Shown one piece after another: positions 1-64,000 of a stretch of 64,000 nt of DNA. Source of the DNA: a virus (taxonomy: Duplodnaviria; Heunggongvirae; Uroviricota; Caudoviricetes); the IMG/VR virus record IMGVR_UViG_3300042890_002891, positions 32,001 to 96,000 of that record. One strand, given 5' to 3'. Numbering within the stretch: the stretch's first letter is position 1; the number at the start of each line of letters is the position of its first letter. The notes beneath the pieces are model-generated. The model was not told where the DNA came from, did no database searches, and saw only the letters and a list, made by a program, of their open reading frames with translations. The position numbers and the translations under genes were made by a program.

Positions 1-1
1 C

Positions 2-2017
2 TCAGATTGGGAATTAAATGGACACGGATTTGCCTGGGAAATTGTCAAGTGGTACTATAATTCTGTCAGCGCAGCCAGTCAAAGTTTTGACGGTATTATA
101 CCAAATCCGGTGCAGGTGCGAGTAACCAATCAAACACAAGGCCGTGAACTAAATCTTGGAACAGATTACATTGTAAATTGGGTCTCCAACACTGTGACTA
201 TTTTGACCAGTGTCAGTGCTCCTCCAGCAGCCAACGGTGATGTATTAGTTGTCAGCATATACGGCATGGGTGGTGGTAATCAACTGTACAAAACCAGTGT
301 CGATGGCGCCACTGTGGGGAATACCTTTAATATTCCTGTGGCTGTTAACGAAATTGAAGACATGGTAATTTTTGTCAACGGCGTATTGATAATCAATTAC
401 ACATTTGTTGCTGGAACAAACAATACCACAAACATCTTGTTTGCAAATTCCTATAGCGTGGCCGACGAACTTAACATCACTGCCATAGGATCCACAGATG
501 GATCCTTGCCCAACAGTTGGTCAACTCCACAAACGCAATACTTTGTGAGCGTTGGACAACTGGATTACAATCTTGACAACTCCTTGCAAGGAACCAATCC
601 TGCCAACCTAATTGTTGAACGAAATGGTATCCGAGCAAGACCACCCGAGGGTGCATACTACATTGCTGACGGCAGCTCAGCTTATCCACTACCCACTCGT
701 GGTGGATACAGCCTGGCTCTTGTGGCAGACAACGATGTTCGTGTGTGGGTCAACAATCAAGAACTTACCTTGTACAGCGAATTTACTGTAGAACCTTATG
801 TGCTCGACGACGACACCAGAGACGTGGAATTTGCAACACCACCATCGTCAGGATCAGAAGTCCTGATCAGTGTAAGCACCAAAGCAGACTATGTGTTACA
901 AAGTGATGGCAGCAGCTTGTATAGTAATGTGTTGGCGTGGCGCACTACCAATGGCTTTTATCCTATTGCAGGAGACATAATTTCTGTGACATCATGGAAT
1001 GACACAAGCCAACAAGAAATAGTAACTTTGGTATATCAAGGACCTGTGACAACAGGTGTAGTGGTTCCTGAGCCATATGATTCAACTGACTTTGACGTGG
1101 GCCTAGTAACTGGATCACCAGGCAGCTATGACTACTCAGCAGGACAACTGGTGACCACAAATGATTTTCAGTTGGGCAGAATTGTGCCTGATCCAACCAG
1201 AATGGTAGTGACCAAAAATGGCAATCGTATATTCTACGGTGATGATTACTTGATAGTTGGTGAGCAGTTGGTCATACACGGCCCTGTGATCAGCGTTATA
1301 GATGTTGTTGTTGCCCAGTTGTTTACAGACAGTGTTGTTCCTGAACAAATGGAATTCCGTATTTTCCAAGACATGCGTGGAGTACAAGCCACCTACAGAA
1401 TGACACCGTCAACCACAACTGCCCTGGCACAGGACTTGTACCTGGATCAGGACATAATTTATGTTGACAATGCAGCAGCGTTGACACAGCCAAACTTGGC
1501 AATCAATGTCTGGGGAGTGCTAACAATCAACGGTGAACGAATTATGTATCGTTACCTTGACATTGTGAACAACCTAGTAAGTGGACTACGCAGAGGAACA
1601 GCAGGAACAGCACCAGATGTGCATACAGCAGGCGCAATAGTATATAATCTGGGTCGTGGTAATTTGGCTCCTGAAGAGTACCAGGATCATGTGGTGTATA
1701 CCAACACTCTGGGCAACGGAACAGCAGTTACATTCAGTGCGCCAAACATTGATTTGAGTCAGTTGACCCTGTCGTTTGCCGAACAAGCAATTCTGGTGTT
1801 TGTGGGTGGCATCCGTGTCACTGTCGGATATACTGTGGATTCTGTGGCGCCTGCCACAGTAACCTTCGACACAGCACCCAACGACGGATACGAGGTTTCT
1901 ATACTGGTACGCCAAGGATTTGGCTGGTATCAACCAGCCAACGGCAATCCATCAGACGGACAAGCACTGCAAGTGACCAATACCGATGCAGCAAGGTTTT
2001 TCCGAGGACAAATCTAA
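2..2017 (+). CDS. Large virion structural protein (baseplate/tail-associated), 5'-truncated by window edge
   Basis: Frame is open from position 2; repeated beta-rich Thr/Val/Asn modules (V.VNG, L..G.DY) typical of large-phage baseplate proteins. Confidence 0.7.
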   Translation, partial: SDWELNGHGFAWEIVKWYYNSVSAASQSFDGIIPNPVQVRVTNQTQGRELNLGTDYIVNWVSNTVTILTSVSAPPAANGDVLVVSIYGMGGGNQLYKTSVDGATVGNTFNIPVAVNEIEDMVIFVNGVLIINYTFVAGTNNTTNILFANSYSVADELNITAIGSTDGSLPNSWSTPQTQYFVSVGQLDYNLDNSLQGTNPANLIVERNGIRARPPEGAYYIADGSSAYPLPTRGGYSLALVADNDVRVWVNNQELTLYSEFTVEPYVLDDDTRDVEFATPPSSGSEVLISVSTKADYVLQSDGSSLYSNVLAWRTTNGFYPIAGDIISVTSWNDTSQQEIVTLVYQGPVTTGVVVPEPYDSTDFDVGLVTGSPGSYDYSAGQLVTTNDFQLGRIVPDPTRMVVTKNGNRIFYGDDYLIVGEQLVIHGPVISVIDVVVAQLFTDSVVPEQMEFRIFQDMRGVQATYRMTPSTTTALAQDLYLDQDIIYVDNAAALTQPNLAINVWGVLTINGERIMYRYLDIVNNLVSGLRRGTAGTAPDVHTAGAIVYNLGRGNLAPEEYQDHVVYTNTLGNGTAVTFSAPNIDLSQLTLSFAEQAILVFVGGIRVTVGYTVDSVAPATVTFDTAPNDGYEVSILVRQGFGWYQPANGNPSDGQALQVTNTDAARFFRGQI

Positions 2018-2029
2018 GGTAAATAAATC

Positions 2030-2176
2030 ATGCAGCAAAATCAACAAACTCCCTCACAGCCGCCCAAACCGCAGCCTGTTGCTCGTCCAAACGAAAAAGG
2101 GTCAATTGCAGTTTCGGGGTTTGTAAAGATTTCAGATCCCAACACCAAACAAGTATTTGTGGAGACGCGAGCGTGA
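2030..2176 (+). CDS. 48-aa small virion-region protein (MQQNQQTPSQPPKPQPVARPNEKGSIAVSGFVKISDPNTKQVFVETRA)
   Basis: Below ORF-track cutoff; TAAATA at 2020-2025 just upstream; fills the intergenic gap; resembles the N-terminus of the next gene. Confidence 0.7.
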   Translation: MQQNQQTPSQPPKPQPVARPNEKGSIAVSGFVKISDPNTKQVFVETRA

Positions 2177-2182
2177 TTAAAT

Positions 2183-2818
2183 ATGAGCAAAGAAAAAGCG
2201 AACAACACCATGCTTATTAACACCTACGGTCCTATTATTAAAGGACACATTAAAATTACTGATCCAGTCACTGGAGAAGTACTAGTTGATAAAGACAATG
2301 CTATTCATTATGAAAACATGAGTATTAGCCTGGCTGAAACTTTGGCTCATAGAAATCAGGGCTGGATTTATGAAATGGCATTTGGCAACGGAGGAAGCTC
2401 AGTGGACCCCACTGGTGTTATCACCTACTTGCCTCCTAATACCACTGGTCAAAACGCTGATCTTTACAATGAAACCTATGCTAAAGTTGTTGATGATGAA
2501 TCAGCAGCCGATACTGATCCAATCAACAACAACATGACGGTGTTACACACCTCGGGCCAAGTGTATACAGATATCCTGGTCAGCTGTTTGTTGGACTACG
2601 GCGAGCCACCGGGGCAGCAAGCGTTTGATAATTCAACCAATTACAACGGGGAATATGTGTTTGACGAACTAGGACTCAAGGCCTGGACCGGAGAAGGTAA
2701 CGCATTGCGTTTGTTAACGCATGTGATTTTCCATCCAGTTCAGAAGAGTTTGAATCGTCAAATTCAAATTGATTATACTGTGCGTATACAGACCTTAACT
2801 AACCTGAGCGCAGCATAA
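2183..2818 (+). CDS. Virion structural protein (baseplate/tail)
   Basis: 211 aa; FDELGL...LTHVIFHPVQKS...IDYTVRI C-terminus; structural gene context; TAAATA overlaps start. Confidence 0.65.
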   Translation: MSKEKANNTMLINTYGPIIKGHIKITDPVTGEVLVDKDNAIHYENMSISLAETLAHRNQGWIYEMAFGNGGSSVDPTGVITYLPPNTTGQNADLYNETYAKVVDDESAADTDPINNNMTVLHTSGQVYTDILVSCLLDYGEPPGQQAFDNSTNYNGEYVFDELGLKAWTGEGNALRLLTHVIFHPVQKSLNRQIQIDYTVRIQTLTNLSAA

Positions 2819-2870
2819 ATATTAGTAGATTAACAGGTAATAAATACCTATAAGATTCGGAGCAAGCAAT

Positions 2871-4265
2871 ATGTCATACACAATCAATCTTACCGACGGT
2901 ACAATTTTTGCAGTAATAGCAGATGGTACCATCAATACCAGTTCAAGCATGATCCTGGTGGGTAAAAATTACGCCGGTTACGGCGAATTTCTGGACGAGA
3001 ATTATATCCACTTGTTGGAAAATGGTTCAAACACCACTGCGCCCGGCGCACCCTTGACAGGGCAATTGTGGTGGGATCAGACCACAGATACCATGAAAGT
3101 CTACAATGGAACTACATTCAAAGTAATTTCTGGTGCCACTGCAAGTGCGTCAGCGCCTACATCAAATGTGGCTGGTGATTTATGGTACGATTCAGTCAAT
3201 GCCCAACTTAAAGTTTATACCGGTACTGCCTTTTTGCTGGTAGGTCCTGCATTTACAGCAGGTACAGGAACCACAGGCGCAATTGTAAACACAATCACAG
3301 ACAGCAATGCTGTGAGTCACGTTGTGGTTGAAATGTATGTGGAAGACAGTGTTGTGAGTATCTTTAGCAAGGACCTGGCATTTACTCCTCAAGTTGCTAT
3401 CCCGGGATTTACCACAGTCAACCCTGGGGTCACAATGGCCAGTTCAATTTCGGGTGTGCCACAATTGTTCCAGGGCACAGCAACCAATGCACAGTTGCTG
3501 GATGGACTGGATTCAACAGACTTTTTGAGTTCTACCAGCAATGACTCTACAACGGGTACCCTGGGCATTGTTAATAATTCCGGACTGTCAGTGGGAACTA
3601 ACTCTGACTTCCGTGCAACAGTTACAGGCTCTGATGTGTATCTGCGTAACCAAACCAGCGACGGTAATGTGTACTTGCAAATCAACGATGGCGGCGTAAC
3701 AACCACCATGGTCACCTTGTTTGGTGCAAACAACATGACAGCTATTCGCGGATCAACTACAGTAAACACTGCTGGTGTGGCCACTGCCATTGTGAATGGC
3801 GCAGGCAATGCAATAGGCAACATTGGGTCAAGCTCAAGCTATTTCAATACTATATTTGCTCAAGCAACCACAGCACTGTATGCTGACGTTGCAGAACGTT
3901 TTGCTGCTGACGAAATATACCTGCCAGGCACAGTGGTCGAACTTGGCGGCACAAATGAAATTACTCGTGTCAAAGATGATGCTAGTGATCGAGTGTTTGG
4001 TGTGATTTCTACTAGACCAGCATTCACAATGAATGGTGGTGCTGGCGACAATGAAACTCATCCTCCAGTTGCCATGACAGGACGTGTGCCTGTGTTGGTA
4101 TTGGGCGTTGTGGCCAAAGGCGACAGATTAATTTCTGCAGGAGACGGCATTGCTCGTGCTGCTGCACCAGGCGAAGCCACAGCATTCAATGTTATTGGCC
4201 GTGCTCTAGTTGGAAAAACAACTGCTGAACTGGGCACAGTTGAAGCCATTGTTACAATAAATTAA
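2871..4265 (+). CDS. Tail fibre-like protein with C-terminal chaperone/peptidase-like domain
   Basis: GQLWWD/GDLWYD repeats, Thr/Gly-rich shaft, YADVAERF...GTVVELGG...VAMTGRVPV C-terminal domain. Confidence 0.7.
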   Translation: MSYTINLTDGTIFAVIADGTINTSSSMILVGKNYAGYGEFLDENYIHLLENGSNTTAPGAPLTGQLWWDQTTDTMKVYNGTTFKVISGATASASAPTSNVAGDLWYDSVNAQLKVYTGTAFLLVGPAFTAGTGTTGAIVNTITDSNAVSHVVVEMYVEDSVVSIFSKDLAFTPQVAIPGFTTVNPGVTMASSISGVPQLFQGTATNAQLLDGLDSTDFLSSTSNDSTTGTLGIVNNSGLSVGTNSDFRATVTGSDVYLRNQTSDGNVYLQINDGGVTTTMVTLFGANNMTAIRGSTTVNTAGVATAIVNGAGNAIGNIGSSSSYFNTIFAQATTALYADVAERFAADEIYLPGTVVELGGTNEITRVKDDASDRVFGVISTRPAFTMNGGAGDNETHPPVAMTGRVPVLVLGVVAKGDRLISAGDGIARAAAPGEATAFNVIGRALVGKTTAELGTVEAIVTIN

Positions 4266-4276
4266 CAGGAAAAAAA

Positions 4277-5254
4277 ATGACATACACATCTGGCAGCCTT
4301 ATACAAGCAGCAGACTACAACGGTTTTGCGGGCAATATCAATGCATTCTGGGGAACCACTGTCAGTGGATCTCAAGGATGGGGCCAGGCAAACGTTGCCT
4401 TTGTGAGTGGTGCCGGTGACGGCGTAGTAACAGCCACCAATTGGGCAACTCTGGTCAACAACCTGGCCGCCGCCAGCAATCAAACCGGCCAAGCCATCAC
4501 AACTAGAACAGCTCCTGTGACAGGAAATATTGTTTCTATTTTGGCCAATGTGGCCACTGATATCACAAACTTGACAACCAGCAGTGCCAATGCTGTTGCA
4601 TCAGGTACACAATACACTGCTTGGACAGGTACTGCAAGCAAAACCACTGCAACTGGATCTGGCTCTACTCCTTGGACCATCACATTTACAAATACAGTTA
4701 CCTGGGCCAGTGCCGACGCTGCTCGTTACTTCTGGAACGCAGGCGGGCTTGTCAAATGGGAAACATCCAAAACCGCAGACACAACCGCAGCCGACACAGA
4801 GTGGAATGACTTGGCCAACACACTGGTCGGTGACATCTATATCAGCAACGGAGCAGGCACACAAACAATTGCAGCAGTACCCTACACAGGAACAACTAAA
4901 GTTGGCGGAACAGGAACTCCCACCACGCTGTTGACCACAATTGGCTGGTATGACCTGACCACAACAGATACCACTATCTACAAACAATTTGCAGACACCA
5001 GTCCATACACCGGGCAGTACATACAGATCAATGCCAAAACAGCAGGCGCCGGAACACAATTGGTATTGACCACAACCTGGGTAGATCCCGGAGGTTCAGT
5101 AACAGGATCAAGTGATAACATTTCGGGTGGTACAGCAACCACTGGTATCACTTTTGGTACAGCACCTGCCACAGTGGTAACATATTTCCCACCAAGCTCA
5201 ACCTATTTGAGTGCTGCATGGGGAACACCTACTGTTGCTGCTACTGTTGCCTAA
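4277..5254 (+). CDS. Thr/Gly/Ala-rich virion structural protein
   Basis: 325 aa, composition and position after the fibre gene. Confidence 0.6.
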   Translation: MTYTSGSLIQAADYNGFAGNINAFWGTTVSGSQGWGQANVAFVSGAGDGVVTATNWATLVNNLAAASNQTGQAITTRTAPVTGNIVSILANVATDITNLTTSSANAVASGTQYTAWTGTASKTTATGSGSTPWTITFTNTVTWASADAARYFWNAGGLVKWETSKTADTTAADTEWNDLANTLVGDIYISNGAGTQTIAAVPYTGTTKVGGTGTPTTLLTTIGWYDLTTTDTTIYKQFADTSPYTGQYIQINAKTAGAGTQLVLTTTWVDPGGSVTGSSDNISGGTATTGITFGTAPATVVTYFPPSSTYLSAAWGTPTVAATVA

Positions 5255-5271
5255 TTGGTAATATTCCAGCG

Positions 5272-5298
5272 GTAAAGGGCCTTAGGCCCTTTACTTTT
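5272..5298 (+). terminator. Intrinsic terminator ending the structural operon
   Basis: GTAAAGGGCC-TTA-GGCCCTTTAC followed by TTTT. Confidence 0.8.
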
Positions 5299-5318
5299 AT
5301 CTAGATTTGTTGTATAAT
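5290..5318 (+). promoter_or_regulatory. Sigma70-type promoter, probably leaderless transcript
   Basis: TTTACT-17 nt-TATAAT; ATG begins 5 nt after the -10 box. Confidence 0.6.
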
Positions 5319-5323
5319 ACAGC

Positions 5324-5629
5324 ATGGATACTGATGCTTTAATTGCCCACGCACGAGTACGTTTTGATCATGTGGCTGCTCGCCGCGTACTAAAAGAAAA
5401 ATACCAAGCCCGTATGTTGTTTGCCTACCGCGGCGGAATGTGGCGTGCTGATCCTGAACTGCTGGTACTGTTGGCCACTGTGCCTCCAGGCGATGCAGTG
5501 GTGTTGGACCTGTATGAAACTCCGGTACAGGTCAATCCTGAACAACTACGAGGCCTGGCCATGCAGTTATGGCAAGAGCAAATGAATGCATGGCTAGTGG
5601 AACTTGATCAACAACGTCAACTACGATGA
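5324..5629 (+). CDS. Hypothetical protein
   Basis: 101-aa ORF, first gene of a coupled operon. Confidence 0.7.
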   Translation: MDTDALIAHARVRFDHVAARRVLKEKYQARMLFAYRGGMWRADPELLVLLATVPPGDAVVLDLYETPVQVNPEQLRGLAMQLWQEQMNAWLVELDQQRQLR

Positions 5630-6438
5630 CCTGCGGTGCGTTAATATTTGCCTTCAACAACGAAGCCACCGACTATGTGAGCATGGCTGCCTGGAGTGCA
5701 GGTCGTATTCGCCACCATCTGGGCATACCAGTTGCTGTTGTGACCAACAGCCAAGATCCTGCACTAAACAAAATGTTTGATCAAGTTATCTACGCAGAGC
5801 CTGAATCAGGTGGCACAAGATTTTTTGAAGACTACAACTCAACCGTGACCTGGCACAATGCCGGTAGAGCAGATGCATACTCTCTCACTCCTTGGGAACA
5901 GACGCTAGTACTGGATGCAGACTATGTGGTGGCCAGTTCGCAGTTGAGTCTGGTGCTGGACAGTAATCGTGATTTCATGTGTCACGATCGTGCTTACGAT
6001 ATTGCAAAATCTCGATTGCTGGATGAACTAAACACATTTGGCGAACATCGCCTGCCCATGAGCTGGGCCACTGTGATGATGTTTCGCAAGAGCAACACTG
6101 CTGCCTACATATTTGACTGTATGCACATGGTGCGACACAACTGGGACCATTACAGAGCCTTGTACAAGATTCAGAAAAGTACCTATCGCAATGACTTTGC
6201 ACTGAGCATTGCTCTAGGAATCATCAGCGGCGGCACCTGGAGAGTCGACAGTATTCCCTGGAGTTTGGCCAGTATCCTGCCCGAGTATGACCTGGAACAA
6301 ATTGCCACTACTGACGAAACATTCAAAATTACGCATCGTGCGTCTGATGGAGGAAATTTGTACTGTGCCCTAAATGGCGTGGACTTTCATGCCATGGGCA
6401 AAAAACATCTAGGAGACATCATTGAAGCCCATAGCTGA
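5626..6438 (+). CDS. Glycosyltransferase-like protein (GT-A fold)
   Basis: LVLDAD DxD motif, RND and C-terminal H; ATGA overlap. Confidence 0.6.
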   Translation: MTCGALIFAFNNEATDYVSMAAWSAGRIRHHLGIPVAVVTNSQDPALNKMFDQVIYAEPESGGTRFFEDYNSTVTWHNAGRADAYSLTPWEQTLVLDADYVVASSQLSLVLDSNRDFMCHDRAYDIAKSRLLDELNTFGEHRLPMSWATVMMFRKSNTAAYIFDCMHMVRHNWDHYRALYKIQKSTYRNDFALSIALGIISGGTWRVDSIPWSLASILPEYDLEQIATTDETFKITHRASDGGNLYCALNGVDFHAMGKKHLGDIIEAHS

Positions 6439-7204
6439 ACAAGGCTACTTGATTGTGGCCTGTAATTCCACCACAGTTGACTATGTTGACTGTGCCAGAT
6501 CTCTGGTCCGAACATTAAAAATGCACAATCCTGCTGCTGAAGTTTGCCTGGTCACAGATTCGGAATGCACCGATCCTGTGTTTGATTATGTGCGCTATAT
6601 TACCAATGCGAATCCTGCTAATCCATACGAGAATGACTGGCAGGCGTTTTATCAAACTCCGTTTCGTGAAACCATCAAGCTGGAAGCAGACATGTGGATT
6701 GTGAGCAACATTGACCACTGGTGGGATATGTTTAGACACAGAGATCTTGTGATATCAACTGGCTGCAGAACCTGGAGAGATCAAGTCAGCCACAATAGAC
6801 ATTATCGAAAAATATTTGATGACAACAACTTGCCCGATGTATACAACGCTATCACCTACTGGCGTCTTAGTCAAACAGCACAGGAGTTTTTTGTACTGGT
6901 ACGCAACATATTTGCTCATTGGGCAGAGTATCGTAAACTGTTGAAGTTTCCTGAAGATGTTCCATCCACTGATGTGGTGTATGCTATGGCAGCACAAATT
7001 ATAGGTGCTGAATCAGTCACTTTGCCATTTGCAACATATCCCAAAATGGTGCATATGAAACAGCATCATGCAGGAACACGAACCGAAGACTGGACACAGG
7101 AGTTGGTATGGGAATACCGCAACAAGCAACTGCGGATACAAACACACGCACAATGGGGAGCTTTTCATTATCATGTCAAACAAGCAGCCACTCAGTGTAG
7201 ATGA
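6422..7204 (+). CDS. Glycosyltransferase-like protein (GT-A fold), paralogue of upstream gene
   Basis: TPFRETIKLEAD motif aligns with TPWEQTLVLDAD upstream. Confidence 0.55.
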   Translation: MKPIAEQGYLIVACNSTTVDYVDCARSLVRTLKMHNPAAEVCLVTDSECTDPVFDYVRYITNANPANPYENDWQAFYQTPFRETIKLEADMWIVSNIDHWWDMFRHRDLVISTGCRTWRDQVSHNRHYRKIFDDNNLPDVYNAITYWRLSQTAQEFFVLVRNIFAHWAEYRKLLKFPEDVPSTDVVYAMAAQIIGAESVTLPFATYPKMVHMKQHHAGTRTEDWTQELVWEYRNKQLRIQTHAQWGAFHYHVKQAATQCR

Positions 7205-7526
7205 TTTCTGGGCAGCACTCAGTGCCATGCCTGCACCTGAGCCGGTGTTCTACAGACTATACTACAACAGCGATGGTTATCCTGTGGCGTATTCAATGGA
7301 GGATATTCCGGGACTGTATGTTGAAATAGATCAGACTACCTATAATGCAAACAACAAGCACATTAGAGTTGTTGACGGAAAGATTGTGACCCAACGGTTT
7401 AATAGAATAACTAAACTTGTGCCTGCTGACTCTGGATCCCCTTGTCATCCTGACAATGTCGCTGTAATCGTCAGTGAGCACAAGCCCCACCAAAAATGGA
7501 CCAAGAAAACTTATGAACCAAATTGA
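7173..7526 (+). CDS. Hypothetical protein
   Basis: Start moved to ATG 7173 (MSNKQP); YRLYY motif. Confidence 0.6.
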   Translation: MSNKQPLSVDDFWAALSAMPAPEPVFYRLYYNSDGYPVAYSMEDIPGLYVEIDQTTYNANNKHIRVVDGKIVTQRFNRITKLVPADSGSPCHPDNVAVIVSEHKPHQKWTKKTYEPN

Positions 7527-8439
7527 CATTGCAGATCTTGATTGTGTATACTTGACCTATGATGAACCCAAGAAAGAAGAAAACTGGGTCAAGATCAGAA
7601 ACATGATACCATGGGCTCGTCGTGTAGACGGAGTTCGAGGGTCTGACGCAGCACACAAGGCCGCAGCAGACGCCAGTACTACTGAGCGTTTTGTTCTGAT
7701 TGACGGAGATAACATTCCTGATGCTAAATTTTTCAATCAAACATTGATATTTCCCACTGCTGATTATGAATCTGCTGTGTTTCGTTGGAAAGCAAGAAAC
7801 GCCATCAATGGACTCATGTACGGCAATGGTGGACTGAGCTCATGGACGCGGCAATATGTGCAAAACATGAACACACATGAAAACACAGACGGTCGTACAG
7901 AAACACAAGTAGAGTTTTGTTTTGATCCGTTATACTGGCCCATGCACGACTGTTACTCAACCACCTATCCCAATGGATCAGCATTTCATGCCTGGCGTGC
8001 AGGATTCCGTGAAGGTGTAAAGATGTGCCTGAATCGTGGAGCAAGACCCACACTAGCAGAGTTCAAGGATCAAGTGCATCAACGAAATCTAGATCATCTC
8101 ACAATATGGCACAACATAGGTGCAGATGTAGAATACGGTTACTGGGCCATGGCCGGCGCTAGACAAGGCACCTACATGACCATGCTCACAAACTGGGATT
8201 ACCTGCAGGTGCAGAACTTTGATGCACTAGCCGAACTATGGAACACTGTGGAATCAGAACAGCCTGAGATTCTGGCCAATAGAATTGCTGACGAATTGCA
8301 CACACAGTTGGATCTGCCCATGCACATGCTCACTGTAGAAGCCAGTGAATTCTTTAAACGACACTATAGATCAAACTGGCACAATCAAGGCGTAATGGTT
8401 CGTGAGATTGATGTAATACGACAACAAGAAGGATGGTAA
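7513..8439 (+). CDS. Glycosyltransferase-like protein
   Basis: YDEP, DGVRGSDAAHKAAA, LIDGDN, NGLMYGNGG, AWRAGFREGVK. Confidence 0.6.
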   Translation: MNQIDIADLDCVYLTYDEPKKEENWVKIRNMIPWARRVDGVRGSDAAHKAAADASTTERFVLIDGDNIPDAKFFNQTLIFPTADYESAVFRWKARNAINGLMYGNGGLSSWTRQYVQNMNTHENTDGRTETQVEFCFDPLYWPMHDCYSTTYPNGSAFHAWRAGFREGVKMCLNRGARPTLAEFKDQVHQRNLDHLTIWHNIGADVEYGYWAMAGARQGTYMTMLTNWDYLQVQNFDALAELWNTVESEQPEILANRIADELHTQLDLPMHMLTVEASEFFKRHYRSNWHNQGVMVREIDVIRQQEGW

Positions 8440-8440
8440 T

Positions 8441-8965
8441 ATGCTCAAACCAATTTATTTAAATTATGATTTTTCAAAGATTTTATCTGCTGACTATTCG
8501 CAACATGAGGGTAGTTGCATCAGTCATTTGGCCACAGAGTTAGCAGATGATTATGCGCCATACGGCGGTCTTCCAGGATCATACTGTTATGAAAACACAA
8601 AGATACATCAGTTATGGTGGACCAATGATGACATTGACTTTGATGAGATTGGGCATAAATTAAACATGCAAGTGATTACTGTTAGTAGTATATGCCAGCC
8701 TCCGGGATGTATAGTTCCTTTGCATCGAGACACTTTTTATCAAATCAATCAACGTTGTCCAGAACGAACAGAACTCAAAGTCCGAGCCAACATCTATCTT
8801 GAAGATTGGAAACTAGGGCAGTTTATACAATATGACAATGACATCAGTGCTAAATGGAAAGTAGGTGAAGGATTTATGTGGGATTCTACTCATTTACATC
8901 TTTCAGCCAATGCAGGCATGCAAAACAAATATACCTTACAAGTATCAGGATTTTTAAAACAATAA
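8441..8965 (+). CDS. Cupin / 2OG-Fe(II) oxygenase-like protein
   Basis: PLHRD (HxD) and distal H (HLSAN) metal ligands. Confidence 0.6.
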   Translation: MLKPIYLNYDFSKILSADYSQHEGSCISHLATELADDYAPYGGLPGSYCYENTKIHQLWWTNDDIDFDEIGHKLNMQVITVSSICQPPGCIVPLHRDTFYQINQRCPERTELKVRANIYLEDWKLGQFIQYDNDISAKWKVGEGFMWDSTHLHLSANAGMQNKYTLQVSGFLKQ

Positions 8966-8966
8966 G

Positions 8967-9896
8967 ATGTTCACTATAATTTGCAACAATGACAAAATTT
9001 GGAATCAACTCGAGTTGATCGACTATCTTGTCAAGAACCAAGACAAAACAGTTGAGTTAGATATAAATCCTGAAGCAACATGCCTGACAAATCTTGGTGT
9101 ATATCAATTATTAGATCTTTTTAGTTTTAAACAGGTGAACATTTACACTTGGAATCCTTTAGAATACCACCCTAAATATCAAATCAAATTGGTAGATACA
9201 AATTATGTATTAAAAAAAACAATACAAATACCCACTCAACTGCAAACATGGGATCAAACAAAAATTTTCTTTTGTTTTTATGGTCGCCCTACTGCTGGTA
9301 GATTGGGGTTAGCAGGACATTTGTTCAAGAAGTACAACCAACAAAGTTTAATTCATTTTTCAACAGACACCGACGACTATTATAAATTTGAATTTGATAA
9401 GCTATTGTCGTATGATACAGCTAGTGTACCCGACGCCAGTGCTCTGCTACAACATCTTCCAATTCTACAATCAAGCAACAATCAATATTCACCGCTTGAA
9501 TATGATTTCCGTGACAAACTTACAGAGCTTTATCAAAGTATTTTAATAGATGTAGTAGGAGAAACTTTTGTTCAAGGAACAACATTTTTTCCTTCAGAAA
9601 AAACTACCCGGCCCATGCTACTGAAAAAACCTTTTGTAACATTTGCATCACAAGATCATATGGCGTATCTTCGGCAGATGGGATTCCAAACATTCCACGG
9701 ATTTTGGGACGAAGATTATGATGGATTTGAAGGGAGAGACCGGTTGATTCGGCTATATCAAGTTATTGGTGATGTAGCAAACCGGCCAATGAATGAATTA
9801 GTTGACATGTATAAAGAAATGCAACCAATCCTGGACCATAATTACAATTTACTAATGTCTCAAAGTTACAACAAAACTATAACAAAAATAATATGA
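8967..9896 (+). CDS. GT-B-like family protein (ET...SEKT.RP motif), paralogue 1
   Basis: VVGET...FPSEKTTRPM...LRQMGFQTF...WDEDYD. Confidence 0.55.
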   Translation: MFTIICNNDKIWNQLELIDYLVKNQDKTVELDINPEATCLTNLGVYQLLDLFSFKQVNIYTWNPLEYHPKYQIKLVDTNYVLKKTIQIPTQLQTWDQTKIFFCFYGRPTAGRLGLAGHLFKKYNQQSLIHFSTDTDDYYKFEFDKLLSYDTASVPDASALLQHLPILQSSNNQYSPLEYDFRDKLTELYQSILIDVVGETFVQGTTFFPSEKTTRPMLLKKPFVTFASQDHMAYLRQMGFQTFHGFWDEDYDGFEGRDRLIRLYQVIGDVANRPMNELVDMYKEMQPILDHNYNLLMSQSYNKTITKII

Positions 9897-11266
9897 GCAA
9901 AAGCGATTTTTTATCTTCAGCCGAAAAAATGCATGCCGAGCTTGGTCCTGCCTTGTGCTTGGCCAAATGGAAACAGGTCAGTTTTCATCTACCCACAGGG
10001 CTCAATAACTCATGCTATCATCCGCCCTTGCACCGAATACCCATCGAAGACATTGGACGTAATCCTTCCGCATTGCATAACACTCCGCACAAGAAAGAAC
10101 AGCGCAAACTCATGCTGGCAGGTGTCAAACCTGCGGAGTGTAGCTATTGCTGGAACATGGAAGCACAAAACAAGCTGAGTGATAGACACTACAGATCAGG
10201 CGAGCCCTGGGCCGCAGTAGATTTTGACAAAATAAAAAGCTCAACAGGAGATGAAGATGTTATTCCCAGTTATGTGGAAGTTAATTTTAACAATGTTTGC
10301 AACCTTGCATGCAGCTATTGCAGCCCGCAGTTCTCAAGCACTTGGCAGCAAGAAACTGATCGGCACGGTGCATATCCTACTCTGGTGCCTCATAACGCTC
10401 CTGAGCATTTTTCTGGTGACCGTAAGCCCATTCCAGCCCGTGATCACAATCCTTATGTAGAAGCATTTTGGGAGTGGTGGCCCACCTTGTATCCTGAGCT
10501 GGAACACTTTAGAATGACCGGCGGCGAGCCCTTGTTGGATCGCAATACCTATAGAGTATTCGACTATGTGCTGGAGAACCCTAGTCCCAAATTACACCTG
10601 AATGTTACGTCAAACTTTAGTGTAGATGAAAAGTCATGGCAAAAATATCTAGCCTATGTGAAACAACTATGTGATGGGCGCATAGAACACTTCATGCAGT
10701 ATGTGAGTCTAGATGCCTGGGGAGCTCAAGCAGAGTACATACGTCACGGTCTGGACTTTGATCTGTTGTGGGATCGAGTTGACCAGTTTCTTACTCAAGT
10801 GCCTAGCTACAACAGCCTGACATTTATTGTCACAATGAACAATCTCAGTGTGTCAAGCCTGGACCGATTGTTGGCAGGCATACTGGAACTACGTAAAAAA
10901 CACAGTACAACATATCAGCGTGTGTGGTTTGATACTCCTGTGCTGCGTGAACCTGCATGGCAGAGCCTGCAAACACTGGGAGAATCTTATGCTGCACGGC
11001 TTGACACAGTCAAAGACTACATGGCTGCACACTTGGAAACATCTGCAAATCCATTCAAAGGTTTCAAAGACTACGAAGTGGCCAGGCTAGACAGAGACAT
11101 TGCCTGGATGCGATCAGGGCAAGCTGCGGATCAAAGTTGTAGTCAAGCAGACTTTTATCGTTTTTTCAGCGAAGCAGATCGCCGTCACGGAACAAATTTT
11201 TTACAAGTGTTTCCTGAAATGCGAGCCTGGTGGGCCGAATGTGAGTACCATGCTAGACAAAACTAA
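9893..11266 (+). CDS. Radical SAM protein with N-terminal twitch/SPASM-like Cys cluster
   Basis: CNLACSYC, TGGEP, N-terminal C..KW...SC.H..C..CW. Confidence 0.85.
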   Translation: MSKSDFLSSAEKMHAELGPALCLAKWKQVSFHLPTGLNNSCYHPPLHRIPIEDIGRNPSALHNTPHKKEQRKLMLAGVKPAECSYCWNMEAQNKLSDRHYRSGEPWAAVDFDKIKSSTGDEDVIPSYVEVNFNNVCNLACSYCSPQFSSTWQQETDRHGAYPTLVPHNAPEHFSGDRKPIPARDHNPYVEAFWEWWPTLYPELEHFRMTGGEPLLDRNTYRVFDYVLENPSPKLHLNVTSNFSVDEKSWQKYLAYVKQLCDGRIEHFMQYVSLDAWGAQAEYIRHGLDFDLLWDRVDQFLTQVPSYNSLTFIVTMNNLSVSSLDRLLAGILELRKKHSTTYQRVWFDTPVLREPAWQSLQTLGESYAARLDTVKDYMAAHLETSANPFKGFKDYEVARLDRDIAWMRSGQAADQSCSQADFYRFFSEADRRHGTNFLQVFPEMRAWWAECEYHARQN

Positions 11267-12395
11267 TCTAGTAGTAGATACATTCAGTGTTGTATACGAT
11301 TTACTAAAACCCTTTGCTAGTCAGGAGTTCTGGGAGTTTGCTGATCATGTGCCAGTCACGGGTGCAACCTATGTTATAGGACGCAAACAACTGGTAGAAA
11401 ATAGACCCAGAATCAGAGCCATGTGCGAGTCTAACCAATACTGCATGGTGTTTGACGGTGCTGCTGAAGGATCCTGGACACTGATAGAACAAATACGCAT
11501 GTTGGGCATAGAAGATCTTGTGTTGAGCAAGCAACTGCTGATACTCAGTGGCGGTGTCATGCCCGCTAAGTATCCTGCACTAACACATGATCATTTCTTT
11601 AATGTGATACTGGGCTATGACGAAAATCTACAGCAGATGGAACGCATGCCCGAAATTTACAATACCACATCCAAGCCTTATGATTTTTTATTCCTAAATG
11701 GGCGAGCAAGGCCACACAGAAAATACCTGTGGGAACGATTGAATCAACTGGGCCTGCTGGATCGGGCAATATGGTCCATGCTCGATGGAAGGCCCACGCT
11801 CAAAGGCACAGAGCTAACGCTCATGTCCGGCAGTGTCGATTTAATGACCACAGTGACACCTATACGTCAACTGGATTCCCAATACGAAGTTGCACGATAC
11901 CAAAACAATTCAGTGGAGATAACCGAACCCAAACGGCAATTTATCAAGCAAGACATGTTTCACAACACCTGGGGTGAAATTTATCTACAAACCGAACCCT
12001 ATGCTGATACCTACTTTAGTCTGGTCACAGAAACCATATGCGAACACGGCAACAGTTTTCGAACTGAAAAGATTGCCAAACCGCTGGCACAAGGACATCC
12101 GTGGATCGTGGCAAGCAATGCTGGATTTTATCGTGATCTTCGCAACTTGGGATTTCAAACATTCGGGCATGTGATAGACGAGTCGTTTGATTTGATTGAC
12201 AACACCCAAGATAGACTCAATCGAATTGTCGAAATTGTACAGGATCTTTGCAGTCAAGACCTTGCAAAATTTCTCAATGAGTGTTACACTGTATGTAAAT
12301 ACAATCAACAACATCTCGGTGAGTATCGAGAGCAACTACGCCGCGACTTTCCCCAGCGGTTGTTTGATTTTTTACAAGAGCATACCCTTCAGTGA
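11250..12395 (+). CDS. GT-B-like family protein, paralogue 2
   Basis: LVTET...RTEKIAKP...LRNLGFQTF..IDESFD; start moved to ATG 11250. Confidence 0.55.
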   Translation: MLDKTNLVVDTFSVVYDLLKPFASQEFWEFADHVPVTGATYVIGRKQLVENRPRIRAMCESNQYCMVFDGAAEGSWTLIEQIRMLGIEDLVLSKQLLILSGGVMPAKYPALTHDHFFNVILGYDENLQQMERMPEIYNTTSKPYDFLFLNGRARPHRKYLWERLNQLGLLDRAIWSMLDGRPTLKGTELTLMSGSVDLMTTVTPIRQLDSQYEVARYQNNSVEITEPKRQFIKQDMFHNTWGEIYLQTEPYADTYFSLVTETICEHGNSFRTEKIAKPLAQGHPWIVASNAGFYRDLRNLGFQTFGHVIDESFDLIDNTQDRLNRIVEIVQDLCSQDLAKFLNECYTVCKYNQQHLGEYREQLRRDFPQRLFDFLQEHTLQ

Positions 12396-13729
12396 ATGAT
12401 TTAGAATTTAAACGCACAGTGCTAGACCCACTGAGTGAGAGTTTTTGTGCAGCGAAATGGTACAATGCTACCATTTGGTTAGGAAGTGGACAGACCACAA
12501 GTTGTCATCACCCGCCAGCCCATTTGGTCGACAAAGATAAAGTCAGTATCAACCCTAGGCTGCTGCACAATACTGATCAGAAGAAAGACGACCGTCGCCG
12601 GATGATTGCAGGCGAGCGTCCTGCAGGTTGCGAATACTGCTGGAAGATCGAAGACATGGGTCGAGATGCTGTGAGCGACCGCGTATACAAAAGCAAGATT
12701 TATCCTATTACCACACTGAAAGAAGCATATGAAACTCCACCAGATCAAGACGTTAATTTACGCACTCTTGAAATCGCCTTTGACCGCACTTGTCAGTTTG
12801 CTTGTAGTTATTGTAACCCTGCTTTCAGTAGCACCTGGGTACGAGATATTAAAAATAATGGCCCGTACATAGGATTGGTTAGTGATGGTCGTAATCACTT
12901 TACGCATGGGCATGATAGCTCACAACTGTATAGCTTTAATGAAACTAATCCCTATGTCGAAGCGTTCTTTAAGTGGTGGGAAACGGATCTACATAAAACA
13001 CTCCAGGAGCTGAGAATAACAGGTGGTGAACCGCTAATGTCGGGTTATACCTGGAAGCTGATTGACTGGTTCAAACAGAACCAAGGTCGCAGCACAACCC
13101 GGTTGGCTATCAATTCAAACCTAGGCTTTGATTCACACAAACTACAGGAGTTTGTCACAGCAATTGAATCATTGCCGCATGTGGAACTTTACACATCCAT
13201 GGAAGCGGTGGGTACTCAAGCTGAATACATTCGTGACGGTCTGGACTATGCTCAGTGGTTGGCCAATGTACACACTCTGTTACAGAGTCGTGCAGTAAAA
13301 ACTCTGCATGTGATGTGTACTATAAATGCCTTGTGCCTGAACAGCTTGCCCGAGTTGCTGAATCAACTCATGGATCTAAAACGATTGTATGGTCGCGATC
13401 AAGTGAGCTTTACCTTGAATATTCTACGCTTTCCCAGCTTTCAGTCAGCCCTGGTGTTGCCCGAAGATATTCGCACCGGCTATAGAGTTGTGCTGGAAGA
13501 ATGGCTGTACAAGAATCGTGCCAACCCGTGGCTGCATGAGCATGAAGTAAATCACACACAGCGTCTGATTGATTACCTAGATGTGGTCAAGACACCGCAC
13601 TCGGACGCTTTTGAACAGCCCAAACTGCTGAATGACTTCCGTGAATTCTATTCTCAATACAACGGCCGCAGAGACAAGAACTTTGGCGCCGCATTTCCTA
13701 AATTAGCCGCATGGTATGACACATTATGA
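12392..13729 (+). CDS. Radical SAM protein (twitch-type)
   Basis: CQFACSYC, TGGEP. Confidence 0.85.
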   Translation: MNDLEFKRTVLDPLSESFCAAKWYNATIWLGSGQTTSCHHPPAHLVDKDKVSINPRLLHNTDQKKDDRRRMIAGERPAGCEYCWKIEDMGRDAVSDRVYKSKIYPITTLKEAYETPPDQDVNLRTLEIAFDRTCQFACSYCNPAFSSTWVRDIKNNGPYIGLVSDGRNHFTHGHDSSQLYSFNETNPYVEAFFKWWETDLHKTLQELRITGGEPLMSGYTWKLIDWFKQNQGRSTTRLAINSNLGFDSHKLQEFVTAIESLPHVELYTSMEAVGTQAEYIRDGLDYAQWLANVHTLLQSRAVKTLHVMCTINALCLNSLPELLNQLMDLKRLYGRDQVSFTLNILRFPSFQSALVLPEDIRTGYRVVLEEWLYKNRANPWLHEHEVNHTQRLIDYLDVVKTPHSDAFEQPKLLNDFREFYSQYNGRRDKNFGAAFPKLAAWYDTL

Positions 13730-15441
13730 CCTTGAATGAAAAAATAACAGAATTACAATCTCAGTACGATGTATTGGCCGTGATTGATCTTGACCCTTGG
13801 CATGATTTAAATATCTATAATAAAAAGCCCTGGATGATAAAAACAGTTCAATCGGTACATAGAGATTATTATGATACCACTCAACGAATATTATTTACAA
13901 TGTCGCGTGGTGACATATATGAAGATGTTGAACAATCGGCAGGGCAATTGCTAACACAACTACAGCACAGACTCAATGACATTGACATATCTAATTTTTT
14001 TGTCATCTTGCTGACCAATGATGTTACTGTGCGCAATGCTTATACGGCTAACTACCAGTCTCTTTCTAAAGATTCAGTCCCTTTTACAATTGAAGTTTAT
14101 ACGGTTGAACACACGGATCGTCGGCCACAAGATAAAATGACCAAAAATATAAAACCAGGCAGTTATCAATACAATTATCTAGGTCCAATGAGAGTTGATA
14201 TAGAAGATCTCACCGAACAAGAACAATTCTTACTGACCAAAAGTTCTACGTTTTGCATGTATCCCTGGATGCATTTTCATGCCTATCCCACTGGAGCAGC
14301 ATATCCATGTTGCCAGGCAGATATGGAATTTTCTATTGGAGACATGAGAAAGAATACTATCAAGGAAATATGGAACCAAGAACCGATAAAAAAAATACGT
14401 AATCAGATGCTGAATGAACAATCTGTTTCGGCGTGTAACAGGTGCTACGAGCAAGAGTCGGCGGGATTTGTCAGTGGAAGAATGAGTGCCAACAAACATC
14501 ACGGACATCTTATCAATCGAGTACATGAAACTGAACCTGATGGAACTCTAGACAGATTTGAGTTGACCTACTGGGACATAAGATTTTCAAATCTCTGTAA
14601 TCTAAGTTGCCGCAGTTGTGGCCATATTTTTTCAAGTTCTTGGTACAAGGATCAAGCCAAACTAGCCGGCCCTGACTGGAAAAAAACACACAAGGTGTTG
14701 AACTATGCTGGTAGATTTGAAACTGATGCATGGGATCAATTAGTGGATCATATTGAGCATGTTGAACAGATCTACTTTGCCGGCGGCGAACCATTGCTCA
14801 TGGAAGAACACTATAAGATTCTAGACGAACTGGTGCGACAAAAAAAGTTCAATGTACGATTAATATACAACACTAATTTCACGCATACCAATCTCAAAGA
14901 TAAGAGTGTATTTGAATATTGGAAATTGTTTGATTCAGTTAGTGTAGGTGCCAGTCTAGACGCTAGCGGTGCTCGCGGTGAATACATACGCAAGGGTACC
15001 AGCTGGACAGTGGTAGAACAAAACCGTCGAAAAATGATTGAAATCTGCCCTGCTGTAGACTTTTATATCAGTCCCACACTCAGCATAATGAATGCTCTAC
15101 ACTTGCCAGACTTTCACAAAGATTGGGTTGCAAAAGGCCTGATTCGAGCACAGGATCTCAATGTAAACATTCTGCAAGATCCTGCACATTACAGAATAGA
15201 CATAGCACCTGCTGAATACAAAGGTATATTGCTAGCCCGATATCGCGAACACATTGAATGGCTTCGCGGGCAAGATCCATTACAGCGAGCCACAGTGGGA
15301 TTCGAATCGGCTATCACCTACATGACAGCCACAGACAACACACACCTACTGGATACATTCTGGCGCAAAACACATGAACTGGATGGTATTCGTAACGAAC
15401 GTATGCTGGACATTATTCCTGAATTGTCGGCACTCAGATGA
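13726..15441 (+). CDS. Radical SAM protein (twitch-type) with extra N-terminal domain
   Basis: CNLSCRSC, AGGEP, FCMYPW...YPCC. Confidence 0.85.
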   Translation: MTLNEKITELQSQYDVLAVIDLDPWHDLNIYNKKPWMIKTVQSVHRDYYDTTQRILFTMSRGDIYEDVEQSAGQLLTQLQHRLNDIDISNFFVILLTNDVTVRNAYTANYQSLSKDSVPFTIEVYTVEHTDRRPQDKMTKNIKPGSYQYNYLGPMRVDIEDLTEQEQFLLTKSSTFCMYPWMHFHAYPTGAAYPCCQADMEFSIGDMRKNTIKEIWNQEPIKKIRNQMLNEQSVSACNRCYEQESAGFVSGRMSANKHHGHLINRVHETEPDGTLDRFELTYWDIRFSNLCNLSCRSCGHIFSSSWYKDQAKLAGPDWKKTHKVLNYAGRFETDAWDQLVDHIEHVEQIYFAGGEPLLMEEHYKILDELVRQKKFNVRLIYNTNFTHTNLKDKSVFEYWKLFDSVSVGASLDASGARGEYIRKGTSWTVVEQNRRKMIEICPAVDFYISPTLSIMNALHLPDFHKDWVAKGLIRAQDLNVNILQDPAHYRIDIAPAEYKGILLARYREHIEWLRGQDPLQRATVGFESAITYMTATDNTHLLDTFWRKTHELDGIRNERMLDIIPELSALR

Positions 15442-16208
15442 ATATGTTTGGGTCATCTTATAAAAACTTGCTGGTGTCAGGGTGTAGTTTTACGCATAAC
15501 AATTATCATACTCCGGTTTCATGGGCAAACAATCTAGCACACTGGGCCGGATTAAACATTCACAATTTGGCAATACCAGGGGCTGGCAACACACATATCA
15601 AAAACAGCATTATATTATGGCTTGAACAACACAAACCCAATCCCAAGGACCTATTGATTATGGTCATGTGGAGCGGAATCGAGCGTGTGGATTGGATAAC
15701 TGATCCAACACTTAGCAACTTTAAAAAGGCATACCAATTTACCTATGATTATTCAGACTGCACTGAATTAGTAGTAGGTGGCAATTGGTGGGCAAATCGT
15801 CAAGTATCACTGGTAGAACAAGCTCTTAAAGAATATACAAAATTTCAAAACAATCAAAGTTTGGCATTGACTTCCTGGCTAGCCATGACACAGTTAACTG
15901 ATTATCTCAGACAAAGAGATTATACGTTTTACTACACTGCCTACCAGAATTTATGGTGTGAGGGTGATAAAACCAATCAATGGATCAACTATGGCATAGA
16001 ACTTGAAAAACTTAATCTGATATTAGATAATGCTCCTTGGTTGTTTTTTGATCACAAGCATTTTCTAGGAACATGGGTAAAAACACATAATCATCTGTGG
16101 GAAGATAATCTACATCCTTCACATATAGGACACGAACTATGGTGTCAAGAAGTGTTGATACCGTTGCTGATAGAAAAAAAAGCGTTATATGAACTTACCA
16201 CACAATAA
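15438..16208 (+). CDS. SGNH/GDSL hydrolase-like protein
   Basis: GCSFT, GAGN, DNLHP. Confidence 0.65.
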   Translation: MNMFGSSYKNLLVSGCSFTHNNYHTPVSWANNLAHWAGLNIHNLAIPGAGNTHIKNSIILWLEQHKPNPKDLLIMVMWSGIERVDWITDPTLSNFKKAYQFTYDYSDCTELVVGGNWWANRQVSLVEQALKEYTKFQNNQSLALTSWLAMTQLTDYLRQRDYTFYYTAYQNLWCEGDKTNQWINYGIELEKLNLILDNAPWLFFDHKHFLGTWVKTHNHLWEDNLHPSHIGHELWCQEVLIPLLIEKKALYELTTQ

Positions 16209-17403
16209 ATTTTGTATATTACCTTGGATCAGCTTAGAAGCTAGTCCAATTGGCACTGTGCGACCTTGCTGCCTAGCCGATGACGAAATTTTGGACAACA
16301 ACGGAAACAAGTTTGAATTATCTACTGCCAATTTTGTTGACATACAAACCAGTGATCACATGCGTGATTTACGCATTAAATTCTTAGCAGGGAGCCGGCC
16401 CGAAACATGTAGAAAATGTTGGAATGAAGAAGATGCAGGACGCAAATCAAAACGAATGCATACCCTAGATCGCCTTAAACACTCTTTAAGAGATGAGCCC
16501 TGGACTACAGATGCCAGGCCATTGATGTTCCTGGATCTCAAACTGGGCAACATCTGCAATTTAAAATGTCGCATATGCGGTCCCTGGAGTTCAAGTCAGT
16601 TTGCCACAGAAGAATTGAACTTCATGCCGCGGGCAGAACAAAAAAGTTCTCATGCATATCAAATGCTGCGAGCCGGTGCCTGGCCCCGAGAAAATGAACA
16701 ATTCTGGAGCCAGATTGACAGTGTGCTAACAGACATACGCTATATAGAATTCACCGGTGGCGAGCCCTTTATGATCGCTGAACACTTTGCAATGCTGCAA
16801 GGTATTGTGGATCGCGGAATTGCACATCAAGTTGAAATTCATTACAACACAAATGGTACTCAATATCCAGAAAAGGCGCATGAAATATGGCGTCATTTCA
16901 AAACAGTAGAAATTGCATTCTCAATTGATGACCTGAATCAACGCTTTGAATATCAGCGCACCAATGCTGTGTGGACTGAAGTGTGTGACAATCTACAACG
17001 CTTTAGACAACTGCGCACACAATATCCCAACATTCAACTACAGTGTTGCTCAACTGTGAATGTGTTCAATGTGCGTTACATAGATCAGCTGGCCTGGTGG
17101 ATCCAGGATCAGAAATTTAATTATGTGTACTGGAATATCATGCACGATGCCTGGTACTTTAGTATCTCTACTCTGCCAGATTCAGCTAAAACTGCTATCA
17201 CACACTATTTGAAATTTAATGCTGGACCGGCCCGCTACCAACAAGATATCAATGGTGTGATTGATTTCATGAATCATGGAGCCAGCACAGATGGGGTTAT
17301 GCTGAGATCAAATATAGCAGATCTGGACCGCAAAAGAAATCAAGACTTTGCTGTGATCTGTCCCGAAATGGCTCAGTTGATTGAGTACAAGTTCAATGGC
17401 TAA
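16189..17403 (+). CDS. Radical SAM protein (twitch-type)
   Basis: CNLKCRIC, TGGEP. Confidence 0.85.
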   Translation: MNLPHNKFCILPWISLEASPIGTVRPCCLADDEILDNNGNKFELSTANFVDIQTSDHMRDLRIKFLAGSRPETCRKCWNEEDAGRKSKRMHTLDRLKHSLRDEPWTTDARPLMFLDLKLGNICNLKCRICGPWSSSQFATEELNFMPRAEQKSSHAYQMLRAGAWPRENEQFWSQIDSVLTDIRYIEFTGGEPFMIAEHFAMLQGIVDRGIAHQVEIHYNTNGTQYPEKAHEIWRHFKTVEIAFSIDDLNQRFEYQRTNAVWTEVCDNLQRFRQLRTQYPNIQLQCCSTVNVFNVRYIDQLAWWIQDQKFNYVYWNIMHDAWYFSISTLPDSAKTAITHYLKFNAGPARYQQDINGVIDFMNHGASTDGVMLRSNIADLDRKRNQDFAVICPEMAQLIEYKFNG

Positions 17404-18295
17404 ACTGGTATTGCAACCGGAACAATTTACCAGTTTTACAAGCTGGTATCTGGAACCGTTGTGGCAAGAATATTTCAATATTGAGACTTACGATGAATCT
17501 AAGACCTACAGTAAAAATTCATTGTTTGTGTTCTGGTGGATGAATGCTCGAGACCCATTGGCAAATCAACTGTTGAATCGAGGTTATAAAGTTATTGTTG
17601 ATAATTTATGGGAAGAGCCTAATACTTCATTTGCCCGGTTTTATCAACTGTCAAACGCAAACTGGTTCAGATGGAACGAAGCATTATGGTGGCAAGCTCT
17701 AGGATATCATCAATACAGCGCAGAAAAAACCTATAAAAAAATTGCATTGATGCCCATACACAGAGTTAGTCCACGTCGTGACCGAATTGTTGAAGAATTA
17801 CATCCCTGGCTAGAACACATGTTGTGGAGTTACAAAAATAACAGACTGCCCAATGATGAATATACCATTGACAATTTAGACGTTAATCAACGTTTTATGA
17901 ATCCGCAATGGTATAATGATACCTGTATAAATTTAGTAGTGGAAACTGCCCAGCATGGTCAACTTTTTCGTCTGACAGATAAAACCTACAAGTCATGTGC
18001 TTTTTATCAGCCCATGTTGATAATAGGGCAATCAGATTCGTTGACATTTCTAAGAGACCAAGGGTTTGAAACATTTGATAATATATTTGACGAAAGCTAT
18101 GATCAGGAATCTAATTTTGAAAAAAGATTAAAACTAGTGATAGAAAATCTAAGTCTAGTCACACAGGAGCCATATTCTCCAATTACCTGGCAAAAACTAC
18201 AGCACAATCACAATCATTTTTTCAATGAACAATTATGTAAACAAGGTATAATAACACAAATCATTGAACCTCTAATAGAATATGCAGAATCTTGA
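17396..18295 (+). CDS. GT-B-like family protein, paralogue 3
   Basis: LVVET...LTDKTYK...LRDQGFETF..FDESYD. Confidence 0.55.
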   Translation: MAKLVLQPEQFTSFTSWYLEPLWQEYFNIETYDESKTYSKNSLFVFWWMNARDPLANQLLNRGYKVIVDNLWEEPNTSFARFYQLSNANWFRWNEALWWQALGYHQYSAEKTYKKIALMPIHRVSPRRDRIVEELHPWLEHMLWSYKNNRLPNDEYTIDNLDVNQRFMNPQWYNDTCINLVVETAQHGQLFRLTDKTYKSCAFYQPMLIIGQSDSLTFLRDQGFETFDNIFDESYDQESNFEKRLKLVIENLSLVTQEPYSPITWQKLQHNHNHFFNEQLCKQGIITQIIEPLIEYAES

Positions 18296-18314
18296 ATCAA
18301 GGAAACTAATTTAA

Positions 18315-18971
18315 ATGAAATACAATCGAGTTTTTGCGTTTGGAGACAGTTTTACCTATGGGCATGAATTAAGTGATTGTCCTACTAATAACTGGCCGAC
18401 TCCGAGCAATCTTTCATACGGGGGATTAGTAGCTAATAAGTTATCTGCAGAATATCATTGCCATGCCATAGGAAGCTATGCCAACAACGCAATTTCTAGA
18501 AGAATAATACAAGCACTTCCAATATTAACACAGCATGACATGGTATTAGTTATGTGGACTGCCACTGTGAGACACGAGTTACTTTTACAGGATGAAGGGT
18601 GGATAAGTCTTTTGCCAACTAGCACCATGCCAATGTCAATAGAATATTTTAAACACATTGATACAACCCCACAGTATCATATTGACAAGACTTTAAAAGA
18701 AATATACATTTCTCAACAACTTTTAACCTCAGCAGATATACCACATATCTTTATGAGTTCAATGACCGATTTGTCTCAAGGAATACAAAATCAAGAAAAT
18801 TTACTGTCAACAAAACTTGATCTTGACAAATGGATATTTCTTGACAACGGCCTTGGGTTTGTCGAATGGTCAAAAAATATATTAAATCTTCAATTTAGTG
18901 GGCATCCTCGAGATGCCGCCCATGAAGCATTAGCAAAAAAAATACTAGCCAAAATACATGACCAAACCTGA
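18315..18971 (+). CDS. SGNH/GDSL hydrolase-like protein
   Basis: FGDSFTYG ... GHP. Confidence 0.65.
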   Translation: MKYNRVFAFGDSFTYGHELSDCPTNNWPTPSNLSYGGLVANKLSAEYHCHAIGSYANNAISRRIIQALPILTQHDMVLVMWTATVRHELLLQDEGWISLLPTSTMPMSIEYFKHIDTTPQYHIDKTLKEIYISQQLLTSADIPHIFMSSMTDLSQGIQNQENLLSTKLDLDKWIFLDNGLGFVEWSKNILNLQFSGHPRDAAHEALAKKILAKIHDQT

Positions 18972-20247
18972 TTCACTATGCTTGGCCCCCTGGGTCCACA
19001 CCTATCTTTCGCCGCAGACCGAACGCAGAATGTGCTGTGCTTCGCGAGAGCCTGCACAGAATTTTGCGCAGTACATAGACACAGCCGCAGGCACAGGACG
19101 GTATATTCCCATCACACTAGAGCAACACTGGAATGGTGAACACATGCGAAGTGTGCGCAGACGCATGCTAGCTGGAGAAACCTTGCCCGAGTGCGAAGTG
19201 TGCAATGACCAACTGCTGAACACTGATGTGTACCGCACCTATTTTGAACACCTGTTCCGCCACAAACTGCCCGAAGTAATCAGCAGTACTGCCCCAGACG
19301 GCAGCACCACTATGCAGCCCGTGAGCTGGGATTATCGTTTTAGCAATCTGTGCAACTTCAAGTGTAGAATGTGCGGTGATATGTTGAGCAGCGCCTGGGA
19401 AAGCGAACAGCGTCAGCATAAAATGATTGACTGGACCAATCCCAAGAACGCCTGGATGCAGCCTGAGATTCGCCAAGAGATTGCTGTGTTTCAGGATACT
19501 CAGATTGAAAAAGAATTTTCAGATGCTGTAGAGCAACATCGTGTGGAAGAAGTGTACTGGGTAGGCGGCGAGCCCTTGATGTATGAACAGCACTGGCGCT
19601 ACATGGCTCGTATTGTGGAACTCGATGATGGCCACAGAGTATATGCCAGGTACAATACCAATCTCAGCAGAGTTGACTACGGTGGGCGTAATTTATTTCG
19701 TGATATACTGGCTCACATGCGCGATTGGCAAATATGCGCAAGTCTGGACGGAGTTGAAGCCACAGGAGAATACATTAGAACAGGACTTGACTACGATCAC
19801 TGGCTTGCGAACTTCCGTCAAGGATTAGAGTACAGTTCGCATCCAAGACAAATGCGCATAGACTTTACACTAACTCTACCGGGTATGACACAGGTCCTAG
19901 CGGTACAGCAACTAGCCCAAGAATTGGGTGTGCAACTGCTGGCCAAAGTGGTGTTTAGTTTCAGTCCAGATATCATAATGAGCCCACTGGCATTACCAAG
20001 AGAAATACTGCATCCTTGGCTGGACGAGCTGATTGATGTTACTTCAGGTGCCATGCGTGACGTGCTGGTGCAGTTGAAATCACGTCCCACATTTGACGAA
20101 CAATGGCCAGACACCTATGCTTCGGGTCTTGCAAAAGGCCGGGCATATATGTTACAATTAGAAAGCATACGCAAATCATCAACTTCGATGGCTGATATCC
20201 TGTCAGCAAGACCTGCGGTGCTAGAATGGTGGAACCAACATGCTTGA
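18958..20247 (+). CDS. Radical SAM protein (twitch-type)
   Basis: CNFKCRMC, VGGEP. Confidence 0.85.
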   Translation: MTKPDSLCLAPWVHTYLSPQTERRMCCASREPAQNFAQYIDTAAGTGRYIPITLEQHWNGEHMRSVRRRMLAGETLPECEVCNDQLLNTDVYRTYFEHLFRHKLPEVISSTAPDGSTTMQPVSWDYRFSNLCNFKCRMCGDMLSSAWESEQRQHKMIDWTNPKNAWMQPEIRQEIAVFQDTQIEKEFSDAVEQHRVEEVYWVGGEPLMYEQHWRYMARIVELDDGHRVYARYNTNLSRVDYGGRNLFRDILAHMRDWQICASLDGVEATGEYIRTGLDYDHWLANFRQGLEYSSHPRQMRIDFTLTLPGMTQVLAVQQLAQELGVQLLAKVVFSFSPDIIMSPLALPREILHPWLDELIDVTSGAMRDVLVQLKSRPTFDEQWPDTYASGLAKGRAYMLQLESIRKSSTSMADILSARPAVLEWWNQHA

Positions 20248-21277
20248 TACTATACGGATGGACCTGAGAAGCACTGACGATCAAGTGATGTCAGTGTACA
20301 TTGATGTAGAGGATAACAGTCTCTCACGCAAATGGTTGGCAGCATTGAATCAGTTGATTCAGAATCAGAATCATCTAGAAAAGAATTACTGTTGGATAGG
20401 ATGGGCAAACAGCAAACGTGATCCAGAATACATCTGTACACAAATTAATCGCAGCATACATGCTGTTAATTCAGCAGGTCTAGGATATGTTATAAAAGAC
20501 TTTTTCACTCCTGCCAACACAATTGATATCAATCTTGGTATTAATCATGCCCACATGAATCAATTACACAGATATTTTGAAGACCTTCAAGGGGTATCGG
20601 GCGCAATGAGTCCGTATTACACAGCCGCAGATGATACAACTCGTTGGCACATACGTCAGTTGAATTTGCTGTGTCATGAACTAGAAAGTCTGGTATTAAG
20701 CATTCGCAAGTTAAAAACTGCTCCTGTATGGCAGCGACCATCGCAACTGATGTGTTGGCTGCAAGCACCACGTTTTGAATTAGATGCTGAAGATTATGAA
20801 TTGTTCGGAATAGAAACAATAAATCGATCTTTGGGCGGTGTGTATGCGGGAGTAAACAAAGCTGTGGGTAAACATCATTGGGAAGTGTTCACAGACGAAG
20901 GCCGAGACAGTCGTGTGAATGAACTGGTAACCAGTACACTTAGATCACAAACTCAAGCAGCCGGCGATTTTGATATAGAATGGGCCAATGATCCGGGTGC
21001 ATTTCCGTGGCAGATTTTGGCACTCAAAGAATTTCGCGAATGGTTAGTGGCCAACGGCTTTGATCCTGAAGATAAAAGTTTGACAATTGGCCATCCTAAG
21101 GTAGCACAAGTGGATCTTGTGCGCAGCTTTGGCACAACAGATTATGAAAAAATATGGTCGCAGTTATACAAGCACCAGGATGTGCATAGAATAAGTACTA
21201 GCACCGCTACTGCAACATACGAATATCACTGGAATGATCCAGACTATGATCTACAACAAATAAGGAAATTGAAATGA
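20240..21277 (+). CDS. Hypothetical protein
   Basis: 345-aa ORF coupled on both sides. Confidence 0.75.
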   Translation: MLDTIRMDLRSTDDQVMSVYIDVEDNSLSRKWLAALNQLIQNQNHLEKNYCWIGWANSKRDPEYICTQINRSIHAVNSAGLGYVIKDFFTPANTIDINLGINHAHMNQLHRYFEDLQGVSGAMSPYYTAADDTTRWHIRQLNLLCHELESLVLSIRKLKTAPVWQRPSQLMCWLQAPRFELDAEDYELFGIETINRSLGGVYAGVNKAVGKHHWEVFTDEGRDSRVNELVTSTLRSQTQAAGDFDIEWANDPGAFPWQILALKEFREWLVANGFDPEDKSLTIGHPKVAQVDLVRSFGTTDYEKIWSQLYKHQDVHRISTSTATATYEYHWNDPDYDLQQIRKLK

Positions 21278-21375
21278 CCTGGCTAAAGAACTTATGGGCA
21301 AGAATTACCCTGGAATATCGTTACCGAAAGAAATTAAAAGAATTGAGAAAGCGTGATCCTTTTATCTATAAATGA
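21274..21375 (+). CDS. 33-aa peptide MTWLKNLWARITLEYRYRKKLKELRKRDPFIYK, carbamoyltransferase-associated small protein
   Basis: ATGA overlaps with both neighbours; PFIY ending recalls small proteins found beside NodU-type carbamoyltransferases. Confidence 0.7.
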   Translation: MTWLKNLWARITLEYRYRKKLKELRKRDPFIYK

Positions 21376-22853
21376 ATATACTAGGAGTCTCGGCAGGGTT
21401 TCATGACGCTGCTGCCACAGTGCTGAGTTCACAAGGTGACGTGTTGTTTGCTGGACACAGCGAACGCTACAGCAAACGCAAGAATGATGCCGACTTCTGT
21501 CCAGGGCTCTTGGATGATATCTTGCCGTATGCACCTGCGCATGTGGCCTATTATGAACGTCCCTGGGCCAAGCAACTGCGTCAACTTTATGCTGGACAAG
21601 GCATTGACTGGAACAAACTCACAGTAGGGCAAATACTCAAGTCTCAGCTGGGCGACAGTATTGAACCAGAGCGAGTATCTAGTCACAGTCATCACCTGAG
21701 CCATGCGGCTTCAGGATTTCAAACCAGCCCGTTTGATCGTGCCACAGTCGTGGTAATAGATGCAGTGGGCGAATGGGAAACAGTTACTATATGGGGCGCA
21801 GAATATGATTCAACGGGTCGTGCAATTTATAAAAAACTGTGGCAACAAAATTACCCACATTCCATCGGACTCTTTTATAGTGCAGTCACTGGCCGCGTTG
21901 GCCTACACCCACTAGACGAAGAATACATACTAATGGGCATGGCTGCTTATGGCAATCCGGGCATCAGCGAACTCATGAGAATGAATCTGGTGCAGGATGA
22001 ATGGGAAATTAGATTCAAAGAAAATCTACACACAGGACTAGATCCCAAGTATCTGGAACATTTTAGTGACGCAGATCTGGCAGCAGGGGCACAGGATCTA
22101 GCGGAAGACTTGATTCTAAACGTCATGATGCGAGCTCGAAACTTCAAGTTCAGCAGCAATCTAGTTTATCAAGGCGGGGTTGCACTCAATTGCAGTGCCA
22201 ACAGACGAATAGGAAATTATTTTGAAAACATTTGGATTATGCCTTGCCCTGGTGATGCTGGCTCTAGCCTGGGAGCCGCTGCGTTGGCTTATGGTCAGCG
22301 GGTTAATTGGACTAGTGCTTTTCTTGGCCATGATATCCCCGGTGCTTATCCTGTTAATCTTCTACTTGATAATCTTGTTACCACTGGCATTGTTGGCGTG
22401 GCCTCAGGTCGTGCAGAGTTTGGACCTAGAGCCCTTGGACATAGAAGCCTGCTTGCAGACCCCAGAGGACCAGACATAAAAGATCGTGTGAATGAAATCA
22501 AACGACGTCAACAGTTCCGACCATTTGCTCCTGTGATACTGGAAGAACTGGCTGATCAGTACTTTATCATGCCTCGTGGTTGGGAACACAGTCCTTACAT
22601 GCAGTCAGTGAGTCATTGTCGCAGTCCTGAACTGTATCCTGCTATTGTGCATCATGATGGCACCAGCAGAGTACAAACTGTATCAAAAGATTCGCCATCG
22701 GGCATTAGAGAACTCTTGGAAAAATGGTATGTCATGACCGGCTGTCCCATGCTGCTGAACACCAGCCTGAACATACGCGGTGAACCCATGGTCAACGATC
22801 GCGCGGACGCAGATCGATTCGAAGCCTTGTACGGTGTTACTGTGTGTAGCTAA
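21372..22853 (+). CDS. O-carbamoyltransferase (NodU/CmcH family)
   Basis: FHDAAA, HHLSHAAS, DAVGE, GGVALN, EFGPRALGHRS, FRPFAP, LLNTSLN. Confidence 0.95.
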   Translation: MNILGVSAGFHDAAATVLSSQGDVLFAGHSERYSKRKNDADFCPGLLDDILPYAPAHVAYYERPWAKQLRQLYAGQGIDWNKLTVGQILKSQLGDSIEPERVSSHSHHLSHAASGFQTSPFDRATVVVIDAVGEWETVTIWGAEYDSTGRAIYKKLWQQNYPHSIGLFYSAVTGRVGLHPLDEEYILMGMAAYGNPGISELMRMNLVQDEWEIRFKENLHTGLDPKYLEHFSDADLAAGAQDLAEDLILNVMMRARNFKFSSNLVYQGGVALNCSANRRIGNYFENIWIMPCPGDAGSSLGAAALAYGQRVNWTSAFLGHDIPGAYPVNLLLDNLVTTGIVGVASGRAEFGPRALGHRSLLADPRGPDIKDRVNEIKRRQQFRPFAPVILEELADQYFIMPRGWEHSPYMQSVSHCRSPELYPAIVHHDGTSRVQTVSKDSPSGIRELLEKWYVMTGCPMLLNTSLNIRGEPMVNDRADADRFEALYGVTVCS

Positions 22854-24009
22854 GACGGTCAATCAAGCGAGCTAGACTGGGCCTGGAACGCTGTATAAAC
22901 AATTGTTGGTTGTGTATCAAATCGGGCATGCATTTCAAATACCATTGATGCAGGTCCTGCTGTTTGATCTGCTGCAAAGTTTGTTTTACAGCAAACCAAC
23001 GTTGAGTATTATCTACTATGCTATCGTAACTGTTGTCAATCACTGAATCAAATGTACGATATCCTGCAGAACGCAAGGCCGCCAAACTGCCCACGGGTCC
23101 TGCTATCACAAATGGTTGTCCAAACTTCATGCACTTGTAGGTTTTTTCAGTGATAAAAGCACCACCGCTTTGATCCACATCAAACAAGGTTTCGATTGAG
23201 ATGTGGCAATAGCTGTTAAGATAAAGATCAGTATTGATCATTCTGTGATCGTTGTGTGCATCTGAATCAGGACCGTCACAGTAGTATGGACCATTTGCCA
23301 GGAACAACTGTAGTTTTTTGACCCAGTCCGAGTCAGACTTTATGCTAATAGGGTTGTTGTCCTCCAGATCATCTATAGTGCAATCAGTATTGTAACTCCA
23401 CAGGCTGTTGTTTAGAATACCATCGGCATGCAGATCACTCATGATGCTGCCGCGCCACCATTTGTGTATGCGATTCAGTGCAGTAAAGTCATACTGTCTA
23501 GGAAGATCAGTTACAGGAGTGTAACCTTGACGACGATTAACATAACTCAAAAAGTATTCGTGATCTGGAAAGTAATGGCATCTAGCCACAGAATTGGCCA
23601 CAGTATTGGCACTCACAAACAAATAACAATCCACAGGCAGCTGATGTTGCACACACAAACTATCCAGACGTTCTCGTATGCGATCAGGATTGTCCCCTTC
23701 GTGATAGTAGAACAATACTTTTATTTCTTTCAGCTGCAATTTAGCAATAGTGTTGAGTTTCATTAGTCCAAAATAATCACAATCAAAATCGTGCCAGCCC
23801 AGCGCAACCGGATACCAACTACCTGCGGGTGCTTGATCCACTGTGCTGCTGGTCCAAACGGCCCCTGCATGTTTGAGATATACTAGCAGTCTGAATGCAA
23901 TTGTTCTGGGCCAGGTGTTGTCAAAGTCGTCTGGCCCTAGACCTAGATCAGCAAGATTAGGATATCCTAATTCAGGATCACTCATGGTGTCGTAGCAAAA
24001 ATTTATCAT
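22837..24009 (-). CDS. GT-B-like family protein, paralogue 4
   Basis: ISIET...ITEKTYK...LRSAGYRTF..IDNSYD. Confidence 0.55.
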   Translation of the reverse strand: MINFCYDTMSDPELGYPNLADLGLGPDDFDNTWPRTIAFRLLVYLKHAGAVWTSSTVDQAPAGSWYPVALGWHDFDCDYFGLMKLNTIAKLQLKEIKVLFYYHEGDNPDRIRERLDSLCVQHQLPVDCYLFVSANTVANSVARCHYFPDHEYFLSYVNRRQGYTPVTDLPRQYDFTALNRIHKWWRGSIMSDLHADGILNNSLWSYNTDCTIDDLEDNNPISIKSDSDWVKKLQLFLANGPYYCDGPDSDAHNDHRMINTDLYLNSYCHISIETLFDVDQSGGAFITEKTYKCMKFGQPFVIAGPVGSLAALRSAGYRTFDSVIDNSYDSIVDNTQRWFAVKQTLQQIKQQDLHQWYLKCMPDLIHNQQLFIQRSRPSLARLIDRLSYTQ

Positions 24010-25154
24010 GTATCTATCTGTGCCAGCATGTTGTTTAGTTCAGTCCACAATACTGCTTCAAAACCACCCTTGTAGAAATGATTCCAGTTGTGTTCTATTA
24101 CTTCTTGAGCTGCATCAAACAACTGTTGCTTGGCTTTGGTAGACAGCACGTCTAGACTCTTTAGCAGTTCAGCAATGCGAGTAATACGCAAATCGTCCTC
24201 GGCCAAATCATAACTCTCGTCCCAGATGTTGCCAAAGGTTCGGAAACCGTAACTGCGCAGGTATTCGAGACTACCACGTGTGCCCACAACAACAAATGGC
24301 ATACCTAGAGCAATGGGCTTGAATGTCTTTTCAGTCAAATGATGTCTACGTCCTGTAGCCACAGTTTCAGTCACAAGATATAGTAGGCTTTCGGCTGCCT
24401 CATCAAACAAGCTGAGCCAACAGCTATGCATGGGATGGTCGGTTTCATTCACAAAGTTGATGGGCAAGGTCTGTGCCGCAAATACAGATTCAATGTCAGG
24501 ATATTTTGCTGCCAAGGGCTTGATGGCATGGTGTATGCTGATGTTTTCTGCAGGGCATGTGTCGGGACAACTGATATGATTGTGCGTCATATCATGCTTG
24601 AATATGTGATACAGTATTTCTAATCTATGTTGCCGTTCGCCAGCCACAATACGATTAGGGGCAATAAATGTTCGGGTTATAGTGCGTTCTTGTATTGGCT
24701 GTATCAAAAAGGTCTTGTCATATCCGCGATACCAGTCCAGTGCTGCCCAGCCATGAAAGAAATAGTAAGCAGGTTTCCACTTGAAATGAGCACACACATA
24801 TTCAACATTTTCGCTATCATGTTCACTGGTCAACAGGTATCCAGGAATTTCACCATTTGCACGTGGTATCTTGCTCCAGGCGCCAGTGACTCTATTAAGA
24901 TATATGTTGGAGTGTATATCTGCATTGAGAGTTATAACTTTCTCAAAAGTCTCCATGTGTATGCTCAAATGAATAGGCTCTTGGTCATAAATGAATATAT
25001 AATTGTGTTCGTGAGCAGTATCACTACCGTAACTAACTACACTGTCTGGATCACTGCGCCCAAACGGATCGCAATGAAACACTCTGTAACCTGGACGATT
25101 CCGTTGAAACCAAGGCCAAAAAGTGTTGTTGTAAATTTCATCTATTCTGATCAT
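24006..25154 (-). CDS. GT-B-like family protein, paralogue 5
   Basis: LVTET...LTEKTFKP...LRSYGFRTF..WDESYD; start moved to ATG 25154 (MIRIDE). Confidence 0.55.
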   Translation of the reverse strand: MIRIDEIYNNTFWPWFQRNRPGYRVFHCDPFGRSDPDSVVSYGSDTAHEHNYIFIYDQEPIHLSIHMETFEKVITLNADIHSNIYLNRVTGAWSKIPRANGEIPGYLLTSEHDSENVEYVCAHFKWKPAYYFFHGWAALDWYRGYDKTFLIQPIQERTITRTFIAPNRIVAGERQHRLEILYHIFKHDMTHNHISCPDTCPAENISIHHAIKPLAAKYPDIESVFAAQTLPINFVNETDHPMHSCWLSLFDEAAESLLYLVTETVATGRRHHLTEKTFKPIALGMPFVVVGTRGSLEYLRSYGFRTFGNIWDESYDLAEDDLRITRIAELLKSLDVLSTKAKQQLFDAAQEVIEHNWNHFYKGGFEAVLWTELNNMLAQIDT

Positions 25155-25156
25155 TA

Positions 25157-26968
25157 ATGTTCGACGTATTTTATATTGGAAATAAACCCAACCTGTTTGT
25201 GCATGAGTGTGAGGTTGAATCAATTGAACAAGCACAGCAACAGAGTCGCACTGGATATTTCTGGATGGTATCATACTTAGTGGATTACACAGGGTTCAAT
25301 TTCCTTTGGAAACCAGCACCTTGGCAAGGTCATCAGTGTCATGCTTGGCCCAGCCAATGGCAAAAAGATTCAGGTACATATCTAGCGCCCAAGTCAGGCT
25401 ATTTTGAAATCAACTACAGAAAAGACCAAGTGCTGACGCGGTTACAGGACCGGAGCAACTGGGTCATTCCTGACAATTTTGATGCAGATAGTTTTGACTT
25501 CTCCTGGCATCCTGACACAACAGAACCTGATTATGTATATCAATTTGGCACACAGCATCAACGCACAGGCGGTCCAAAATATTGTGTGGCAGGTGCCATA
25601 GATCTGAAGTTTTGCGATCAAGTCAGAGGAAGTGTCAAGTCTGGCACAACACCCATAATTGAAATAAATCACCTGGACGGCAATGCTGGACAAGTTCCAG
25701 GAGTTGTATCCACTGTTCGTTACTTTGACAACTACAAAGATACACTTGCTAGAATTGCCAACACTTGTGAACACGAGTATGTGTGGATTGTCAGTAGTAT
25801 CTGCGACTACAGTAATTTTGACTTCTCCTGGCATCCTGAGCTATGGCAAAACACCATGCTGCATGTGTTTGCTAGCGACGAGCAAAAGTTTGGCGACACA
25901 TTCTATATGCATGTGCCCAGCTTCCAAAAGCGTATAGATCAATTTGCATTGCTTGATTGGTATGATCTAAACTTTGTTAGTACTGGCGTTCCACGTAGAC
26001 CCATGCCCATAGTACAGCACGATCAAGACAGTCATGCAGATGTGATTCGGACTCGAAACTTTGCCGGTCCACTAGCAGTATTCACACAGTCTGCCTACAT
26101 GAGCGCAAACTTGGTCACTGTGTCATTGTGGAGAGAACAAACCAAGACTATAGTTCCGTTGAATCCCGGTGCATCTAGTGTGATTGTGCCTCGAACAGCC
26201 GTGCCTTATATCAAGACACAGCTATACGATTACCCTTATGTGGACAAGACGCATCGTGTGCTACTGGATCCGCGCCAGGACATTGTGTTCATCTCCAACG
26301 GTGAAACCAACGCTGAAGATAATTGGACAATTCTAGAAAGCAGAATCATAGGACTAGAGACAAATAAACTACACAGAGTCGATCGTGTGAATGGTCGTGC
26401 AGCAGCATATCATGCAGCAGCCCAGGCCAGTACTACGCCGTGGTTCTTTGCTGTGTTTGGTAAGTTAGCAATTGATCTTGACTTTGACTGGGCATGGCAA
26501 CCTGATCGCATGCAACAAGCCAAACACTATATCTTTCATGCTCGGAATCCGGTCAATGGCCTAATATACGGACATCAGGCCATGATCGCATACAACAAAC
26601 AATTGGTACTAGACAATCCAGGAGTGGGACTAGACTTCACGCTGGACTCACCACATGAAGTAGTGCCCATCTTGAGTGGAGTGGCATACTACGATACTAG
26701 TGCCTGGAGTACATGGCGCACAGCATTCAGAGAAGTTCTAAAACTTCAAGCCAGCTTGCCAGATGTGGAAAATGAATACCGTCTAAACAAATGGCTTGAT
26801 ATCAACAGTGACGAAACAGATCCGCAGTGGAGCCGACTTGGTGCAGAAGATGCTGTAGAATATTACAATCAAGTCAACGGTGACTTTGCAGCTCTTAAGA
26901 AAAGCTACGAGTGGGAGTGGCTTGCAAGTTATGCGTTTGTCAAACGCAGCCTATTACCGAGTCAATGA
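25157..26968 (+). CDS. Multidomain glycosyltransferase-like protein
   Basis: Internal F(D/N)FSW(H/K)P repeats; C-terminal domain paralogous to 7513-8439 (NPVNGLIYG, WRTAFRE). Confidence 0.6.
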   Translation: MFDVFYIGNKPNLFVHECEVESIEQAQQQSRTGYFWMVSYLVDYTGFNFLWKPAPWQGHQCHAWPSQWQKDSGTYLAPKSGYFEINYRKDQVLTRLQDRSNWVIPDNFDADSFDFSWHPDTTEPDYVYQFGTQHQRTGGPKYCVAGAIDLKFCDQVRGSVKSGTTPIIEINHLDGNAGQVPGVVSTVRYFDNYKDTLARIANTCEHEYVWIVSSICDYSNFDFSWHPELWQNTMLHVFASDEQKFGDTFYMHVPSFQKRIDQFALLDWYDLNFVSTGVPRRPMPIVQHDQDSHADVIRTRNFAGPLAVFTQSAYMSANLVTVSLWREQTKTIVPLNPGASSVIVPRTAVPYIKTQLYDYPYVDKTHRVLLDPRQDIVFISNGETNAEDNWTILESRIIGLETNKLHRVDRVNGRAAAYHAAAQASTTPWFFAVFGKLAIDLDFDWAWQPDRMQQAKHYIFHARNPVNGLIYGHQAMIAYNKQLVLDNPGVGLDFTLDSPHEVVPILSGVAYYDTSAWSTWRTAFREVLKLQASLPDVENEYRLNKWLDINSDETDPQWSRLGAEDAVEYYNQVNGDFAALKKSYEWEWLASYAFVKRSLLPSQ

Positions 26969-28010
26969 TGTATTCTGCTTCTGAGTCAGTGAGCTCAGGA
27001 TAGATTGGCAGACTCAAACAGCGTCGGCTTAGAGAATAGCAGGCACCCAATATATCAGGAGCAGCACAATCTTGATATGGATTCAAGGCCTGGATAGGAT
27101 CTAGATAATGTACTTTGGTTTCAATGCCAAGATCAGTTAGCGCCTGATGTAGCTGATCTCTATGATCAACATCAATTACAAATTTGTGATAGCAATGCTC
27201 TCGATAGTTTGTGGCGTCAATCAGTGAACGAATTCCGGCTTGACTCAGTTGCTCCATCCAGTGTCGCGCAATCTCTCCCCTGCGGGTTTGCCATGCATCT
27301 ATGTAACGAGTCTTGACCATCATCTGCGCACAGTCAACTTCACTCATTCGCGAGTTTGTGCCAGTCTGCGCACTGCCACTAATGCGATATGATCGATTTC
27401 TAATCCAGTTTCTAGCAAAGAGATCCAACAGGATGCTATCAGTAATTACTGCTCCGCCGTTGCCGTAGTTGTTGAAGTTCTTGGTAGGATCAAAACTGAT
27501 AGCAGCCGCAAACCCCCTGCGTTCACAGTTGCGACTCAACCAATGTTGTGCAGCATCTTCAACCCAGGTTCTAGAGTATCCTTCAGACGCATAACTGGAA
27601 TCCAGGGCGTGGCCATACAAGCCAACAGGGCAAATCACAGTGGCGTCTTTGTGAACAGTTGCCAAATCCATTAGTCCATATGCATTGGTATCTGCCACGG
27701 TCACAGTCCAACCTGCTCGTCGCCACGCATTGGCAGTGGCCACATAGGTCATTGCAGGAACTGATACTATCGCATCATCTAGATCATGGAGATAACTAGC
27801 AATGATTTCCAGGGCCTGTGTGCCTGAATGACATGTGATTGCATACAGGCTGTGATTCTTTTTGGCCAGCCAGGATTCAAATTGTTCGGTATATTCACCG
27901 CTCATGAGAGATCCTGAACGCAACACAGTGTCTGTTGCATCCAGAATTTCTGTGCGTAGATTGTTATACTGTTTTGGTATTCCAGTAAACGGAATTTTTA
28001 AGCCATTCAT
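26940..28010 (-). CDS. DegT/DnrJ/EryC1/StrS PLP-dependent aminotransferase
   Basis: SGTQAL, EDAAQ, SFDPTKN, GNGG, LSLPIYP. Confidence 0.92.
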   Translation of the reverse strand: MNGLKIPFTGIPKQYNNLRTEILDATDTVLRSGSLMSGEYTEQFESWLAKKNHSLYAITCHSGTQALEIIASYLHDLDDAIVSVPAMTYVATANAWRRAGWTVTVADTNAYGLMDLATVHKDATVICPVGLYGHALDSSYASEGYSRTWVEDAAQHWLSRNCERRGFAAAISFDPTKNFNNYGNGGAVITDSILLDLFARNWIRNRSYRISGSAQTGTNSRMSEVDCAQMMVKTRYIDAWQTRRGEIARHWMEQLSQAGIRSLIDATNYREHCYHKFVIDVDHRDQLHQALTDLGIETKVHYLDPIQALNPYQDCAAPDILGACYSLSRRCLSLPIYPELTDSEAEYIIDSVIGCV

Positions 28011-28932
28011 AATACTTTTCAAAGCCCTCTTCTACATCTACTTGGGGATCAAATCCAAAGTCTCTACGTGCAGCATCAATGTTCAGCGCACCGCGACTGG
28101 GAAAGTCTGTGTCCTTGTCTCGGACCACAATAGAGCCCGAGCCTGCAAGTTTGACTGCCAAGTTAGCAGCGTCCCATAATGTTCTACTGTGACTCTTGGT
28201 GATGTTATAGGTTTTGTTATCAGTGTTGTGGCTCAATGCAGCAGCCACAATACCATCAGCAGCATCTTCCACATAGGTAAAGTCCAGGGTTTCGTTTTTG
28301 CCATTCACATTCAATACACCGCCGCGCATGGCAGCCAGCATGAATTTTGCAATGACTCTATCTTCCACATCCAAGGGCCCGTACACAGCACTGGGACGAA
28401 TGATAGTGTGTGCAATATTGTCTCTGCGTGTGTAGTCTCGTACCAGCCATTCACCTGCCAGTTTCATAATGCCATACTGCCCTTGCGGAGCACATACTGC
28501 ATCTTCTGTTACATCATCCACAAAGTCTCCGTACACCATGGAACTGCTGATATACACAAATTTGCGTGTATCGTAGTTCCGGCTGGCTTCCAACAAGTTT
28601 AGCAAGCCTTCGCTCATCACACGACTGCCCTTTGCAGGGTTGGCATTGACCACTTTCTGTCGCGGAAAGCTGGCCATGTGAATCACAATCTCCGGCTGTT
28701 CAATCTTGAACACCTTGTTCACAGCATAGCTGTCACAAATGTCATACTTGTAGTATCTACTCAAGTTGATTTTCTTGATACGTTCTTCAACCAGATAATC
28801 TATTTCAGGCTGAGGAATAATTCCGTAGTTGGTTTGTGTGTCCATGATAGACACCACATGCCCTTGATCTTGCAGTCGTTGAACCACATTGTGCCCAATA
28901 AGACCAAGTCCGCCTGTTACTAGTATATTCAT
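27964..28932 (-). CDS. NAD-dependent nucleotide-sugar epimerase/dehydratase
   Basis: TGGLGLIG, SSSMVYG, YGIMK (YxxxK), DFTYVED. Confidence 0.92.
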   Translation of the reverse strand: MNILVTGGLGLIGHNVVQRLQDQGHVVSIMDTQTNYGIIPQPEIDYLVEERIKKINLSRYYKYDICDSYAVNKVFKIEQPEIVIHMASFPRQKVVNANPAKGSRVMSEGLLNLLEASRNYDTRKFVYISSSMVYGDFVDDVTEDAVCAPQGQYGIMKLAGEWLVRDYTRRDNIAHTIIRPSAVYGPLDVEDRVIAKFMLAAMRGGVLNVNGKNETLDFTYVEDAADGIVAAALSHNTDNKTYNITKSHSRTLWDAANLAVKLAGSGSIVVRDKDTDFPSRGALNIDAARRDFGFDPQVDVEEGFEKYYEWLKNSVYWNTKTV

Positions 28933-29201
28933 TTTCCTGTCCATTTCAATTGAAACATCATGTAAACTTTTTCGTCCATCAACCCATGCATACTGCTGGC
29001 ATAATCCCAATATCGACCAGGTTGTACTATACCCGGTGCTCCATATGTTTTTTGTAACCAACTCTCTTGATCTCGAGAGAGTTTTTCAAAAGTTCGATAC
29101 ACCATTATTGGTACAAATTTAGTGCCATCCCACATCTGCTTTCGAACAGGTGGACGAGATGTGGCCACAACATCTAGATATTCGATGTATTCACTGTTCA
29201 T
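28929..29201 (-). CDS. Hypothetical protein
   Basis: Coupled ORF ending MFQLKW. Confidence 0.6.
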   Translation of the reverse strand: MNSEYIEYLDVVATSRPPVRKQMWDGTKFVPIMVYRTFEKLSRDQESWLQKTYGAPGIVQPGRYWDYASSMHGLMDEKVYMMFQLKWTGK

Positions 29202-29518
29202 GTGTACTTGAGTTTGAAAAACGTTTGATCGGGCTCGCTGAGTCTGGCTATGATACTGAATCGATATGAATAGTTGCTGATATCCAAGTGTTGAGTCCAC
29301 CAAGGAGTTTCTACAGCATGAGCTATTACCCAGGCACCTGCTTCGCTGTGTTCCCAGTCTGTCAAAGGACCAGCTGCGTGTATCGCAGGATCTTCAATTT
29401 CAGACACACAAAAAGAATGCACAACCAGGTCCGAAAACGCCACAGATTGATCATTGATAAGTCTAAACTCTCGAGGCTTCCAGTGTGATCGGTCAGTTGG
29501 TGCAGCAGTTATGGCCAT
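29198..29518 (-). CDS. Hypothetical protein
   Basis: 106 aa ending FFKLKY; TTGCAA-17-TACACT promoter immediately upstream. Confidence 0.65.
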   Translation of the reverse strand: MAITAAPTDRSHWKPREFRLINDQSVAFSDLVVHSFCVSEIEDPAIHAAGPLTDWEHSEAGAWVIAHAVETPWWTQHLDISNYSYRFSIIARLSEPDQTFFKLKYT

Positions 29519-29541
29519 GTGTTAGTGTAACACATGATTGG

Positions 29542-30210
29542 TCACTTTGCAACTAGATCGGCAGCCATTGGAAAGATTGCTGCAATGGCTTGAGCACAGG
29601 CTAACGCAACAATTTGATGCTCTTTCTGGGTACCATTGGCACTCCTGAGTTCAATAAAATGAATCCAGGATCGCAAGGTACCATTCATGTACAGTCTACT
29701 CACAGTGTTGCCTTCAGGCAAGATGGCTCGGGCCTGTTCCTTGGCAATACCAAGTTCAATAGCTCGAGCATAATGCTTGCGAACCAGATCAATAACTTCT
29801 TGCTGTGCGCTGTCCCACCATAGTGCAAGATCAGCGTTGTCAGTTTCTATACTGTTTTGTCTATTCTTGGTGTCCTGGAGTCGGGCTTCTCTAAGTACAA
29901 AGTCAAGATCCTTTGTTGGGTCAGCGTAGCGTTGGCTGAACTCCTGGAACGCAAAGCTACGGTGTCTAAGGATTTGCCTTGCAATATCTCTTGTTGTTGT
30001 AATTTCCACGCAAGCTGAAACCATTTCAAGTGGACTCCAGTGAGCATGCTTAACCAGGTATCGGATGAGTTTTTCTGATGTGTCAGTGTTGAGCTGATTG
30101 GCAGGATTGGACACACGGGCGCAATACGCAATGAGTTCTTGTGCATTGTCGATTCCTGACTCTGCAAACTCCTTCGTGGGCTGACTGTAGCTGAGTAGTC
30201 GAACATTCAT
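29542..30210 (-). CDS. thyX: FAD-dependent thymidylate synthase
   Basis: HWSPLE, RQILRHRSFAFQEFSQRY signature. Confidence 0.97.
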   Translation of the reverse strand: MNVRLLSYSQPTKEFAESGIDNAQELIAYCARVSNPANQLNTDTSEKLIRYLVKHAHWSPLEMVSACVEITTTRDIARQILRHRSFAFQEFSQRYADPTKDLDFVLREARLQDTKNRQNSIETDNADLALWWDSAQQEVIDLVRKHYARAIELGIAKEQARAILPEGNTVSRLYMNGTLRSWIHFIELRSANGTQKEHQIVALACAQAIAAIFPMAADLVAK

Positions 30211-30509
30211 AGACTTTTTAATAATTTATCCGTGGCTGGTTGAACAATATTGGCAACAGCATTTACATCAACCACAAAGTCAATGGTACGCACAGTGTCG
30301 CCAAGCGAGTTGAGATTGCGGTTAAGCAGTTCTTCAATTTCATCGTTGTCAAGCCCGTCCCGTCTTAGTCTAGCTAGATTGATGGTCTTCTGACGATTGC
30401 CATCTATGCGAACGATCATTTTATTGATGCATTCTAACGGAACTTCGGTCTTTTCTACTTCTGAAATTATATGATCCCACTTGGACAGGAATTCTTCACT
30501 CAGCGGCAT
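30207..30509 (-). CDS. Hypothetical protein
   Basis: 100-aa coupled ORF. Confidence 0.7.
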   Translation of the reverse strand: MPLSEEFLSKWDHIISEVEKTEVPLECINKMIVRIDGNRQKTINLARLRRDGLDNDEIEELLNRNLNSLGDTVRTIDFVVDVNAVANIVQPATDKLLKSL

Positions 30510-31236
30510 GGGCAGCGACTTTGGCTTTGGCAGGTCGGCCCTTTTTCACTGCTGGCTTCTCAGCTTCCATCACTGGCATGGGTGCCATCTTGGGCAAGTC
30601 CATCATTCGTACACCAGGAAACATTTTTTCTGCTTCCTTCTTCATTCTGGCTGCTTCGTTGATCATGCCAGTTGCTTCGTTGTGCATGCGCACCGCCTGG
30701 GTAAGCATGTCAGCAGCAATGGATTTATCATCTAACGCACCGTCGACTGGGGCAGCAGAATAACCAGTGGTTGGTTTATTTTGTTGTGCCTTGTAGGCAG
30801 CTTCTGCTTGACGCTTGACTTTGGGATCTACCAATCCTGCATTGTTGTCCAGGTCAGCCATCTTCTTGATTGCATCAGATCCCAGTTTCATTTCGTTCAG
30901 GATCTTGTTGAGTTCGCTCAGTCGAACATTTGCATTGGGACTGGGTGTTACCAAAACATGTTCAGTATTCACACGCTTCATCAATCTTTCAGCATGCAGA
31001 GCCTGTAGCATGTTGCGACCATCCGGGAACAGATTGCGATTCAGTGCATCTGCCAATTCTTCGGCTGCTTGTCCGACAGGACTTTCCAGTACCTTCATCA
31101 GGGGATCATGAATGTGCATGGGCAGGAGGTCAGGATAGATAACCAAGCACATGTGCTCGTCGCCGGGGATCTGTCTAAAGACTACTGCAATCTTGCGATC
31201 GCTGTGTTTACCAATGTGTTTTAAAAATCTTGCCAT
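30496..31236 (-). CDS. Hypothetical protein
   Basis: AGGAG RBS before ATG 31236; C-terminal KKGRP basic tail. Confidence 0.75.
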   Translation of the reverse strand: MARFLKHIGKHSDRKIAVVFRQIPGDEHMCLVIYPDLLPMHIHDPLMKVLESPVGQAAEELADALNRNLFPDGRNMLQALHAERLMKRVNTEHVLVTPSPNANVRLSELNKILNEMKLGSDAIKKMADLDNNAGLVDPKVKRQAEAAYKAQQNKPTTGYSAAPVDGALDDKSIAADMLTQAVRMHNEATGMINEAARMKKEAEKMFPGVRMMDLPKMAPMPVMEAEKPAVKKGRPAKAKVAAHAAE

Positions 31237-31237
31237 G

Positions 31238-31447
31238 TTATTCTCCTTGGGGTTGTGTTTCAACTGGTGCCTGTGCTTCTTGAGCCTGGGCAATAGCGGT
31301 GGTGACAAATTGATCTAGCTTTTCATACAAGATTCCAATTTCTCGGGCTTCGCTGGCACCAAAGGCACCGCGTTTGAATGCAGCATCGATCACATTACGG
31401 CATGCCGCAATATCGTTGATTGTGAGTTGAAGTGTAGTGTCATCCAT
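31238..31447 (-). CDS. Hypothetical protein
   Basis: RGAFGASE motif; TAAATA just upstream. Confidence 0.7.
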   Translation of the reverse strand: MDDTTLQLTINDIAACRNVIDAAFKRGAFGASEAREIGILYEKLDQFVTTAIAQAQEAQAPVETQPQGE

Positions 31448-31463
31448 GTAGATATTTACAATA

Positions 31464-31498
31464 GAAAATCCCCAGACATAAATTTATCTGGGGATTTC
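31464..31498 (-). terminator. Hairpin terminator after VWA gene
   Basis: AAATCCCCAGA...TCTGGGGATTT inverted repeat. Confidence 0.6.
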
Positions 31499-31516
31499 GG
31501 TAAAACTGATTTCAGT

Positions 31517-32791
31517 TTATTTTTCGTCGTAGTAGGCAAATTGTCCCCAGGGTGGCACAATTGTTGTGGTACCATGCAGGATAAACACTGTATCGGTGTA
31601 GTTTTCATCACCCCATGAACCAAACGGATAGCCGTCTGTGAACATGACCAGCCGCTTGGGCTCAATCTCATGTTCCTTCAGGTAGTTGTACACACAATCA
31701 AAGTCTGTGCCGCCACCACCCTTGACCTCGTAGTCGCAGATGTCATCCAGGTTGTCACTGTCATACTGCACAGGATTGTAGGCCTCAGTATCAAAAGTCA
31801 CCACATGAATACGGTATGCCGGGAACGATTCCATGATGCCTTGAATCTCACTTAGAAAGTCCTTCAGCATCTTTTCGCTGATACTGCCTGAAGCGTCCAG
31901 AGCCACAGCAATATCAATCATGGGATCCAGTTTCATGCCGGGCATGACTGCATCCATGTGCCAACCTTTGCGGCTGGCTCGCATCCAGGTAAAGTCACTC
32001 TTGATAGTGCTCTCCAACTGCATACGCAACAGTTCACGCCAGTCCATCTTGGGCTCTGTGAGATCCTGGATCAGTCGCTTGACGCCTGCGGGCAAGTTGC
32101 CTGCTCCATCCACTGTGGCAGCCGCCGCCAGCATGGCTTCCTTGATCTCGTCCTTGATGGCCTGACGTTCTTCAGCAGTGAGTTTGGGACGACCCTTGCC
32201 TTTGCCTTCGTCATCACCGTCCCCATCACCCTCACTGTCGCCTTCACCATCCAGGTGCTCGTCAATCATTTGATCCAGCAATTTGCCAATATCAATCTTG
32301 TCTGCTTTTTCGTACAGTTTGTCGTAGACTTCTTCTGAGCTCAAGCCATCATACTTGGGATCATGCAAACAAGGCACTGACGTGATCTTTTCACCTACCT
32401 TGTGCTTGATCAAGTCTGCGTTTACACAATAGTCATTGGCAATGTTCCACAACTGTGGATCTCTGTCACCACGCCGTCCAAAGTGATCATACACACAATG
32501 CAGGACCTCATGTCCAAACAAGAATTCAATTTCTCTAGGACGCAACATCTTGATGAAGCGGCTATTGTAATAAAAGTGACGTCCGTCTGTGGCAGCAGTT
32601 GGGCACCATTCATCAGCATTGACTAACTTCAATCTAGTGGCCAAGTTACCAAAGAATGAAGCCTTGAGCAACAAGCCCACACGGGCTGTGATCAAGAGTT
32701 CACGTACTTCTCGGTCCACCCTGGGCTCAGTAGGCCCAATCAAATTAGCGAACTTTTTCTTGTCTTCTTTAGTGGCTGTGGTAGATGTCAT
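31517..32791 (-). CDS. Metallopeptidase-like + VWA domain protein (DUF2201-like)
   Basis: TAATDG, HEVLH (HExxH), DASGS (MIDAS), GGGGTDF, FTDG. Confidence 0.88.
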   Translation of the reverse strand: MTSTTATKEDKKKFANLIGPTEPRVDREVRELLITARVGLLLKASFFGNLATRLKLVNADEWCPTAATDGRHFYYNSRFIKMLRPREIEFLFGHEVLHCVYDHFGRRGDRDPQLWNIANDYCVNADLIKHKVGEKITSVPCLHDPKYDGLSSEEVYDKLYEKADKIDIGKLLDQMIDEHLDGEGDSEGDGDGDDEGKGKGRPKLTAEERQAIKDEIKEAMLAAAATVDGAGNLPAGVKRLIQDLTEPKMDWRELLRMQLESTIKSDFTWMRASRKGWHMDAVMPGMKLDPMIDIAVALDASGSISEKMLKDFLSEIQGIMESFPAYRIHVVTFDTEAYNPVQYDSDNLDDICDYEVKGGGGTDFDCVYNYLKEHEIEPKRLVMFTDGYPFGSWGDENYTDTVFILHGTTTIVPPWGQFAYYDEK

Positions 32792-32841
32792 GTGTGTCCT
32801 TTGCTGCTTATGTGTAATTATAACACAAGAGTGATTAATAG

Positions 32842-33075
32842 TCAAGCCCGCAGTTCAGCGGCACGTTCGCAGGCATGGTTCAACTCAGTCTGTGCATCGC
32901 ACATCTCATTCCATGCTGCGTGGTCATTATGGTCGCCGCCCCAATTCTTAGGATTGTCTGGGTGGTTGTCTAAATCACTTGCAAACTGGTTGTAAACATT
33001 GCTTTGGTTTGCTTGGTGATATGCAACCAGTTTCTCGGCGTATTGCAGTGCAAGTTCTTGAACAGTGTAAGTCAT
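32842..33075 (-). CDS. Hypothetical protein
   Basis: Own promoter and AGGAG RBS. Confidence 0.65.
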   Translation of the reverse strand: MTYTVQELALQYAEKLVAYHQANQSNVYNQFASDLDNHPDNPKNWGGDHNDHAAWNEMCDAQTELNHACERAAELRA

Positions 33076-33140
33076 TTCCGGGCTCCTTGTTGCTGTGTAT
33101 GTGTGTATTATAGCACAAGAACGAATAATGGTCAAATCGG

Positions 33141-33464
33141 TTAAAACAGCCCGGGATCCTGACCTTTGCGGTTTAGATACTTGAGCTGGAACCAAGAGTG
33201 CGCTGCTTCTGTAAAAAAATCCAGGTGCACCTGCGGACTATAGTGATGCCGCGTTTCTTCGTTGACGTTGCCGTTGACCAGAACAGTCTGCACATAAGGT
33301 TCCAGTCCCTGATGGTCTCGAGAACTAAAGCCCAGCTCGCGCCGCATTATGTGCCGCATGCGAATTGTGTTGCCATAGGTCTGAGTCAACAGATCTAGAA
33401 TCTCCATCCAGTCCGCAGGATCATGGAATACCACAAGATTCTTTTTTACAGTTACCCGACCCAC
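33141..33464 (-). CDS. Hypothetical protein
   Basis: 107 aa, WFQLKY near the C-terminus. Confidence 0.6.
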   Translation of the reverse strand: MGRVTVKKNLVVFHDPADWMEILDLLTQTYGNTIRMRHIMRRELGFSSRDHQGLEPYVQTVLVNGNVNEETRHHYSPQVHLDFFTEAAHSWFQLKYLNRKGQDPGLF

Positions 33465-33802
33465 TACTCAGTTCCTGAATGTGCCAGTTGAAAAAATGTC
33501 AGTTCTTTTTCGCTGGCAAGATAGATACGATAGTCTTTGTATGCAACTGAATATGCCCAGTACTGGTTCATGTCTTCTACTTGAACTGTAACGTCTGGGC
33601 GAACAGATCCCAACCACTTGATCGCGGACTGAATTTCCACGTCCTGGCTCCAGCCGTAGGTGCGATTCATCCAACGTCTAGCACGATCAAAGTCCAGCAC
33701 GCCGGTGCCATTGCCCCGTGTATTCTTGCTAAACTCCAACATGTAGTCAAAGACACCAGAATGACTGTATCGACGATCTAATCGGGTTACTAGATATTTC
33801 AT
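33464..33802 (-). CDS. Hypothetical protein
   Basis: 112 aa, FFQL near the C-terminus. Confidence 0.65.
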   Translation of the reverse strand: MKYLVTRLDRRYSHSGVFDYMLEFSKNTRGNGTGVLDFDRARRWMNRTYGWSQDVEIQSAIKWLGSVRPDVTVQVEDMNQYWAYSVAYKDYRIYLASEKELTFFQLAHSGTE

Positions 33803-33807
33803 AGTTA

Positions 33808-33840
33808 TAAAAAAAGGGCTGCGATTAAACAGCCCTTTCT
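33808..33840 (-). terminator. Intrinsic terminator
   Basis: AAAGGGCTG-loop-CAGCCCTTTTTTT on the minus strand. Confidence 0.75.
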
Positions 33841-33843
33841 AAT

Positions 33844-34929
33844 TTAGGCACTTGCCTGCAAAATGTATTTGCCGTACTTGGCGTGGAAGGCGTCAAAGTT
33901 CTTGAGCTTGGTAGGCAGGAACGGCAAGTCGTATGTGGTCAACGCAATACGAGCACCCATCACAGTCAACTCAGTCTCAAAGTTCTTCATCATATAGCCC
34001 AGAAAGTTGTCTGCCATGCTGTGGAACTGTGCGTCTGCTGGCTTGAGCTCAACATGGGCCTTGAGCTCATAGCACATGGAGATTACTAAACTGTACATGG
34101 CACTGACTTCTTTCACGTTCAAGTCTGTGACCTTGCCACTCAAGATGTCTGCAGGGTTGGGCATGCGTCCAGATACCTTGCGGTGTGCCATGAACTTCAC
34201 AGCAAGTCCTTCACCCACAGTACCTGCAATCAGGTTGGTAAGTGTGTCATCGTCTGTGGCACCTTGGTCCAGTAACTGGCTCACAAAGCTCCATGAACGT
34301 GGAGTAGCAAACGCACGTGAACTGGACTTGGCATCAAAGTCATACAGGTCCTGCTTGGCAAAGCTCAAGTAACCAACCACTTCGGGATGGATCTTGTTCT
34401 CCACAGCCCAGGTCTGCCAACTAGCAAAGTCCACCTTCATCTCCTGATGAATAAAGCGGTTTGCCAGCGGTGTGGGCATGCGATATGTGACGCCTTTGTC
34501 GCTTTCACGATTGCCTGCGGCCACCATCACAACATTGTCCGGCAAACGATACTTGCCAATGCGTCGATTCAGAATCAACTGATATGCTGCACTCTGCACG
34601 GACGGAGCAGCCGAGTTCAACTCATCTAAAAACAGCACCACAATAGGGTATGCTGCTGACATTTCTTCATCGGGCAATTCAATAGGAGGTGCCCAGTCCA
34701 TCTTGCCAATGTCCTTGTTGTAGAAAGGAATACCACGAATGTCGGTGGGTTCCATCTGTCCCAGGCGCAGGTCAATCATGAGTCCGCCGAGATCACTTGT
34801 GATGCCTTCTACCAGCTCACTTTTGCCAATGCCCGGAGGACCCCACAAGAATAAGGGACGTTTGACTTCAAATGCCTTGAGCAGGCTTTTACGAGCCTGG
34901 ATGGCTGTGACTGTGCGTGAATCTGACAT
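33844..34929 (-). CDS. MoxR-like AAA+ ATPase
   Basis: GPPGIGKS, LFLDE, AAGN, LANRF, TPRSW; partner VWA gene nearby. Confidence 0.9.
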   Translation of the reverse strand: MSDSRTVTAIQARKSLLKAFEVKRPLFLWGPPGIGKSELVEGITSDLGGLMIDLRLGQMEPTDIRGIPFYNKDIGKMDWAPPIELPDEEMSAAYPIVVLFLDELNSAAPSVQSAAYQLILNRRIGKYRLPDNVVMVAAGNRESDKGVTYRMPTPLANRFIHQEMKVDFASWQTWAVENKIHPEVVGYLSFAKQDLYDFDAKSSSRAFATPRSWSFVSQLLDQGATDDDTLTNLIAGTVGEGLAVKFMAHRKVSGRMPNPADILSGKVTDLNVKEVSAMYSLVISMCYELKAHVELKPADAQFHSMADNFLGYMMKNFETELTVMGARIALTTYDLPFLPTKLKNFDAFHAKYGKYILQASA

Positions 34930-34977
34930 GGAGTGGGTCCTTCTAGTTACTAAGTTTATATTATAACACTAACACGA

Positions 34978-35145
34978 TTAAAGGTCAACTGTGGCCGGCT
35001 CAAGCAGTTCACGAAGTTCATGCATGTGAATGCTGTCGTAGACCAAGTTGACAGGAACATCTAGCAAGGCACTGATTGAGGCCGGAGTCTCATCTTGTGC
35101 CAGTAAATCCTGGATCTCAATATCAAGTTCTTTAAATTGTCCCAT
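34978..35145 (-). CDS. Hypothetical protein
   Basis: MGQFKELDIEIQ..., coupled to upstream stop. Confidence 0.55.
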   Translation of the reverse strand: MGQFKELDIEIQDLLAQDETPASISALLDVPVNLVYDSIHMHELRELLEPATVDL

Positions 35146-35594
35146 TATGCTACTTCCTTTTGAGTTGTCAATGCTTCTGTCAATGCTGTCAATGTCCGGC
35201 TCAGCGGGTGTGTGTTTTCGTATGTGGTGCCACAGTACCACATACCGTCCCGCATGATGTAGTAATACTCAGCAGCACAGTCATCGCACTGTTCCAGGAA
35301 CTGTTCAAAGGTCAATGCTACTCGGAACTCTGTGTTCTTTTCACCGCGATCGCGTCCGTAAAATACAGTGATGTCTCCAGCAGGAGCGTCAAACGAATGT
35401 TCAACATCTGGTGGAATTTCAATATTCTTGCACAACACACTCATATCGCCCAGTGCTACCAAATAGTTGGCCTTGGCACTGTCATAATGTGCTTGCAAGA
35501 CAGCACCCGTGTGTTCCACGCTGCCATTCCAGTGGCAATAAACGCTTTTGACTTTGTTGCCATGCATGACGCCAATTCTGCTTCGTGTACCCAT
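35145..35594 (-). CDS. Hypothetical phage protein (MGTRSRIG...YCHW.G)
   Basis: Own promoter and GGAG RBS. Confidence 0.75.
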   Translation of the reverse strand: MGTRSRIGVMHGNKVKSVYCHWNGSVEHTGAVLQAHYDSAKANYLVALGDMSVLCKNIEIPPDVEHSFDAPAGDITVFYGRDRGEKNTEFRVALTFEQFLEQCDDCAAEYYYIMRDGMWYCGTTYENTHPLSRTLTALTEALTTQKEVA

Positions 35595-35658
35595 TTTTGA
35601 CTCCGGTTTGTTGCTGTATGTGTGTATTATAGCATTTCGGTGAATATTAGTCAACCAA

Positions 35659-35952
35659 TTAGTCTTTGGGTGAAAGATATTCAAACAGGATCCACTTGGC
35701 ACGATTCAGCAGTTGGCGCTGATCTTCCTGAAGATTGGCCAAGGTGTCTGAGTCATAAGGACCATGTGCCATCATCTCTTGGCAATCGCTCAACATGCTG
35801 GCCACAACCATTGCAGGGCCAGTGAACCGGAATGTGATGCTGGACTCTACACTTTCTCGAAGTTCAGCTTCGGTGCAACCGTACATGGCACGTTCACGTT
35901 CAAGTTTGATATTTTTGCCAACTGCGGCGCGGATTTCTGGTGCTGCTGTCAT
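35659..35952 (-). CDS. Hypothetical protein
   Basis: Own promoter and AGGAG RBS. Confidence 0.75.
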   Translation of the reverse strand: MTAAPEIRAAVGKNIKLERERAMYGCTEAELRESVESSITFRFTGPAMVVASMLSDCQEMMAHGPYDSDTLANLQEDQRQLLNRAKWILFEYLSPKD

Positions 35953-36012
35953 CTACTACTCCTTGTTGCTATGTGTGTATTATAGCATTTCGAGTAATAA
36001 TGGTCAACCGTT

Positions 36013-36216
36013 TTATTTCTTTTTGGCAGTGGCTTCTTCTTCGGGGGTCATGAAGCGCGGTGGGTACGGATGATCCAGGAACTTGAAAAATCTCACTGGT
36101 TTCCAGTAGGTGTGCAAGAGATAGTTGATCACCACAACACCTGCGGTGATAACCACAAACCCCAGCATTATCAAAATGCTGCCTGTGAAAAAGAATGCGG
36201 CTTGATCTAGATTCAT
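36013..36216 (-). CDS. Small membrane protein
   Basis: Single hydrophobic segment. Confidence 0.6.
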   Translation of the reverse strand: MNLDQAAFFFTGSILIMLGFVVITAGVVVINYLLHTYWKPVRFFKFLDHPYPPRFMTPEEEATAKKK

Positions 36217-36217
36217 G

Positions 36218-36391
36218 TTAGTAGATTTCTTTTACTAGAGTGAATTCTTCAGTGGGCCATAGTGCTTTGAATTCATCTGTTTTGACATAGTCGTTGTAGG
36301 ACTTGGCATCAAAGAACACTTTGTGGAATGCTGTTTTAAGAGTACCTTTTGGGTTTATTGTTAAGTAAACCGATTTTGCTTTGCCTGCCAT
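36218..36391 (-). CDS. 57-aa hypothetical protein (MAGKAKSVYLTINPKG...KEIY)
   Basis: Below ORF cutoff; promoter TTGACT-17-TATAAT and AGGAG RBS. Confidence 0.7.
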   Translation of the reverse strand: MAGKAKSVYLTINPKGTLKTAFHKVFFDAKSYNDYVKTDEFKALWPTEEFTLVKEIY

Positions 36392-36458
36392 TTCGTGCTC
36401 CTGGTGTTAAGTATTGATTATAACACTAGAAGGAATACAAGTCAATGGCATGTGGCAA

Positions 36459-38393
36459 TCAACGATCTAAGCCGGCAGCAGCTAACTTTTTTATTCTGGT
36501 GTTTATGGCCGCAAGTCTTTGCTGCATTTCTGGCGGCAGCTTGGCTGCATCTTCAGGAGTCTTGAGATATTTTTCAAGTACCGCAGCATGTTGTCCTAGT
36601 TCTGCTTTTTCCTGGTCTGTCAGATAGTTGCCGGCATCGTTGGTTGCTGCTGGACCAATTTGGCCAAATTGGCCAAGAGAATTTGCATTACGTGCCAACT
36701 GAGTCATAGTGCTGATCAACTCTGTTGTCATGTCGTACAATTGATATGTACCGTAGAGTGCTGTACCACCCAGTCCTAATTTTGCTGCGGTCCAGGCTTT
36801 TTTGCCAAACGTGCCAGCAGTGGTTGCAGCGGTGGTTGCAGCGGCTGTTCCTGCCTTTGCCATAGCAGGTGCTGCTTTGGCTGCTATAGACTTTCCATAT
36901 TTGTAGGCTAGTGCTGCCGCCGCAGCAGTACCAAGAATCTCATTGATCATGTCACGGCGCACAGCCATTTGTTCTGACTCGGACAGCAGGTACATGTTTT
37001 TGAATACATAACTGCGCAGTTCATGTTCTGTCATGACGTCAACATTGTTGGCCAACTCAACGTCTTCAAATTTATATTTGGTCAGAATTTTTTCAATGCC
37101 ATCCACACTCTTGACCAGGTCATCTGGTGCTGCCACTGGTGTTGCAGATTGCCCACCATCAGCAGGAGTATCAGCCACAATCACTGTGGCCGCTGCTTTG
37201 ATCACACGTTCTAGTCTAGTTCGGATCTCAGGAGTTATGGCCGCAGCAACAGCAGGATCCTTGCTCAGGTCTTGAATAGCCTTGAGATTTTGATCCAGCA
37301 CAGCAGCATCTTCGGGAGAGATATTTATTTTTGGATCGTTGACAGCATCTTTGGCCAGGTTCACTGCATTTATTCCCAGACTTGCGGCCCATCCCCAACC
37401 AGGTATAAGACTCGCCAGTCCTGCTGCACCAGCAATACCGGCTCCAGCATAGTCACCTTTCTGGTAGCGGTCATATGCATCTTGCGCACTTAGCACAGCA
37501 CCAACACCAGGCAGTGCCCGACCTACTGCGCCTTTGAGTAGACCTTTGCCAGCAATCTTTCCTGCTGCCTGCGTATTTGGCATTGCCTGAGCCGGAGCAG
37601 TCGCAGCAGTGCTGGCTGTTTGTGCTGCCCTTTGCGCCTGATATGCCTGAGCTTCTCTGCTGCCACCCGGTCTAGACACATAAGGATTGGCCGGTGCCGA
37701 AGGTGCAGGAGGTACATAACCGCCTTTTTGTATTTTTGATTGTGCAAAGCCCGGAGTCGCAGCAGATGTTGTAGGATCCGCAGGTATTGTGCGTTGGATA
37801 GCATCCTGATACGATCGACGTTGTTGAGCGGTTGGAACAGCTTCCATCAAGTTGCGCCAGGTTGCCATTTGATCGGGCATGGCAGCTGATCGACTTTCAG
37901 ACATCTTGACCTTGTACTTGGTCAGAATTTGTTCAATGGTATCAAGTGCTGTGGTCAATTGAGATATAGTGGCCTGGCCAGCAGGAGTAGATGTCTCTGT
38001 GCCCAGCACATCCGAATATTTGGCTGCAATTATTGGATTTTTTGCAGCGGCAGCACGAGTAAGTGGTCCCAGAGCGCCGTCGATACCATCACGACCTGCA
38101 CCAGTGGCACCAAGAGGTGCACCAGCGGCCTTGAGCTCTTGCTGTAGTTGTTTTATTCTGGCTATACCACCACCGCTACCACCTGGTTCAGCAGCAAAAG
38201 CATGCTTTAGGCCGGTGTGCTGGGCTCGAGGAGTTCCGCATTTGACACAGCGATTTTCCTGAGCCGAAGCCGCTGCTATGGCCTGATCATTGGTGAATGT
38301 GCCCAGGCTGGGCAAGGCCACATTGGTGTTGGGCGGCACTGGATCTGCCTCGTTCAGGAGGTCAAGATATCTGCGAAAATTGTGTGTGCTCAT
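36459..38393 (-). CDS. Ala-rich putative internal head / ejection protein with peptidoglycan-binding-like motif
   Basis: TAAATA upstream; N-terminal LDLLNE, repeated (L/M/I)xE sites, DGALGPLT motif, glycine-zipper segments. Confidence 0.5.
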   Translation of the reverse strand: MSTHNFRRYLDLLNEADPVPPNTNVALPSLGTFTNDQAIAAASAQENRCVKCGTPRAQHTGLKHAFAAEPGGSGGGIARIKQLQQELKAAGAPLGATGAGRDGIDGALGPLTRAAAAKNPIIAAKYSDVLGTETSTPAGQATISQLTTALDTIEQILTKYKVKMSESRSAAMPDQMATWRNLMEAVPTAQQRRSYQDAIQRTIPADPTTSAATPGFAQSKIQKGGYVPPAPSAPANPYVSRPGGSREAQAYQAQRAAQTASTAATAPAQAMPNTQAAGKIAGKGLLKGAVGRALPGVGAVLSAQDAYDRYQKGDYAGAGIAGAAGLASLIPGWGWAASLGINAVNLAKDAVNDPKINISPEDAAVLDQNLKAIQDLSKDPAVAAAITPEIRTRLERVIKAAATVIVADTPADGGQSATPVAAPDDLVKSVDGIEKILTKYKFEDVELANNVDVMTEHELRSYVFKNMYLLSESEQMAVRRDMINEILGTAAAAALAYKYGKSIAAKAAPAMAKAGTAAATTAATTAGTFGKKAWTAAKLGLGGTALYGTYQLYDMTTELISTMTQLARNANSLGQFGQIGPAATNDAGNYLTDQEKAELGQHAAVLEKYLKTPEDAAKLPPEMQQRLAAINTRIKKLAAAGLDR

Positions 38394-38432
38394 GAAGATA
38401 TTTATCTTCTTTTGACAGCACACACAGAGAGA

Positions 38433-38666
38433 TCAATACTTGCGATGGTGGCTTTTGCTCACAATATCCTGTGGTTTGTACAGCCAGCTACGATCCACAA
38501 AACCCTGTTCAATTTCACGCAGGGCAGTGACCACATGACTGCTTACCTTGGTAACTCGGGGCATGTCGCCGCGGCTGAGTTCTCTAGCACGCCGTGCAGC
38601 TACCAGGATCATTTCGTATCTGTTGCCAATTGCAGCCACAGCCACATCACTTGTAATTCTTGCCAT
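38433..38666 (-). CDS. rpoZ: RNA polymerase omega subunit homologue
   Basis: MARIT...GNRYEMILVAARRAREL...VTALREIEQG. Confidence 0.9.
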   Translation of the reverse strand: MARITSDVAVAAIGNRYEMILVAARRARELSRGDMPRVTKVSSHVVTALREIEQGFVDRSWLYKPQDIVSKSHHRKY

Positions 38667-38745
38667 TTTGTAGTCCTTGAGTTTGAGTTAAACAACTGTT
38701 GCGTGTTGTGCTAGCAGTATAACAGATTGCTGTCACAAAGTCAAC

Positions 38746-38768
38746 AAAAAGCCCACCGAAGTGGGCTG
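38746..38768 (-). terminator. Intrinsic terminator, copy 1
   Basis: AGCCCAC-TTCG-GTGGGCT-TTTT. Confidence 0.85.
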
Positions 38769-38775
38769 ATTTGAA

Positions 38776-38904
38776 TTACATTTCTACATAATCTTCTTTG
38801 AAGCCACCGCATTCAGGGCAGGGAAAATCCTCTGGTAAATCATCCCAGACTCCTTCAAGTTCTTGATCATGCACATGACCGCAAATAACGCACACATGAT
38901 CCAT
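38776..38904 (-). CDS. Rubredoxin (42 aa)
   Basis: MDHVCVICGHVHD...WDDLPEDFPCPECG; two CxxC motifs; missed by ORF track. Confidence 0.88.
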   Translation of the reverse strand: MDHVCVICGHVHDQELEGVWDDLPEDFPCPECGGFKEDYVEM

Positions 38905-39353
38905 TATAGTGTCTCCAGAACTTGAGTATATGCTGCCGCATGACGCTGTTCAACTTTGGCCAGGGCAGTGAAACGCCGTTGAGCCTGGGCTAGAACTGCG
39001 GCAAATTCTTCAGCATGTTGTTTTGATTCTGCTGTTTGATCTGCGGCTTCTGTGGCAGCAGCGGTGTTGCCTTCTGCAATGGCTTCTGCTTGCATTGTGG
39101 GGTACATTGTGGTGAACTCATGAGTCTCTCCTGCAATGGCCATTTCTAGACACTGCTTGACATCTGGTTTACCAACCAGCAATTCTAAATGACCCCAGGC
39201 GTGCAGCAGTTCTTGATCTGCTGTGTGTTCAAAGTGCAGTGCAACATCTTCGTGGCCTTGTGCTCGGGCCATCTTGGCAAAGTAGCGATACTTGACATGA
39301 GCCTGTGACTCACCAGCAAATGCTGCCTCCAAGTTTTTGATTGTGATCGACAT
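38904..39353 (-). CDS. Rubrerythrin (di-iron domain)
   Basis: NLEAAFAGESQA..KY..FA, ExxH motifs. Confidence 0.92.
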   Translation of the reverse strand: MSITIKNLEAAFAGESQAHVKYRYFAKMARAQGHEDVALHFEHTADQELLHAWGHLELLVGKPDVKQCLEMAIAGETHEFTTMYPTMQAEAIAEGNTAAATEAADQTAESKQHAEEFAAVLAQAQRRFTALAKVEQRHAAAYTQVLETL

Positions 39354-39457
39354 AGATACCTTTCTGTTAAAATACTATTGTACAACTATTTACTATAGGA
39401 GTCAACTATAAAATGATATTTTTCAATTGTAAATTCCTATTACATCAATAGGTCAAG

Positions 39458-39480
39458 AAAAAGCCCACCGAAGTGGGCTG
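39458..39480 (-). terminator. Intrinsic terminator, copy 2 (ends tmRNA)
   Basis: Identical to 38746-38768. Confidence 0.85.
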
Positions 39481-39803
39481 ATTGCTATTTTTGATTACAA
39501 GGTATAACTACCTCGTTTGGCGTCAAGCGTTAGCTGCTACCAAATATTGTGAGTCATTTGCATTTCTCTTTTTTGTGTCTACGGCCGAGCTTCCCCAACC
39601 CTAACGGCTTCTACATTGCCGGACTGTCCATTTCTGTACTCTTAACCCTGTCGAAACTATGCAGGCCCATTATAAAGAATACTACTGAATTGTGTTGGAT
39701 GTTGCCATCCGCAAAAACCTGTGCAATATTCTTTATGGTGGACCTGGGGGGATTCGCACCCCCGTCCAGAATCCTTTTCTGTCTACTTCATACAGTCTTA
39801 ACT
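39481..39803 (-). ncRNA. ssrA: Circularly permuted (two-piece) tmRNA
   Basis: Acceptor piece with T-arm GGGGG-TGCGAAT-CCCCC and CAGGTCC-A-CCA (3' end 39736), hairpin intervening segment, coding piece starting GGGCCTG (39668) giving G3.U70; tag ORF 39561-39523 ANDSQYLVAANA*; outer ends approximate. Confidence 0.92.
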
Positions 39804-39808
39804 GTTAT

Positions 39809-40693
39809 TTATTTTAATGAGTTAACTGAGTCTTCCCAGTCTTGATTGAATGTTGACATTTTTGTATCCCACTCAAACTTCATTCCACTACCTTCCCAAA
39901 TTTTAGCAGTGTTTGAATTGGGATTCTGATGTACAGCCTTCATAGCAGCCTGAATCTTGTTGCGTTGTGCATCAGTTGCGTTCTTCAAGATAAAAAGCAC
40001 ATAGTAGCCGACCTTGAGATTTTTGTTGGCAAGATCTTTTGCAGCCAATGGAATCAAGGCATCAGCTGACGATGGGCTCATACGATACATGCATGTGCCG
40101 TTGCCTGACTGTGCAAATTTTCTTGCCAGCTTGCTTTCAATGATACCGTAGTCAACTTCACCGTTTAGCAAAGCAGTGATAGTGCTTGGACTGCCAGCAG
40201 CAAAATGCACAGGTTTGTGAGTGGTCTTGAATGACGCATTGATTCCGTTGTTGATGCTATTGACCATCACACTAGCAGGAATGGCATGTCCAATCCTGTA
40301 CGATGATCCAGCTGTGACCATACGGGCAGCATTCATTTCTGGTTTGGCTGAACAGATATAGTAAGAGTCATAGTGTACACGAATCAATTCTTTTTCGGTA
40401 AATGTCATTATATTGCAAGAGCCTTGTTTGCGGATACCGGCGTCTATGTCGCCTGCCCAGGGAAATAGCACAGGCATATTTTTATCTATTTTGTCAATAA
40501 CAGCCGTTGCCAGGCACCCAGATCCTGGGTTGATGTAGTCAATTTTGAATTGGTTCTGCAGATCCTGGGTCAATGCACTGGTCTCCAGATAGAACCCACC
40601 TGTTTTTGAGCCAGTGTTCACAATGGTGATGTCCTGTGCCGCAGCAGCCAAGGTCATGGTTGCAAACGCAACCAACGCTAGTAATTTCTTCAT
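39809..40693 (-). CDS. Tripartite tricarboxylate transporter substrate-binding protein (TctC/Bug-like)
   Basis: Signal peptide, GSKTGG, PGSG, ALLNGEVD; adjacent to TctA. Confidence 0.6.
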   Translation of the reverse strand: MKKLLALVAFATMTLAAAAQDITIVNTGSKTGGFYLETSALTQDLQNQFKIDYINPGSGCLATAVIDKIDKNMPVLFPWAGDIDAGIRKQGSCNIMTFTEKELIRVHYDSYYICSAKPEMNAARMVTAGSSYRIGHAIPASVMVNSINNGINASFKTTHKPVHFAAGSPSTITALLNGEVDYGIIESKLARKFAQSGNGTCMYRMSPSSADALIPLAAKDLANKNLKVGYYVLFILKNATDAQRNKIQAAMKAVHQNPNSNTAKIWEGSGMKFEWDTKMSTFNQDWEDSVNSLK

Positions 40694-40708
40694 TTTTTTT
40701 CAGTCCTT

Positions 40709-41989
40709 TTAAAAATACAATGAATGGAGTCTAAGTCCATAATCCAACAACTTGTCACCGATAAAGTATCCAAATATCAGTCCAGTTGTGTCTCTAAGTC
40801 GTAGTGCCCATCCGAGTATGAGCAGACACACCATGCATTGTAACACAAATACCATGTTGTAGTCAAGCCAGGCCTGATACAATATTGCCAAAACCAAGAT
40901 GGCCAAAATGCCTGCACGCAACAGTTTCAAATTGGTTCTTAGTATGGTGAGTACCTGTGTGACCAAGGGCCAGGCCATGATCAAACCAATTGCTGCCACA
41001 GTCATCTGCAGCAGTGCAGTTGCGCCAAAAATTATCGACGCTGATGCAATTGATGCTGTGAATCCTTTCAACTCCATCAGCGACAACGCTATGGCTTCGC
41101 TGGGCACCAGAGGTAGCCCAAATATTATCAAGGGTATCAGCTGCGACACCGCTCCTGCATTGTTTGCTGTTTCTGCAGATATGATTCTTTCTCTAGGATC
41201 TGTGGTGGTTCTACAGGTTATGTTATAGCTCAGCATTGAACTAAAAATCATTGCCAGGCCAGGCATGAGTCCACCCACAAAACCCACGGCACTGTATTGC
41301 GTGATGCGCAGATAATTCAATCTGGGCCACTTGACTGATGTTGGTATGTGGTTCACCGTCACAGCAGAATTAGACAGTCGATACAGCTGAGGAAATGTAA
41401 ACAAACACAGCAGCACAATGTCCCAGGGAACTCCTGCTGTGAGTGAGCTATTTCCAAAGGTAAGAATACCTGTCTCTAGATTAGAGTTATACCCAACCAG
41501 GCCCAACAAGATTCCTGACAGGCATAGCCCAATACTGGTTTTCAAATCGTCACTAGAATATTTTATTACACCTATCAAGGCAAACACAAACAACATTGAT
41601 ATCAGTTCAGTACGCAAGAAGTAACTCATTGCTGACAAGTGTGCTGCAAGAATCCAACATGCTGTTATAGATAAGATTGCTGCCACAAAACTACCGACCG
41701 CGGCAGCAGCAATTGTGTCTCCGTACTGCGATGCTGGCAGTCTTGGTAGCTCTGCTACTGTGGGTATGCCACTGGGTTCTCCTGCAATCCCTGTGTACAT
41801 GGTGGTAACACTACCGGTGAATTGACTAATTTGAGTTAGTGCAGCATAGAACAAAAATATATCTACAGGCGCCCAGGTTATTAAAAACGGAGCAGATATT
41901 ATCATGGCTATCAAGATGCCCATGCCAGGTAAAATTCCAATGGCCATACCCAGCAATGATCCAGCCAGGATGGCCAGCAGATGTTCCAT
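40709..41989 (-). CDS. tctA: Tripartite tricarboxylate transporter permease TctA-like
   Basis: GILPGMG, GIAGEPS, GLMPGL, AETANNAG, FGLP; many TM segments. Confidence 0.8.
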   Translation of the reverse strand: MEHLLAILAGSLLGMAIGILPGMGILIAMIISAPFLITWAPVDIFLFYAALTQISQFTGSVTTMYTGIAGEPSGIPTVAELPRLPASQYGDTIAAAAVGSFVAAILSITACWILAAHLSAMSYFLRTELISMLFVFALIGVIKYSSDDLKTSIGLCLSGILLGLVGYNSNLETGILTFGNSSLTAGVPWDIVLLCLFTFPQLYRLSNSAVTVNHIPTSVKWPRLNYLRITQYSAVGFVGGLMPGLAMIFSSMLSYNITCRTTTDPRERIISAETANNAGAVSQLIPLIIFGLPLVPSEAIALSLMELKGFTASIASASIIFGATALLQMTVAAIGLIMAWPLVTQVLTILRTNLKLLRAGILAILVLAILYQAWLDYNMVFVLQCMVCLLILGWALRLRDTTGLIFGYFIGDKLLDYGLRLHSLYF

Positions 41990-43221
41990 CAGAATCCCAC
42001 CTGGTCTGACGAATATGTCTTGCCGTCTGTTAATGAATAAAACTTTGACATTAATCCTTTTGTGCCAGCGGCTGTCACAGGGTTTCCGTAACGGTCGGTG
42101 TTCCAGATATTTTTATACTTGTCACTGTGCATAACTTCCTGAATCGCAAGAAATTTTTTGTACCAACGTTTGCCTTCGTCAGTCCCAATAACATTGTTAT
42201 AAAACATATTGCTATTGTAGCCTGATATTTTTTTGTCTTCCCATAATTTAGCTGAATAGTCAACGTCAGTAAAAAATCGTTTTATTTGAGTTATATGGTG
42301 TGTTGGCACTCGACCCAATGCACGATTATACTCTATTCCCAGCGTGGAATAAAATCTATTAACAACTGTATCAGTTGATTGTTTAGCGGTGTGATAGTGT
42401 TTGAGAGCATATGCTGTTTTTAACAATAAGGACGGTATATTTCTACTAACAAAAAAATCCTCGTACCGATCAGAGATTGATGGCAACCATTCTGAACTGT
42501 CAACACTGAAAGTATACCAGTTGTTGTTTTTTTTAAACAATCTAGCTTTGGTGCCACCAAATAAATCACACCAATCATTGTGGTCGGTAGTTTTTACAGC
42601 ATTGTGCCATGCCCAACTGGTGTCCATCCAAAATATACCGTGACTTCCATCCAGCCCAATGGGTATATCTGTATCATCGGCAATTGAAAACCAGTCATCG
42701 GCATCCTTGACTGTGGCCTGTGACATGGTAATTTTTGTTTTGAGTAGTCTGTGAGCTATGGTTTTTAAATAAGGAATAGTAGCAATTGCTATCTCTCGAT
42801 TGGTGGTGTTTACGGCTGTGTTGGCATCTTTGTCTAGTTTAACATCAACCACAATTTCGTCTAGATGTATATTGTTGTCAACAAAACTGACCAAGGCTGT
42901 GTGGCTGTCAGCGCCGCCGCTGTAAAATAATCTAATATAGGAATAGGTGTCACGAAGCTCTTGAGCTCGTTGACGGCATAGCTCAGCCAGAGTCTCAACA
43001 GGCTCAACTGATGGATTTAGTCTGGCAAAGGCATCTTCGTACCAGTGAAAATGTGCCGTTGCATGTGGCAACGTATCGCGGTACAACACCGCATCAATTT
43101 TGTAATCAAACCGAGTCTCGGTATTGGTTTCATAGTTTTTTACAGTCCAATACATTGCCCTGTCTTGATAATGACTATTCTGAATAGATAGCAATTGTTT
43201 GGTTGAAAAATTGAATGCCAT
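41989..43221 (-). CDS. PP-loop (adenine nucleotide alpha-hydrolase-like) protein
   Basis: RAQELRDTY..LFYSGGADS. Confidence 0.6.
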   Translation of the reverse strand: MAFNFSTKQLLSIQNSHYQDRAMYWTVKNYETNTETRFDYKIDAVLYRDTLPHATAHFHWYEDAFARLNPSVEPVETLAELCRQRAQELRDTYSYIRLFYSGGADSHTALVSFVDNNIHLDEIVVDVKLDKDANTAVNTTNREIAIATIPYLKTIAHRLLKTKITMSQATVKDADDWFSIADDTDIPIGLDGSHGIFWMDTSWAWHNAVKTTDHNDWCDLFGGTKARLFKKNNNWYTFSVDSSEWLPSISDRYEDFFVSRNIPSLLLKTAYALKHYHTAKQSTDTVVNRFYSTLGIEYNRALGRVPTHHITQIKRFFTDVDYSAKLWEDKKISGYNSNMFYNNVIGTDEGKRWYKKFLAIQEVMHSDKYKNIWNTDRYGNPVTAAGTKGLMSKFYSLTDGKTYSSDQVGF

Positions 43222-43278
43222 GCATTAATTATACACTATGTTATGCTGATCAACTATTATTACGAACAAGTTCATAAT

Positions 43279-43352
43279 TGGTGCTCTCAACAAGGATCGA
43301 ACTTGTGTCTATACATTACCAATGTATTGTACTACCACTGTACTATGGGAGC
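43279..43352 (-). tRNA. tRNA-Thr(GGT)
   Basis: Cloverleaf, encoded CCA. Confidence 0.9.
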
Positions 43353-43711
43353 GTGGATTTCACGATAACAGGCCAGTGCAAGGTGTCTTGCCTGTGCCAG
43401 TCTATCAAGCACATACTTGGTCAATTCCGGATCATCTCGACGACAACACGGACCACTGCGCCGTTCATCACAATTGGATTGTCTCCAATCATAACTGGTG
43501 GGAAAGAGTGGTTCCGATTCGGCGGGTTCAGAACGTTTCGGTTGTTTGGAATCTGTACAGTCTGATTGATTATTGTGTTGCATACATATACAACGCAGTA
43601 ACCTGTTGTTGAGTTGACACAGATTGGCAAACCTGCTAGAAGAACCCGACCGTAACACACAAGTATCTCGGAGTGACCATGTGCCAGAGGATCGGGCCGT
43701 GTTTCATTATC

Positions 43712-43785
43712 TGGAGCGGGTGAAGAGAATCGAACTCTCGTCGTAACGTTGGCAACGTTCTGCTCTACCATTGAGCTACACCCGC
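43712..43785 (-). tRNA. tRNA-Gly(GCC)
   Basis: Cloverleaf, CCA. Confidence 0.95.
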
Positions 43786-43794
43786 TTATAAAAA

Positions 43795-44190
43795 TTAATT
43801 GTTGTCTGCTTGGCTGGCACAGTTTGGGCACAGCAGTTGCAAGTTGTTTGCGGCATTGTTGTTGATGTTGCCATCTAGATGTTGCAGTACAAATTGCAAG
43901 GGTCGACCCAGATAGCTGTCAATGTTGCAGCATTCACAACGTTGTGGTCGAATCACCGCTGAATCAGCAAGACGTTGTTTGCGTTGTTCTACCACATCAC
44001 TAGCCTTGACAGCAACAGGCACAGATTCAATGGCCTTTGCCAACTGTTGCAGTTTGAATGGCGTCAGACTCTTGCGAGTAGCATCATCTGCTTGACATTT
44101 TATACTGCAAAAGCCCGGCGTAGATCGTTCCTGTGTCCAGGAATATCGATCTCTGCAATGTTCGCAATAATAAGTTTGATACACAGTCAT
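43795..44190 (-). CDS. Zn-ribbon + degenerate HNH endonuclease-like protein
   Basis: CEHC...FCSIKC; HLDGNINNN..NLQLLCPNCAS. Confidence 0.7.
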   Translation of the reverse strand: MTVYQTYYCEHCRDRYSWTQERSTPGFCSIKCQADDATRKSLTPFKLQQLAKAIESVPVAVKASDVVEQRKQRLADSAVIRPQRCECCNIDSYLGRPLQFVLQHLDGNINNNAANNLQLLCPNCASQADNN

Positions 44191-44218
44191 CCAGTATTTA
44201 TCGCAAACATCACAGGCG

Positions 44219-44689
44219 TCAAGCTACCTTGAGGCTACGGAATCGATCAGCAGCATAACTGGCAGCAAAGGCTTCGGGCTTGACAAAAGGAATCACATTG
44301 CATGTGCCCTTAATATAGCCCACGGCCTGACTGATAACACAGCTGGAACCGTGCATTTCGTTGGGGTTGATGTCAAGGTGTACTTCAACATCACGTCCAT
44401 CTAGTACTTCAGCCAGTTGGAGATACAGTTCAGAAACCTTGTAGACTTCGGTCATGAGTCGCATGGCAGGTTTGCCGGGCTTGCTGTCATAGTCACGCTC
44501 ACGCTGTACTTCACCAAACAACTTGCAGCCATTGTTGCCGTTAATATGCACCACAATAGCCAACACATAGTCAGCATGCCATGCACCGTTGATTTTCACA
44601 CGTTCACTGTCACAGCCCAGGTAAATTTTTGTTTCTGGTGTCTGTGTTCGAATAAACGCTGCCACCTGGGCAAAATCGATTTTTCTCAT
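44219..44689 (-). CDS. RNase H-like YkuK family protein
   Basis: KIYLGCDS, RLMTEV, EVHLDIN, KPEAFAASYAAD. Confidence 0.85.
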   Translation of the reverse strand: MRKIDFAQVAAFIRTQTPETKIYLGCDSERVKINGAWHADYVLAIVVHINGNNGCKLFGEVQRERDYDSKPGKPAMRLMTEVYKVSELYLQLAEVLDGRDVEVHLDINPNEMHGSSCVISQAVGYIKGTCNVIPFVKPEAFAASYAADRFRSLKVA

Positions 44690-44703
44690 TTGTTTCTTTC
44701 TTT

Positions 44704-44782
44704 TGGTACCCCGCCTCGGAGTCGAACCGAGAGAACTCTTCCTTTTGAGAGAAGCGACTTTGCCAGATTTGTCCAGCGGGGC
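44704..44782 (-). tRNA. tRNA-Leu(CAA), short variable loop
   Basis: Cloverleaf, CCA. Confidence 0.88.
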
Positions 44783-44783
44783 T

Positions 44784-45332
44784 TTAGTAGTTATATCGCT
44801 GACCAAATCCTACTGGATCAGCTTCATGTGCTTGAACAGCTTGAGTTATGGCTCGTACCACAAACTCATTGAACGAGATATCCAGTTCATGTGCGGCCTT
44901 CATGTATGTTAACAGTTCTTCATCTGTGAAGTCCACCGGCACTTGCACACGAGTATCATACTCTTGACCGGCCACAATGGCCTGAAACTTTTGAACAAAG
45001 TCATCGTCTGTCTCAAGATCAACATAGTTGACATCATCCCAGGCTTCATTCATGTTAACACCGCGATTCTTTGCTTCCTTGTCATGCTTTTTCACATAGT
45101 CAGGATGCATCATTCTGTAGGCACGATCGTTTGTGTAGTCGCATACTTCCACACAATAGACCTTTTGGCTCCGGGTGCTGAACACAATATTGGCACTCCA
45201 GCCACCTGTGCCATGAACGCCATTCCAGGAGCTCAACTGATAGCTGTTGGATCCAAAGCACTGCCAGCCATATGTGTCGCCTTCGGTGATCCGGTAATCC
45301 ACCAGTTCCATAAATTCTTTCATACTCAACAT
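44784..45332 (-). CDS. Hypothetical phage protein
   Basis: AGGAG RBS before MLSMKEF. Confidence 0.75.
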   Translation of the reverse strand: MLSMKEFMELVDYRITEGDTYGWQCFGSNSYQLSSWNGVHGTGGWSANIVFSTRSQKVYCVEVCDYTNDRAYRMMHPDYVKKHDKEAKNRGVNMNEAWDDVNYVDLETDDDFVQKFQAIVAGQEYDTRVQVPVDFTDEELLTYMKAAHELDISFNEFVVRAITQAVQAHEADPVGFGQRYNY

Positions 45333-45333
45333 G

Positions 45334-45828
45334 TTATACTCCTGATTGTTTGCGTGATTCACGCAGGTTGTGATGTGTGTCGCACAAGGTCTTGAGCCAG
45401 CCACCATGGCGCAGTACGCCCTGTGAGCCACACTCTTCGCAGGCATGGCTTGCCCAGGCTGCTGCCATGGTCACCATACCGCTGATCTCATTGTCGCCGC
45501 CATCATAGTAGAAACGCAGTCCGCCAAATTTTTCTTTGATCTGTGCCACTGTCACTTGGGGCACCACTGGTGACTGCCGGTTCTGCCAGTCAATATGATG
45601 TTGGATACTGGCGCACAGGCTGGCAATAATGGGCCACCATCCAGCAGCACATTCAATGCCACCGTATTGGCCCGCAAACATTTTGGGGTAAGTGGTTTCA
45701 AGATGCTTGACGAAAGCATCGTATTCTTGAAATTCCGGGTCCTGATCCATGAGTGATTCCTTTGTTGTGATAGAGATTGCGGCCTGATCAAGAGCACTGA
45801 TCATGGCAGGATTGTTCCATTCCATCAT
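45334..45828 (-). CDS. Hypothetical phage protein (QIKEKFGGLRFY, C-terminal Zn site)
   Basis: CEECG...LCDTH; start uncertain (45828 or 45750). Confidence 0.7.
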   Translation of the reverse strand: MMEWNNPAMISALDQAAISITTKESLMDQDPEFQEYDAFVKHLETTYPKMFAGQYGGIECAAGWWPIIASLCASIQHHIDWQNRQSPVVPQVTVAQIKEKFGGLRFYYDGGDNEISGMVTMAAAWASHACEECGSQGVLRHGGWLKTLCDTHHNLRESRKQSGV

Positions 45829-46049
45829 CGTCGTGTGGCGCCAATTCTGCTGGCCTTGTTCCAGTCGTATGCAACGCCATCGGGGCACACTCCATCTTGA
45901 ACACTATCCACACCAAATATGCCACACGCTTCAAAGTCCGGACCCCGAATGGTCACAAACATGCCAACAATTCGAGCAAAGCTGATTGCTTCGCTCAATG
46001 TAGGACATGAGTTGAGTGGTAGTCCTGATTTGCTGATTACTTTGTACAT
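45825..46049 (-). CDS. Hypothetical protein
   Basis: TTGACA-17-TATAAT-6-ATG leaderless start. Confidence 0.7.
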   Translation of the reverse strand: MYKVISKSGLPLNSCPTLSEAISFARIVGMFVTIRGPDFEACGIFGVDSVQDGVCPDGVAYDWNKASRIGATRR

Positions 46050-46090
46050 GATTTCATTATACAGTATTTGTGACTTGTTGTCAAATGATT

Positions 46091-46175
46091 TGGTGCCCCA
46101 GGTCGGACTCGAACCGACACGCCACAAGGACATGAGTTTCTAAGACTCACACGGCTACCATTACGTCACCGGGGC
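46091..46175 (-). tRNA. tRNA-Leu(TAG)
   Basis: Cloverleaf with long variable arm, CCA. Confidence 0.93.
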
Positions 46176-46181
46176 ATTATT

Positions 46182-46257
46182 TGGTGCAACCTGTAGGAAT
46201 CGAACCTACTTCAATGCCTCTTCAGGGCACCGCTATAACCATATCAGCTAAAGTTGC
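46182..46257 (-). tRNA. tRNA-Phe(GAA)
   Basis: Cloverleaf, CCA. Confidence 0.92.
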
Positions 46258-46264
46258 ATGTTGT

Positions 46265-46355
46265 TGGCGGAAGGCTAGAGAGTTGAACTCTAAAGGCGCT
46301 ATTAACGCTCGGCTGTTTTCAAGACAGATCCCATCGCCAATTGGGTTGGCCTTCC
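46265..46355 (-). tRNA. tRNA-Ser(TGA)
   Basis: Long variable arm, G73-CCA. Confidence 0.92.
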
Positions 46356-46361
46356 GTTGAG

Positions 46362-46439
46362 TGGAGCACAGGGTGAGATTTGAACTCACGATTTTTCAGA
46401 TTTGCAATCTGGTGCGTTGGACCGCTCCGCCACCTGTGC
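46362..46439 (-). tRNA. tRNA-Cys(GCA)
   Basis: U73-CCA, cloverleaf. Confidence 0.92.
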
Positions 46440-46446
46440 TTGATGT

Positions 46447-46520
46447 TGGTCTCTCGAGAGTGAATCGAACACTCGTCATATGGTCCCAAACCATAAATTC
46501 TACCATTAAACTACCGAGAG
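46447..46520 (-). tRNA. tRNA-Pro(TGG)
   Basis: C1-G72, CCA. Confidence 0.9.
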
Positions 46521-46524
46521 AATC

Positions 46525-46598
46525 TGGTACCTCGTGACAGAATCGAACTGCCGTCTGCGCCGTGTAAAAGCGCGGCCCTACCATTAGACGAACGAGGC
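46525..46598 (-). tRNA. tRNA-Val(TAC)
   Basis: Cloverleaf, CCA. Confidence 0.9.
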
Positions 46599-46683
46599 AT
46601 AAATTAGTCGCACACAACTTGTCCTATTATACTCCGTGTGCTATGGAGAGTTTGGCTGCGAGTGTTAGTCGCTTAAATACTTG

Positions 46684-46848
46684 ATGTACACATATGACAA
46701 CATTACCACAACTGGACTGCATATCCACTTGAGCATGAGCAAGCACGATACCTGTTATATTTTTGTCAATGATATTTTTAGTAACCGATTGACTCTGCGT
46801 TTCTTCAACAACACAGAATCGGCACTGGAGTTTATCCGCAGCTTTTGA
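46684..46848 (+). CDS. 54-aa hypothetical protein (MYTYDNITTTG...FIRSF)
   Basis: TAAATA at 46674-46679 just upstream; hairpin after stop. Confidence 0.55.
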   Translation: MYTYDNITTTGLHIHLSMSKHDTCYIFVNDIFSNRLTLRFFNNTESALEFIRSF

Positions 46849-46876
46849 TCAACTGCGGATATTTTTGGATGGGATG

Positions 46877-47143
46877 TTACGCAGGATCAGAGATTGCTAT
46901 ACTAACAATATCTAGTCCGTATGTGTTTGCAAATGTGCCAACATAGGCCACGTCTTCCTCGGCTGCTGCTTGGTCCAACCAATCTCTGATCACAGTGTGA
47001 TCAGAGATTATACCTGCAACATCCGTTGTTAGTCCAGCTAGAAATTTTGTTTGAAGATAAGCTAGACGTATTTCTCGAGCAGCTAAATAGCTTTCATCCA
47101 ACGGGGAATTGGTCCCCCACACAATTGTAACATTTTTTGTCAT
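46877..47143 (-). CDS. Hypothetical protein
   Basis: AAGGA RBS, 88 aa. Confidence 0.7.
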   Translation of the reverse strand: MTKNVTIVWGTNSPLDESYLAAREIRLAYLQTKFLAGLTTDVAGIISDHTVIRDWLDQAAAEEDVAYVGTFANTYGLDIVSIAISDPA

Positions 47144-47189
47144 AAATTTTCCTTTATAGGATGAACACCAGGATCATCTTTGCTAATAT

Positions 47190-48026
47190 TTAGCAAATAT
47201 TATTTTTTATATACTGCGAATACAGTAAATCAGCAAAGTAAACATTCCAGTCATGTCCAAAATGCAACCGGTCTCGGGCTCTAGAAAATCCAAATTCGTG
47301 TCCCAACGAGTTTGACAAATTGTCAGATCTGCGAGGATCAAAATCTCGTTCGTAAGTGTAAACGTCAAAAGAATCTAGATCTTCGTCCTTGCACAATGTA
47401 ATTTCTTGTAGCGGTATTTTTCTATTTTTGCAAATTTCTTGCAGCATGGCACGATTCTTGTCAAATTGATATTTTATATAGCTATTGTCATTGAATATAT
47501 CAGCTGCCTTTTCCAGGCGCTCAATGATGTTAGCATAACCGTCGTGATTTCCTAGTATTATTTTGTACGGCAAGAATCGACGTCTAACAGAAATTTCTCT
47601 GGACGAAAACGCTGGCCACTGAACAAACACTGCCCGTGGTTGCAACACATCAATGGTTTTGGCAATTGCTCGTACCACATAATCGCTGCTGGCAGCAGCA
47701 AGACCTAAATTATACAACTTGGTATCAGGAAACTTTGTTCTCAATATGCCAGGCCAGGTGTGTTCAACTGGACACCCAAGGCCAATGGTGCAACTGTCAC
47801 CAATTGTTATTATAGAATCTCGGCCATCATCAACAAATTCATCAGATCTAAATCCGTGTGTGTTCCACTGGTATGTGATATCAGTGTCTGAGTAGATACT
47901 GTCAGGATTAACTCCCGGCGCATCTCTGCGATACCAGTAACTGGTTTCAGTGTGATCGGGCCCACCAGGAACATTTACAACACTAAAAATTCCTTTGTCC
48001 CAGTTGTTGAAATTGGAAGTCAGCAT
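47190..48026 (-). CDS. SGNH-like protein
   Basis: GFRSDEF, IGDSCTIG, ARDRLHFG. Confidence 0.6.
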   Translation of the reverse strand: MLTSNFNNWDKGIFSVVNVPGGPDHTETSYWYRRDAPGVNPDSIYSDTDITYQWNTHGFRSDEFVDDGRDSIITIGDSCTIGLGCPVEHTWPGILRTKFPDTKLYNLGLAAASSDYVVRAIAKTIDVLQPRAVFVQWPAFSSREISVRRRFLPYKIILGNHDGYANIIERLEKAADIFNDNSYIKYQFDKNRAMLQEICKNRKIPLQEITLCKDEDLDSFDVYTYERDFDPRRSDNLSNSLGHEFGFSRARDRLHFGHDWNVYFADLLYSQYIKNNIC

Positions 48027-48685
48027 AGACTATCCAGATCCAGTTTGCGTCTAAGTCTGATACTGAGAGTGGTTCTTGGCAAGCTACCTAGATTAATTGC
48101 ACGGTGCGGAATAGTTACATTTAAATATATCGGTTGAGTCAAGCTGGCGCGAGCAACTTCAACGGCCGAAGATTCGTCATATGTTGACCAATTCATTACA
48201 ATTTTTTTCATTAACTCTGCAGGTGAATCAAAAAATTCTGGTGATGCAGGTGCGCTACCTAATTTTGTTGCTGCGTACCAAGCAGTATAAGAGTTATCAA
48301 AATTCAACAAAGGCAAATTGATAGCCTCACCTGTTAAATCCAACGGAAAGGCATCCCCAACGTCGGAGTCTATGTGTATGGGCATGCTTTCTATGTGGGC
48401 TCCGTTGCTGGCAATAACAATCCAGGAAATTAAATAAATGTCACGAGGTGTTATTTCTTTGCTGTCCAGCCAATCTGCAAATACAGGACATGCATTTTTA
48501 AGATTTCTGATATCGCGTAAAAATCGGTGATCAACTATTTCATTGTTGTTAATCAACCCAGTTGAAGTAGTGTCTGTATCATACATTGACACATACAACG
48601 GACAAGTGGCTCGGAGATAAGTGTCAATCTCAGCAGACATCTGTGGCAGGTTTGGAGCAGCAAGTGTTTTGTAATAAGGTAGCAT
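48020..48685 (-). CDS. Cupin / 2OG-Fe(II) oxygenase-like protein
   Basis: PIHID, INLP, IPH...R..LSIR. Confidence 0.55.
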   Translation of the reverse strand: MLPYYKTLAAPNLPQMSAEIDTYLRATCPLYVSMYDTDTTSTGLINNNEIVDHRFLRDIRNLKNACPVFADWLDSKEITPRDIYLISWIVIASNGAHIESMPIHIDSDVGDAFPLDLTGEAINLPLLNFDNSYTAWYAATKLGSAPASPEFFDSPAELMKKIVMNWSTYDESSAVEVARASLTQPIYLNVTIPHRAINLGSLPRTTLSIRLRRKLDLDSLC

Positions 48686-48691
48686 AGTAGA

Positions 48692-49363
48692 TTAAATCAA
48701 GTTAATGGCCAACATGTATTCATGTATCTGATTCCAATTCTCAATTGTGACATCAGTTGTGTTTTGTTTCTGAGCTGGAGGATTACTGCTGACCAGTTTG
48801 TTTTCCAACATTAGATCTTCATAGTACGCTGTTTGAATTTTGTGTTTTAGTTTGTTTTTGTTTGATTCAACATTTGGATCAATCACTCGATTGTAGAGAT
48901 TAACAACCATGTCCATGTCAACAGTTACAGAAGATGCAGTTATGGGTATCATCCAGGCATTCAGAGTGTATGCAATGGCCAATGATTTGAATGCTTTTAA
49001 TTTGTCTCGACGTTCCAGAAACACAACTGTGGCATTTTGTGCGTTGACCCAGTCAACTATGTCTGGTCTGTTCAGATAGAATGAATGAATTTTTACTGAT
49101 TTTGGCTTGCTGACTTTGGATAACCCAACTATTCTGTCAGACATCATGGCAACAAATTCAGATTCAGAATACTGCGTAGGTTCCGGATCTTGATCAAAGG
49201 TAACATCGTTGCCGTGAAAATCAACTGTAACAAACTTGCTGAACGGTTCTGAACAATTCACATGAGGCAAACAACTTTGTAGCCATGTGCTGCCTGATCT
49301 AGGATGCGAAATAATTATCACGTCTTGATCGGGATTTATGTCTAATAGATCAGAATTTGCCAT
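48692..49363 (-). CDS. Sulfotransferase-like protein
   Basis: PRSGST PAPS-binding loop, LERRD..S, YYED. Confidence 0.7.
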   Translation of the reverse strand: MANSDLLDINPDQDVIIISHPRSGSTWLQSCLPHVNCSEPFSKFVTVDFHGNDVTFDQDPEPTQYSESEFVAMMSDRIVGLSKVSKPKSVKIHSFYLNRPDIVDWVNAQNATVVFLERRDKLKAFKSLAIAYTLNAWMIPITASSVTVDMDMVVNLYNRVIDPNVESNKNKLKHKIQTAYYEDLMLENKLVSSNPPAQKQNTTDVTIENWNQIHEYMLAINLI

Positions 49364-49424
49364 GTTAAAAATTGCACTCTTTAATATAACCTATTTAGCC
49401 TGGCATACAAGCAATCTGAATAAT

Positions 49425-49498
49425 TGGTAGCCTGTCCGGGTAACGATCCTGGGTCGCTCGATTATCAGTCGAGTGCTCTGCCATTGAGCTAACGGGCT
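49425..49498 (-). tRNA. tRNA-Ile(GAT)
   Basis: Cloverleaf, atypical T-loop ATCGTTA, CCA. Confidence 0.85.
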
Positions 49499-49508
49499 AT
49501 TCTAAAAC

Positions 49509-49582
49509 TGGTACGGGTGGAAGGAATCGAACCTTCACTAACAGAGTCAAAGTCTGTTGTGCTACCACTACACAACACCCGA
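49509..49582 (-). tRNA. tRNA-Gln(TTG)
   Basis: Cloverleaf, CCA. Confidence 0.9.
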
Positions 49583-49590
49583 ATAAAACT

Positions 49591-49665
49591 TGGTGGTTGT
49601 GGTTGGTATCGATCCAACCTCCTCGCCTTATGAGGGCGGTACGCATCCATCTACGTCACACAACC
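49591..49665 (-). tRNA. tRNA-Met/Ile2(CAT)
   Basis: Cloverleaf, CCA; identity (Met vs lysidine-Ile) not resolved. Confidence 0.85.
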
Positions 49666-49670
49666 AAATT

Positions 49671-49746
49671 TGGGGTATCCTACCGGTATCGATCCGGTAC
49701 TACCGCTTTCACAGAGCAGGGTGCAGGCCACTACACTAAGGATACC
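49671..49746 (-). tRNA. tRNA-His(GTG)
   Basis: G-1:C73 pair, CCA. Confidence 0.92.
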
Positions 49747-49947
49747 ATATAGGTGCTCTCTGTGGCGCTTGAATCCACGGTAGCCCTGCTCTTCCTGGCA
49801 CTTGTTCACACGCCGCGGGCTAGTGAAGTTCAGTGTTGTTCCAGTGTAGCTACTACAGAAAGCATTTATATAATACCATAGAAAAACACACTTGGCTCCC
49901 CTTGGTTGTTTGTATCTGTCAATTCAGATTGAAAGTGCGTTTATCTA

Positions 49948-50023
49948 TGGTAGGACCACTCGGACTCGAACCGAGGATTTACAGGTTAAAAGCCTGATGT
50001 TATAACCGCTTAACTATGATCCC
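49948..50023 (-). tRNA. tRNA-Lys(TTT)
   Basis: Cloverleaf, CCA. Confidence 0.92.
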
Positions 50024-50026
50024 ATG

Positions 50027-50101
50027 TGGTCCCTCCACCGAGATTTGAACTCGGACGTCACGGATTAAGAGTCCGGCATGCTGCCTTAACATCTTGAAGG
50101 G
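50027..50101 (-). tRNA. tRNA-Lys(CTT)
   Basis: Cloverleaf, CCA. Confidence 0.9.
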
Positions 50102-50455
50102 TTGGTATGTAAAATTGTCTTTCACGTGCCAACCCGGACCTACACAGGATCTGGAGTTGACACTATAGTTTAGGAGATTTTCGTTTCATATAGTTCTTTC
50201 TTTGGTGTGACTGTTGTTATTTTCTGCGTGTGAATTTGCGCAGAAATTTTAAAAAATAATATTTCAACCCGCGTAGTGGGGCCAACTCAAATGCGAATTG
50301 TCCCGGCAGCTCACGCGGGACACTGCGTAGGCTCGATCAATGACTTCTTTGCTGCTTATGCTGCACTTCAGTTGTTTAATAACACTCTGCGACAGAGTTT
50401 AGCCGGATTACATCAAATATTCTTGTAACCTATCAGCTGCTCAGGATCATTTTAA

Positions 50456-51940
50456 TTACCTAAATGTTGGCAAATACTTCTCATCCGTAACTAGTTCAAG
50501 TAATCTTCTTTTGTATTCTGATAGAAACTTATGGGGAGGAGTAGGTTCTTTTTCATAAAAGAGACTACCTGTGTTACTTTGCAGATCATTATATTTTTCA
50601 ATGAGTCGTTGAGCTTGGAAAAAATTCATTTGGTCATTTTCCCATATTACAAAATTATGATGTGGTGCGTTGGGCATTTCGCGGTATCCAAATTTTGCAT
50701 AATCTTTGGTGATACTGCTTTCAAATACTGCGCCGTTTGCTTTTTTACCAATTATTAATGGTCTAAAGGCGAACGAGTCTAATTTTATTTCACGTGTACT
50801 CAACGCCTTCAGAGTGCGCTCAGCTGATTTAATTGTTTCGTAAGGAGTTCCAATTATAAAACTGCCATGCAGATTCATGTCATGGTATGTTTCTTTAATG
50901 GTTGATATCATTGCAATTTGTTTTTCTCTATTATAGCCTTTACCAACAGCTTGTCCACTTTTTCTATCCAACGTTTCTATACCAAAAAACATTGATCTTA
51001 CTCCAATATCGTATAACATATGAATAGTTTCGGGATGAGTGCAAATCAAATCTAATCTTGCATAACACCAGAACTCAGGTTTAAATGGCAACGATACTAT
51101 CATGTCTCTTAACTGCACAAGTTTTTCAACTGAATCGTTGAAAGTGTCATCTACTATCATGTAAATACAAATTCCATGATTGTTATAATTATGCAATAGT
51201 TCTTGTTTCAGTGTGGCAGCATCTTTAATAAAATCTAGTTTGGTCTTACCGTTCATAGGGTACGAACAAAATGCACAGCTGAATATGCATCCTCTGCCAA
51301 TTTCGATAGGTAATCTGGTATGATTCACAACGTCTTCAGCACACCATGTCATGGTATCCTTTGAAAATTCGTATCCTTCTGCAAGCACATTGTTGATGAT
51401 AATCTTGTTGTTGTTGATATTTTTATAGCTATTTTTTAATACAACACCGTGTTTTATGTGATCAACCAAATTTACTATGTTTGCTTCAGCGTATCCCAGC
51501 ACCAGGAAATCAGCATACTTGCATCGTAATTCTGGTCGTACTATCGTACCTCCTGCGACAATTTTTATTGCAGCATTCAACTTGTTGATGTGTGCAAACA
51601 CTTGATCATCAAAATCTGCTCCTTGCGGAAATAAATTAAAATTTTGTCCATGAATATTAGAATTAGATCCAGCCGTCGGCCCAGTTGCAACACTTGTAAT
51701 CAAATCATAGAATGTGGTGCTAAACCCTATCATGCATGTGTCTGACCCTACGGCACGATTTAATAATGTATAAATTTCATCAATAGTAAACTCGGACACA
51801 TGATTCACTACTAAACAAGAATACCCACTGGCACGCAGAGTATTTGCTAACTTGTATGCGCCAATAGCAGGAATAAATACTGAGTCATTAGGATTTCTGC
51901 GAACTATATCAGTAAAAAGAATAACATTAAAATTTGGCAT
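50456..51940 (-). CDS. B12-binding-domain radical SAM protein
   Basis: IEIGRGCIFSCAFC, DDTFN, FFGIETL, SFIIG.P.ET. Confidence 0.85.
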   Translation of the reverse strand: MPNFNVILFTDIVRRNPNDSVFIPAIGAYKLANTLRASGYSCLVVNHVSEFTIDEIYTLLNRAVGSDTCMIGFSTTFYDLITSVATGPTAGSNSNIHGQNFNLFPQGADFDDQVFAHINKLNAAIKIVAGGTIVRPELRCKYADFLVLGYAEANIVNLVDHIKHGVVLKNSYKNINNNKIIINNVLAEGYEFSKDTMTWCAEDVVNHTRLPIEIGRGCIFSCAFCSYPMNGKTKLDFIKDAATLKQELLHNYNNHGICIYMIVDDTFNDSVEKLVQLRDMIVSLPFKPEFWCYARLDLICTHPETIHMLYDIGVRSMFFGIETLDRKSGQAVGKGYNREKQIAMISTIKETYHDMNLHGSFIIGTPYETIKSAERTLKALSTREIKLDSFAFRPLIIGKKANGAVFESSITKDYAKFGYREMPNAPHHNFVIWENDQMNFFQAQRLIEKYNDLQSNTGSLFYEKEPTPPHKFLSEYKRRLLELVTDEKYLPTFR

Positions 51941-52007
51941 AATTGATCAATGCTGTATCAGGTGACAGCATAATTTTCATAATTGTTCCTTTAAACTATT
52001 TATATAG

Positions 52008-52081
52008 TGGTGCCCCACGACAGAATCGAACTGCCATCACAGGATTACAAAACCAGTGTACTGCCATTGTACTAGTAGGGC
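52008..52081 (-). tRNA. tRNA-Thr(TGT)
   Basis: Cloverleaf with two U.U mismatches in anticodon stem, CCA. Confidence 0.8.
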
Positions 52082-52136
52082 GAAAAAGAACAGTTCAGGG
52101 ACCTAACTTCTTAAGATGAAGAGTATGAACTATATT

Positions 52137-52215
52137 TGGCTCCGCATCTGGGGTTCGAACCCAGCTAATCATTGATTAACAGTCAAGTCCGTGCACCTAG
52201 CTCGGATTCTGCGGA
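52137..52215 (-). tRNA. tRNA-Asn(GTT)
   Basis: Cloverleaf, G73-CCA. Confidence 0.9.
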
Positions 52216-52224
52216 ATAAATTGT

Positions 52225-52314
52225 TGGCGGAACGAAAGAGACTCGAACTCTTAAAGCGGCTTTCACCACTCGACGGATTAGCAATCCGCTCCAATACCAT
52301 TATGGGACCGTTCC
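52225..52314 (-). tRNA. tRNA-Ser(GCT)
   Basis: Long variable arm, CCA. Confidence 0.93.
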
Positions 52315-52430
52315 AGGAAAATACTTAGCAGCATTGTGCTCTGCTAGAAAAATTTAACGTGGAGCCTTTCACTTGCCACGATTGGTACATCAAAGTACTT
52401 GAAGGTTACACCCAACCTCTAAGAGTGACT

Positions 52431-52519
52431 TGGTGGAAGTGGTAGGATTCGAACCTACAACGTTTCTTATGTGGCGGATTTACAGTCCGTTGCCTTCAAC
52501 CAATTCGGCACACACTTCC
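52431..52519 (-). tRNA. tRNA-Tyr(GTA)
   Basis: Long variable arm, CCA. Confidence 0.93.
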
Positions 52520-52525
52520 TAATAA

Positions 52526-52600
52526 TGGTGGAGGATAGGAGAATCGAACTCCTGACTGAAGCTTGCAAAGCTACTGCGTTCCCAATTACGCCAATCCCCC
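52526..52600 (-). tRNA. tRNA-Ala(TGC)
   Basis: G3.U70, CCA. Confidence 0.93.
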
Positions 52601-52607
52601 GTTATCT

Positions 52608-52684
52608 TGGTCGGTCCTGACGGATTTGAACCGCCAACTTCTAGTTTCGAAGACTAGCACTCTATCCAGTTGAGTTAAGGACCG
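52608..52684 (-). tRNA. tRNA-Arg(TCG)
   Basis: Cloverleaf, CCA. Confidence 0.92.
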
Positions 52685-52689
52685 ATATC

Positions 52690-52764
52690 TGGCGTACCCC
52701 CAAGGACTCGAACCCTGACTTAACGGTGTTGGAGACCGTTGTGCTGCCATTACACTAGAGATAC
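52690..52764 (-). tRNA. tRNA-Trp(CCA)
   Basis: Cloverleaf, CCA. Confidence 0.92.
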
Positions 52765-52989
52765 AAAATTTCTACACACTGTCTGCGGCATCACAGCCCT
52801 GATCAGCTCAATGTGTGTATCGAAGCACTCTTCATGGATGGACCCACGTGTCTCCCGACGGATAGAGAGTGCTTCGATACGCTGTAATTTTTCATCTCAC
52901 AAAAGAGACTCTATCCTACAGGCCGCCCATTTGCCCATGTTTTGAGTGCGGGTCAGGATCTCGTTTCCTATACACACTATCTAACGCTG

Positions 52990-53024
52990 AAAAGAAAAAA
53001 CCCTGGAGTTTTTAGTTCCAGGGT
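52990..53024 (-). terminator. Attenuator terminator 2
   Basis: ACCCTGGA-9 nt-TCCAGGGT-TTTTTCTTTT. Confidence 0.85.
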
Positions 53025-53051
53025 CTTTTGAATTTGCGGATGTTAACTTAG

Positions 53052-53180
53052 TTACTCATCACACCTCTCAAGAGATCCCGGAACGCCTGGAATACTATTC
53101 ATGCGACCATACGCATGTGACCAGGCGGATACCTGGGTAAACATGGGTTTCGTCAACAGTGAACAGAGAGTTGTTTTCAT
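53052..53180 (-). CDS. Putative attenuator leader peptide 2 (MKTTLCSLLTKPMFTQVSAWSHAYGRMNSIPGVPGSLERCDE)
   Basis: Between a consensus promoter and a terminator; 3' codons contain an antiterminator arm. Confidence 0.7.
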   Translation of the reverse strand: MKTTLCSLLTKPMFTQVSAWSHAYGRMNSIPGVPGSLERCDE

Positions 53181-53190
53181 CTTAAATCCT

Positions 53191-53219
53191 ATTATACTTT
53201 ATTTATCATTTGATGTCAA
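53191..53219 (-). promoter_or_regulatory. Consensus sigma70 promoter with embedded TAAATA late box
   Basis: TTGACA-tcaaatgaTAAATAaag-TATAAT. Confidence 0.85.
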
Positions 53220-53266
53220 CCACCAAAGATAACTTCGTGTGAAGTATTTATACTTCACGGCCAAAA

Positions 53267-53340
53267 TGGTTGCGGGTGACAGATTTGAACTGCCGATGCT
53301 CCTGGCTTATGAGACCGGAGTGGTGACCACCCTACCCGCT
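53267..53340 (-). tRNA. tRNA-Met(CAT), initiator-like, reduced D-arm
   Basis: 1:72 mismatch, GCGGG acceptor, A73-CCA. Confidence 0.78.
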
Positions 53341-53362
53341 AAATTATTTATCCTATGCGTGT

Positions 53363-53391
53363 ATTATACAACACATTTGATTTGTTGTCAA
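53363..53391 (-). promoter_or_regulatory. Consensus sigma70 promoter for tRNA-Met
   Basis: TTGACA-17-TATAAT. Confidence 0.8.
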
Positions 53392-53633
53392 CCAGGTTTG
53401 GATAAGCTGATCATGTGACTGCCATACGTTTAAAAGTGTTGCCACCTTCCTGAGCATGAGTTGACTGTGACTATCAGTCTCGTACCTTTAAACGTCAGAG
53501 GTTCAGGATTTAATCGTTGTCCCTGGCAGTTGGGCCCATCGTCAATGAGTTTTTCCGCCACATGATCTGCTTAAACTGTAATTATCTGTTTGCTGTAGTG
53601 CAACCATATAAATAATTCACAACGGAGTCATAC

Positions 53634-54341
53634 ATGGAATACAAAACAATTTATCGTGGCAAAGAACTTCCTTTTGCGGATTATTTTGAAAGCAAAAAAG
53701 CCGGTCTGGTAGCAGAATTTCTAGCACAGTATCCTGACTTCTCTAGCACAGAAGTGCTGAACAATTCAGAGATCATGCAAAACAAGATCACTGCCAAAAT
53801 TTCTACCACCCAGGGCAGAGGCACTGCTTGGAAATTGCTACAGGTCAAAGGCAACTACTACGGTGAGCCTCCTTACTATGGTTCACAACCCTTTGAAGAA
53901 TCAAAGTCGAAATTTCCAACCATGATAAGCATCATTGATTATTTTGGATTTGATAATCTTGGCAGCGTGACCTATTCTGTACTGGAAGCCAACGGCATCA
54001 TTGCCAGACACACAGGACCTGAAAATCGTGCAGGTAAATTTATTCGTTGCCACATACCTTTGATTGTACCCGAAGGTGATCTGGGTATGGAGATCAACGG
54101 AGAAGTAGTTGACTGGAGTGAATCCTTTGGATTCAACAATCAAATCATACACAGTGTCTGGAACAACACTGATTATCGTAGACTGGTATTGATGATTGAT
54201 ATAAAACGCTCGTACATTGGGTTGCCTGATGCGCCTCCGTGGACAGAAGAAACAAATGCTGATGCAGTTCCTTTTGAAAAGACTCACAACAAAGTGACAT
54301 ATGGCCCTCAAGAGATTATACCAGCAGTGAACTTGAGATAA
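53634..54341 (+). CDS. Aspartyl/asparaginyl beta-hydroxylase domain protein, copy 1
   Basis: I.RHTG, IRCHIPLIVP, FNN..IHS.WN.TD.RRLVLMID; TATAAATA at 53607-53614. Confidence 0.85.
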   Translation: MEYKTIYRGKELPFADYFESKKAGLVAEFLAQYPDFSSTEVLNNSEIMQNKITAKISTTQGRGTAWKLLQVKGNYYGEPPYYGSQPFEESKSKFPTMISIIDYFGFDNLGSVTYSVLEANGIIARHTGPENRAGKFIRCHIPLIVPEGDLGMEINGEVVDWSESFGFNNQIIHSVWNNTDYRRLVLMIDIKRSYIGLPDAPPWTEETNADAVPFEKTHNKVTYGPQEIIPAVNLR

Positions 54342-54350
54342 CTCTGTAGT

Positions 54351-55028
54351 ATGAAACTCCAAACAATTTATCGTGGCAAAGAACTTCCTTTCGTGGATTT
54401 TTTTGAAAGCAAAAAAGAAGATCTCATAAAAGAATTTCTAGTACAATATCCTGAATTCCACAGTATCGAGCCGTTGCATAATTTAGACCTCTTGCAAAAC
54501 AAGATCACAGGGGCATTGGGCAATAGAACCCACCCTGGATCTCCTTGGGAAATATTGCAAATCAAAGGTACTTATTTTGGCGAACCTCCATATTATGGCT
54601 CACAACCCTTTGAAGAATCAAAGGCAAAATTTCCAACAGCAACAAGTATTATTGATTATTTTGGATTTAGTGTCGTTCGGTCAATTTCGTATTCGGTTCT
54701 GGAACCGCACAGTACCATAGCCAGACACTGGGACCATGAAAATCATGAAGGCAAATTCATACGTGTTCATGTACCCTTGATTGTGCCCCATGGTGATCTG
54801 GGCTTAGAGGTCAATGGGGAAGTGGTTGATTGGAGTGAATCCTTTGGCTTCAACAACCTAAGATTACACAGCGCCTGGAACTTCACGGACCATCGTAGAC
54901 TGATATTATTACTTGATCTAGAACGCTTGCATCTGGGGTTGCCTGATGAGCCATCCTGGTCCGAAACAACCAATGCTGATACCGTACCCTTTCCCAAGAC
55001 ACCTGTTTTTTTATCAAAGCGCAATTGA
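54351..55028 (+). CDS. Aspartyl/asparaginyl beta-hydroxylase domain protein, copy 2
   Basis: Tandem paralogue; RHWD, IRVHVPLIVP, LHSAWN. Confidence 0.85.
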   Translation: MKLQTIYRGKELPFVDFFESKKEDLIKEFLVQYPEFHSIEPLHNLDLLQNKITGALGNRTHPGSPWEILQIKGTYFGEPPYYGSQPFEESKAKFPTATSIIDYFGFSVVRSISYSVLEPHSTIARHWDHENHEGKFIRVHVPLIVPHGDLGLEVNGEVVDWSESFGFNNLRLHSAWNFTDHRRLILLLDLERLHLGLPDEPSWSETTNADTVPFPKTPVFLSKRN

Positions 55029-55035
55029 TCTAAAC

Positions 55036-55127
55036 TGGTACCAGCGGAGAGGATCGAACTCTCTCAAGAACGCTAATCTGGCGCTAAAAGGTGTATAAGA
55101 CCTCTCTGACTACCAAGTCTCGCTGGC
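55036..55127 (-). tRNA. Unusual tRNA with TAT anticodon (Ile AUA), long variable arm, 4-nt D-loop
   Basis: 7-bp acceptor, GAGGT-CTTATAC-ACCTT, canonical T-arm, CCA. Confidence 0.8.
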
Positions 55128-55132
55128 ATGCA

Positions 55133-55206
55133 TGGAGCGGGATAAGAGAATCGAACTCTTGACTGGAGATTGGAAATCTCTAATTTTGCCATTAAACTAA
55201 TCCCGC
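55133..55206 (-). tRNA. tRNA-Gly(TCC)
   Basis: Cloverleaf, U73-CCA. Confidence 0.93.
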
Positions 55207-55216
55207 ATGAATTGAA

Positions 55217-55439
55217 TTTGAGAGCCTACGCCGCGTTTATCGTAGATTTATTCAGGACTTACCGGCCGCCTAGCCTGACCTCGAGCACGATGGATATCAC
55301 TTGGGCTCCGTCCAGTACAGTCCCCATTACGGACCTCCGCAGTTGCCCGCGGGTGGGAGTTGAACCCATTAACCTTTTACTGCTTTGGTCCTTCGAAGAA
55401 ACCTAGACAGCGTGACTTCACTTGCTGACACTCTCAAAA
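55217..55439 (-). ncRNA. Candidate structured RNA (~220 nt)
   Basis: Closing stem TTTGAGAG/CTCTCAAA, T-loop GGG-TTCAACT-CCC, several hairpins. Confidence 0.5.
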
Positions 55440-55637
55440 CTAAAAATGTAGTAGGCTGAGACATAACTCAATTGGTTTGCGCTTCGATGTTTAACGCCAT
55501 TAAAGGATCCGCAACGCCATTTACTCCGGCACCAGGCCGGAACTACAAAAAAGGTTGAGCAGCAGAGGACTTGCACCTCACAGTAACTAGTATAGGAGAC
55601 TTCCGTCTCTACTGCATCTATGCTCTACTCATAAAAT

Positions 55638-55718
55638 TGGTGGACCCCGTCGGTACTTCGCCGCACTCCTAGTTCAGTAACGTTACTTCTGAACCAACGC
55701 ATCTCACGTTGAGAGCCC
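55638..55718 (-). ncRNA. tRNA-like RNA with G3.U70 and CCA but no normal anticodon arm
   Basis: GGGCTCT/GGGGTCC-A-CCA. Confidence 0.55.
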
Positions 55719-55783
55719 ATAAACTAATCAAGGGCTTGTAGACCAAACTACAATTTACCGGTTTCTAGACGAACCCCTAAACT

Positions 55784-55859
55784 TGGTGGGCTATCGAGGA
55801 CTCAAACCTCGCAACATCTCTATGTCAAAGAGACAGGATTTCCAATCACTCTAAAGCCT
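55784..55859 (-). tRNA. tRNA-Val(GAC), degenerate
   Basis: Good anticodon and T arms, mismatched acceptor, CCA. Confidence 0.6.
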
Positions 55860-55865
55860 ATTATT

Positions 55866-55979
55866 TGGTGGAGACAGCCTACACACATGCACTACACACC
55901 TGTGCCGTCCACTTTATCCGCTGGTCTCAGCAGTCGCGCCGTTCTAGCAGCGCCTTGCACAAGATCAGTTTCAGTCTCC
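55866..55979 (-). ncRNA. CCA-ended non-cloverleaf RNA (114 nt)
   Basis: GGAGAC/GTCTCC-A-CCA. Confidence 0.5.
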
Positions 55980-55985
55980 GAAAAT

Positions 55986-56156
55986 TGGTGATTAGTGCTG
56001 CTGCGACACAGCGACATCCCCGGAGCGAGAGCGTAGGAACTGAATCTACGGGTTTAGCACCTCCGGGGTCGAACAGTCAGGACAACTACTGGTACCGTAC
56101 TTGCTGACACTTGTTCAAGGTGTGTCGCGTTTTTGTACTTTCATTTCCAACTAACC
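55986..56156 (-). ncRNA. CCA-ended structured RNA (171 nt)
   Basis: GGTTAGT/ACTAATC-A-CCA; internal GCGACAC/GTGTCGC and CCCCGGAG/CTCCGGGG helices. Confidence 0.55.
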
Positions 56157-56629
56157 ATATAGAAACACACTCAAAACTGCTGTTAAACCCTTGCAGGGGC
56201 ATGCCTAGTTAAAAAATGTGTTCTTATATGGCTGGCAATGTTATGAGGGCTCTTACCCCATCGTTGTTTGTATAGGCTGCGCGACCTATACATCCCGGAC
56301 ACACTCCCTGACCCGGCAATGCTTACTTTGTGGCTCTTGCTTTCCACTTGATTCTGATCATATAGAAACACACTAGAGTTTTACGATAAACTACGCTCCT
56401 GAGTTTCTGCTCAGGACCCCATAGGTCTGCCTATGTTTCTAATGTGTTTTTATATAACAAAATAGTGAACAGGATTTGCACCTGTGCCCACAGCCTGTTG
56501 ACAAGACTGCACTCTCCTACTAATCTACCACCATATAGGAACACACTGGCACTCAATTGTCAATTGCAGAGCATAATAATTCTACGCCCTATGAGTTACG
56601 CATACTCTTCCAATGTGTTTTTATATGGT
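56153..56629 (-). repeat. Three copies of a conserved-stem/variable-loop hairpin (56153-56233, 56359-56457, 56530-56629)
   Basis: TATA(A)RAACACATT ... AGTGTGTTYCTATATG on the minus strand. Confidence 0.75.
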
Positions 56630-56688
56630 ATAGTAAAAACGTAATGGTTACGATTCCATTGCTACTTGATCATGTAGCCGATTTTGTT

Positions 56689-56763
56689 TGGCGCCACGGA
56701 CGGGAATCGAACCCGTCTTGGTCGGATAGACAATCCGTTGCCCTCCCAGAGAGCTACCGTGGC
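56689..56763 (-). tRNA. tRNA-Asp(GTC)
   Basis: Cloverleaf, G73-CCA. Confidence 0.9.
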
Positions 56764-56769
56764 AAAACT

Positions 56770-56844
56770 TGGTAGAGCATAGCGGAGTCGAACCGCTCTT
56801 AGTGGACTGAAAACCCACTGTCCTAACCGATAGACGAATGCTCC
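56770..56844 (-). tRNA. tRNA-Glu(TTC)
   Basis: Cloverleaf, CCA. Confidence 0.9.
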
Positions 56845-57122
56845 ACTATATGAAAACACACTTATTCAGGAACGTGCTGATCAAACACAAGAGAGCTACT
56901 CTTGTGCCCATCCGCTGTCATTACTGTCCACATGTTCCGCCGCTTGTCCAGATCAACTGATTTCTCAGTGAGAGCCTATTTCATGCCAGCGAGGGAGTAG
57001 CCTGCTAAGGCGGGGTTCAAACCCATAATCCTGATTCACTTGCCTAACGGTGTGGATAACCTGTATAACTGTGCTTACATATAGTGCCCAGAACCAAATC
57101 TGGGTACACTATACAAAATCAA

Positions 57123-57310
57123 ATTTTTAACGAACTCTTCACACTGTGTCAATGCACTGTGCTGCTTTCTAACTAGTCTCTAGTATAACATGTTATGCAA
57201 TACTGGTCAACCTGTTTTGCAAATGCCCCGCTGTAGTGTAGGGTCTTTGCAAAATCTGCTGTTCTCCTGTCTCTTGTGTGTATTATAGCACTAGACTGAA
57301 TAAGAGTCAA
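57123..57310 (-). promoter_or_regulatory. Tandem sigma70 promoters plus boxA-like element heading the ncRNA/tRNA operon
   Basis: TTGACT-17-TATAAT (57310-57282), TTGACC-17-TATACT (57210-57182), GTTCGTTAAAAAT (57135-57123). Confidence 0.7.
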
Positions 57311-57317
57311 CCGCCAT

Positions 57318-57340
57318 AAAAAAACCCGCTTGCTGCGGGT
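57318..57340 (-). terminator. Attenuator terminator 1
   Basis: ACCCGC-AGCAA-GCGGGT-TTTTTT. Confidence 0.85.
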
Positions 57341-57366
57341 CTTTGAAGGATGCGTTTTTGATCACA

Positions 57367-57456
57367 TCAACAAAGACCCAGGCTCCCGTCACGCTCATAG
57401 GCCATCCCCGAATCAATTGTCGGTATGACTGCTGAGAGGATAGTGAGCCGGTTCAT
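57367..57456 (-). CDS. Putative attenuator leader peptide 1 (MNRLTILSAVIPTIDSGMAYERDGSLGLC)
   Basis: TAGACT-17-TATACT-6-ATG; last codons carry GGGTCTTTG, complementary to the terminator foot. Confidence 0.7.
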   Translation of the reverse strand: MNRLTILSAVIPTIDSGMAYERDGSLGLC

Positions 57457-57516
57457 AAGTGTAGTATATATGCCTTTGCGACAAAAGTCTATTATTTTGG
57501 CAAAATTTGTGGTGGT

Positions 57517-58080
57517 TTAGTCTGAGACCACTGACCATCCTAGACGAGCAAGGTCTTCACGTATCTCATCAGTGACCATGCCCTCGCCCACATGTGCTTG
57601 GCTTTCCCGGTGGAACGTCTGCTGCTCTTGTGTGAGCATGTTCCATTCAGCCTGTTCTAGTGTGGCAGTATCCCTGATGCCTGAACAGTACCAGTCAATG
57701 TAGTCACCTTCGCCCCGCATGTTGGCCACAATGCCACCAGCCGATCGCCATGTACAGGCCCAGGTTTGATCTTTCAGTATGGTCCACACATCTTGTTTCT
57801 GGAACGTGTTGTTGCACAGGGCAGCATAGAGATTTTGAGCATACACTCTGCTTTCGCAAACCTTGGCCACCATCCAGTCGGTGGTACGCATGTCAAATTC
57901 CATGTTGTTCTTTTGCCATTCAGCATTGACTAGATTTTCTTCATCTCGAAGTGCCCAGCTTTCGTACATTTCAAGCATGGCCTGCACCTCAGGATCGTCG
58001 AGACTCTGGCCCGCTTCTAAACAACCTTCAATGTACTTTTGCTTTTGAAAAGTGTGACGATCAGGACTGGCGGAAATCAT
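57517..58080 (-). CDS. Hypothetical phage protein (YAQNLYAALCNN...GDYIDWYCSG)
   Basis: 187-aa ORF. Confidence 0.8.
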   Translation of the reverse strand: MISASPDRHTFQKQKYIEGCLEAGQSLDDPEVQAMLEMYESWALRDEENLVNAEWQKNNMEFDMRTTDWMVAKVCESRVYAQNLYAALCNNTFQKQDVWTILKDQTWACTWRSAGGIVANMRGEGDYIDWYCSGIRDTATLEQAEWNMLTQEQQTFHRESQAHVGEGMVTDEIREDLARLGWSVVSD

Positions 58081-58331
58081 TGCAGGATTCTTGTGTGGGA
58101 ACCAGATTCAATACTGTCTAGGGATTCTGCCAGTCGTTGTGCCAGTTCGGGATCAGATTCAGTCAGCTGTTCAAAATCTACTGCATGACTCGTGGCCGCA
58201 AGGTCTTCGGCTGTCATGTTCTCAAACATGCTGTGAATTTCAGCCATCAAGAGATCCAGTTCCTCTTGAGTTCCTTCAAAATCGTCAAAGCAGCCTGGGG
58301 CAAATTGCACTTTTAGTGGTTGATCAGTCAT
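58077..58331 (-). CDS. Hypothetical acidic protein
   Basis: FAPGCFDDFEGTQEELD. Confidence 0.7.
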   Translation of the reverse strand: MTDQPLKVQFAPGCFDDFEGTQEELDLLMAEIHSMFENMTAEDLAATSHAVDFEQLTESDPELAQRLAESLDSIESGSHTRILQ

Positions 58332-58342
58332 ATGTTCTTTCA

Positions 58343-58420
58343 TGGTGCGGTGGGCGGGATTCGAACCCGCACTGTACAGATTTTAAGTCTGTTGTCTCCT
58401 ACCTATTGCACTACCACCGC
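58343..58420 (-). tRNA. tRNA-Leu(TAA), short variable loop
   Basis: Cloverleaf, CCA. Confidence 0.88.
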
Positions 58421-58427
58421 ATTGCTC

Positions 58428-58502
58428 TGGTCCGGCGTGACGGAATCGAACCGCCATGTACAGGGTAGAAACCTGCTATATTATCCATTATATGAACGCC
58501 AG
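58428..58502 (-). tRNA. tRNA-Arg(TCT)
   Basis: Cloverleaf, CCA. Confidence 0.9.
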
Positions 58503-58507
58503 ATACT

Positions 58508-58582
58508 TGGTGCGACTCCTTGGTTTCGATCCAAGTACCAAGACCTTATGAGGGTCCTGCTCTCCCATTGAGCTAGAGTCGC
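58508..58582 (-). tRNA. tRNA-Met/Ile2(CAT)
   Basis: Cloverleaf, CCA. Confidence 0.88.
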
Positions 58583-58591
58583 TATTTTTAC

Positions 58592-58620
58592 ATTGTAACA
58601 GGAAAGTTATTTAGTGTCAA
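58592..58620 (-). promoter_or_regulatory. Sigma70 promoter with embedded TAAATA
   Basis: TTGACA-cTAAATAactttcctgt-TACAAT. Confidence 0.75.
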
Positions 58621-58624
58621 CAGA

Positions 58625-58819
58625 TTATTTCACAGACAGCAACGCCTGTAGATCCTGAATTTGTTTTTGCAAACGCTCAATTTCTGCGGCTGCTTCATCC
58701 AAGAGATCAGCAATACGGTCAGTCTCACCTTGTTCCACACTTCTGCGTCCAGGAATCTGTCTGCGTATCTCGGCTCGCTTGCGTAATCGGTACACCAGAC
58801 CTTGTTCTTGCAAGGTCAT
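58625..58819 (-). CDS. Hypothetical protein
   Basis: LVYRLRKRAEIRRQI...DRIADLLDEAA. Confidence 0.75.
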   Translation of the reverse strand: MTLQEQGLVYRLRKRAEIRRQIPGRRSVEQGETDRIADLLDEAAAEIERLQKQIQDLQALLSVK

Positions 58820-59025
58820 GATTCGACTCCAAAATGTTTTTTAATTCTTTGTCCAGTTGTTTGTGTGACATATCCACACCCAGCCGAAGTATTTCTTTCA
58901 ATATCTGCAACTTGGGCACATTCCTGAATCAGTAGTTCAGCAAACTTTTCTAGTGTTCGACCGCCCACGTCAGGATAGTGGCTACCGCCAGCCGCCAGGG
59001 CCAGTTGTTTAATTTGTTCGTTCAT
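58816..59025 (-). CDS. MNE(R/Q)I...KFAELI..EC...HFGVE family protein
   Basis: Family motifs; start moved to 59025. Confidence 0.75.
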   Translation of the reverse strand: MNEQIKQLALAAGGSHYPDVGGRTLEKFAELLIQECAQVADIERNTSAGCGYVTQTTGQRIKKHFGVES

Positions 59026-59240
59026 GATTCGACTCCAAAATGTTCCAACACAATTTTTCTTGCCCGTGGATGACCATCTATATCTTCGGCAAGTTGGGCA
59101 CATTCCCGAACAATTGACTCTGCAAACTTTGCCAATTCATCTGCCCAACATTCAGCAAACGCTCTCACAGGAGTTTCTGTTGGGTCGTAGGTAAATTCTA
59201 TTCCAGCCTGTTCGGCAAGTAGTCGAATTCGTTCGTTCAT
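59022..59240 (-). CDS. MNE(R/Q)I...HFGVE family protein
   Basis: Family motifs. Confidence 0.75.
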   Translation of the reverse strand: MNERIRLLAEQAGIEFTYDPTETPVRAFAECWADELAKFAESIVRECAQLAEDIDGHPRARKIVLEHFGVES

Positions 59241-59473
59241 GATTTCTCCAGAGTCCGTAATAGCGTTTTTTCCCGAAATGTGGCCAGGCGTTGGTCAAGT
59301 TCGGCCCTGACATCCCAGTGTTGTTTGCTGAGTCTTAAAACCCAGGCACTCAACAGGCCCAGCTGATATGCAATTTCATCTGCGTCCGTGTATTGGCCGC
59401 CACTGCTGACTGCGTTTAGCACATCAGTTATTTCTTTGTGATTTTTTACGTGAACTTTTAGGTTGCTATACAT
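59237..59473 (-). CDS. Hypothetical protein
   Basis: Coupled 78-aa ORF. Confidence 0.65.
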   Translation of the reverse strand: MYSNLKVHVKNHKEITDVLNAVSSGGQYTDADEIAYQLGLLSAWVLRLSKQHWDVRAELDQRLATFREKTLLRTLEKS

Positions 59474-59927
59474 GCCATATCTCCTGGAACCCCTCTTCCA
59501 GTGTGGGTTCTTTCAAATTTTGTAACATACTTAGCATCACATGATCCGGAATGCTTTTGCCTGGACGGCCAGCCAGTCTACGAGCAAGTTCCACAGGTTC
59601 GGGTGTGCCAAACACCACAGCAATATGTTCATAGTCGGGCAGCATGTGAAACTTCTTTCGTCGGCTGGCCACAGTGGTTGAGGTTTGATCCCAGATCACA
59701 CTGTGACCATGTTCCCGTGCAAACACCACCTGTTGAGCCATTAGATCCACTGCTCGAGGCATGTAGTCTCGAAACACTTGATTGTAGGTTTGGCCTTGTG
59801 CTCTAGCATAGTCTTCCACAAACGTGTCTGTACTAACCACAGTCAAGCCCAGGGCCCATATTTGGTTCCGGATCCAGGTGCTTTTACCCGAACCTGGCAC
59901 TCCAATCATTTGATAACATTTTGGCAT
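59466..59927 (-). CDS. P-loop polynucleotide kinase-like protein (AAA_33)
   Basis: GVPGSGKST, VSTD, IWDQT. Confidence 0.85.
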   Translation of the reverse strand: MPKCYQMIGVPGSGKSTWIRNQIWALGLTVVSTDTFVEDYARAQGQTYNQVFRDYMPRAVDLMAQQVVFAREHGHSVIWDQTSTTVASRRKKFHMLPDYEHIAVVFGTPEPVELARRLAGRPGKSIPDHVMLSMLQNLKEPTLEEGFQEIWHV

Positions 59928-60814
59928 CCTGCCTCCAGATAGTTTCTAACCCAGGCCAAGCGAGCCTGTTCGTCCATCACAGTATAAGTGTCGATGTTGT
60001 TGCGTATGTGATCCAACAGCGGGTAGTATTCCTCGTCAATCTGTTCTCGAAACTGTTGAGTCAACAACTTGTCAGTTCTTGGGTTACGTGCCACCCACTT
60101 GGCAGTCAGGTAGTAGGGTGACTTCAACTTGGAACTCACATTACCTTCATCGGTATAGAAAACAAAACCTTCGTGCTTGACAGTCTTGACTTCTTGCAAT
60201 AGTTGACCCATTGAAGTGTAAAACGACTGCACAATGCGTGTGCGAAACGCATTTTGCAACAGCATCATGATTGCAGCATTGGCCTCAATTGGACTGCACC
60301 ATTCGTTCTTGCGCATGCCCAACAAGTACATGCCTGGCTGCTCAGGAACAATGTGTGGATCACTTTCATGAACACATTCAAACATAAATGTGTGGCCTTC
60401 ATACTGCTTGCAAGTGGCACGATAACGATCTATGTTGTCACCAATCATTTCACGTGCCATGTCAACATAAGGACTGTCAGTGCTACCAGTTGTGCTGATC
60501 AGTACATCATCCCGATACCATGTGCAAGCCACCATGAAACCGTTGACCTTGCGATAAGCAGTCACATGAACATTGTCAGCCAGCACAGGTGCAGACTTTT
60601 CAATGCCGTAGTTGTAGATCTTGGTGAATGGATAAGCAACCAAGTTGAAGTCACGATCCACAATGCTTCCACGACATTCGGCAATGTATTCGTCCCAGAG
60701 GCTGTCGTAGAACACTTTCTTCTTGTACTTGAGCACGTAGATACCATCGCCACATTCTCGGCGGTTCACCAGATTGGATGATTCCACATACTGTTTTAGT
60801 TTTTCTCTAAACAT
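59906..60814 (-). CDS. RNA ligase (T4 Rnl1-like)
   Basis: ECRG, PFTKIYN, KVNG (motif I), FE, EGFV (motif IV), KLK. Confidence 0.85.
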   Translation of the reverse strand: MFREKLKQYVESSNLVNRRECGDGIYVLKYKKKVFYDSLWDEYIAECRGSIVDRDFNLVAYPFTKIYNYGIEKSAPVLADNVHVTAYRKVNGFMVACTWYRDDVLISTTGSTDSPYVDMAREMIGDNIDRYRATCKQYEGHTFMFECVHESDPHIVPEQPGMYLLGMRKNEWCSPIEANAAIMMLLQNAFRTRIVQSFYTSMGQLLQEVKTVKHEGFVFYTDEGNVSSKLKSPYYLTAKWVARNPRTDKLLTQQFREQIDEEYYPLLDHIRNNIDTYTVMDEQARLAWVRNYLEAGCQNVIK

Positions 60815-61355
60815 GATGACCCTTGATCTTGCCTTTTAGGGCTTGTGCAATAGCACGTTCCATGGTGATAGCAATTGCGCCAGTGGCATCCATGCCCACG
60901 TCCAACGCACGATAATTTTCCAGGCTGCTGGTGCCACCGTGCAAGTGTCCGTGAAAATGAACAGCACCGCGATGCATCTGATCCCACTCTGCTATGGGAT
61001 AATGAAACATCACTACCTTGGTTTCGTTGAACTGTGCATCCAGGTACTTGTGTATCTGTGCAAAGCAGTCACGGAAATCCTGATCTTGCAACAGCTTGCG
61101 GTCGTGGTTGCCTTCAACCAGAATCTTGACTCCATTCAGTCGACGCACAGTTGCCACGGCTTTTTCCGCAGGCAAGAATGCCACGTCACCCAGAATGTAC
61201 ACAGTGTCGTCTGCGCCAATCAAGTCGTTCCATTCTCGAATCATGGCCTCGTTCATGTAGGCCACATCGTTACGAAACCGTGCCCGTGACTCAGGGCAAA
61301 ATTTCATTATGTTCTTGTGTCCCCAGTGGAGATCACTTGTGATCCAGGTTGTCAT
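60807..61355 (-). CDS. Calcineurin-like metallophosphoesterase
   Basis: SDLHWGH, LGD, GNHD, HGHLH. Confidence 0.92.
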   Translation of the reverse strand: MTTWITSDLHWGHKNIMKFCPESRARFRNDVAYMNEAMIREWNDLIGADDTVYILGDVAFLPAEKAVATVRRLNGVKILVEGNHDRKLLQDQDFRDCFAQIHKYLDAQFNETKVVMFHYPIAEWDQMHRGAVHFHGHLHGGTSSLENYRALDVGMDATGAIAITMERAIAQALKGKIKGHHV

Positions 61356-61367
61356 TCTTGTAGTCTC

Positions 61368-61592
61368 TTAATGTTTAGGTTGTTCTTTTTTTGCAGGTTT
61401 CTTTTCTCGTCGGGCTTTTTCTTCTTCAACTGCTTTTTTCTGTGCCTCTGTCATGACCAATACTGTTTTGCATGTTTTTTTGGCAGGTGCTTTTGAAGAA
61501 GCCTCGCTGGTTTCACACACCCGTTGAGTTTTGTAAGCCGGGCTGGGCGAAACCGCAATCAGTATCAATATACAACAGATGTATTTCTTCAC
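61368..61592 (-). CDS. Small secreted/membrane-anchored basic protein
   Basis: Signal-peptide-like N-terminus. Confidence 0.55.
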   Translation of the reverse strand: MKKYICCILILIAVSPSPAYKTQRVCETSEASSKAPAKKTCKTVLVMTEAQKKAVEEEKARREKKPAKKEQPKH

Positions 61593-61617
61593 TTGTCAAC
61601 TTCTCAAATTTGTTCGT

Positions 61618-61923
61618 TCATTGTTCAACTCCGAATACTTGATTAATCCATTGTCTTGCTGTAATGTTTTGATATTTAACATCACTACCGTGCTTGCCGC
61701 CAGGATACACAACAAATACTTCGTTCATTACATCATCAATAATCAACTCGGCAAACTTTTTCAGTAAATCGCCTTCTAGCAATTTTACAGCGACTTCATA
61801 GTTGTTCGAAACAAAGTCGTTATCGCTTTCTAAATAGCCATCAGGCTCCTCGTCAATATACGGTCTCCGAGGAATGACATTGATACCAGCCTCTACAGCA
61901 AGTTGAGTAATTCTTTCATTCAT
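61618..61923 (-). CDS. MNE(R/Q)I...FGVE family protein
   Basis: Family motifs. Confidence 0.75.
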   Translation of the reverse strand: MNERITQLAVEAGINVIPRRPYIDEEPDGYLESDNDFVSNNYEVAVKLLEGDLLKKFAELIIDDVMNEVFVVYPGGKHGSDVKYQNITARQWINQVFGVEQ

Positions 61924-62039
61924 TCTTCATTTGCCTTAATAAGAGCCATTAGAAATTTCAATTCCGATAATTGCACTGGAATCTCTGATTCTATTTCCAT
62001 CCCTGTAATAAGAGATTGTAGATATTCAATTGGGGTCAT
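61920..62039 (-). CDS. 39-aa hypothetical (MTPIEYLQSL...ANEE)
   Basis: ATGA-coupled on both sides. Confidence 0.55.
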   Translation of the reverse strand: MTPIEYLQSLITGMEIESEIPVQLSELKFLMALIKANEE

Positions 62040-62263
62040 TCTCCAACTCCGAAATGTTTTAAAATATCAGATTCATACCATTCACCATGATAATCACCGC
62101 ATCGACCTCTTGACTGTATATGGATTTGTTCCAAACATTCCTGCACAATCAACTCAGCGAACTTTTTTGTAAAGTTGTTGAATTCTTCCGCTGTAAATGG
62201 TCCATTAGGATCGACAGTGCCGTCAGCAGCCTGAAGTTCAAGTTCTCTAATTCGTTCGTTCAT
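62036..62263 (-). CDS. MNE(R/Q)I...HFGV family protein
   Basis: Family motifs. Confidence 0.75.
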   Translation of the reverse strand: MNERIRELELQAADGTVDPNGPFTAEEFNNFTKKFAELIVQECLEQIHIQSRGRCGDYHGEWYESDILKHFGVGE

Positions 62264-62493
62264 CCTTCGACTCCAAAATGTTTTGCAATTGCATAGCCGA
62301 CCCAAGATATACCTAGTTTTTCTGCATCATCCTCGCACACTTCATCTACTTTATCAACCTGTGCTAGACATTCTTGCACAATCAACTTGGCGAACTTTTC
62401 TTTATCAAACACTTCAAAGGTAAGTGGATTGTAAGGAGTGGGGCCTTGAATAGATGTAGCCTGTTCAGCAAGTTTTTGAATTCGTTCGTTCAT
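62260..62493 (-). CDS. MNE(R/Q)I...HFGVE family protein
   Basis: Family motifs. Confidence 0.75.
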   Translation of the reverse strand: MNERIQKLAEQATSIQGPTPYNPLTFEVFDKEKFAKLIVQECLAQVDKVDEVCEDDAEKLGISWVGYAIAKHFGVEG

Positions 62494-62609
62494 AGAATCT
62501 CCCAAGTGATAGCAGTTGAATTTGTTGCCTTGCGTGCCTTCCAGTAAGGCAGTGCCCATGTCACATTCGATTCAACCACAATAAGTCGTTTGTTAAAATA
62601 TACTTTCAT
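62490..62609 (-). CDS. 39-aa hypothetical (MKVYFNKRLIVVESN...WEIL)
   Basis: ATGA-coupled on both sides. Confidence 0.6.
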   Translation of the reverse strand: MKVYFNKRLIVVESNVTWALPYWKARKATNSTAITWEIL

Positions 62610-62812
62610 TCTTCAACTCCGAAATGTTCATACAAATCTTGAGGGGTAGCATGACCTGAACGGGAATAAACAACTTCAGCACATTCCCGCACAATCATGT
62701 CAGCGAACACCTGTTTGATTTTGAGCACCTGGCTGTGACTCAGCCGGGTGTATGTTTCAGGCACTGCTGCATCCAGGGCCTGTGCCCACAGTTGATCAAT
62801 TCGTTGGTTTAT
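62606..62812 (-). pseudogene. HFGVE-family member whose start codon reads ATA
   Basis: (I)NQRIDQL...FADMIVRECA...HFGVEE. Confidence 0.55.
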
Positions 62813-62815
62813 ACA

Positions 62816-63001
62816 TCAACTCCGAAATGTTTGCTTGACCAGTTGGCCAGTTTTTCGATCCACTGACTCAACCACAATCCCTTGCTTCAACATGTTCTCG
62901 TTCTGTGTGCCTGTTGTTTCACATTGCCGACAGAGTTTGAACACGCCCAGCAACATGATGAAATGTCCGTTGTGGGGTTTACCACAGTTAATACAGTTCA
63001 T
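62816..63001 (-). CDS. Small Zn-ribbon protein
   Basis: CINC...CRQC. Confidence 0.55.
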   Translation of the reverse strand: MNCINCGKPHNGHFIMLLGVFKLCRQCETTGTQNENMLKQGIVVESVDRKTGQLVKQTFRS

Positions 63002-63228
63002 CGTTCAACTCCGAAATGTTTCAACAAATCTGTAATAGCAAATTCACAACCCATCTTTTCACTATCAGTATCACAATTAGTTTCAATTGTTTTCTCAATG
63101 GATCGAGCACATTCTCTCACAATCAACTCGGCGAACTTTTCAGTAAACTCTTTAGGCAAATCAAAGTCTACATGGTCGGGAATTGCCTTAATAGCCTCAG
63201 AGATAAGTTTTCCAATTTGTTCGTTCAT
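62998..63228 (-). CDS. MNE(R/Q)I...HFGVE family protein
   Basis: Family motifs. Confidence 0.75.
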   Translation of the reverse strand: MNEQIGKLISEAIKAIPDHVDFDLPKEFTEKFAELIVRECARSIEKTIETNCDTDSEKMGCEFAITDLLKHFGVER

Positions 63229-63431
63229 TCTGCTTCTCCTACAAATTCACGTACCCATTCAAATCTGGTGCTGGCAGGCACCCATCTGAACTGGCTCTTT
63301 CTGCGTTCAGATTGTTGCCAGTCCATGCATATCATCACCCAGTCGGGCTCAGTACTGAAGGCCACAGTTTCAGCAACCCGCACGACTTCTACAAATCGTC
63401 CGTCTGTTGTTTTTGCTACCATAACCATCAT
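63225..63431 (-). CDS. Hypothetical protein
   Basis: AAGGAG RBS before 63431. Confidence 0.65.
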   Translation of the reverse strand: MMVMVAKTTDGRFVEVVRVAETVAFSTEPDWVMICMDWQQSERRKSQFRWVPASTRFEWVREFVGEAE

Positions 63432-63441
63432 GTAGTGCTCC

Positions 63442-63624
63442 TTACTCTTTCTTGCCAATACGCTCGGCCAGTTTCATTTTAACAATGTGCAGTTCGTTGA
63501 TGGCAGTGTTGCTGCCATGTTTGGCAATAGACTCTTCCCAGAACTTAATCAACTGCTCCAGTTCTTTTGTTGACTTGGAAGCATAGTGTGCGTCTTTGTC
63601 AAATTTGGGTGAATTGTACGCCAT
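63442..63624 (-). CDS. Hypothetical protein
   Basis: Own promoter (63679-63651) and AAGGAG RBS. Confidence 0.7.
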   Translation of the reverse strand: MAYNSPKFDKDAHYASKSTKELEQLIKFWEESIAKHGSNTAINELHIVKMKLAERIGKKE

Positions 63625-63680
63625 GTTGTGCTCCTTGCTGCTATGTATGTATTATAGCATTTCGGGCAATAAAGGTCAAC

Positions 63681-63878
63681 CTAGGATTTTCTCGTGGCTT
63701 CAAACGAGCAATAGCCCACAGTAGCTGGTCGCCGCTGGGCCTGGATTTTGGCCCGTTCACAAGCGGCCTGACCAGCGTAGATGGCACTGCTAAATTGGGC
63801 AGGCTGTTCCCCTTGTGCCATGATGGTTATGACCAACAGCACCCACATGATTATCAATGCCACTGGCCTTGTAGGCAA
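63681..63878 (-). CDS. Small membrane/secreted protein
   Basis: Hydrophobic N-terminus, two Cys; start uncertain. Confidence 0.45.
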   Translation of the reverse strand: MPTRPVALIIMWVLLVITIMAQGEQPAQFSSAIYAGQAACERAKIQAQRRPATVGYCSFEATRKS

Positions 63879-64000
63879 TGCAAGAACTCATGGCCCACTG
63901 TTCGCATGTCTACTTTTTCCGGCAGGATTATGTAGCAGCGATCGGGCCAGTTCCAGGAGCAGGCCAGGGCACCACCCGGAAAACCGTTGAACCCAAACTC

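What the first reader, a model, noticed from the sequence alone, without database searches (positions are those of the whole stretch)
49874..57086. Family of conserved-stem hairpins carrying unrelated inserts, abutting tRNA ends
Seen: six elements share the stem (minus strand) roughly CCATATA-RAACACATT...AGTGTGTTY-TATATGG around unrelated inserts of about 30-200 nt: 49874-49952, 52773-52819, 56153-56233, 56359-56457, 56530-56629, 56844-57086 (variant 52817-52880). One starts at the CCA of tRNA-Lys(TTT), others end at the 5' G of tRNA-Glu or of the 171-nt CCA RNA; the tmRNA intervening segment has a similar CCA-TAAAGAATA...TATTCTTTAT stem. Inference: a standard processing stalk (RNase III-like) that releases variable small-RNA cargo, or a repeated protein-binding scaffold with variable loops.
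Basis: partly seen in the sequence, partly recalled or inferred. Interest (0 to 1): 0.7.

Follow-up and report, generated by a model that had tools for sequence, protein, structure and literature searches.

The report
tRNA-anchored hairpin RNA cassettes in phages
A giant uncultured phage, like hundreds of its relatives, places a long RNA hairpin between the CCA end of one tRNA (usually tRNA-Lys) and the start of the next; the stem is shared and the top is an exchangeable small-RNA module. This element is absent from the Rfam RNA-family library, and its function is unknown.

Summary
Five hairpins here share one 17-20 bp stem, and I add a co-varying variant and a seventh member. The 262-kb genome has no other copies.

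At least 233 held loci carry the hairpin.
- 101 of 129 copies start exactly on the encoded CCA of a tRNA, and 62 of those are tRNA-Lys.
- 46 copies end on the first bases of the next tRNA.
- 100 copies lie on the tRNA strand and 2 on the opposite strand.

In a sample chosen through a neighbouring protein, independently of the hairpin, 51 of 58 tRNA-Lys(UUU) genes carry such a hairpin. Stems co-vary: 9 of 18 pairs show compensatory changes in one family, and substitutions keep G-U pairing only in the tRNA-sense RNA.

Inserts fall into at least 117 unrelated families. They are swapped wholesale even between nearly identical tRNA-Lys genes, yet each family is conserved in sequence.

The element is not in Rfam. 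It is not in prokaryote genomes (1 hit, probably phage DNA). No cultured phage held here is a close relative.

Best reading: a spacer and processing hairpin that is cut out during tRNA maturation and leaves a stem-capped small RNA with modular cargo. The nuclease and the role of the cargo are unproven.

Other notes of this scan cover the same stretch. None reports this comparative picture.

The parts
49874..49952 (-). Hairpin W1. An 18-bp stem with a U.U mismatch at position 8 that begins on the CCA of tRNA-Lys(TTT). Its 45-nt insert is a deleted form of an insert of about 98 nt found in about 40 other phage contigs.
   Evidence: (z -5.4)
49746..49873 (-). An AU-only lower stem, an internal loop and an upper stem; its 3' arm ends on the 5' end of tRNA-His.
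   Evidence: z -2.5
52817..52880 (-). Co-varying variant hairpin with a perfect 15-bp stem, at the head of the main tRNA array.
   Evidence: z -5.9; the same upper-stem variant class occurs in relatives
52773..52819 (-). Weak partial copy. It has only the upper-stem motif, and lies just 5' of tRNA-Trp.
   Evidence: z -0.7, no better than shuffles
56153..56233 (-). Hairpin W3, with a canonical stem and an A.C mismatch. Its 47-nt insert has 3 relatives in IMG/VR.
   Evidence: (z -3.6)
56359..56457 (-). Hairpin W4. The stem base has changed from CC/GG to UU/GA (U.G and U-A pairs), so pairing is kept although the CCA is lost. The 65-nt insert has three hairpins and a cloverleaf-like shape. All 17 relatives sit inside the same stem.
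   Evidence: (z -7.3)
56530..56629 (-). Hairpin W5, with a canonical stem. Its 66-nt insert has no relative found so far. The 3' arm overlaps the start of a degenerate tRNA-like gene.
   Evidence: (z -5.1)
56844..57086 (-). Hairpin W6. It has a long stem and an insert of about 190-210 nt. It forms the 5' leader of the transcription unit and ends on base 1 of tRNA-Glu.
   Evidence: promoters at 57310, 57210 and 57152
49948..50023 (-). tRNA-Lys(TTT). Its encoded CCA forms the first three bases of hairpin W1.
56461..56534 (-). Degenerate tRNA-like gene without CCA, bracketed by the 3' arm of W5 and the 5' arm of W4.
   Evidence: Rfam tRNA, 35 bits; not called by ARAGORN
39662..39746 (-). Hairpin in the intervening segment of the permuted tmRNA. 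It follows the same logic (hairpin directly after a CCA), but it is not a sequence member of the family and its CCA is not in the stem.
   Evidence: z -6.2

Best explanation
These are RNA hairpin cassettes that form part of the tRNA-array precursor transcript.

Anatomy. The 5' arm starts on C74 of the encoded CCA of a tRNA, mostly tRNA-Lys(UUU). The 3' arm ends on base 1-2 of the next tRNA. The lower stem is made only of A-U pairs and presents A(-2)U(-1) at the RNase P cleavage site. Position 8 is often mismatched. The upper stem of about 10 bp is the stable part. The stem closes an apical domain that is one of many unrelated small-RNA modules.

Inferred mechanism. RNase P cuts at the 3' side. 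On the CCA side an endonuclease cuts and exonucleases then trim back to CCA. The endonuclease could be RNase III acting on the 18-20 bp duplex, or RNase E acting in the weak AU-only lower stem. Both tRNAs are freed, and a small RNA with its ends capped by the upper stem is left.

Because many phages share the arm sequence, apical modules are exchanged between phages by recombination within the arms.

Shown here: RNA-level pairing, the position of the hairpin, the link to tRNA-Lys, and the modular turnover of inserts with conservation inside each insert family. Inferred only: excision, the enzymes involved, the stability of the released RNA, and any role of the cargo.
For: Position and strand.
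- 101 of 129 copies share the tRNA's CCA, and 46 abut or overlap the next tRNA by 1-2 nt.
- 100 copies lie on the tRNA strand against 2 on the opposite strand.
- In a sample drawn through a protein, 58 hairpins pair at 16 or more of 17 positions, against 2 when the arm is shuffled. 51 of 58 tRNA-Lys(ttt) genes and 13 of 48 tRNA-Glu(ttc) genes carry one. The next tRNA is His in 23 cases and Met in 22, directly abutting in 33 of 51.

RNA pairing.
- With the 3' arm held fixed, the 5' arm shows 37 substitutions at positions 11-15. All are A>G or C>U, which keep G-U pairing in the tRNA-sense RNA. With the 5' arm held fixed, the 3' arm shows 1 substitution.
- There are 106 distinct arm pairs with compensatory changes.
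- In the 26-sequence W1-type family, 9 of 18 stem pairs show changes on both sides, 97.9% of stem cells (helix 1) are paired against 28-41% for the whole structure when the partner is slid by 1-3 columns, and 0 of 500 shuffles reach the observed values.

Lower stem. Positions 3-6 stay A-U or U-A even when they co-vary. A(-2)U(-1) is reported as optimal for RNase P, and stable leader hairpins are reported to slow cleavage and order it (PMC10731613).

Modularity.
- 168 inserts fall into 117 families.
- 51 tRNA-Lys hairpins carry 29 insert families. tRNA-Lys pairs that are at least 95% identical share an insert in 37% of cases, and pairs 90-95% identical never do. Arm identity stays near 0.83 throughout.
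- All 17 W4-type inserts and about 40 W1-type inserts lie inside such stems. Several W1-type copies sit in co-varying stems that lack the CCA, and that insert is nearly invariant while its stem co-varies.

Transcription. Strong promoters lie upstream, with no strong consensus promoter and no convincing terminator between the hairpins and the tRNAs.
Against: There is no RNA end-mapping or expression data, so excision and stability are inferred.

No RNase III gene was found in 27 hairpin-bearing phage records, and the hosts are unknown.

As a class, the inserts do not fold better than random genome stretches (mean z -0.41 against -0.21, p = 0.22). Minimal 4-9 nt loops exist, and W1 in this window is a deletion derivative. 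The cargo may therefore be dispensable in many copies.

The inserts show no complementarity to the upstream tRNA or to the phage genome, and no anticodon-loop mimicry. No target is in sight.

A hairpin that abuts the cleavage site should slow RNase P. The element could therefore act as a brake rather than as a release signal.
Confidence: 0.5

Rival explanations
1. The element is only a spacer, insulator or timing device. The hairpin keeps neighbouring tRNAs from misfolding. By pairing the upstream CCA with the downstream leader, it also sets the order or rate of RNase P and 3'-end processing, especially for tRNA-Lys(UUU). The apical inserts are tolerated filler with no role of their own.
For: The stem, not the insert, is the common feature. 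Copies with 4-9 nt loops exist. As a class the inserts are no more stable than control sequence. Leader hairpins and leader-CCA pairing are known to slow RNase P and to impose directional processing (PMC10731613). No targets were found for the inserts.
Against: About 95% of copies carry an insert of 29 nt or more. Insert families are conserved in sequence across contigs whose stems and flanking tRNAs differ. The W1-type insert is nearly invariant over 26 distinct sequences while its stem co-varies. The W4-type insert keeps an internal helix through compensatory changes.
Confidence: 0.22
2. The shared stem is a handle for a dedicated protein that loads, cuts or displays the variable domains. 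Candidates are a phage YkuK/DUF458-type RNase H-fold nuclease encoded in the same tRNA arrays, or a Ro-like RNA-binding protein. This would resemble Y RNAs on Ro60 or CRISPR repeats on Cas6.
For: The stem sequence stays near 83-94% identical while the adjacent tRNA-Lys genes fall to about 66% identity. A mismatch recurs at position 8. The PF04308 gene is present in 20 of 27 large hairpin-bearing records, and 57 of 80 loci drawn through PF04308 have hairpins. A DUF2828/DUF7788 'RNA-binding protein' lies next to hairpins in 14 of 120 loci.
Against: The stem sequence is not required. One and the same insert sits in several fully co-varying stems. Three complete hairpin-bearing genomes lack PF04308. 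Stenotrophomonas phage DLP_6 has PF04308 but no CCA-anchored hairpin in the 40-kb tRNA region examined. The Ro-like protein is in only 5 of 27 records, and no TROVE domain is found in this genome. Co-occurrence may simply reflect a shared phage lineage.
Confidence: 0.13
3. The element acts at the DNA level. It could be a miniature inverted-repeat transposable element, an invertible segment, or a recombination site whose inverted repeats exist to move or flip the enclosed DNA.
For: The element has inverted terminal repeats around unrelated interiors. The same insert is found behind different tRNAs, and inserts are replaced between close relatives. HNH endonuclease genes are common in these arrays.
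Against: Orientation is fixed relative to the tRNAs, 100 against 2. The substitution pattern keeps G-U pairs only in the sense RNA. There is no target-site duplication, because the element's ends double as the CCA and as base 1-2 of the flanking tRNAs. No insert is found in inverted orientation apart from artefacts caused by palindromic arms. No reverse transcriptase is present. Exchange by ordinary homologous recombination in the arms is enough to explain the turnover.
Confidence: 0.05

Closest known systems
RNase III processing hairpins and stalks (T7 early-region sites; leader-trailer stalks of rRNA operons). Recalled from established knowledge.
   Same: A duplex of about 20 bp, often with an internal mismatch, repeated with similar sequence within one genome. 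It is placed between functional RNAs of one precursor so that a cut separates them. In this window all arms are cross-complementary, so any pairing partner would give a cleavable duplex.
   Different: RNase III cleavage was not tested. No phage-encoded RNase III was found. The stem is anchored on a tRNA's CCA. The loop carries exchangeable modules of 30-280 nt.
Small RNAs made from tRNA-operon spacers or trailers: E. coli 3'ETS(leuZ), and the tRNA-linked pre-miRNA hairpins (TMERs) of murine gammaherpesvirus 68. Recalled from established knowledge.
   Same: A non-tRNA RNA lies directly 3' of a tRNA in the same transcript. tRNA-processing enzymes could define its ends. In the herpesvirus case a virus uses tRNA processing to release hairpins.
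   Different: Release has not been shown here. No base-pairing target was found. The shared closing stem with more than 100 alternative apical domains, and the strong preference for tRNA-Lys(UUU), have no counterpart in those systems.
Intervening segment of two-piece (permuted) tmRNA genes
   Same: A hairpin sits between an encoded CCA end and the next RNase P-generated 5' end and must be removed. This window contains one, at 39662-39746.
   Different: There is a single copy, its sequence differs, its CCA is not paired in the stem, and it carries no variable cargo.
Y RNAs / bacterial YrlA with Ro60 (Rsr)
   Same: A conserved closing stem carries variable loops. Some inserts hold a T-loop motif, as in the tRNA-like YrlA domain.
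   Different: There is no TROVE gene in this genome, and a Ro-like gene occurs in only 5 of 27 records. There is no Rfam match. The stem sequence is replaceable through co-variation.
PeSL mobile regulatory cassettes of T4-type phages (promoter plus stem-loop repeats that shuffle novel ORFs). Recalled from established knowledge.
   Same: Short conserved repeats flank highly variable cargo and allow modular exchange between related phages.
   Different: PeSLs are direct repeats containing a promoter, and they flank protein-coding genes. Here the repeats are inverted, they act as an RNA helix, and they enclose small RNAs.

Membership tests
RNase III processing stalk | Mostly Watson-Crick duplex of about two helical turns (about 20 bp) | tested here: met
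   17 conserved pairs plus 1-3 co-varying extra pairs
RNase III processing stalk | RNase III available in the phage or the host | tested here: inconclusive
   0 of 27 hairpin-bearing phage records encode it. The hosts are unknown, although most bacteria have it.
RNase III processing stalk | Staggered cleavage of both strands, dependent on rnc | not testable with these tools
   Needs end mapping in wild type and an rnc mutant, or cleavage in vitro.
tRNA-spacer/trailer-derived small RNA (3'ETS-leuZ, TMER type) | Lies directly next to a tRNA in the same transcript and orientation | tested here: met
   101 of 129 copies share the CCA; 100 lie on the tRNA strand and 2 opposite. There is no strong consensus promoter and no convincing terminator in between.
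tRNA-spacer/trailer-derived small RNA (3'ETS-leuZ, TMER type) | Accumulates as a discrete RNA released by tRNA-processing enzymes | not testable with these tools
   No transcript data are available.
tRNA-spacer/trailer-derived small RNA (3'ETS-leuZ, TMER type) | Base-pairs with a target RNA | tested here: not met
   No complementarity beyond chance to the upstream tRNA or to the phage genome. Host targets cannot be tested.
Y RNA / YrlA | Ro60/Rsr (TROVE) partner gene | tested here: not met
   No TROVE or DUF2828 match in this genome, which is 75% complete. A Ro-like gene is in 5 of 27 records.
Y RNA / YrlA | Match to the curated RNA models | tested here: not met
   Apart from tRNA-type matches to the degenerate tRNA-like genes that the arms overlap, no Rfam family matches any hairpin at E up to 5 in the window or up to 1 in 16 loci.
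MITE / terminal-inverted-repeat transposon | Target-site duplication, insertion in either orientation, and a related interior among copies | tested here: not met
   The ends are the CCA and base 1-2 of the flanking tRNAs. Orientation is 100 against 2. There are 117 unrelated interiors.
Intrinsic terminator | Run of U directly after the stem | tested here: not met
   The 3' arm runs straight into a tRNA or other RNA.
Retron msr-msd / DGR | Reverse transcriptase gene | tested here: not met
   No RVT_1 match in the genome.

The most novel reading that the evidence does not exclude
The hairpin is a natural plug-in slot for small RNAs. A shared stem is wired into tRNA maturation, and it expresses, excises and end-protects whichever of more than 100 alternative RNA modules sits in it. 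Phages trade these modules by recombination in the arms, under diversifying pressure, for example as decoys or regulators aimed at host defences that target tRNA-Lys or translation. That would make it an RNA counterpart of gene cassettes.
Probability: 0.22. Interest if true: 0.85.

Novelty: new variant of a known kind. Interest (0 to 1): 0.66.

Why it matters
Phage tRNA arrays are now viewed as counter-defence and translation-support islands, but the non-tRNA RNAs inside them are largely unexplained.

This element is abundant in uncultured phages. It is tied to tRNA-Lys(UUU), the classic target of anticodon nucleases, and it sits beside a kinase, RNA ligase and phosphoesterase repair module. 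It combines a co-varying helix with wholesale module replacement.

If the modules are functional, this is a large unexplored reservoir of phage small RNAs with a built-in expression and processing platform. If they are not, it is still a clean natural case of how a virus organises the ordered processing of a polycistronic tRNA precursor.

A distant version exists in a cultured cyanophage (BUCT-ZZ01) of a genetically tractable host, Synechococcus elongatus PCC 7942. The question can therefore be tested directly.

Tried and rejected
Rfam, at gathering and at permissive thresholds, on the window and on 16 loci: only tRNAs (including a degenerate tRNA-like gene that overlaps an arm), one GOLLD RNA and one group I intron, but no family for the hairpins themselves.

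blastn of three hairpins against 50,697 cultured-phage records: chance hits only. This test is weak for bare 17-nt arms.

Gapped pattern scan of 185,579 prokaryote genomes: 1 hit, on a 1.5-kb contig of a Ca. Planktophila MAG.

Protein-partner ideas:
- Ro/Y-RNA idea. No TROVE or DUF2828 in this genome, and a Ro-like gene in only 5 of 27 records.
- Phage RNase III: 0 of 27 records.
- YkuK-like nuclease as an obligatory partner. Present in 20 of 27 records, but DLP_6 has the gene without any hairpin in its held tRNA region, and three complete genomes have hairpins without the gene.

Ideas about the inserts:
- Link to tRNAs carrying mnm5s2U-type wobble modifications. In the protein-drawn sample Gln(ttg) is 0 of 54 and Leu(taa) 0 of 32, so the link is essentially to Lys(ttt) and partly to Glu(ttc).
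- Inserts as antisense RNAs to the upstream tRNA or to phage genes: at chance level.
- Inserts as mimics of the tRNA-Lys anticodon loop: none.
- Inversion of inserts: only artefacts from palindromic arms.
- Inserts being generally more structured than background: not significant.

Retron or DGR: no reverse transcriptase.

Literature searches found no description of this element. The 2023 catalogue of more than 10,000 candidate viral structured RNAs (PMC10690425) may list some copies without naming them, and I could not check that.

Full report
**Setting.** The window is bases 32001-96000 of a single 261,673-bp IMG/VR virus record. It has 45% G+C and CheckV rates it 75% complete, so the phage is about 350 kb. 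The minus strand carries 29 tRNA genes, all with an encoded CCA, and a permuted tmRNA. Next to the array lie a P-loop kinase (59466-59927), an Rnl1-type RNA ligase (59906-60814) and a phosphoesterase (60807-61355), which together form a tRNA-repair module.

- Five minus-strand hairpins share the arms CCATATAAAAACACATT and AGTGTGTTTCTATATGG with a few substitutions: 49952-49874, 56233-56153, 56457-56359, 56629-56530 and 57086-56844.
- They fold as about 9 bp, a mismatch at position 8, then about 10 bp. The z-scores of the four short hairpins run from -3.6 to -7.3; the long W6 scores -2.4.
- The right-arm pattern occurs 9 times against 0.95 expected. Nothing like it occurs elsewhere in the 262-kb genome.
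- 52880-52817 is a co-varying variant.
- 52819-52773 is only a weak partial copy.
- I add a seventh member, 49873-49746, which ends on tRNA-His.
- The hairpin in the tmRNA intervening segment is real, but it is only analogous to the family.

**The element is widespread.**
Of 149 right-arm matches, 142 have the left arm 4-280 nt upstream.
- A gapped scan of 185,579 prokaryote genomes gave a single hit, on a 1.5-kb contig binned with a Ca. Planktophila MAG. The element therefore belongs to phages, not to host chromosomes.
- Rfam 15 has no family for it, and the literature searches found no description.

**Position.**
- Of 129 hairpins, 101 start exactly on the CCA of an upstream tRNA: Lys 62, Gln 15, Glu 7, Leu 7.
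- 46 end on the first one or two bases of the next tRNA: Met 24, His 10.
- 100 lie on the same strand as the nearest tRNA and 2 on the opposite strand.
- To avoid selecting by the motif itself, I fetched 80 loci through a neighbouring protein, the YkuK/DUF458-type gene at 44219-44806. In that sample 58 CCA-anchored hairpins pair at 16 or more of 17 positions, against 2 when the arm is shuffled.
- In the same sample 51 of 58 tRNA-Lys(ttt) genes and 13 of 48 tRNA-Glu(ttc) genes carry a hairpin. Gln(ttg) has 0 of 54 and Leu(taa) 0 of 32.
- The next gene after a tRNA-Lys hairpin is tRNA-His (23) or tRNA-Met (22), directly abutting in 33 of 51 cases.

**It acts as RNA on the tRNA strand.**
- With the right arm held fixed, the left arm shows 37 substitutions at positions 11-15. 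All are A>G or C>U, which keep G-U pairs in the sense RNA. With the left arm held fixed, the right arm shows 1 substitution.
- The first pair beyond the constant part is formed in 80% of copies, using six pair types.
- Across 106 distinct arm pairs there are compensatory changes at positions 4-17.
- In the W1-type family of 26 distinct sequences, 9 of 18 stem pairs changed on both sides. 97.9% of stem cells (helix 1) are paired, against 28-41% for the whole structure when the partner is slid by 1-3 columns. None of 500 shuffles reaches the observed values.
- Two finer features recur. Positions 3-6 stay A-U or U-A even when they co-vary. Position 8 is mismatched in about 75% of canonical stems and about one third of all distinct stems, and in W1 the mismatch is U.U.

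**The inserts.**
- Loop length runs from 4 to 278 nt, with a median near 50.
- 168 distinct inserts fall into 117 families, of which 90 are singletons.
- The only enriched motif is the T-loop GGTTCGA.
- Among the 51 tRNA-Lys hairpins of the protein-drawn sample there are 29 insert families. tRNA-Lys pairs that are at least 95% identical share an insert in only 37% of cases, and pairs 90-95% identical never do. Arm identity stays near 0.83 whatever the divergence of the tRNA.
- Conversely, the same insert turns up behind different tRNAs.
- Within a family the insert is conserved. All 17 W4-type inserts lie inside the stem and keep an internal helix through compensatory changes.
- About 40 W1-type inserts are nearly invariant while their closing stems differ and co-vary. 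The window's W1 is a deletion derivative of that form of about 98 nt.
- As a class, however, the inserts do not fold better than random genome stretches.
- The inserts show no complementarity to the upstream tRNA or to the phage genome, and no anticodon-loop mimicry.

**Mechanism.** What is shown is a co-transcribed RNA helix that pairs the upstream CCA and an AU-only trailer with the leader of the next tRNA. That leader ends in A(-2)U(-1), which is reported as optimal for bacterial RNase P. Stable leader hairpins are reported to slow cleavage and to order it (PMC10731613).

I infer the following sequence of events:
1. RNase P cuts at the 3' side of the hairpin.
2. An endonuclease cuts at the CCA side. 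It could be RNase III on the 18-20 bp duplex, or RNase E in the breathing AU-only lower stem.
3. Exonucleases trim the tRNA back to CCA.
4. The upper stem caps the excised RNA.

In this window all arms are mutually complementary. The minimum-energy fold of 56640-56150 even nests them across elements, so a duplex-specific nuclease would separate every segment whichever partners pair. No phage RNase III was found in 27 records.

**Partner proteins.**
- The YkuK-like RNase H-fold gene is the best co-occurring candidate. It is present in 20 of 27 large records, and 57 of 80 loci drawn through it have hairpins.
- It is not obligatory. Three complete genomes have hairpins without the gene, and phage DLP_6 has the gene without any hairpin in its held 40-kb tRNA region.
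- A Ro-like DUF2828/DUF7788 protein occurs in only 5 of 27 records.

**Cultured model.** No close cultured relative exists; the best identity for the YkuK-like protein is 58%. Synechococcus phage BUCT-ZZ01 has a related hairpin just 5' of its tRNA-Tyr, and an AU-rich hairpin pairing at 14 of 17 positions after its tRNA-Lys(ttt).

**Verdict.**
- The element is best filed as a new variant of spacer and processing hairpins and of tRNA-linked small RNAs. It is distinguished by its CCA anchoring, its preference for tRNA-Lys, and a shared stem that carries exchangeable cargo conserved within each family.

Noticed in passing
window 44219-44806 (-): A YkuK/DUF458 (PF04308) RNase H-fold protein of unknown function is embedded in the tRNA array. 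More than 595 IMG/VR stretches encode relatives. It is present in 20 of 27 large hairpin-bearing records. In phage DLP_6 it lies directly after tRNA-Lys(TTT). It is a candidate tRNA-array nuclease.
   Followed up: partly
window 59466-61355 (-): A kinase (AAA_33), an Rnl1-type RNA ligase and a metallophosphoesterase lie in a row beside the tRNA array, forming a T4 Pnkp/Rnl1-like tRNA-repair module. The phosphoesterase family is among the commonest neighbours of the hairpins (32 of 120 loci).
   Followed up: partly
L040:2321-2676 (-): A GOLLD RNA (148.5 bits, cut off by the end of the locus) lies in a hairpin-bearing phage tRNA array.
   Followed up: no
L156:1244-1435 (+): A group I intron (58.9 bits) lies inside another phage tRNA array.
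   Followed up: no
L072:3658-5091 (+): A 477-aa DUF2828 + DUF7788 protein (phrog_850, annotated 'RNA-binding protein') lies next to hairpins in 14 of 120 loci but in only 5 of 27 large records. It has no PDB relative by sequence.
   Followed up: partly
window 56461-56534 (-): A degenerate tRNA-like gene (Rfam 35 bits, missed by ARAGORN) without CCA is bracketed by hairpin arms. The following hairpin W4 keeps pairing at the stem base by changing CC/GG to UU/GA (U.G and U-A pairs).
   Followed up: partly
window 56150-56640 (-): All arms are cross-complementary. The minimum-energy fold of the whole stretch pairs the 5' arm of W5 with the 3' arm of W3, and the 3' arm of W5 with the 5' arm of W3. 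Alternative long-range stalks around the intervening RNAs are therefore possible.
   Followed up: partly
alignment A2 (W1-type family, e.g. L024:8531-8666): The full W1-type insert is an internal duplication. It has two hairpins with the identical loop AAUUGA and two copies of the Shine-Dalgarno-like AAGGGGAGCC, and it is almost invariant over 26 distinct sequences.
   Followed up: partly
L182:1500-1615 and L277:11394-11467 (ON615601.1, Synechococcus phage BUCT-ZZ01): This cultured cyanophage has a related hairpin, whose insert contains a T-loop motif, just 5' of tRNA-Tyr. It also has an AU-rich hairpin after tRNA-Lys(ttt). It could serve as a laboratory model.
   Followed up: partly
window 53634-55028 (+): Two paralogous Asp/Asn beta-hydroxylase-like genes (PF05118) lie on the opposite strand in the middle of the tRNA region. 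A B12-binding radical SAM gene lies at 50456-51940 (-).
   Followed up: no
loci L001-L120 and L184-L263: About 97% of the roughly 3,500 phage tRNA genes in these arrays encode their CCA (1896 of 1962 and 1543 of 1556). TTTT is somewhat depleted in the hairpin inserts (8 observed against 15 expected).
   Followed up: no

Follow-up and report, generated by a model that had tools for sequence, protein, structure and literature searches.

The locus described here lies on the minus strand of a 64,000-nucleotide stretch of DNA (hereafter, the window) that is part of a 262-kb IMG/VR virus record; the 30 tRNA genes and the permuted tmRNA of the window are likewise all encoded on this strand. In the direction of transcription, the order is a promoter, a 42-codon ORF, an intrinsic terminator, a structured spacer of about 225 nt and a run of tRNA genes. 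The promoter is of the sigma70 type (53191..53219, minus strand) and, as the initial annotation of this DNA had it, is perfect, with TTGACA at 53219-53214, a 17-nt spacer and TATAAT at 53196-53191 (12/12 match). The leader ORF (53052..53180, minus strand) comprises 42 sense codons and a TAA stop codon (53054-53052) and encodes the peptide MKTTLCSLLTKPMFTQVSAWSHAYGRMNSIPGVPGSLERCDE. The composition reported for this ORF in the initial annotation is reproduced by a recount: 36 of the 42 codons are distinct, and all 20 amino acids and all four Thr codons are present. For uniform random codons, the probability of at least 36 distinct codons is 0.009 and that of finding all 20 amino acids is 0.012. 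The ATG (53180) is located 10 nt past the -10 hexamer, and the sequence AGGA directly abuts this hexamer; given that only 10 nt separate the hexamer from the ATG, the transcript is likely to be nearly leaderless and to lack that Shine-Dalgarno sequence.

The intrinsic terminator (52989..53024, minus strand) is a strong one, in agreement with the earlier description, and consists of an 8-bp GC-rich stem, ACCCUGGA/UCCAGGGU (53024-53017 paired with 53007-53000), a 9-nt loop and a U6CU4 tract, UUUUUUCUUUU; the core hairpin has a predicted energy of -12.7 kcal/mol. The hairpin scan, with a loop limit of 8 nt that is exceeded by the 9-nt minus-strand loop, lists it on the plus strand only. The 3' codons of the ORF are complementary to the terminator, as already proposed in the initial annotation. 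The 5' arm of this predicted antiterminator corresponds to codons 33-38 (GUUCCGGGAUCUCUUGAG, 53067..53084, minus strand), and the 3' arm consists of the terminator foot and the whole terminator 5' arm (UUCAAAAGACCCUGGAAC, 53015..53032, minus strand), so that the two folds are mutually exclusive. In the window, the duplex (53084-53067 with 53032-53015) contains 16 pairs over 18 nt, with an energy of -19.1 kcal/mol (z = -4.0, p = 0.005 against dinucleotide shuffles of the ORF), and the minimum-energy fold of the leader includes it. Among the 83 terminator-like hairpins in the 262-kb record, the leader terminator ranks fourth for upstream complementarity and one at 57323, the terminator of the second unit described below, ranks first; the ranking uses the z-score, because raw duplex energy scales with arm length.

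The spacer between the terminator and tRNA-Trp (52765..52988, minus strand) is conserved and covarying among relatives, and a search against Rfam yields no match for it. No sigma70-like site is detectable between the terminator and tRNA-Trp in the window, so the earlier remark that no obvious new promoter precedes the tRNAs stands. The spacer is followed by the tRNA run (52008..52764, minus strand), which was initially read as Trp-Arg-Ala-Tyr-Ser-Asn-Thr. The Trp, Arg, Ala, Tyr, Ser and Thr genes are called by both ARAGORN and Rfam, and the remaining unit (approximately 52215-52137, minus strand), which resembles tRNA-Asn(GTT) with an enlarged D region, is called by neither and is best described as Asn-like. 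Relatives carry a normal tRNA-Asn at this position.

Upstream of the leader promoter, at 53267-53340 (minus strand), the window contains an unusual tRNA-like gene (only 18.9 bits in Rfam) whose anticodon is CAU and whose D arm is short and odd; the gene has its own perfect TTGACA-17-TATAAT promoter (53363-53391, minus strand) and is followed, just before the leader promoter, by an 8-bp hairpin without a U tract (53239-53258, minus strand). This gene is kept with compensatory changes in the related loci L004-L007 and L009, and its transcripts could read into the leader. The tRNA block is flanked by genes for a B12-binding-type radical SAM protein and two paralogous proteins of the Asp/Asn beta-hydroxylase family (50456-51940, minus strand, and 53634-55028, plus strand), the two hydroxylase paralogs being 64% identical to each other. 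The possibility that the leader peptide is a RiPP precursor was considered and rejected: by tblastn, the ORF-bearing related loci contain neither the radical SAM nor the hydroxylase genes, and the constant neighbor of the leader ORF is the tRNA array.

Searches of public phage genomes at both the DNA and the protein level yield only tRNA-level matches and no relative of the locus. Altogether, 49 related loci were collected from viral and metagenome contigs and one metagenome-assembled genome (MAG). An exact search with the terminator identifies six loci; a degenerate IUPAC DNA pattern derived from the middle of the ORF, which is blind to the terminator and the antiterminator arm, identifies 4 further viral and 38 metagenome loci (42), plus one contig of a Haliscomenobacter MAG. 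Every relative found with this pattern that reaches far enough has the terminator and the antiterminator arm. In all loci with sufficient sequence, the promoter precedes a leader ORF of 36-45 codons in the same frame, and a tRNA array in the same orientation lies beyond the terminator. Thus, by the comparative data, the module is real. The module is absent ahead of tRNA-Trp in L002, a more distant relative with a radical SAM gene of 64% identity.

The carriers are a family of large freshwater phages (freshwater jumbo phages). The MAG contig (NZ_JBBAKG010000001.1, 183 kb, binned in Haliscomenobacter) contains a near-identical module at L051:5560-5960 and is probably a phage contig within the bin. 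The consensus sigma70 promoters and the permuted tmRNAs suggest a proteobacterial host rather than one of the Haliscomenobacter type. The permuted tmRNA is located at 39523-39797 in the window and is also found in L010 and L012, the same loci that also match the Betaproteobacteria tmRNA model. In three relatives, the leader module is preceded, at a distance of 250-550 nt and in the same orientation, by GOLLD RNA, RF02032 (L025:1429-1888, L034:861-1329 and L010:7575-7882, with scores of 213, 207 and 103 bits, respectively); in the window, there is no GOLLD match at the threshold.

The promoter is conserved along with the ORF, with a score of 10-12 out of 12 and a 17-nt spacer in 23 of 23 clade representatives. 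In most clades, the distance from the -10 hexamer to the ATG is 6-10 nt, with 6-7 nt prevailing, which implies that the mRNA is leaderless or nearly so; in the clade that includes the window, the 5'UTR would be 2-4 nt. The exception is the clade of L004, L005 and L034, with a 47-48-nt 5'UTR that carries AAGGAAA. The ATG is accordingly fixed either at the transcript start or after a Shine-Dalgarno sequence.

Several lines of evidence bear on the coding status of the leader. The ORF is maintained in the window and in all 49 related loci (50/50), and its length is conserved among homologs, as would be predicted from the initial annotation: 41-45 codons in the same frame in all 48 modules that carry the pattern, the window included, and 36 codons in L003. 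All 40 distinct ORFs are free of stop codons in frame 0, against an average of 0.7-3.2 stops in the other five frames, and indels within the first 32 codons are multiples of three. Among the six sequences found via the terminator, which were identified without use of the ORF and are the only ones used for this estimate, dN/dS in the block W20-G32 is 0.31 in frame, compared with 2.3 and 1.2 in the other two frames, and the N-terminal 18 codons are near neutral (0.76); the values for all 40 sequences were set aside because the search pattern fixed the first and second codon positions and so introduces a bias. This substitution pattern shows purifying selection on the middle of the leader peptide, contrary to the peptide divergence predicted in the initial annotation, and we infer that the leader ORF is translated. 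The conserved segment of the peptide has the form W-S-x-x-F/Y-G/A-x-x-N/K-S-I-P/T-G. Searches of Pfam and PHROG with the leader peptide yield no family match, and a protein database contains only 3 tiny clusters of this peptide, all unnamed. There are no tandem or enriched regulatory codons in the leader, only one invariant Trp codon.

Both competing helices show compensatory changes across the family, as expected under the earlier proposal of two alternative folds, and this covariation keeps them mutually exclusive. In the terminator, which is present in all related loci long enough to show one, RNAalifold identifies three covarying pairs (UA/CG x7, GC/AU x5 and AU/GC x7). When the whole ORF is examined for pairing with the terminator 5' arm, the strongest duplex maps to the homologous place (ORF nt 96-121) in every distinct sequence (n = 40), with energies from -16 to -31 kcal/mol and z from -2.7 to -6. 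In an ungapped, anchor-based pair table, the 7-bp core of the antiterminator is paired in 30-40 of the 40 sequences, with compensatory exchanges at four positions (CG/UA, UA/GC, GC/AU and AU/GC). In all seven sequences with four C in the terminator arm, each of its two alternative partners (the 3' arm of the terminator and the antiterminator arm) has four G. When arms are swapped between sequences, the own arm yields -20.2 kcal/mol, compared with -17.6 kcal/mol for foreign arms, and is better in 32 of the 40 cases. On a plain MAFFT alignment, a structure taken from one aligned sequence, that of the window, has 69% of its cells paired, compared with 26-41% when the partners are slid, and a covariation score of 0.174, compared with 0.025-0.092 for slid partners; none of 500 shuffles reaches the observed value. 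The GG(G/A)UC core of the antiterminator 5' arm is kept in two reading frames: two clades read GGGUC in a shifted frame, encoding R-V and not G-S, and a nearby compensating indel restores both the frame and the position of the stop codon. The retention of the core through a compensated frameshift implies simultaneous selection on the RNA core and the reading frame. Folding of both conformers without the U tract gives the antiterminator as the minimum-energy state in 35 of the 40 distinct sequences; the mean energy difference between the states is only about 2.5 kcal/mol, in line with a switch.

The leader is predicted to contain two further hairpins. P1 is a long imperfect hairpin inside the ORF (53095..53166, minus strand; ORF nt 15-86); its apical part includes the invariant Trp codon (53123-53121). 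It is predicted in all 8 folded clade representatives; helices 1-3 are paired in 71-83% (alignment A2), with two-sided changes at 8 pairs. Upstream of P1, the leader RNA is unpaired over its first 14 nt, and downstream of it comes the antiterminator 5' arm, with which P1 does not pair in the predicted folds. P3 is a small hairpin in the antiterminator loop (53036..53064, minus strand) that includes the stop codon; the corresponding helix of the alignment (helix 7) shows UA/CG and AU/CG exchanges. In the terminator state, the window RNA also forms an AUUCC/GGGAU hairpin, which was examined as a candidate anti-antiterminator and rejected as such since it is not kept across clades. A search for T-box, leader and riboswitch families of Rfam detects none at the gathering score; the best match is Thr_leader with 20.9 bits (threshold 55), and it covers the terminator only.

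Downstream of the terminator, the alignment of 28 distinct spacers reveals two hairpins: a long one, formed by GCGUAUCGAAGCA and UGCUUCGAUAC, in which pairs covary and variable inserts occupy the apex, and a second one on the 3' side. This bears out the initial annotation of a structured RNA ahead of the tRNAs. In the window, the 3' hairpin is ACACAUUG...CAGUGUGU, and a T-arm-like sequence, GGTTCGAATCC, is found within the apical inserts in L004, L017 and L034. A promoter-like site is absent from 26 of the 28 distinct spacers, and each of the other two contains a single weak 9/12 site. A co-directional tRNA array follows the terminator in 42 of the 42 loci with enough downstream DNA, the window included; its first tRNA is usually 183-256 nt away, or more distant where an ORF is inserted. 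In every array that shows three or more tRNAs, one of the first three is tRNA-Trp. A link between Tyr24 of the leader peptide and a proximal tRNA-Tyr was also considered and is broken by L032.

The combination of a consensus promoter, a conserved leader ORF and two mutually exclusive RNA folds ahead of a promoter-less spacer and tRNA array is best compatible with a ribosome-dependent (leader-peptide) transcription attenuator that gates how far transcription from a strong early-type promoter reads through into the main tRNA array and the structured non-coding RNA ahead of it; judging from the sequence comparisons, we assign this reading a probability of roughly 0.6. Under this model, transcription would begin at the AUG or a few nucleotides earlier, with a leaderless mRNA in most clades. 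If the last third of the ORF is free of ribosomes when the polymerase makes the terminator, codons 33-38 would pair with the terminator foot and 5' arm, the terminator hairpin would be blocked, and the polymerase would continue into the spacer RNA and the tRNAs. A ribosome that follows the polymerase to a position between approximately codon 28 and the stop codon would cover or unwind the antiterminator 5' arm and the stop-codon loop; with this arm occupied, the terminator would form and transcription would end at approximately 52999-52989. Slow, stalled or uninitiated translation of the leader would thus raise transcription of the tRNAs and efficient translation would lower it, with the net effect of a feedback between translation status and tRNA supply.

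In this scheme, the position of the ribosome presumably decides the fold, and we infer both the direction of the response (more tRNA with poor leader translation) and the signal that slows the ribosome. Since the leader lacks both a regulatory codon run and a conserved anti-antiterminator, the naked RNA is expected to default to read-through. With the stop codon in the A site, the trailing edge of the ribosome is at approximately ORF nt 112 and covers only the last 3 nt of the antiterminator 5' arm, so that blocking at the stop codon would require steric exclusion or a ribosome in transit. The conserved middle part of the peptide and the long P1 hairpin are not accounted for by a simple coupling sensor.

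A second attenuator-like unit is present at 57318-57492 (minus strand), with a TAGACT-17-TATACT promoter, a leaderless 29-codon ORF encoding MNRLTILSAVIPTIDSGMAYERDGSLGLC, and a terminator with an ACCCGC/GCGGGU stem and U7. It is unrelated to the first unit in sequence and has the same layout; its promoter is weaker, and the -10 hexamer ends 6 nt before the ATG. The last codons of its ORF include GGGUCUUUG, which can pair without mismatch with CAAAGACCC in the foot of the unit's terminator. The unit is kept in seven relatives (L006, L009, L010, L016, L020, L045 and L049), with ORFs of 29-32 codons, a common A-Y-E-x-D...G-L-C motif and the same pairing. As judged by layout and pairing, this shows that the leader-ORF/terminator design recurs. 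A strong promoter, TTGACT-17-TATAAT (approximately 57311-57283), is located directly after the second terminator, which implies that the design can exist where gating of downstream genes seems unnecessary.

This last arrangement keeps alive the alternative under which the unit is a self-contained small gene or a dual-function small RNA, with the ~190-nt RNA or the 42-residue peptide acting in trans, the pairing serving stability or self-coupled termination, and the tRNAs being transcribed by constitutive leak-through. Purifying selection on the peptide and the highly structured RNA are compatible with such a role, and the Sinorhizobium trpL attenuator, for which two reports describe a trans-acting RNA, rnTrpL, and a peptide, peTrpL (PMC6614838, PMC7298713), provides a precedent. 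However, the first unit is always located directly before a promoter-less spacer and tRNA array, and the covariation specifically keeps exclusivity with the terminator, which makes this alternative unlikely; moreover, a function in trans would be compatible with attenuation. Reading the leader as a ligand-, tRNA- or protein-binding RNA switch, with P1 as the sensor and the ORF incidental, appears highly improbable: P1 is indeed a conserved 70-nt hairpin with covariation and the two folds are nearly equal in energy, but the presence of the ORF in 50 of 50 loci, window included, the compensated frameshifts, the third-position pattern of substitutions and the ATG fixed at the 5' end of the transcript all speak for a translated leader, and Rfam contains no matching T-box or riboswitch.

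The remaining alternatives concern what the ribosome would sense. The initial annotation held that the leader samples the whole genetic code, that is, it is built to hold nearly every codon and amino acid, so that a shortage of almost any charged tRNA would stall the ribosome early and switch the array on. Beyond the composition of the window ORF described above, this proposal draws on the relatives, with 29-37 distinct codons and, in all 40 distinct members, 17-20 kinds of amino acids; the mean diversity z is +1.2 against uniform codons, +2.1 against phage codon usage or gene windows, and +0.6 to +1.2 when the conserved part is fixed and the variable N-terminus is randomized. Thus, the window ORF is diverse and the trend across the family is modestly positive, but the effect is modest among sequences that share ancestry, the clade of the window is the extreme one, all 20 amino acids occur in only two related clades, and several clades are at the random expectation (against uniform codons, z is about 0 for L008, L034, L041 and L046). 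Diversity comes naturally to short peptides without repeats, and design for sampling is not established. Furthermore, the leader codons match the proximal tRNAs no better than chance: counted by hand for the middle block against the first seven tRNAs, 8 of 14 amino acids and about 5 of 14 codons match, which is not significant, and the idea of such a match was rejected. Since a pure sampler predicts a freely drifting peptide, the conserved motif is not explained either, and we regard codon sampling as quite unlikely. The conserved block is more suggestive of nascent-peptide regulation, of a peptide that acts in trans, or of joint RNA and protein constraints. In the nascent-peptide version, W20...N-S-I-P-G32 in the exit tunnel would pause or arrest the ribosome near codons 31-33, possibly with the help of a small molecule or factor, and thereby mask the antiterminator 5' arm and set termination. 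A conserved leader peptide is a hallmark of arrest peptides, and here the contrast in dN/dS between the middle block and both the other frames and the N-terminus, the invariance of W, S and I among the first seven peptides, and the end of the conserved block exactly at the start of the 5' arm are in line with such a mechanism. Nevertheless, the peptide shows no similarity to any known arrest peptide or family, the block is partly the 3' strand of P1, so RNA constraints contribute to its conservation, and one clade has K-N-I-T-A or K-S-I-T-G instead of N-S-I-P-G; this version, too, has to be considered quite improbable.

The attenuator reading has clear parallels among known systems. Like the trpL, hisL, leuL, thrL, pheL and ilv leaders of Proteobacteria, the phage leader combines a short ORF, an intrinsic terminator and an antiterminator that shares the terminator 5' arm and overlaps the ORF. 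In contrast to these amino-acid operon leaders, it contains a single Trp codon instead of a run of cognate codons, and because a conserved anti-antiterminator is missing, the untranslated RNA would read through by default; it further differs in its length of about 42 codons, its conserved peptide motif and its mostly leaderless mRNA. It is also phage-encoded, and its targets are tRNAs and a non-coding RNA rather than biosynthetic enzymes. The pheM leader of pheST represents attenuation of a gene of the translation apparatus, and the phage leader likewise would control translation machinery. In the pyrBI attenuator, read-through is set by the closeness of ribosome and polymerase, with a close ribosome blocking the terminator; the phage leader would similarly depend on transcription-translation coupling and not on one class of hungry codons, but here a close ribosome would block the antiterminator instead. 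Neither pheM/pheST nor pyrBI is known to control tRNA genes. The TnaC, SecM, SpeFL and Erm leaders also have a peptide conserved right upstream of a regulatory RNA segment, but they show no sequence similarity to the phage leader and act via Rho or translation initiation, not via an intrinsic terminator and antiterminator. As in Sinorhizobium trpL, a terminated phage leader would release a structured RNA of about 190 nt and a conserved peptide, either of which could act in trans. The tRNA cluster of phage T4 has upstream early-type promoters and is co-transcribed with structured stable RNAs (species 1 and 2), and hence resembles the present locus in that a phage tRNA cluster is transcribed together with a structured RNA; we know of no leader ORF or attenuator described for it.

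Phage tRNA arrays are usually discussed as a means of codon-usage compensation or of escape from host tRNA depletion, and to our knowledge hardly anything has been reported on the control of their expression. A full-text literature search identifies no paper on a leader peptide or attenuator in connection with tRNA genes or arrays of phages. Ribosome-dependent attenuation as such is classical, and the novelty lies in tRNA genes as the target, a leaderless start, the lack of codon runs, a default-on logic and conservation of the peptide. The module would represent a compact natural switch responsive to translation status, of about 230 nt, with a consensus promoter and a leaderless ORF; its 40 natural variants are usable for structure-function work, and the peptide motif may be a new regulatory nascent peptide. 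If the attenuator reading is true, this would be the first case of leader-peptide control of tRNA genes found in the literature search, and it would imply a testable feedback from translation status to tRNA supply during infection. More broadly, and only tentatively, with the odds against it, the module might be a general sensor of translation capacity, in which ribosomes would have to keep pace with the polymerase on the leaderless ORF; a shortfall in initiation, a shortage of many kinds of charged tRNAs or tRNA cleavage by host anticodon nucleases would preserve the antiterminator and switch on the tRNA array and its companion RNA. Such a homeostatic, counter-defense loop would operate through at least two units per genome in a widespread group of freshwater jumbo phages.

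Follow-up and report, generated by a model that had tools for sequence, protein, structure and literature searches.

At least two conserved families of non-decoding RNAs with tRNA-like ends lie within the tRNA array of a giant freshwater phage

What are the sequences that sit between the tRNA genes of a phage array, spaced and terminated as tRNAs are, when they contain no anticodon loop? We addressed this question at a locus in a window of 64,000 nucleotides, which corresponds to bases 32001-96000 of a 261,673-bp IMG/VR viral contig with an estimated completeness of 75%. ARAGORN placed 29 tRNAs and a permuted tmRNA on the minus strand of the window, all co-oriented and most of them confirmed by Rfam, and it overlooked an additional class-II tRNA, Ser(UGA) at 46355-46265, so that the window total is 30 tRNAs. 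N73-CCA is encoded in all 30 of these, and neighbouring genes are separated by A/U-rich spacers of 3-10 nt. Between 57517 and 55036 a 2.5-kb stretch holds no plausible genes and houses the tRNA-like units. The features considered here are the following.

55986 to 56156, minus strand: U1, 171 nt, with A73, CCA and a 7-bp acceptor stem on which a 5-bp T-arm-like helix is stacked.
55866 to 55979, minus strand: U2, 114 nt, with the terminal stem GGAGAC/GUCUCC, A-CCA, a helix P2 and the core CGGAUAAAGUGGACGGCA.
55784 to 55859, minus strand: degenerate tRNA-Val(GAC), an ARAGORN call only.
55719 to 55783, minus strand: sp66, 65 nt, a conserved hairpin module of about 52 nt that lacks a CCA and is bordered on both sides by an AGUUUAU-type spacer.
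55638 to 55718, minus strand: U3, 81 nt, tRNA-shaped and non-decoding, its fold predicted from sequence.
55553 to 55631, minus strand: U4, about 79 nt, read as tRNA-shaped and non-decoding.
57282 to 57310, minus strand: putative sigma-70-like promoter from a consensus scan only, TTGACT, 17 nt, TATAAT with an extended TG.
39432 to 39828, minus strand: the permuted tmRNA, separate from U1.

The preliminary description of this locus had proposed a tandem series of tRNA-like units that end in an acceptor stem followed by A and CCA. These ends can be read directly in U1 (GGUUAGU...ACUAAUC-A-CCA, 7 of 7 pairs), U2 (GGAGAC...GUCUCC-A-CCA, 6 pairs, then U.U, then G-C) and U3 (GGGCUCU...GGGGUCC-A-CCA, 7 pairs including G3.U70, with three wobble pairs in the stem). 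The minus strand from 56156 to 55553 is tiled by units with spacers of 5-6 nt (6 nt each from U1 to U2, from U2 to Val(GAC) and from U3 to U4), within the 3-10 nt range of the tRNAs, and every member of the series (U1, U2, Val(GAC), U3 and U4) obeys the tiling rule of the tRNAs in this array. As a detector, a 7-bp closure followed by NCCA proved too loose, giving about 45 spurious cases in 16 kb; three chained units, however, would arise by chance in roughly 7 of 10,000 cases, as estimated from pairing odds. Single-sequence folding energies were ordinary and no better than those of shuffled sequences (z = -1.0 to -1.5), and were set aside as uninformative. It is the tiling, and most of all the homologues, that nevertheless set the series apart from chance, and in this the proposal was borne out.

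Rfam scans with gathering and E-value thresholds, covering the window, 53000-59000 and 55540-56170, returned no match for U1-U4 or Val(GAC), and the output at E-value thresholds was noise only (RAGATH-11 at 13.7 bits, Xist). U1 and U2 fall into no known family. The candidate promoter, rated strong, lies upstream of the entire unit stretch, and between this promoter (57310-57282) and 55036 the minus strand showed no terminator-like site that ends in a U-run. The same stretch contains a further anticodon-less unit, at 56534-56461, which shares its odd T-loop with U4 and has G3.U70 and no CCA.

Relatives of the units were not reached by a direct search, since blastn (word 11) with 55200-56900 against 50,697 GenBank phage records including T4 matched only tRNA-Glu and tRNA-Asp, and the first 80 related loci, collected through a neighbouring 187-aa protein, contained no U1-U4 homologue by BLAST. 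Using one arm of a conserved hairpin of the array as a probe yielded about 120 related tRNA arrays, which included one U1 and one U2 homologue, and the full U1 and U2 families were then obtained by probing with their invariant cores. As found by nhmmer, the U1 family comprises 62 loci with one copy each, all of them in uncultured viral or metagenome contigs and only within tRNA arrays. When the invariant 19-mer of U1 was searched against 185,579 species-representative prokaryote genomes, no U1 copy was found; its sole exact match, in a Clostridia MAG, is a chance occurrence in unrelated sequence that lacks the U1 context.

The U1 alignment (A9) contains 45 sequences, and all statistics were computed on the 43 distinct ones. 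Pairing in the acceptor stem reaches 99.7% of cells. Its pair 2-71 occurs as five types (UA, UG, GC, GU and CG), and pair 3-70, which is never G3.U70, alternates between C-G and U-A; both covary. Abutting the 3' acceptor strand, the 5-bp T-arm-like helix shows covariation at all five pairs and is capped by a conserved 6-nt loop, GUCRYA. A 4-bp hairpin with the loop UGAACA covaries at each of its four pairs, and this loop is complementary to an invariant downstream UGUUCR, making a pseudoknot possible. Over the whole structure 94.5% of cells are paired and 13 pairs have changed on both sides; the covariation score of 0.220, as compared with 0.100 for shuffled alignments, was reached by none of 500 shuffles, and sliding the partners by 1-3 columns lowered the pairing to 28-41%. 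Since many of the pairs are G.U or U.G, the structure is read on the tRNA strand. Judged by this covariation, the acceptor and T-like helices of U1 are under selection.

The ends of U1 are those of a tRNA in most of the family. NCCA terminates 35 of the 43 sequences, the other 8 having CCN or no CCA, and in 31 of 43 the RNA begins 5-7 nt past the CCA of the preceding gene. The stack of 7 and 5 base pairs ending in NCCA is a tRNA minihelix. A segment UGGAAA following the acceptor stem and the UC of the T-like loop are invariant or nearly so, and together they could form an elbow resembling that of D-loop and T-loop. Inside, a near-invariant hairpin sub-domain, P3, carries a tandem A.A that is replaced by C-G/G-C in the clade of the window. 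P3 recurs in a different, larger RNA located behind another tRNA, where CCC/GGG has become CGG/CCG. That P3 is found in another RNA means that the cargo of U1, its inner part, is separable from its tRNA-like handle and is a module in its own right.

Other structures and coding capacity suggested by single sequences did not withstand comparison. For the 171-nt unit the preliminary description had reported nested GC helices; these are seen in the minimum-energy fold, but they are only partly conserved, and the long-range GC helix of that fold was rejected because the family does not keep it. A conserved reading frame from an internal AUG following GGAA was likewise rejected, since stops occur after 3-9 codons in several members (after 3 in L213, for instance, and after 9 in the window). 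Neither ARAGORN nor the tmRNA models of Rfam called U1 a tmRNA.

The second family, U2, was found by nhmmer at 15 loci, again with one copy each and inside tRNA arrays only. Its terminal stem and its core CGGAUAAAGUGGACGGCA show no variation across the family. The stem has no covariation support because it never varies, and it may be retained because of its sequence and not because it pairs. In helix P2 (CUKAUC/GAYMAG), by contrast with this invariant stem, both sides have changed at 4 pairs (alignment A6, RNAalifold). Two variable sites around the core carry unrelated hairpin inserts, and the hairpin of the second insert covaries. ACCA is present at the 3' end of 7 copies, about half of the family, the others ending in A-UCU or A-AUU with a U-run; in copies with no CCA the next tRNA lies about 10 nt away. 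Pair 3-70 is A-U, hence no G3.U70. We conclude that the U2 family is genuine and that it is tRNA-like in where it lies and how it ends, its tRNA mimicry being limited to the stem and base 73.

In both U1 and U2 the strongest conservation lies in the inner cargo domains and not at the ends. Homologues of both covary, and the absence of covariation that the preliminary description had reckoned with is found in neither. Thus, at least two of the units are, to judge from sequence comparison, conserved and uncatalogued RNA families, that is, selected genes and not broken tRNAs.

The remaining units are known from closer copies. In U3 the first pairs G1-C72, G2-C71 and G3.U70, together with A73 and CCA, are as in the phage's own tRNA-Ala. 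The predicted fold has a 4-bp D-like arm, a degenerate T arm with the loop CGAAGUA and, in place of the anticodon arm, an arm of 7-8 bp with the loop AAGUAACGUUA; the unit had been put forward as a non-decoding RNA with G3.U70 and an 8-bp arm, and it holds up with the arm measured at 7-8 bp. The 11-nt loop is common to U3 and a 137-nt family (L233 and others) that has a canonical T arm, the stem of the shared loop being GUUCAG/CUGAAC in U3 vs UGGG/CCCA in the 137-nt family. Four full-length rows of this family (L233, L265, L248 and L211) have the acceptor GUGG...CUAC with G3.U70 and A73-CCA, and their pairs 5-7 vary. Some members have a variant loop, AAGUGAUAUCA, which is palindromic like the U3 loop; such a palindromic loop could lengthen its stem by three pairs, closed by a tetraloop, or it could form a kissing loop.

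U4, for which only a T-arm-containing unit at about 55555-55632 had been proposed, turned out to be a full member of the series, with the 7-bp terminal stem UGAGUAG/CUGCUCA followed by A, CC and U6, and with ACCA in the relative L305. It has a GGAA-capped 5-bp hairpin and a T-like arm, GAGG-UGCAAGU-CCUC, with the loop UGCAAGU, and its pair 3-70 is A3-U70. The predicted Val(GAC) combines a good anticodon arm and T stem with the acceptor mismatches A1.C72 and U6.U67, the T-loop UUUGAGU and ACCA. It gave no match to the Rfam tRNA model RF00005 even at E<10, and its sole other copy, in L273, is identical. The earlier labelling of this gene as degenerate is confirmed by the two mismatches and the missing Rfam match, and it looks like a decaying or strongly derived tRNA.

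U3 is 100% and U4 98.7% identical in L273, L275, L305 and L314. In L305 the sequence flanking U3-U4 cannot be aligned on either side; the identity sets in 9 nt ahead of U3, and its other limit falls exactly at the end of ...CUCAACC, at which point L305 reads CCA and the window CCU. The modules are ordered U1-U2-Val(GAC)-sp66-U3-U4 in the window and in L273, whereas L275 and L314 have the order U1-sp66-U3-U4. L305 carries tRNA-Leu and other sequence behind U1, and U3-U4, a different unit and then X lie farther down. These alignments show that the predicted RNA ends are the borders of cassette exchange between arrays. No diverged homologue of U3, U4 or Val(GAC) was found in about 320 loci, and relaxed BLAST gave none at E<50; a 17-mer of U3 had four matches in viral contigs, all of them fortuitous, in unrelated sequence and lacking the surroundings of U3. 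These three units have near-identical copies only, too alike to show covariation, and their folds are predicted. Taken together, our results support the conclusion that U1-U4 do not decode yet bear a tRNA acceptor end.

Between the units lie further structured elements. We found sp66 in 38 viral contigs, always right behind the CCA of another unit. Compensatory changes are seen in its helix 1, as the series GGGG/CCCU, AGAG/CUCU and AUGAG/CUCAU, and in its helix 2, where UUGUAG/CUACAA is exchanged for CUGUAG/CUACAG. What comes after sp66 changes with the contig and can be a tRNA, a mimic, X or a sigma-70-like promoter, and this variable downstream sequence suggests a 3'-end or processing element rather than a part of U3. 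The hairpins of the array share a conserved stem, GUGUGUUUCUAUAUGG and its complement, which is confined to the tRNA region of the genome. A role of the hairpin arms as a genome-wide promoter was rejected, as the motif is limited to the tRNA region of the 262-kb contig. One such conserved-stem hairpin precedes U1 in the window, and its 3' arm overlaps the first two bases of U1; because of this overlap the 5' end of U1 may arise otherwise than by RNase P, for example through RNase III.

How could such RNAs be made, and what might they do? We put a probability of about 60% on the reading that the units are passenger non-coding RNAs of the phage tRNA operon, released by the host enzymes that process tRNA ends, and we prefer it because it is the simplest reading that fits the tiling, the families and the modularity. 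The stretch from about 57300 to 55036 would be transcribed as one precursor with tRNA-Glu, Asp and Gly and with a tRNA-Ile(UAU) of 92 nt, each passenger carrying as its handle what would amount to the top half of a tRNA. For U1 this handle would consist of the 7-bp acceptor coaxial with the 5-bp T-arm-like helix, the unpaired base 73 and the encoded CCA, and for U2 of the terminal stem and base 73 only; U3 and U4 would be whole tRNA shapes in which the anticodon loop has been swapped out. Host RNase P would make the 5' cut, and at the 3' end the enzymes that trim tRNAs would halt at CCA, producing discrete, end-protected RNAs in step with the tRNAs. The inner cargo domains, namely the putative pseudoknot and the tandem-A.A hairpin of U1, the core CGGAUAAAGUGGACGGCA of U2 and the palindromic loop of U3, would then do family-specific work in trans, without decoding. 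We infer the maturation, co-transcription, stability and trans action of the units from what can be read in the DNA, and the handle accounts for maturation, not for function.

Selection in U1 falls precisely on the acceptor stem, on base 73, on CCA and on the stacked helix, and this also speaks for the units being decoys or sponges, that is, abundant CCA-ended mimics of the tRNA top half that would soak up toxins acting on tRNA ends or enzymes of processing and charging. The units lie in a region of translation upkeep, with a full tRNA set and a tmRNA, and such a role can coexist with that of passengers. However, a pure end-decoy has no need of inner cargo, which in U1 and U2 is conserved above the ends, mimics with no anticodon loop would leave anticodon nucleases uncovered, and no tie to any one defence system was found. 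We regard decoys as unlikely; the toxins meant would be those of host defence, among them nucleotidyltransferases and pyrophosphokinases acting on the 3' CCA, and nucleases of the acceptor stem. The identity elements of U3 raise another reading, in which U3 and the 137-nt family would be alanylated by the host AlaRS and, once charged, would serve to deliver or to tie up alanine, EF-Tu or ribosomes. Charging with alanine via G3.U70 and A73 is known for tmRNA and for alanine minihelices, and Francklyn and Schimmel reportedly found in 1989 that G3.U70 minihelices are substrates of AlaRS. The agreement of U3 with the phage tRNA-Ala from G1-C72 to the CCA, the G3.U70 and A73-CCA kept in all four full-length rows of the 137-nt family as pairs 5-7 vary, and the G3.U70 of the anticodon-less unit at 56534-56461 are in line with it. 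Against it, U1 (U-A/C-G) and U2 (A-U) lack G3.U70, a wobble at 3-70 is weak evidence in a stem with three wobbles, the 56534-56461 unit has no CCA, and no gene for AlaRS or SmpB was found in the contig, estimated to be 75% complete; we consider aminoacylated carriers very doubtful, and plausible at most for U3 and its relatives. A combination of these ideas, in which giant freshwater phages would possess a toolkit of tRNA-top-half RNAs whose G3.U70/A73/CCA group is alanylated and acts as carriers or decoys on translation or on defences directed at tRNA ends, appears distinctly improbable.

The units might instead act in cis, as spacers of the precursor that order or time tRNA processing or protect the precursor and are degraded after cleavage. 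Their confinement to tRNA arrays in a single copy per locus would agree with this, as would the resemblance of sp66 and the adjoining conserved-stem hairpins to processing or 3'-end elements; but a conserved, covarying cargo of 100 nt and the reuse of P3 in another RNA are hard to explain in this way, and an encoded CCA marks the end of a finished RNA, so that we think a spacer role quite improbable too. Least credible, with very little probability left to it, is that the series consists of decayed tRNA genes or of functionless chance stems. Val(GAC), with its two acceptor mismatches, damaged T-loop and missing Rfam score, does have the look of decay, a stem with CCA is frequent by chance, and U3, U4 and Val(GAC) have no diverged homologues. 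For U1 and U2 this explanation is excluded by conservation with compensatory changes; for U3 and U4 it is opposed by an identity of 99-100% in contigs whose flanks have diverged beyond alignment, and for the series by the odds of about 7 in 10,000 for three chained units. Decay or chance remains likely only for Val(GAC).

The window comes from a giant freshwater phage in whose tRNA array several small structured RNAs are interspersed. RNA C and RNA D of T4 have been known for about fifty years with no function assigned, and their design, in which a foreign body bears a tRNA end and lies among tRNA genes, occurs widely and in diverse forms in uncultured giant phages, with families large enough to define structures and to choose conserved cores. 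Two uncatalogued families, U1 with 62 loci and U2 with 15 loci, are fit for covariance models. If the passenger model with its handle is true, many small RNAs could be obtained from one promoter by means of host tRNA enzymes alone, and annotators would have to treat the gaps of phage tRNA arrays as genes. If charging or decoys were true, the units would bear on the conflict between phage and host over tRNA, and an alanylated toolkit would amount to a new class of phage RNAs for counter-defence or translation control.

Among known systems, the small RNAs C and D from the tRNA region of T4, whose role is unknown (PMC3014915, PMC9697503), are the closest case to U1-U4. In the T4 record, rnaC (species 1) and rnaD (species 2) are 139 and 119 nt long and lie in tandem behind tRNA-Arg; rnaC contains a canonical T arm ahead of its 3' strand, and the end of rnaD reads GCGC-A-CC, after which an A follows. 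Like U1-U4, they are encoded within a tRNA cluster, on the tRNA strand and a few bases from the next tRNA, and as in U1 and U2 a tRNA-like terminus sits on a body that is not a tRNA. They differ in that they have no sequence similarity to the window units and their cargo domains are unlike, in that the array of the window holds several families that are exchanged as cassettes, and in that RNA C and RNA D have been shown by experiment whereas the window units are predicted from sequence.

In tmRNA, the 5' end is cut by RNase P by virtue of the tRNA-like top half (PMC3985003). U1 follows the same plan, an acceptor stem and T arm closing a large pseudoknotted body with a CCA end, if the predicted pseudoknot forms; unlike tmRNA, it has no G3.U70 and no conserved tag reading frame, and its T-like loop is a non-canonical one of 6 nt. 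tRNA-like handles are also known from recombinant tRNA scaffolds, the tRNA-like/miRNA genes of MHV68 and the mascRNA end of MALAT1. In these, as proposed here, a tRNA-like module lets tRNA enzymes release or stabilise an unrelated RNA; these cases, however, are eukaryotic, viral or engineered.

YrlA resembles the window units in being a non-decoding RNA with a tRNA-like module, but its ends form the Ro-binding stem and its tRNA-like part is internal, whereas the tRNA end of the window units is terminal. A Y-RNA-like partnership, which the preliminary description had also considered, is unsupported, as this architecture is the reverse of that of YrlA, there is no Rfam Y-RNA match, and neither TROVE/Ro (PF05731) nor RtcB (PF01139) was found in the 261,673-bp contig (estimated 75% complete), control genomes having matched. 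A gene for a CCA-adding enzyme was not found in this contig either. With the tRNAs of RF00005 the units share the acceptor stem, base 73, CCA, spacing and strand, and U3 and U4 also the four-arm shape, but a 7-nt anticodon loop on a 5-bp stem occurs in Val(GAC) and in no other unit, and none of the five units in 55540-56170 matched RF00005 at E<10.

Neither Rfam 15 nor the literature that we searched contains the two families U1 and U2 with their structures, the P3 module or the cassette exchange, and in that literature we also found no description of a natural set of tRNA-handled passenger families in bacteriophage tRNA arrays. The kind of RNA is already known from T4, and the U1 and U2 families, their structures, P3 and the exchange of cassettes appear to be new.

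Besides the U1-U4 units, which are non-decoding RNAs with tRNA-like acceptor ends, the tRNA region holds further RNA units, hairpins, protein genes and tRNAs (window coordinates):

55211-55441, minus strand: RNA X, roughly 230 nt long, with the neighbour of U4 on one side and tRNA-Gly on the other
55446-55549, minus strand: 104-nt unit, flanked by U4 and X
56155-56231, 56358-56456, 56530-56629, 56844-57086 and 49876-49950: conserved-stem hairpins
56235-56357, minus strand: unit Y, 123 nt, with a conserved-stem hairpin on either side
56461-56534, minus strand: tRNA-like unit (Rfam tRNA, 35 bits)
53634-55028, plus strand: two adjacent Asp/Asn beta-hydroxylase-family genes (PF05118)
50456-51940, minus strand: radical-SAM/B12-binding gene
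46265-46355, minus strand: tRNA-Ser(UGA), 91 nt, class II, anticodon loop CUUGAAA
55036-55127, minus strand: tRNA-Ile with anticodon UAU, 92 nt, with a long extra arm

RNA X has no CCA and matched no Rfam family, and its homologues were found at about 30 loci with 72-94% identity. Its terminal stem covaries (UUGAGAGU/GCUCUCAA vs UUGUAAGU/GCUUACAA vs GUUAGAGU/ACUUUAAC), and its interior contains an anticodon-like arm with the loop CUUCGAA together with a canonical T arm, GGGUUCAACUCCC. The adjacent 104-nt unit also lacks CCA, its GUAGU/ACUAC closing stem being followed by A-UUUUU; in the related locus L305 an unrelated unit occupies its position. Further non-canonical units were present in the arrays of L008 (7640-7770), L209, L222, L253 and L260, among them a CCA-ended long hairpin of 59 nt, a tRNA-like unit of about 68 nt in which the anticodon stem, bearing an 8-nt loop, AUUUGAAG, covaries from UCAG/CUGA to UUGG/CCAA, and a 95-nt class-II-like unit placed after sp66, the conserved hairpin module without CCA.

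The conserved-stem hairpins share a stem of 16-27 bp, CCAUAUAARAACACAUU ... AGUGUGUUUCUAUAUGG, which encloses inserts unrelated to one another, and within the 262-kb contig the motif is confined to the tRNA region. Their 3' arm extends into U1, covering its first two bases, and does the same with other units. Part of the inserts recur in other contigs with 92-96% conservation, and in L242 a stem of this kind encloses the sp66 core. The hairpins might serve as RNase III-type processing sites or provide a second packaging mode for small RNAs. Both the 5' (AAUCAAGUGGAAAGCAAGAGCCACAAAGUAA) and 3' ends of unit Y are kept in L007 and L085, where the middle differs, and copies with 97-98% identity occur in L305 and L273. 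The tRNA-like unit at 56461-56534 has A1-U72, G3.U70 and the T-loop UGCAAAU, and ends without CCA. Since the loop of its 'anticodon' arm varies from 2-4 up to 9 nt among the homologues in L101, L112 and L198, this unit is unable to decode.

In several contigs a near-consensus sigma-70 promoter (TTGACA, 17 nt, TACAAT) directly follows sp66, which hints that the module marks the end of a transcription unit; in L236, L247, L248 and L233 the promoter is downstream of sp66 or of the T-arm-containing 137-nt unit. The PF05118 gene pair is placed centrally within the tRNA region, on the strand opposite to the tRNAs.

The tRNA-Ser(UGA), located between tRNA-Cys and tRNA-Phe, was not called by ARAGORN and scored 39.9 bits, under the cut-off, with the Rfam tRNA-Sec model; all seven of its acceptor pairs are Watson-Crick and are followed by G-CCA. 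Finally, the 92-nt tRNA-Ile(UAU) is 87-97% conserved across about 30 related arrays and has a shape atypical of isoleucine tRNAs.

Follow-up and report, generated by a model that had tools for sequence, protein, structure and literature searches.

The theory of leader-peptide attenuation has been worked out for the enterobacterial trp, his, leu, thr, pheA and ilv attenuators (PMC1183508), and in mycobacteria leaderless polycysteine short ORFs attenuate operons (bioRxiv 10.1101/834739). In the literature that we searched, no tRNA genes were reported to be governed by a leader peptide. Little is known of the reasons for which phages carry tRNAs or of the regulation of these; recent work connects phage tRNAs with host defences that cut tRNAs (PMC10264068). 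Here we describe an unannotated compact module of ~175 bp (positions 57318-57492, minus strand) in a freshwater jumbo phage. Tentatively, and at what we judge to be slightly short of an even chance, we read it as a ribosome-operated conditional terminator of the leader-peptide attenuator type that heads a stable-RNA/tRNA-Glu operon. If this is true, it would be the first leader-peptide control of tRNA genes, as far as the literature found goes, and the phage would couple its tRNA output to the state of translation.

Like the enterobacterial attenuators, the module combines a short ORF with an intrinsic terminator and has a competing helix built on bases of the terminator stem; in those systems a ribosome that stands at the end of the ORF keeps the antiterminator from forming, and in the module it does so according to a folding model. 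Unlike the enterobacterial systems the module has a leaderless start, has no tandem cognate codons and is borne by a phage; rather than biosynthetic enzymes it would regulate a non-coding RNA and tRNAs that have promoters of their own. Set against seven defining features of leader-peptide attenuators, it matched four, the probably translated ORF being counted on its coding signatures, and failed two, the tandem codons and the 1:2 hairpin. The ORF contains no tandem or identical run of regulatory codons, only a conserved Y-E-x-D cluster. Since the 1:2 hairpin is missing, the untranslated RNA is predicted to read through, unlike that of the enterobacterial attenuators, and the absence both of a codon run and of a conserved hairpin that forces termination without translation counts against the attenuator reading. 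The module resembles the mycobacterial elements in that a short ORF, leaderless by its promoter spacing, would open the transcript and is proposed here to act as a ribosome-based sensor; those elements carry a Cys-codon tract and unmask a ribosome-binding site, whereas the phage module has no codon tract and its output is an intrinsic terminator.

The window, that is the whole 64,000-nucleotide stretch analysed here, comprises bases 32001-96000 of an IMG/VR virus record of 261,673 bp with an estimated completeness of 75%. It carries 30 tRNA genes and a permuted tmRNA, on the minus strand throughout. The gene immediately upstream of the leader unit encodes P0002 (187 aa), which has ~600 relatives on IMG/VR contigs of up to 525 kb, and the window stretch itself was found in lake metagenomes; the phage therefore belongs to a widespread freshwater jumbo-phage clade. 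Among the GenBank phages searched the sole matches were tRNA-Leu fragments, and hence there is no annotated relative there. The two-piece tmRNA (39523-39797, minus strand) has the tag ANDSQYLVAANA, and the tags of relatives end in FALAA; these presumably resemble betaproteobacterial tags, and on this likeness we guess that the host may be a freshwater betaproteobacterium. Several relatives (L107, L412, L429 and L432) possess a tRNA with the anticodon CUA, labelled 'Pyl' by ARAGORN, which is possibly an amber suppressor within the tRNA array. One early-promoter module, TTGACC-17-TATAAT-ACACACATA...AAGGAG, occurs in ~25 copies genome-wide, nearly all of them on the minus strand, and the ordinary early genes have a short leader with AAGGAG. 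Across the whole genome at least seven genes besides the leader ORF, ranging in length from 50 to more than 300 codons, place their ATG at +6/+7 from a consensus -10 box, and at these leaderless genes, again at least seven, the module reads ...ACACACATG; leaderless starts are therefore regularly used in this phage.

All elements of the leader unit lie on the minus strand. The promoter consists of the -35 hexamer TAGACT (57486-57491), a spacer of 17 nt and the -10 hexamer TATACT (57463-57468), and matches the consensus at 9/12 positions; most relatives have TTGACT or TTGACA at -35, and a conserved A+T-rich stretch precedes it. Six nucleotides past the -10 box the ATG at 57456 opens a leaderless ORF of 29 codons plus TGA (57367-57456, protein P0001), and given this spacing transcription is expected to start on the AUG or right beside it. 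The ORF includes Tyr-Glu-Arg-Asp codons (57388-57399) that correspond to the family motif A-Y-E-x-D. Its final codons contain the 5' arm GGGTCTTTG (57379-57371) of a 9-bp helix, P1, which is the perfect complement, over 9 nt, of the 3' arm CAAAGACCC (57345-57337). Between the arms lies the P2 hairpin GATGTG/CGCATC (57349-57368), the 5' side of which overlaps the stop codon. The final ACCC of the P1 3' arm constitutes the first four bases of the stem of the intrinsic terminator (57318-57340), which has a 6-bp stem ACCCGC/GCGGGT (57340-57335 and 57329-57324), the 5-nt loop AGCAA and a T7 run at 57324-57318. A simple terminator scan missed this site because the stem can extend into the T run. A first, sequence-only reading of this DNA, which had proposed a leader-peptide attenuator, had located these elements accurately: the promoter with its ATG 6 nt on (57491-57456), the 29-codon ORF, the perfect 9-nt complement and the terminator are all where it had placed them. 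P1 is included in the minimum-free-energy fold of the window copy (z = -3.5), and a survey of the 261,673-bp genome for strict terminator-like sites gave 13, of which this is the only one with an upstream perfect complement of at least 7 nt that overlaps the 5' arm of the stem.

The unit represents a family, of which ~46 distinct copies were found in related freshwater jumbo-phage contigs, one per genome. A pattern search with the exact arms returned ~20 true copies from viral contigs, and metagenomes contributed a further 7. A covariance model, a search that the sequence-only reading had suggested, was built from the exact-arm copies and run on 50 related records; it found one copy per record in 18 of these, including a new one (L134) with 8/9 P1 pairs, and weak matches in two more, an outcome that supports a family, and in the window's own genome it found the 57-kb unit as the single copy. 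Because both searches use the P1 helix as bait, two bait-free searches were added. A search by the boxA-like site of the downstream operon gave 12 distinct loci, ten of them with a leader that has full P1 and two, L317 among them, from which the whole leader is absent, and a search by promoter and 5'-end pattern gave 21 further units. The 9-nt complementarity is hence kept among relatives, including those that were found without reference to the helix, and the loss of pairing in relatives that the sequence-only reading had named as a refutation did not occur. In all copies with scanned downstream DNA tRNA-Glu lies 0.2-0.8 kb downstream of the unit, as a rule with Tyr and Asp behind it. Rfam searches, at gathering thresholds and at E values up to 5, gave no match to the unit, only sub-threshold terminator-like hits to Trp and Thr leaders. 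A generic pattern of A-tract, ACCC-type stem and T run returned mostly ordinary terminators behind ordinary genes, and the shared TTCAAA(A)GACCC foot on its own is therefore not diagnostic.

Two sister subfamilies (9 + 7 copies) retain the promoter, the terminator and the genomic position, an ORF that is homologous and likewise leaderless, and a P2 hairpin whose 5' side coincides with the stop codon. In these 16 copies the complement of the terminator 5' arm is only GCGGG(T), 5-6 nt long, which is not significant alone (shuffle P 0.03-0.25). Five copies of the window's own subfamily carry one P1 mismatch.

The leaderless ORF, 24-36 codons long among relatives, is very probably translated, to judge from its coding signatures. 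The start codon is ATG in all copies of the family, and in the window's subfamily it stands 5-6 nt past the -10 box of a TTGAC(T/A)-17-TATA(A/C)T promoter in 23/23 copies. The distances from ATG to arm (59, 62, 71, 74, 77 and 83 nt) are all 2 mod 3 in 22/23 copies, six ORF length classes thus sharing one frame; the lone exception, L103, has a G run one base shorter in a single contig, and its frame may reflect an assembly error. The ratio pN/pS is ~0.3-0.5 at intermediate divergence and near 1 in very close pairs. The peptide is homologous across all three subfamilies, which share an N-terminal M-x-x-Q, a hydrophobic pattern and an E-(A/L)-(L/A)-x-Y core; conservation between subfamilies does not reach the C-terminus, the length ranges from 24 to 36 residues and the middle is variable. 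Neither the peptides nor the two upstream proteins have a match in Pfam or PHROGs. The position of the ATG, the kept frame, pN/pS and the homology of the peptides together argue that the leaderless ORF proposed from the sequence alone is real.

Constraint at the RNA level is evident in the window's subfamily ('GLC'), where the 9-nt arm is fixed even at synonymous sites. The codon preceding Gly specifies L, Q, R, G, S or W and has G as its third base in nearly all copies; the Gly codon is GGT in the 23 copies with an exact arm, and Leu is always encoded by CTT, which is non-preferred (RSCU 0.70). P2 pairing is kept with at least eight different stems (median shuffle P 0.027), the window having a fully compensated variant, and the distal pairs of the terminator stem covary among relatives. 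The stop codon begins 1, 4, 8 or 10 nt past the arm in 23/23 copies. P1 and the terminator are mutually exclusive via the common ACCC, P1 is part of the minimum-free-energy fold in 20/25 members, and the two states lie 0-6 kcal/mol apart. The 5' two-thirds of the RNA, that is the body of the ORF, have no conserved structure (mean z -0.7); a hairpin inside the ORF was considered as a family feature and rejected, being seen in longer copies only.

The consequences of translation were explored in a folding model that describes equilibrium, not kinetics, in which the T run was removed, as in the RNA-DNA hybrid, and the ribosome was given a footprint that reaches, from the first base of the A-site codon, 15 nt upstream and 12 nt downstream. 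On average the model assigns the terminator a probability of 0.12 when the RNA is naked; a ribosome at the stop codon raises this to 0.95, and one stalled on Glu gives 0.07. In 25/25 members the value for a ribosome at the stop is at least 0.88. A codon-by-codon scan of the model places the switch point at the conserved E-x-D codons, the last stall positions that leave the antiterminator free. Two suppositions of the sequence-only reading are supported here. The helix competes with the terminator, and in the window's subfamily it is under constraint at the RNA level; the masking of the antiterminator by a ribosome at the stop agrees with the position of the stop codon, always 1-10 nt past the arm, and with the modelled probability of 0.95. 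Naked RNA of the sister subfamilies has a modelled terminator probability of 0.91-0.98. Four of the five copies with a P1 mismatch are likewise modelled as constitutive terminators (0.93-0.97), and in the fifth, L442, the probability for naked RNA stays at 0.02.

The anatomy of the unit and the conservation of that anatomy are shown by the sequences, as is the signature of coding, and the energetics are predicted by folding; on this basis the following mechanism can be proposed, in which translation itself, the coupling of ribosome and polymerase, the actual termination efficiencies and the physiological signal are what we infer from the sequence and the model. The host sigma-70 RNA polymerase would initiate on the AUG or beside it, and the leaderless 29-codon ORF would be translated by a 70S ribosome. 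As long as the last codons are free of ribosomes, GGGUCUUUG would pair with CAAAGACCC to form P1, stacked on P2, and so remove the ACCC from the terminator stem; once P1 has formed, the polymerase would read through into the next promoters, the boxA-like site, the abundant non-coding RNA and the tRNAs. A ribosome that reaches the stop would cover the 5' arm and P2, upon which the terminator hairpin could form and the transcript would end at the T7 run. Good translation would thereby lead to termination, and absent or stalled translation to read-through. The strand exchange needed for termination involves 4 bp only (GGGU for GGGU) and could be fast in vivo. The architecture, its conservation and the modelled energetics speak for the attenuator function first proposed from the sequence, and the two sister subfamilies that have no strong antiterminator, the copies with a P1 mismatch and the promoter found behind the terminator speak against it. 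At ~175 bp the module is small enough for direct testing in E. coli extracts.

A second reading, which we consider possible if doubtful, is that of a stand-alone early micro-gene made up of promoter, leaderless ORF and terminator, in which the function resides in the 24-36-residue peptide itself, which might be a small factor for host takeover or against host defences. On this view P1 and P2 would form the 3'-end structure of a short mRNA or reflect tuning within a lineage, and the role of the terminator would be to insulate the strong stable-RNA operon. T4 Stp, a small early phage peptide of 26 residues, offers a comparison: it shares with the unit the size, an early sigma-70 promoter and a location in a region of tRNA supply or repair. 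We know of no sequence similarity between the leader peptide and Stp and, to our knowledge, no helix that overlaps a terminator has been described for Stp. The micropeptide reading stays alive because conservation extends further for the peptide, which is homologous in all three subfamilies, than for the strong antiterminator helix, which is confined to one; the moderate purifying selection on the ORF agrees with this reading. In several relatives the unit is placed between an upstream terminator and a downstream promoter, as befits a self-contained transcription unit. One relative, L317, has the same terminator and downstream promoters with an ordinary protein gene, and no leader ORF, before the terminator; the leader unit hence behaves as a module that can be gained or lost, and the downstream operon is present without it in both L317 and L373. 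A peptide as the product sits less well with the unconserved C-terminus, the variation in length and middle part, the near equality of pN and pS in close pairs and the want of any Pfam or PHROGs match. It moreover leaves unexplained the fixation of synonymous sites in the arm, the fixed third base before Gly and the constant position of the stop codon at the 5' side of P2. Whether or not the attenuator reading is accepted, a conserved leaderless micro-gene in a widespread freshwater jumbo-phage clade stands.

Within the attenuator reading, a more specific proposal is that the leader is a ribosome-stalling sensor for the Glu, Tyr and Asp tRNAs encoded just downstream, which we regard as improbable. 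If it were true, depletion of tRNAs, for example by a host anticodon nuclease, would stall the ribosome, cause read-through and yield more phage replacement tRNAs, a feedback loop against tRNA-targeting immunity. The conserved Tyr-Glu-x-Asp cluster does stand before a Glu-Tyr-Asp tRNA cluster; the correspondence is striking and suggestive but not significant, and serves as a lead only. The presence of Tyr in the leader and of a nearby tRNA-Tyr agree in many clades (both in L090; neither in L103 and the L425 type) and disagree in the window, L249, the L413 type and L094, and in a rough clade-level hand count the association is not significant (Fisher P ~0.1). A match of whole peptides to the downstream tRNA sets was rejected, a hand count giving no signal (10 vs 10 for the 57-kb unit and 15 vs 9 for the 53-kb unit).

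It is very unlikely that the unit merely encodes a small non-coding RNA of ~139 nt, transcribed from its own promoter to its own terminator, in which the ORF is incidental: P2, P1 and the terminator are structured and conserved, and an ATG at +7 arises easily from an early-promoter module that ends in ...ACACACAT, but the invariant ATG, the indels that keep frame in all copies save L103, a conserved Ser position that uses both TCA and AGC, the unstructured 5' two-thirds and the lack of an Rfam match are at odds with it.

The sequence-only reading had in addition stressed the diversity and rarity of the codons in the ORF. The count of 26/29 distinct codons is correct; the expectation under phage codon usage is 21-22 (P ~0.012-0.025), not ~23. 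Likewise CGG, CTC, CCG, TCG and GGG are rare in this phage (RSCU up to 0.57), as are GTC and GAG, but ATA, with an RSCU of 0.78, is not. Among family members the proportion of distinct codons ranges from 20/29 to 25/25 and codon-usage scores are about those of random open windows. The idea of a sampler of many and rare codons is weak because family members are not consistently extreme, and as a family property it was rejected, only the window copy being unusual (26/29, P ~0.02, rare codons).

A paralogous unit at 52992-53219 (minus strand) consists of a consensus promoter, a 42-codon ORF, an imperfect antiterminator and a terminator. Its central helix is weaker and extended by five pairs into its own, different terminator stem; in the model it behaves like the 57-kb unit, the terminator having a probability of 0.29 when the RNA is naked, 0.95 when a ribosome occupies the stop and 0.27 when the ribosome is stalled. 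No sigma-70 promoter better than 8/12 was found before the tRNA-Trp array of this unit, and a search for related loci with an alignment of the 53-kb peptide found none. The architecture that the two units had been said to share is supported via two bridging relatives, L098 and L107, which combine a 53-kb-type peptide with exact 9-nt arms in another reading frame. The common peptide motif 'GSL' turned out to be coincidental, since GSL lies upstream of the arm in the 57-kb unit and is encoded by the arm, in the other frame, in the 53-kb unit. In L107 a 199-aa ORF with an HNH-endonuclease-like motif (5034-5633, plus strand), probably a mobile insertion, lies between the 53-kb-type unit and a tRNA-Tyr cluster.

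Downstream of the 57-kb terminator two further promoters follow on the minus strand, as the sequence-only reading had noted. The second promoter, a sigma-70 promoter TTGACT-17-TATAAT with TG (57310-57282), begins 8 nt past the T run, and the third, TTGACC-17-TATACT (57210-57182), is followed by a boxA-like sequence and the stable-RNA/tRNA-Glu unit. By eye, in printed downstream sequences, a promoter was seen within ~10 nt past the terminator in every relative inspected, and read-through could therefore only add to downstream transcription; the view that the leader provides inducible rather than sole input is borne out in this respect, control being additive. The boxA-like sequence GTTCGTTAAAAATTT (~57114-57128, minus strand) is conserved in relatives and reads TGTTCTTTAACAA in L155, which we take to be close to the rrn boxA of E. 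coli; it suggests Nus-type antitermination of the stable-RNA operon. Tandem consensus promoters and a boxA-like sequence liken the downstream unit to rRNA operons, which, unlike the phage unit, are without an upstream leader ORF or conditional terminator.

In the metatranscriptome run X18 the contig depth is ~6,000-24,000 over 56879-57021 (minus strand) and 5-20 in the flanks, which therefore indicates that a stable RNA, at least 143 nt long and very abundant, is encoded just upstream of tRNA-Glu; Rfam has no match for it. Metatranscriptome contigs on the leader unit have a depth of 3-10 and some bridge the terminator, though contigs cannot show starts, ends or strand. The first downstream tRNA gene, tRNA-Glu(ttc), lies at 56770-56844 (minus strand), and tRNA-Glu is first or near-first in every relative with scanned downstream DNA. 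An inverted repeat, CACTATATGTAA... / ...TTCATATAGTG (~57069-57085 and ~56849-56865, minus strand), encloses the abundant RNA and extends as far as the 5' end of tRNA-Glu; it resembles the processing stems found around rRNAs, and the insert within this stem is much shorter in L082. Between the second and third promoters (57215-57265, minus strand) a third copy of AAAGACCC is found in a palindromic hairpin, UUUUGCAAA ... UUUGCAAAA, that is present in many relatives and absent from L082. Further downstream a tRNA-like sequence at 56461-56534 (minus strand), which scores 35 bits with the Rfam tRNA model and is not called by ARAGORN, may be a degenerate tRNA in the slot that tRNA-Tyr or tRNA-Leu occupies in relatives.
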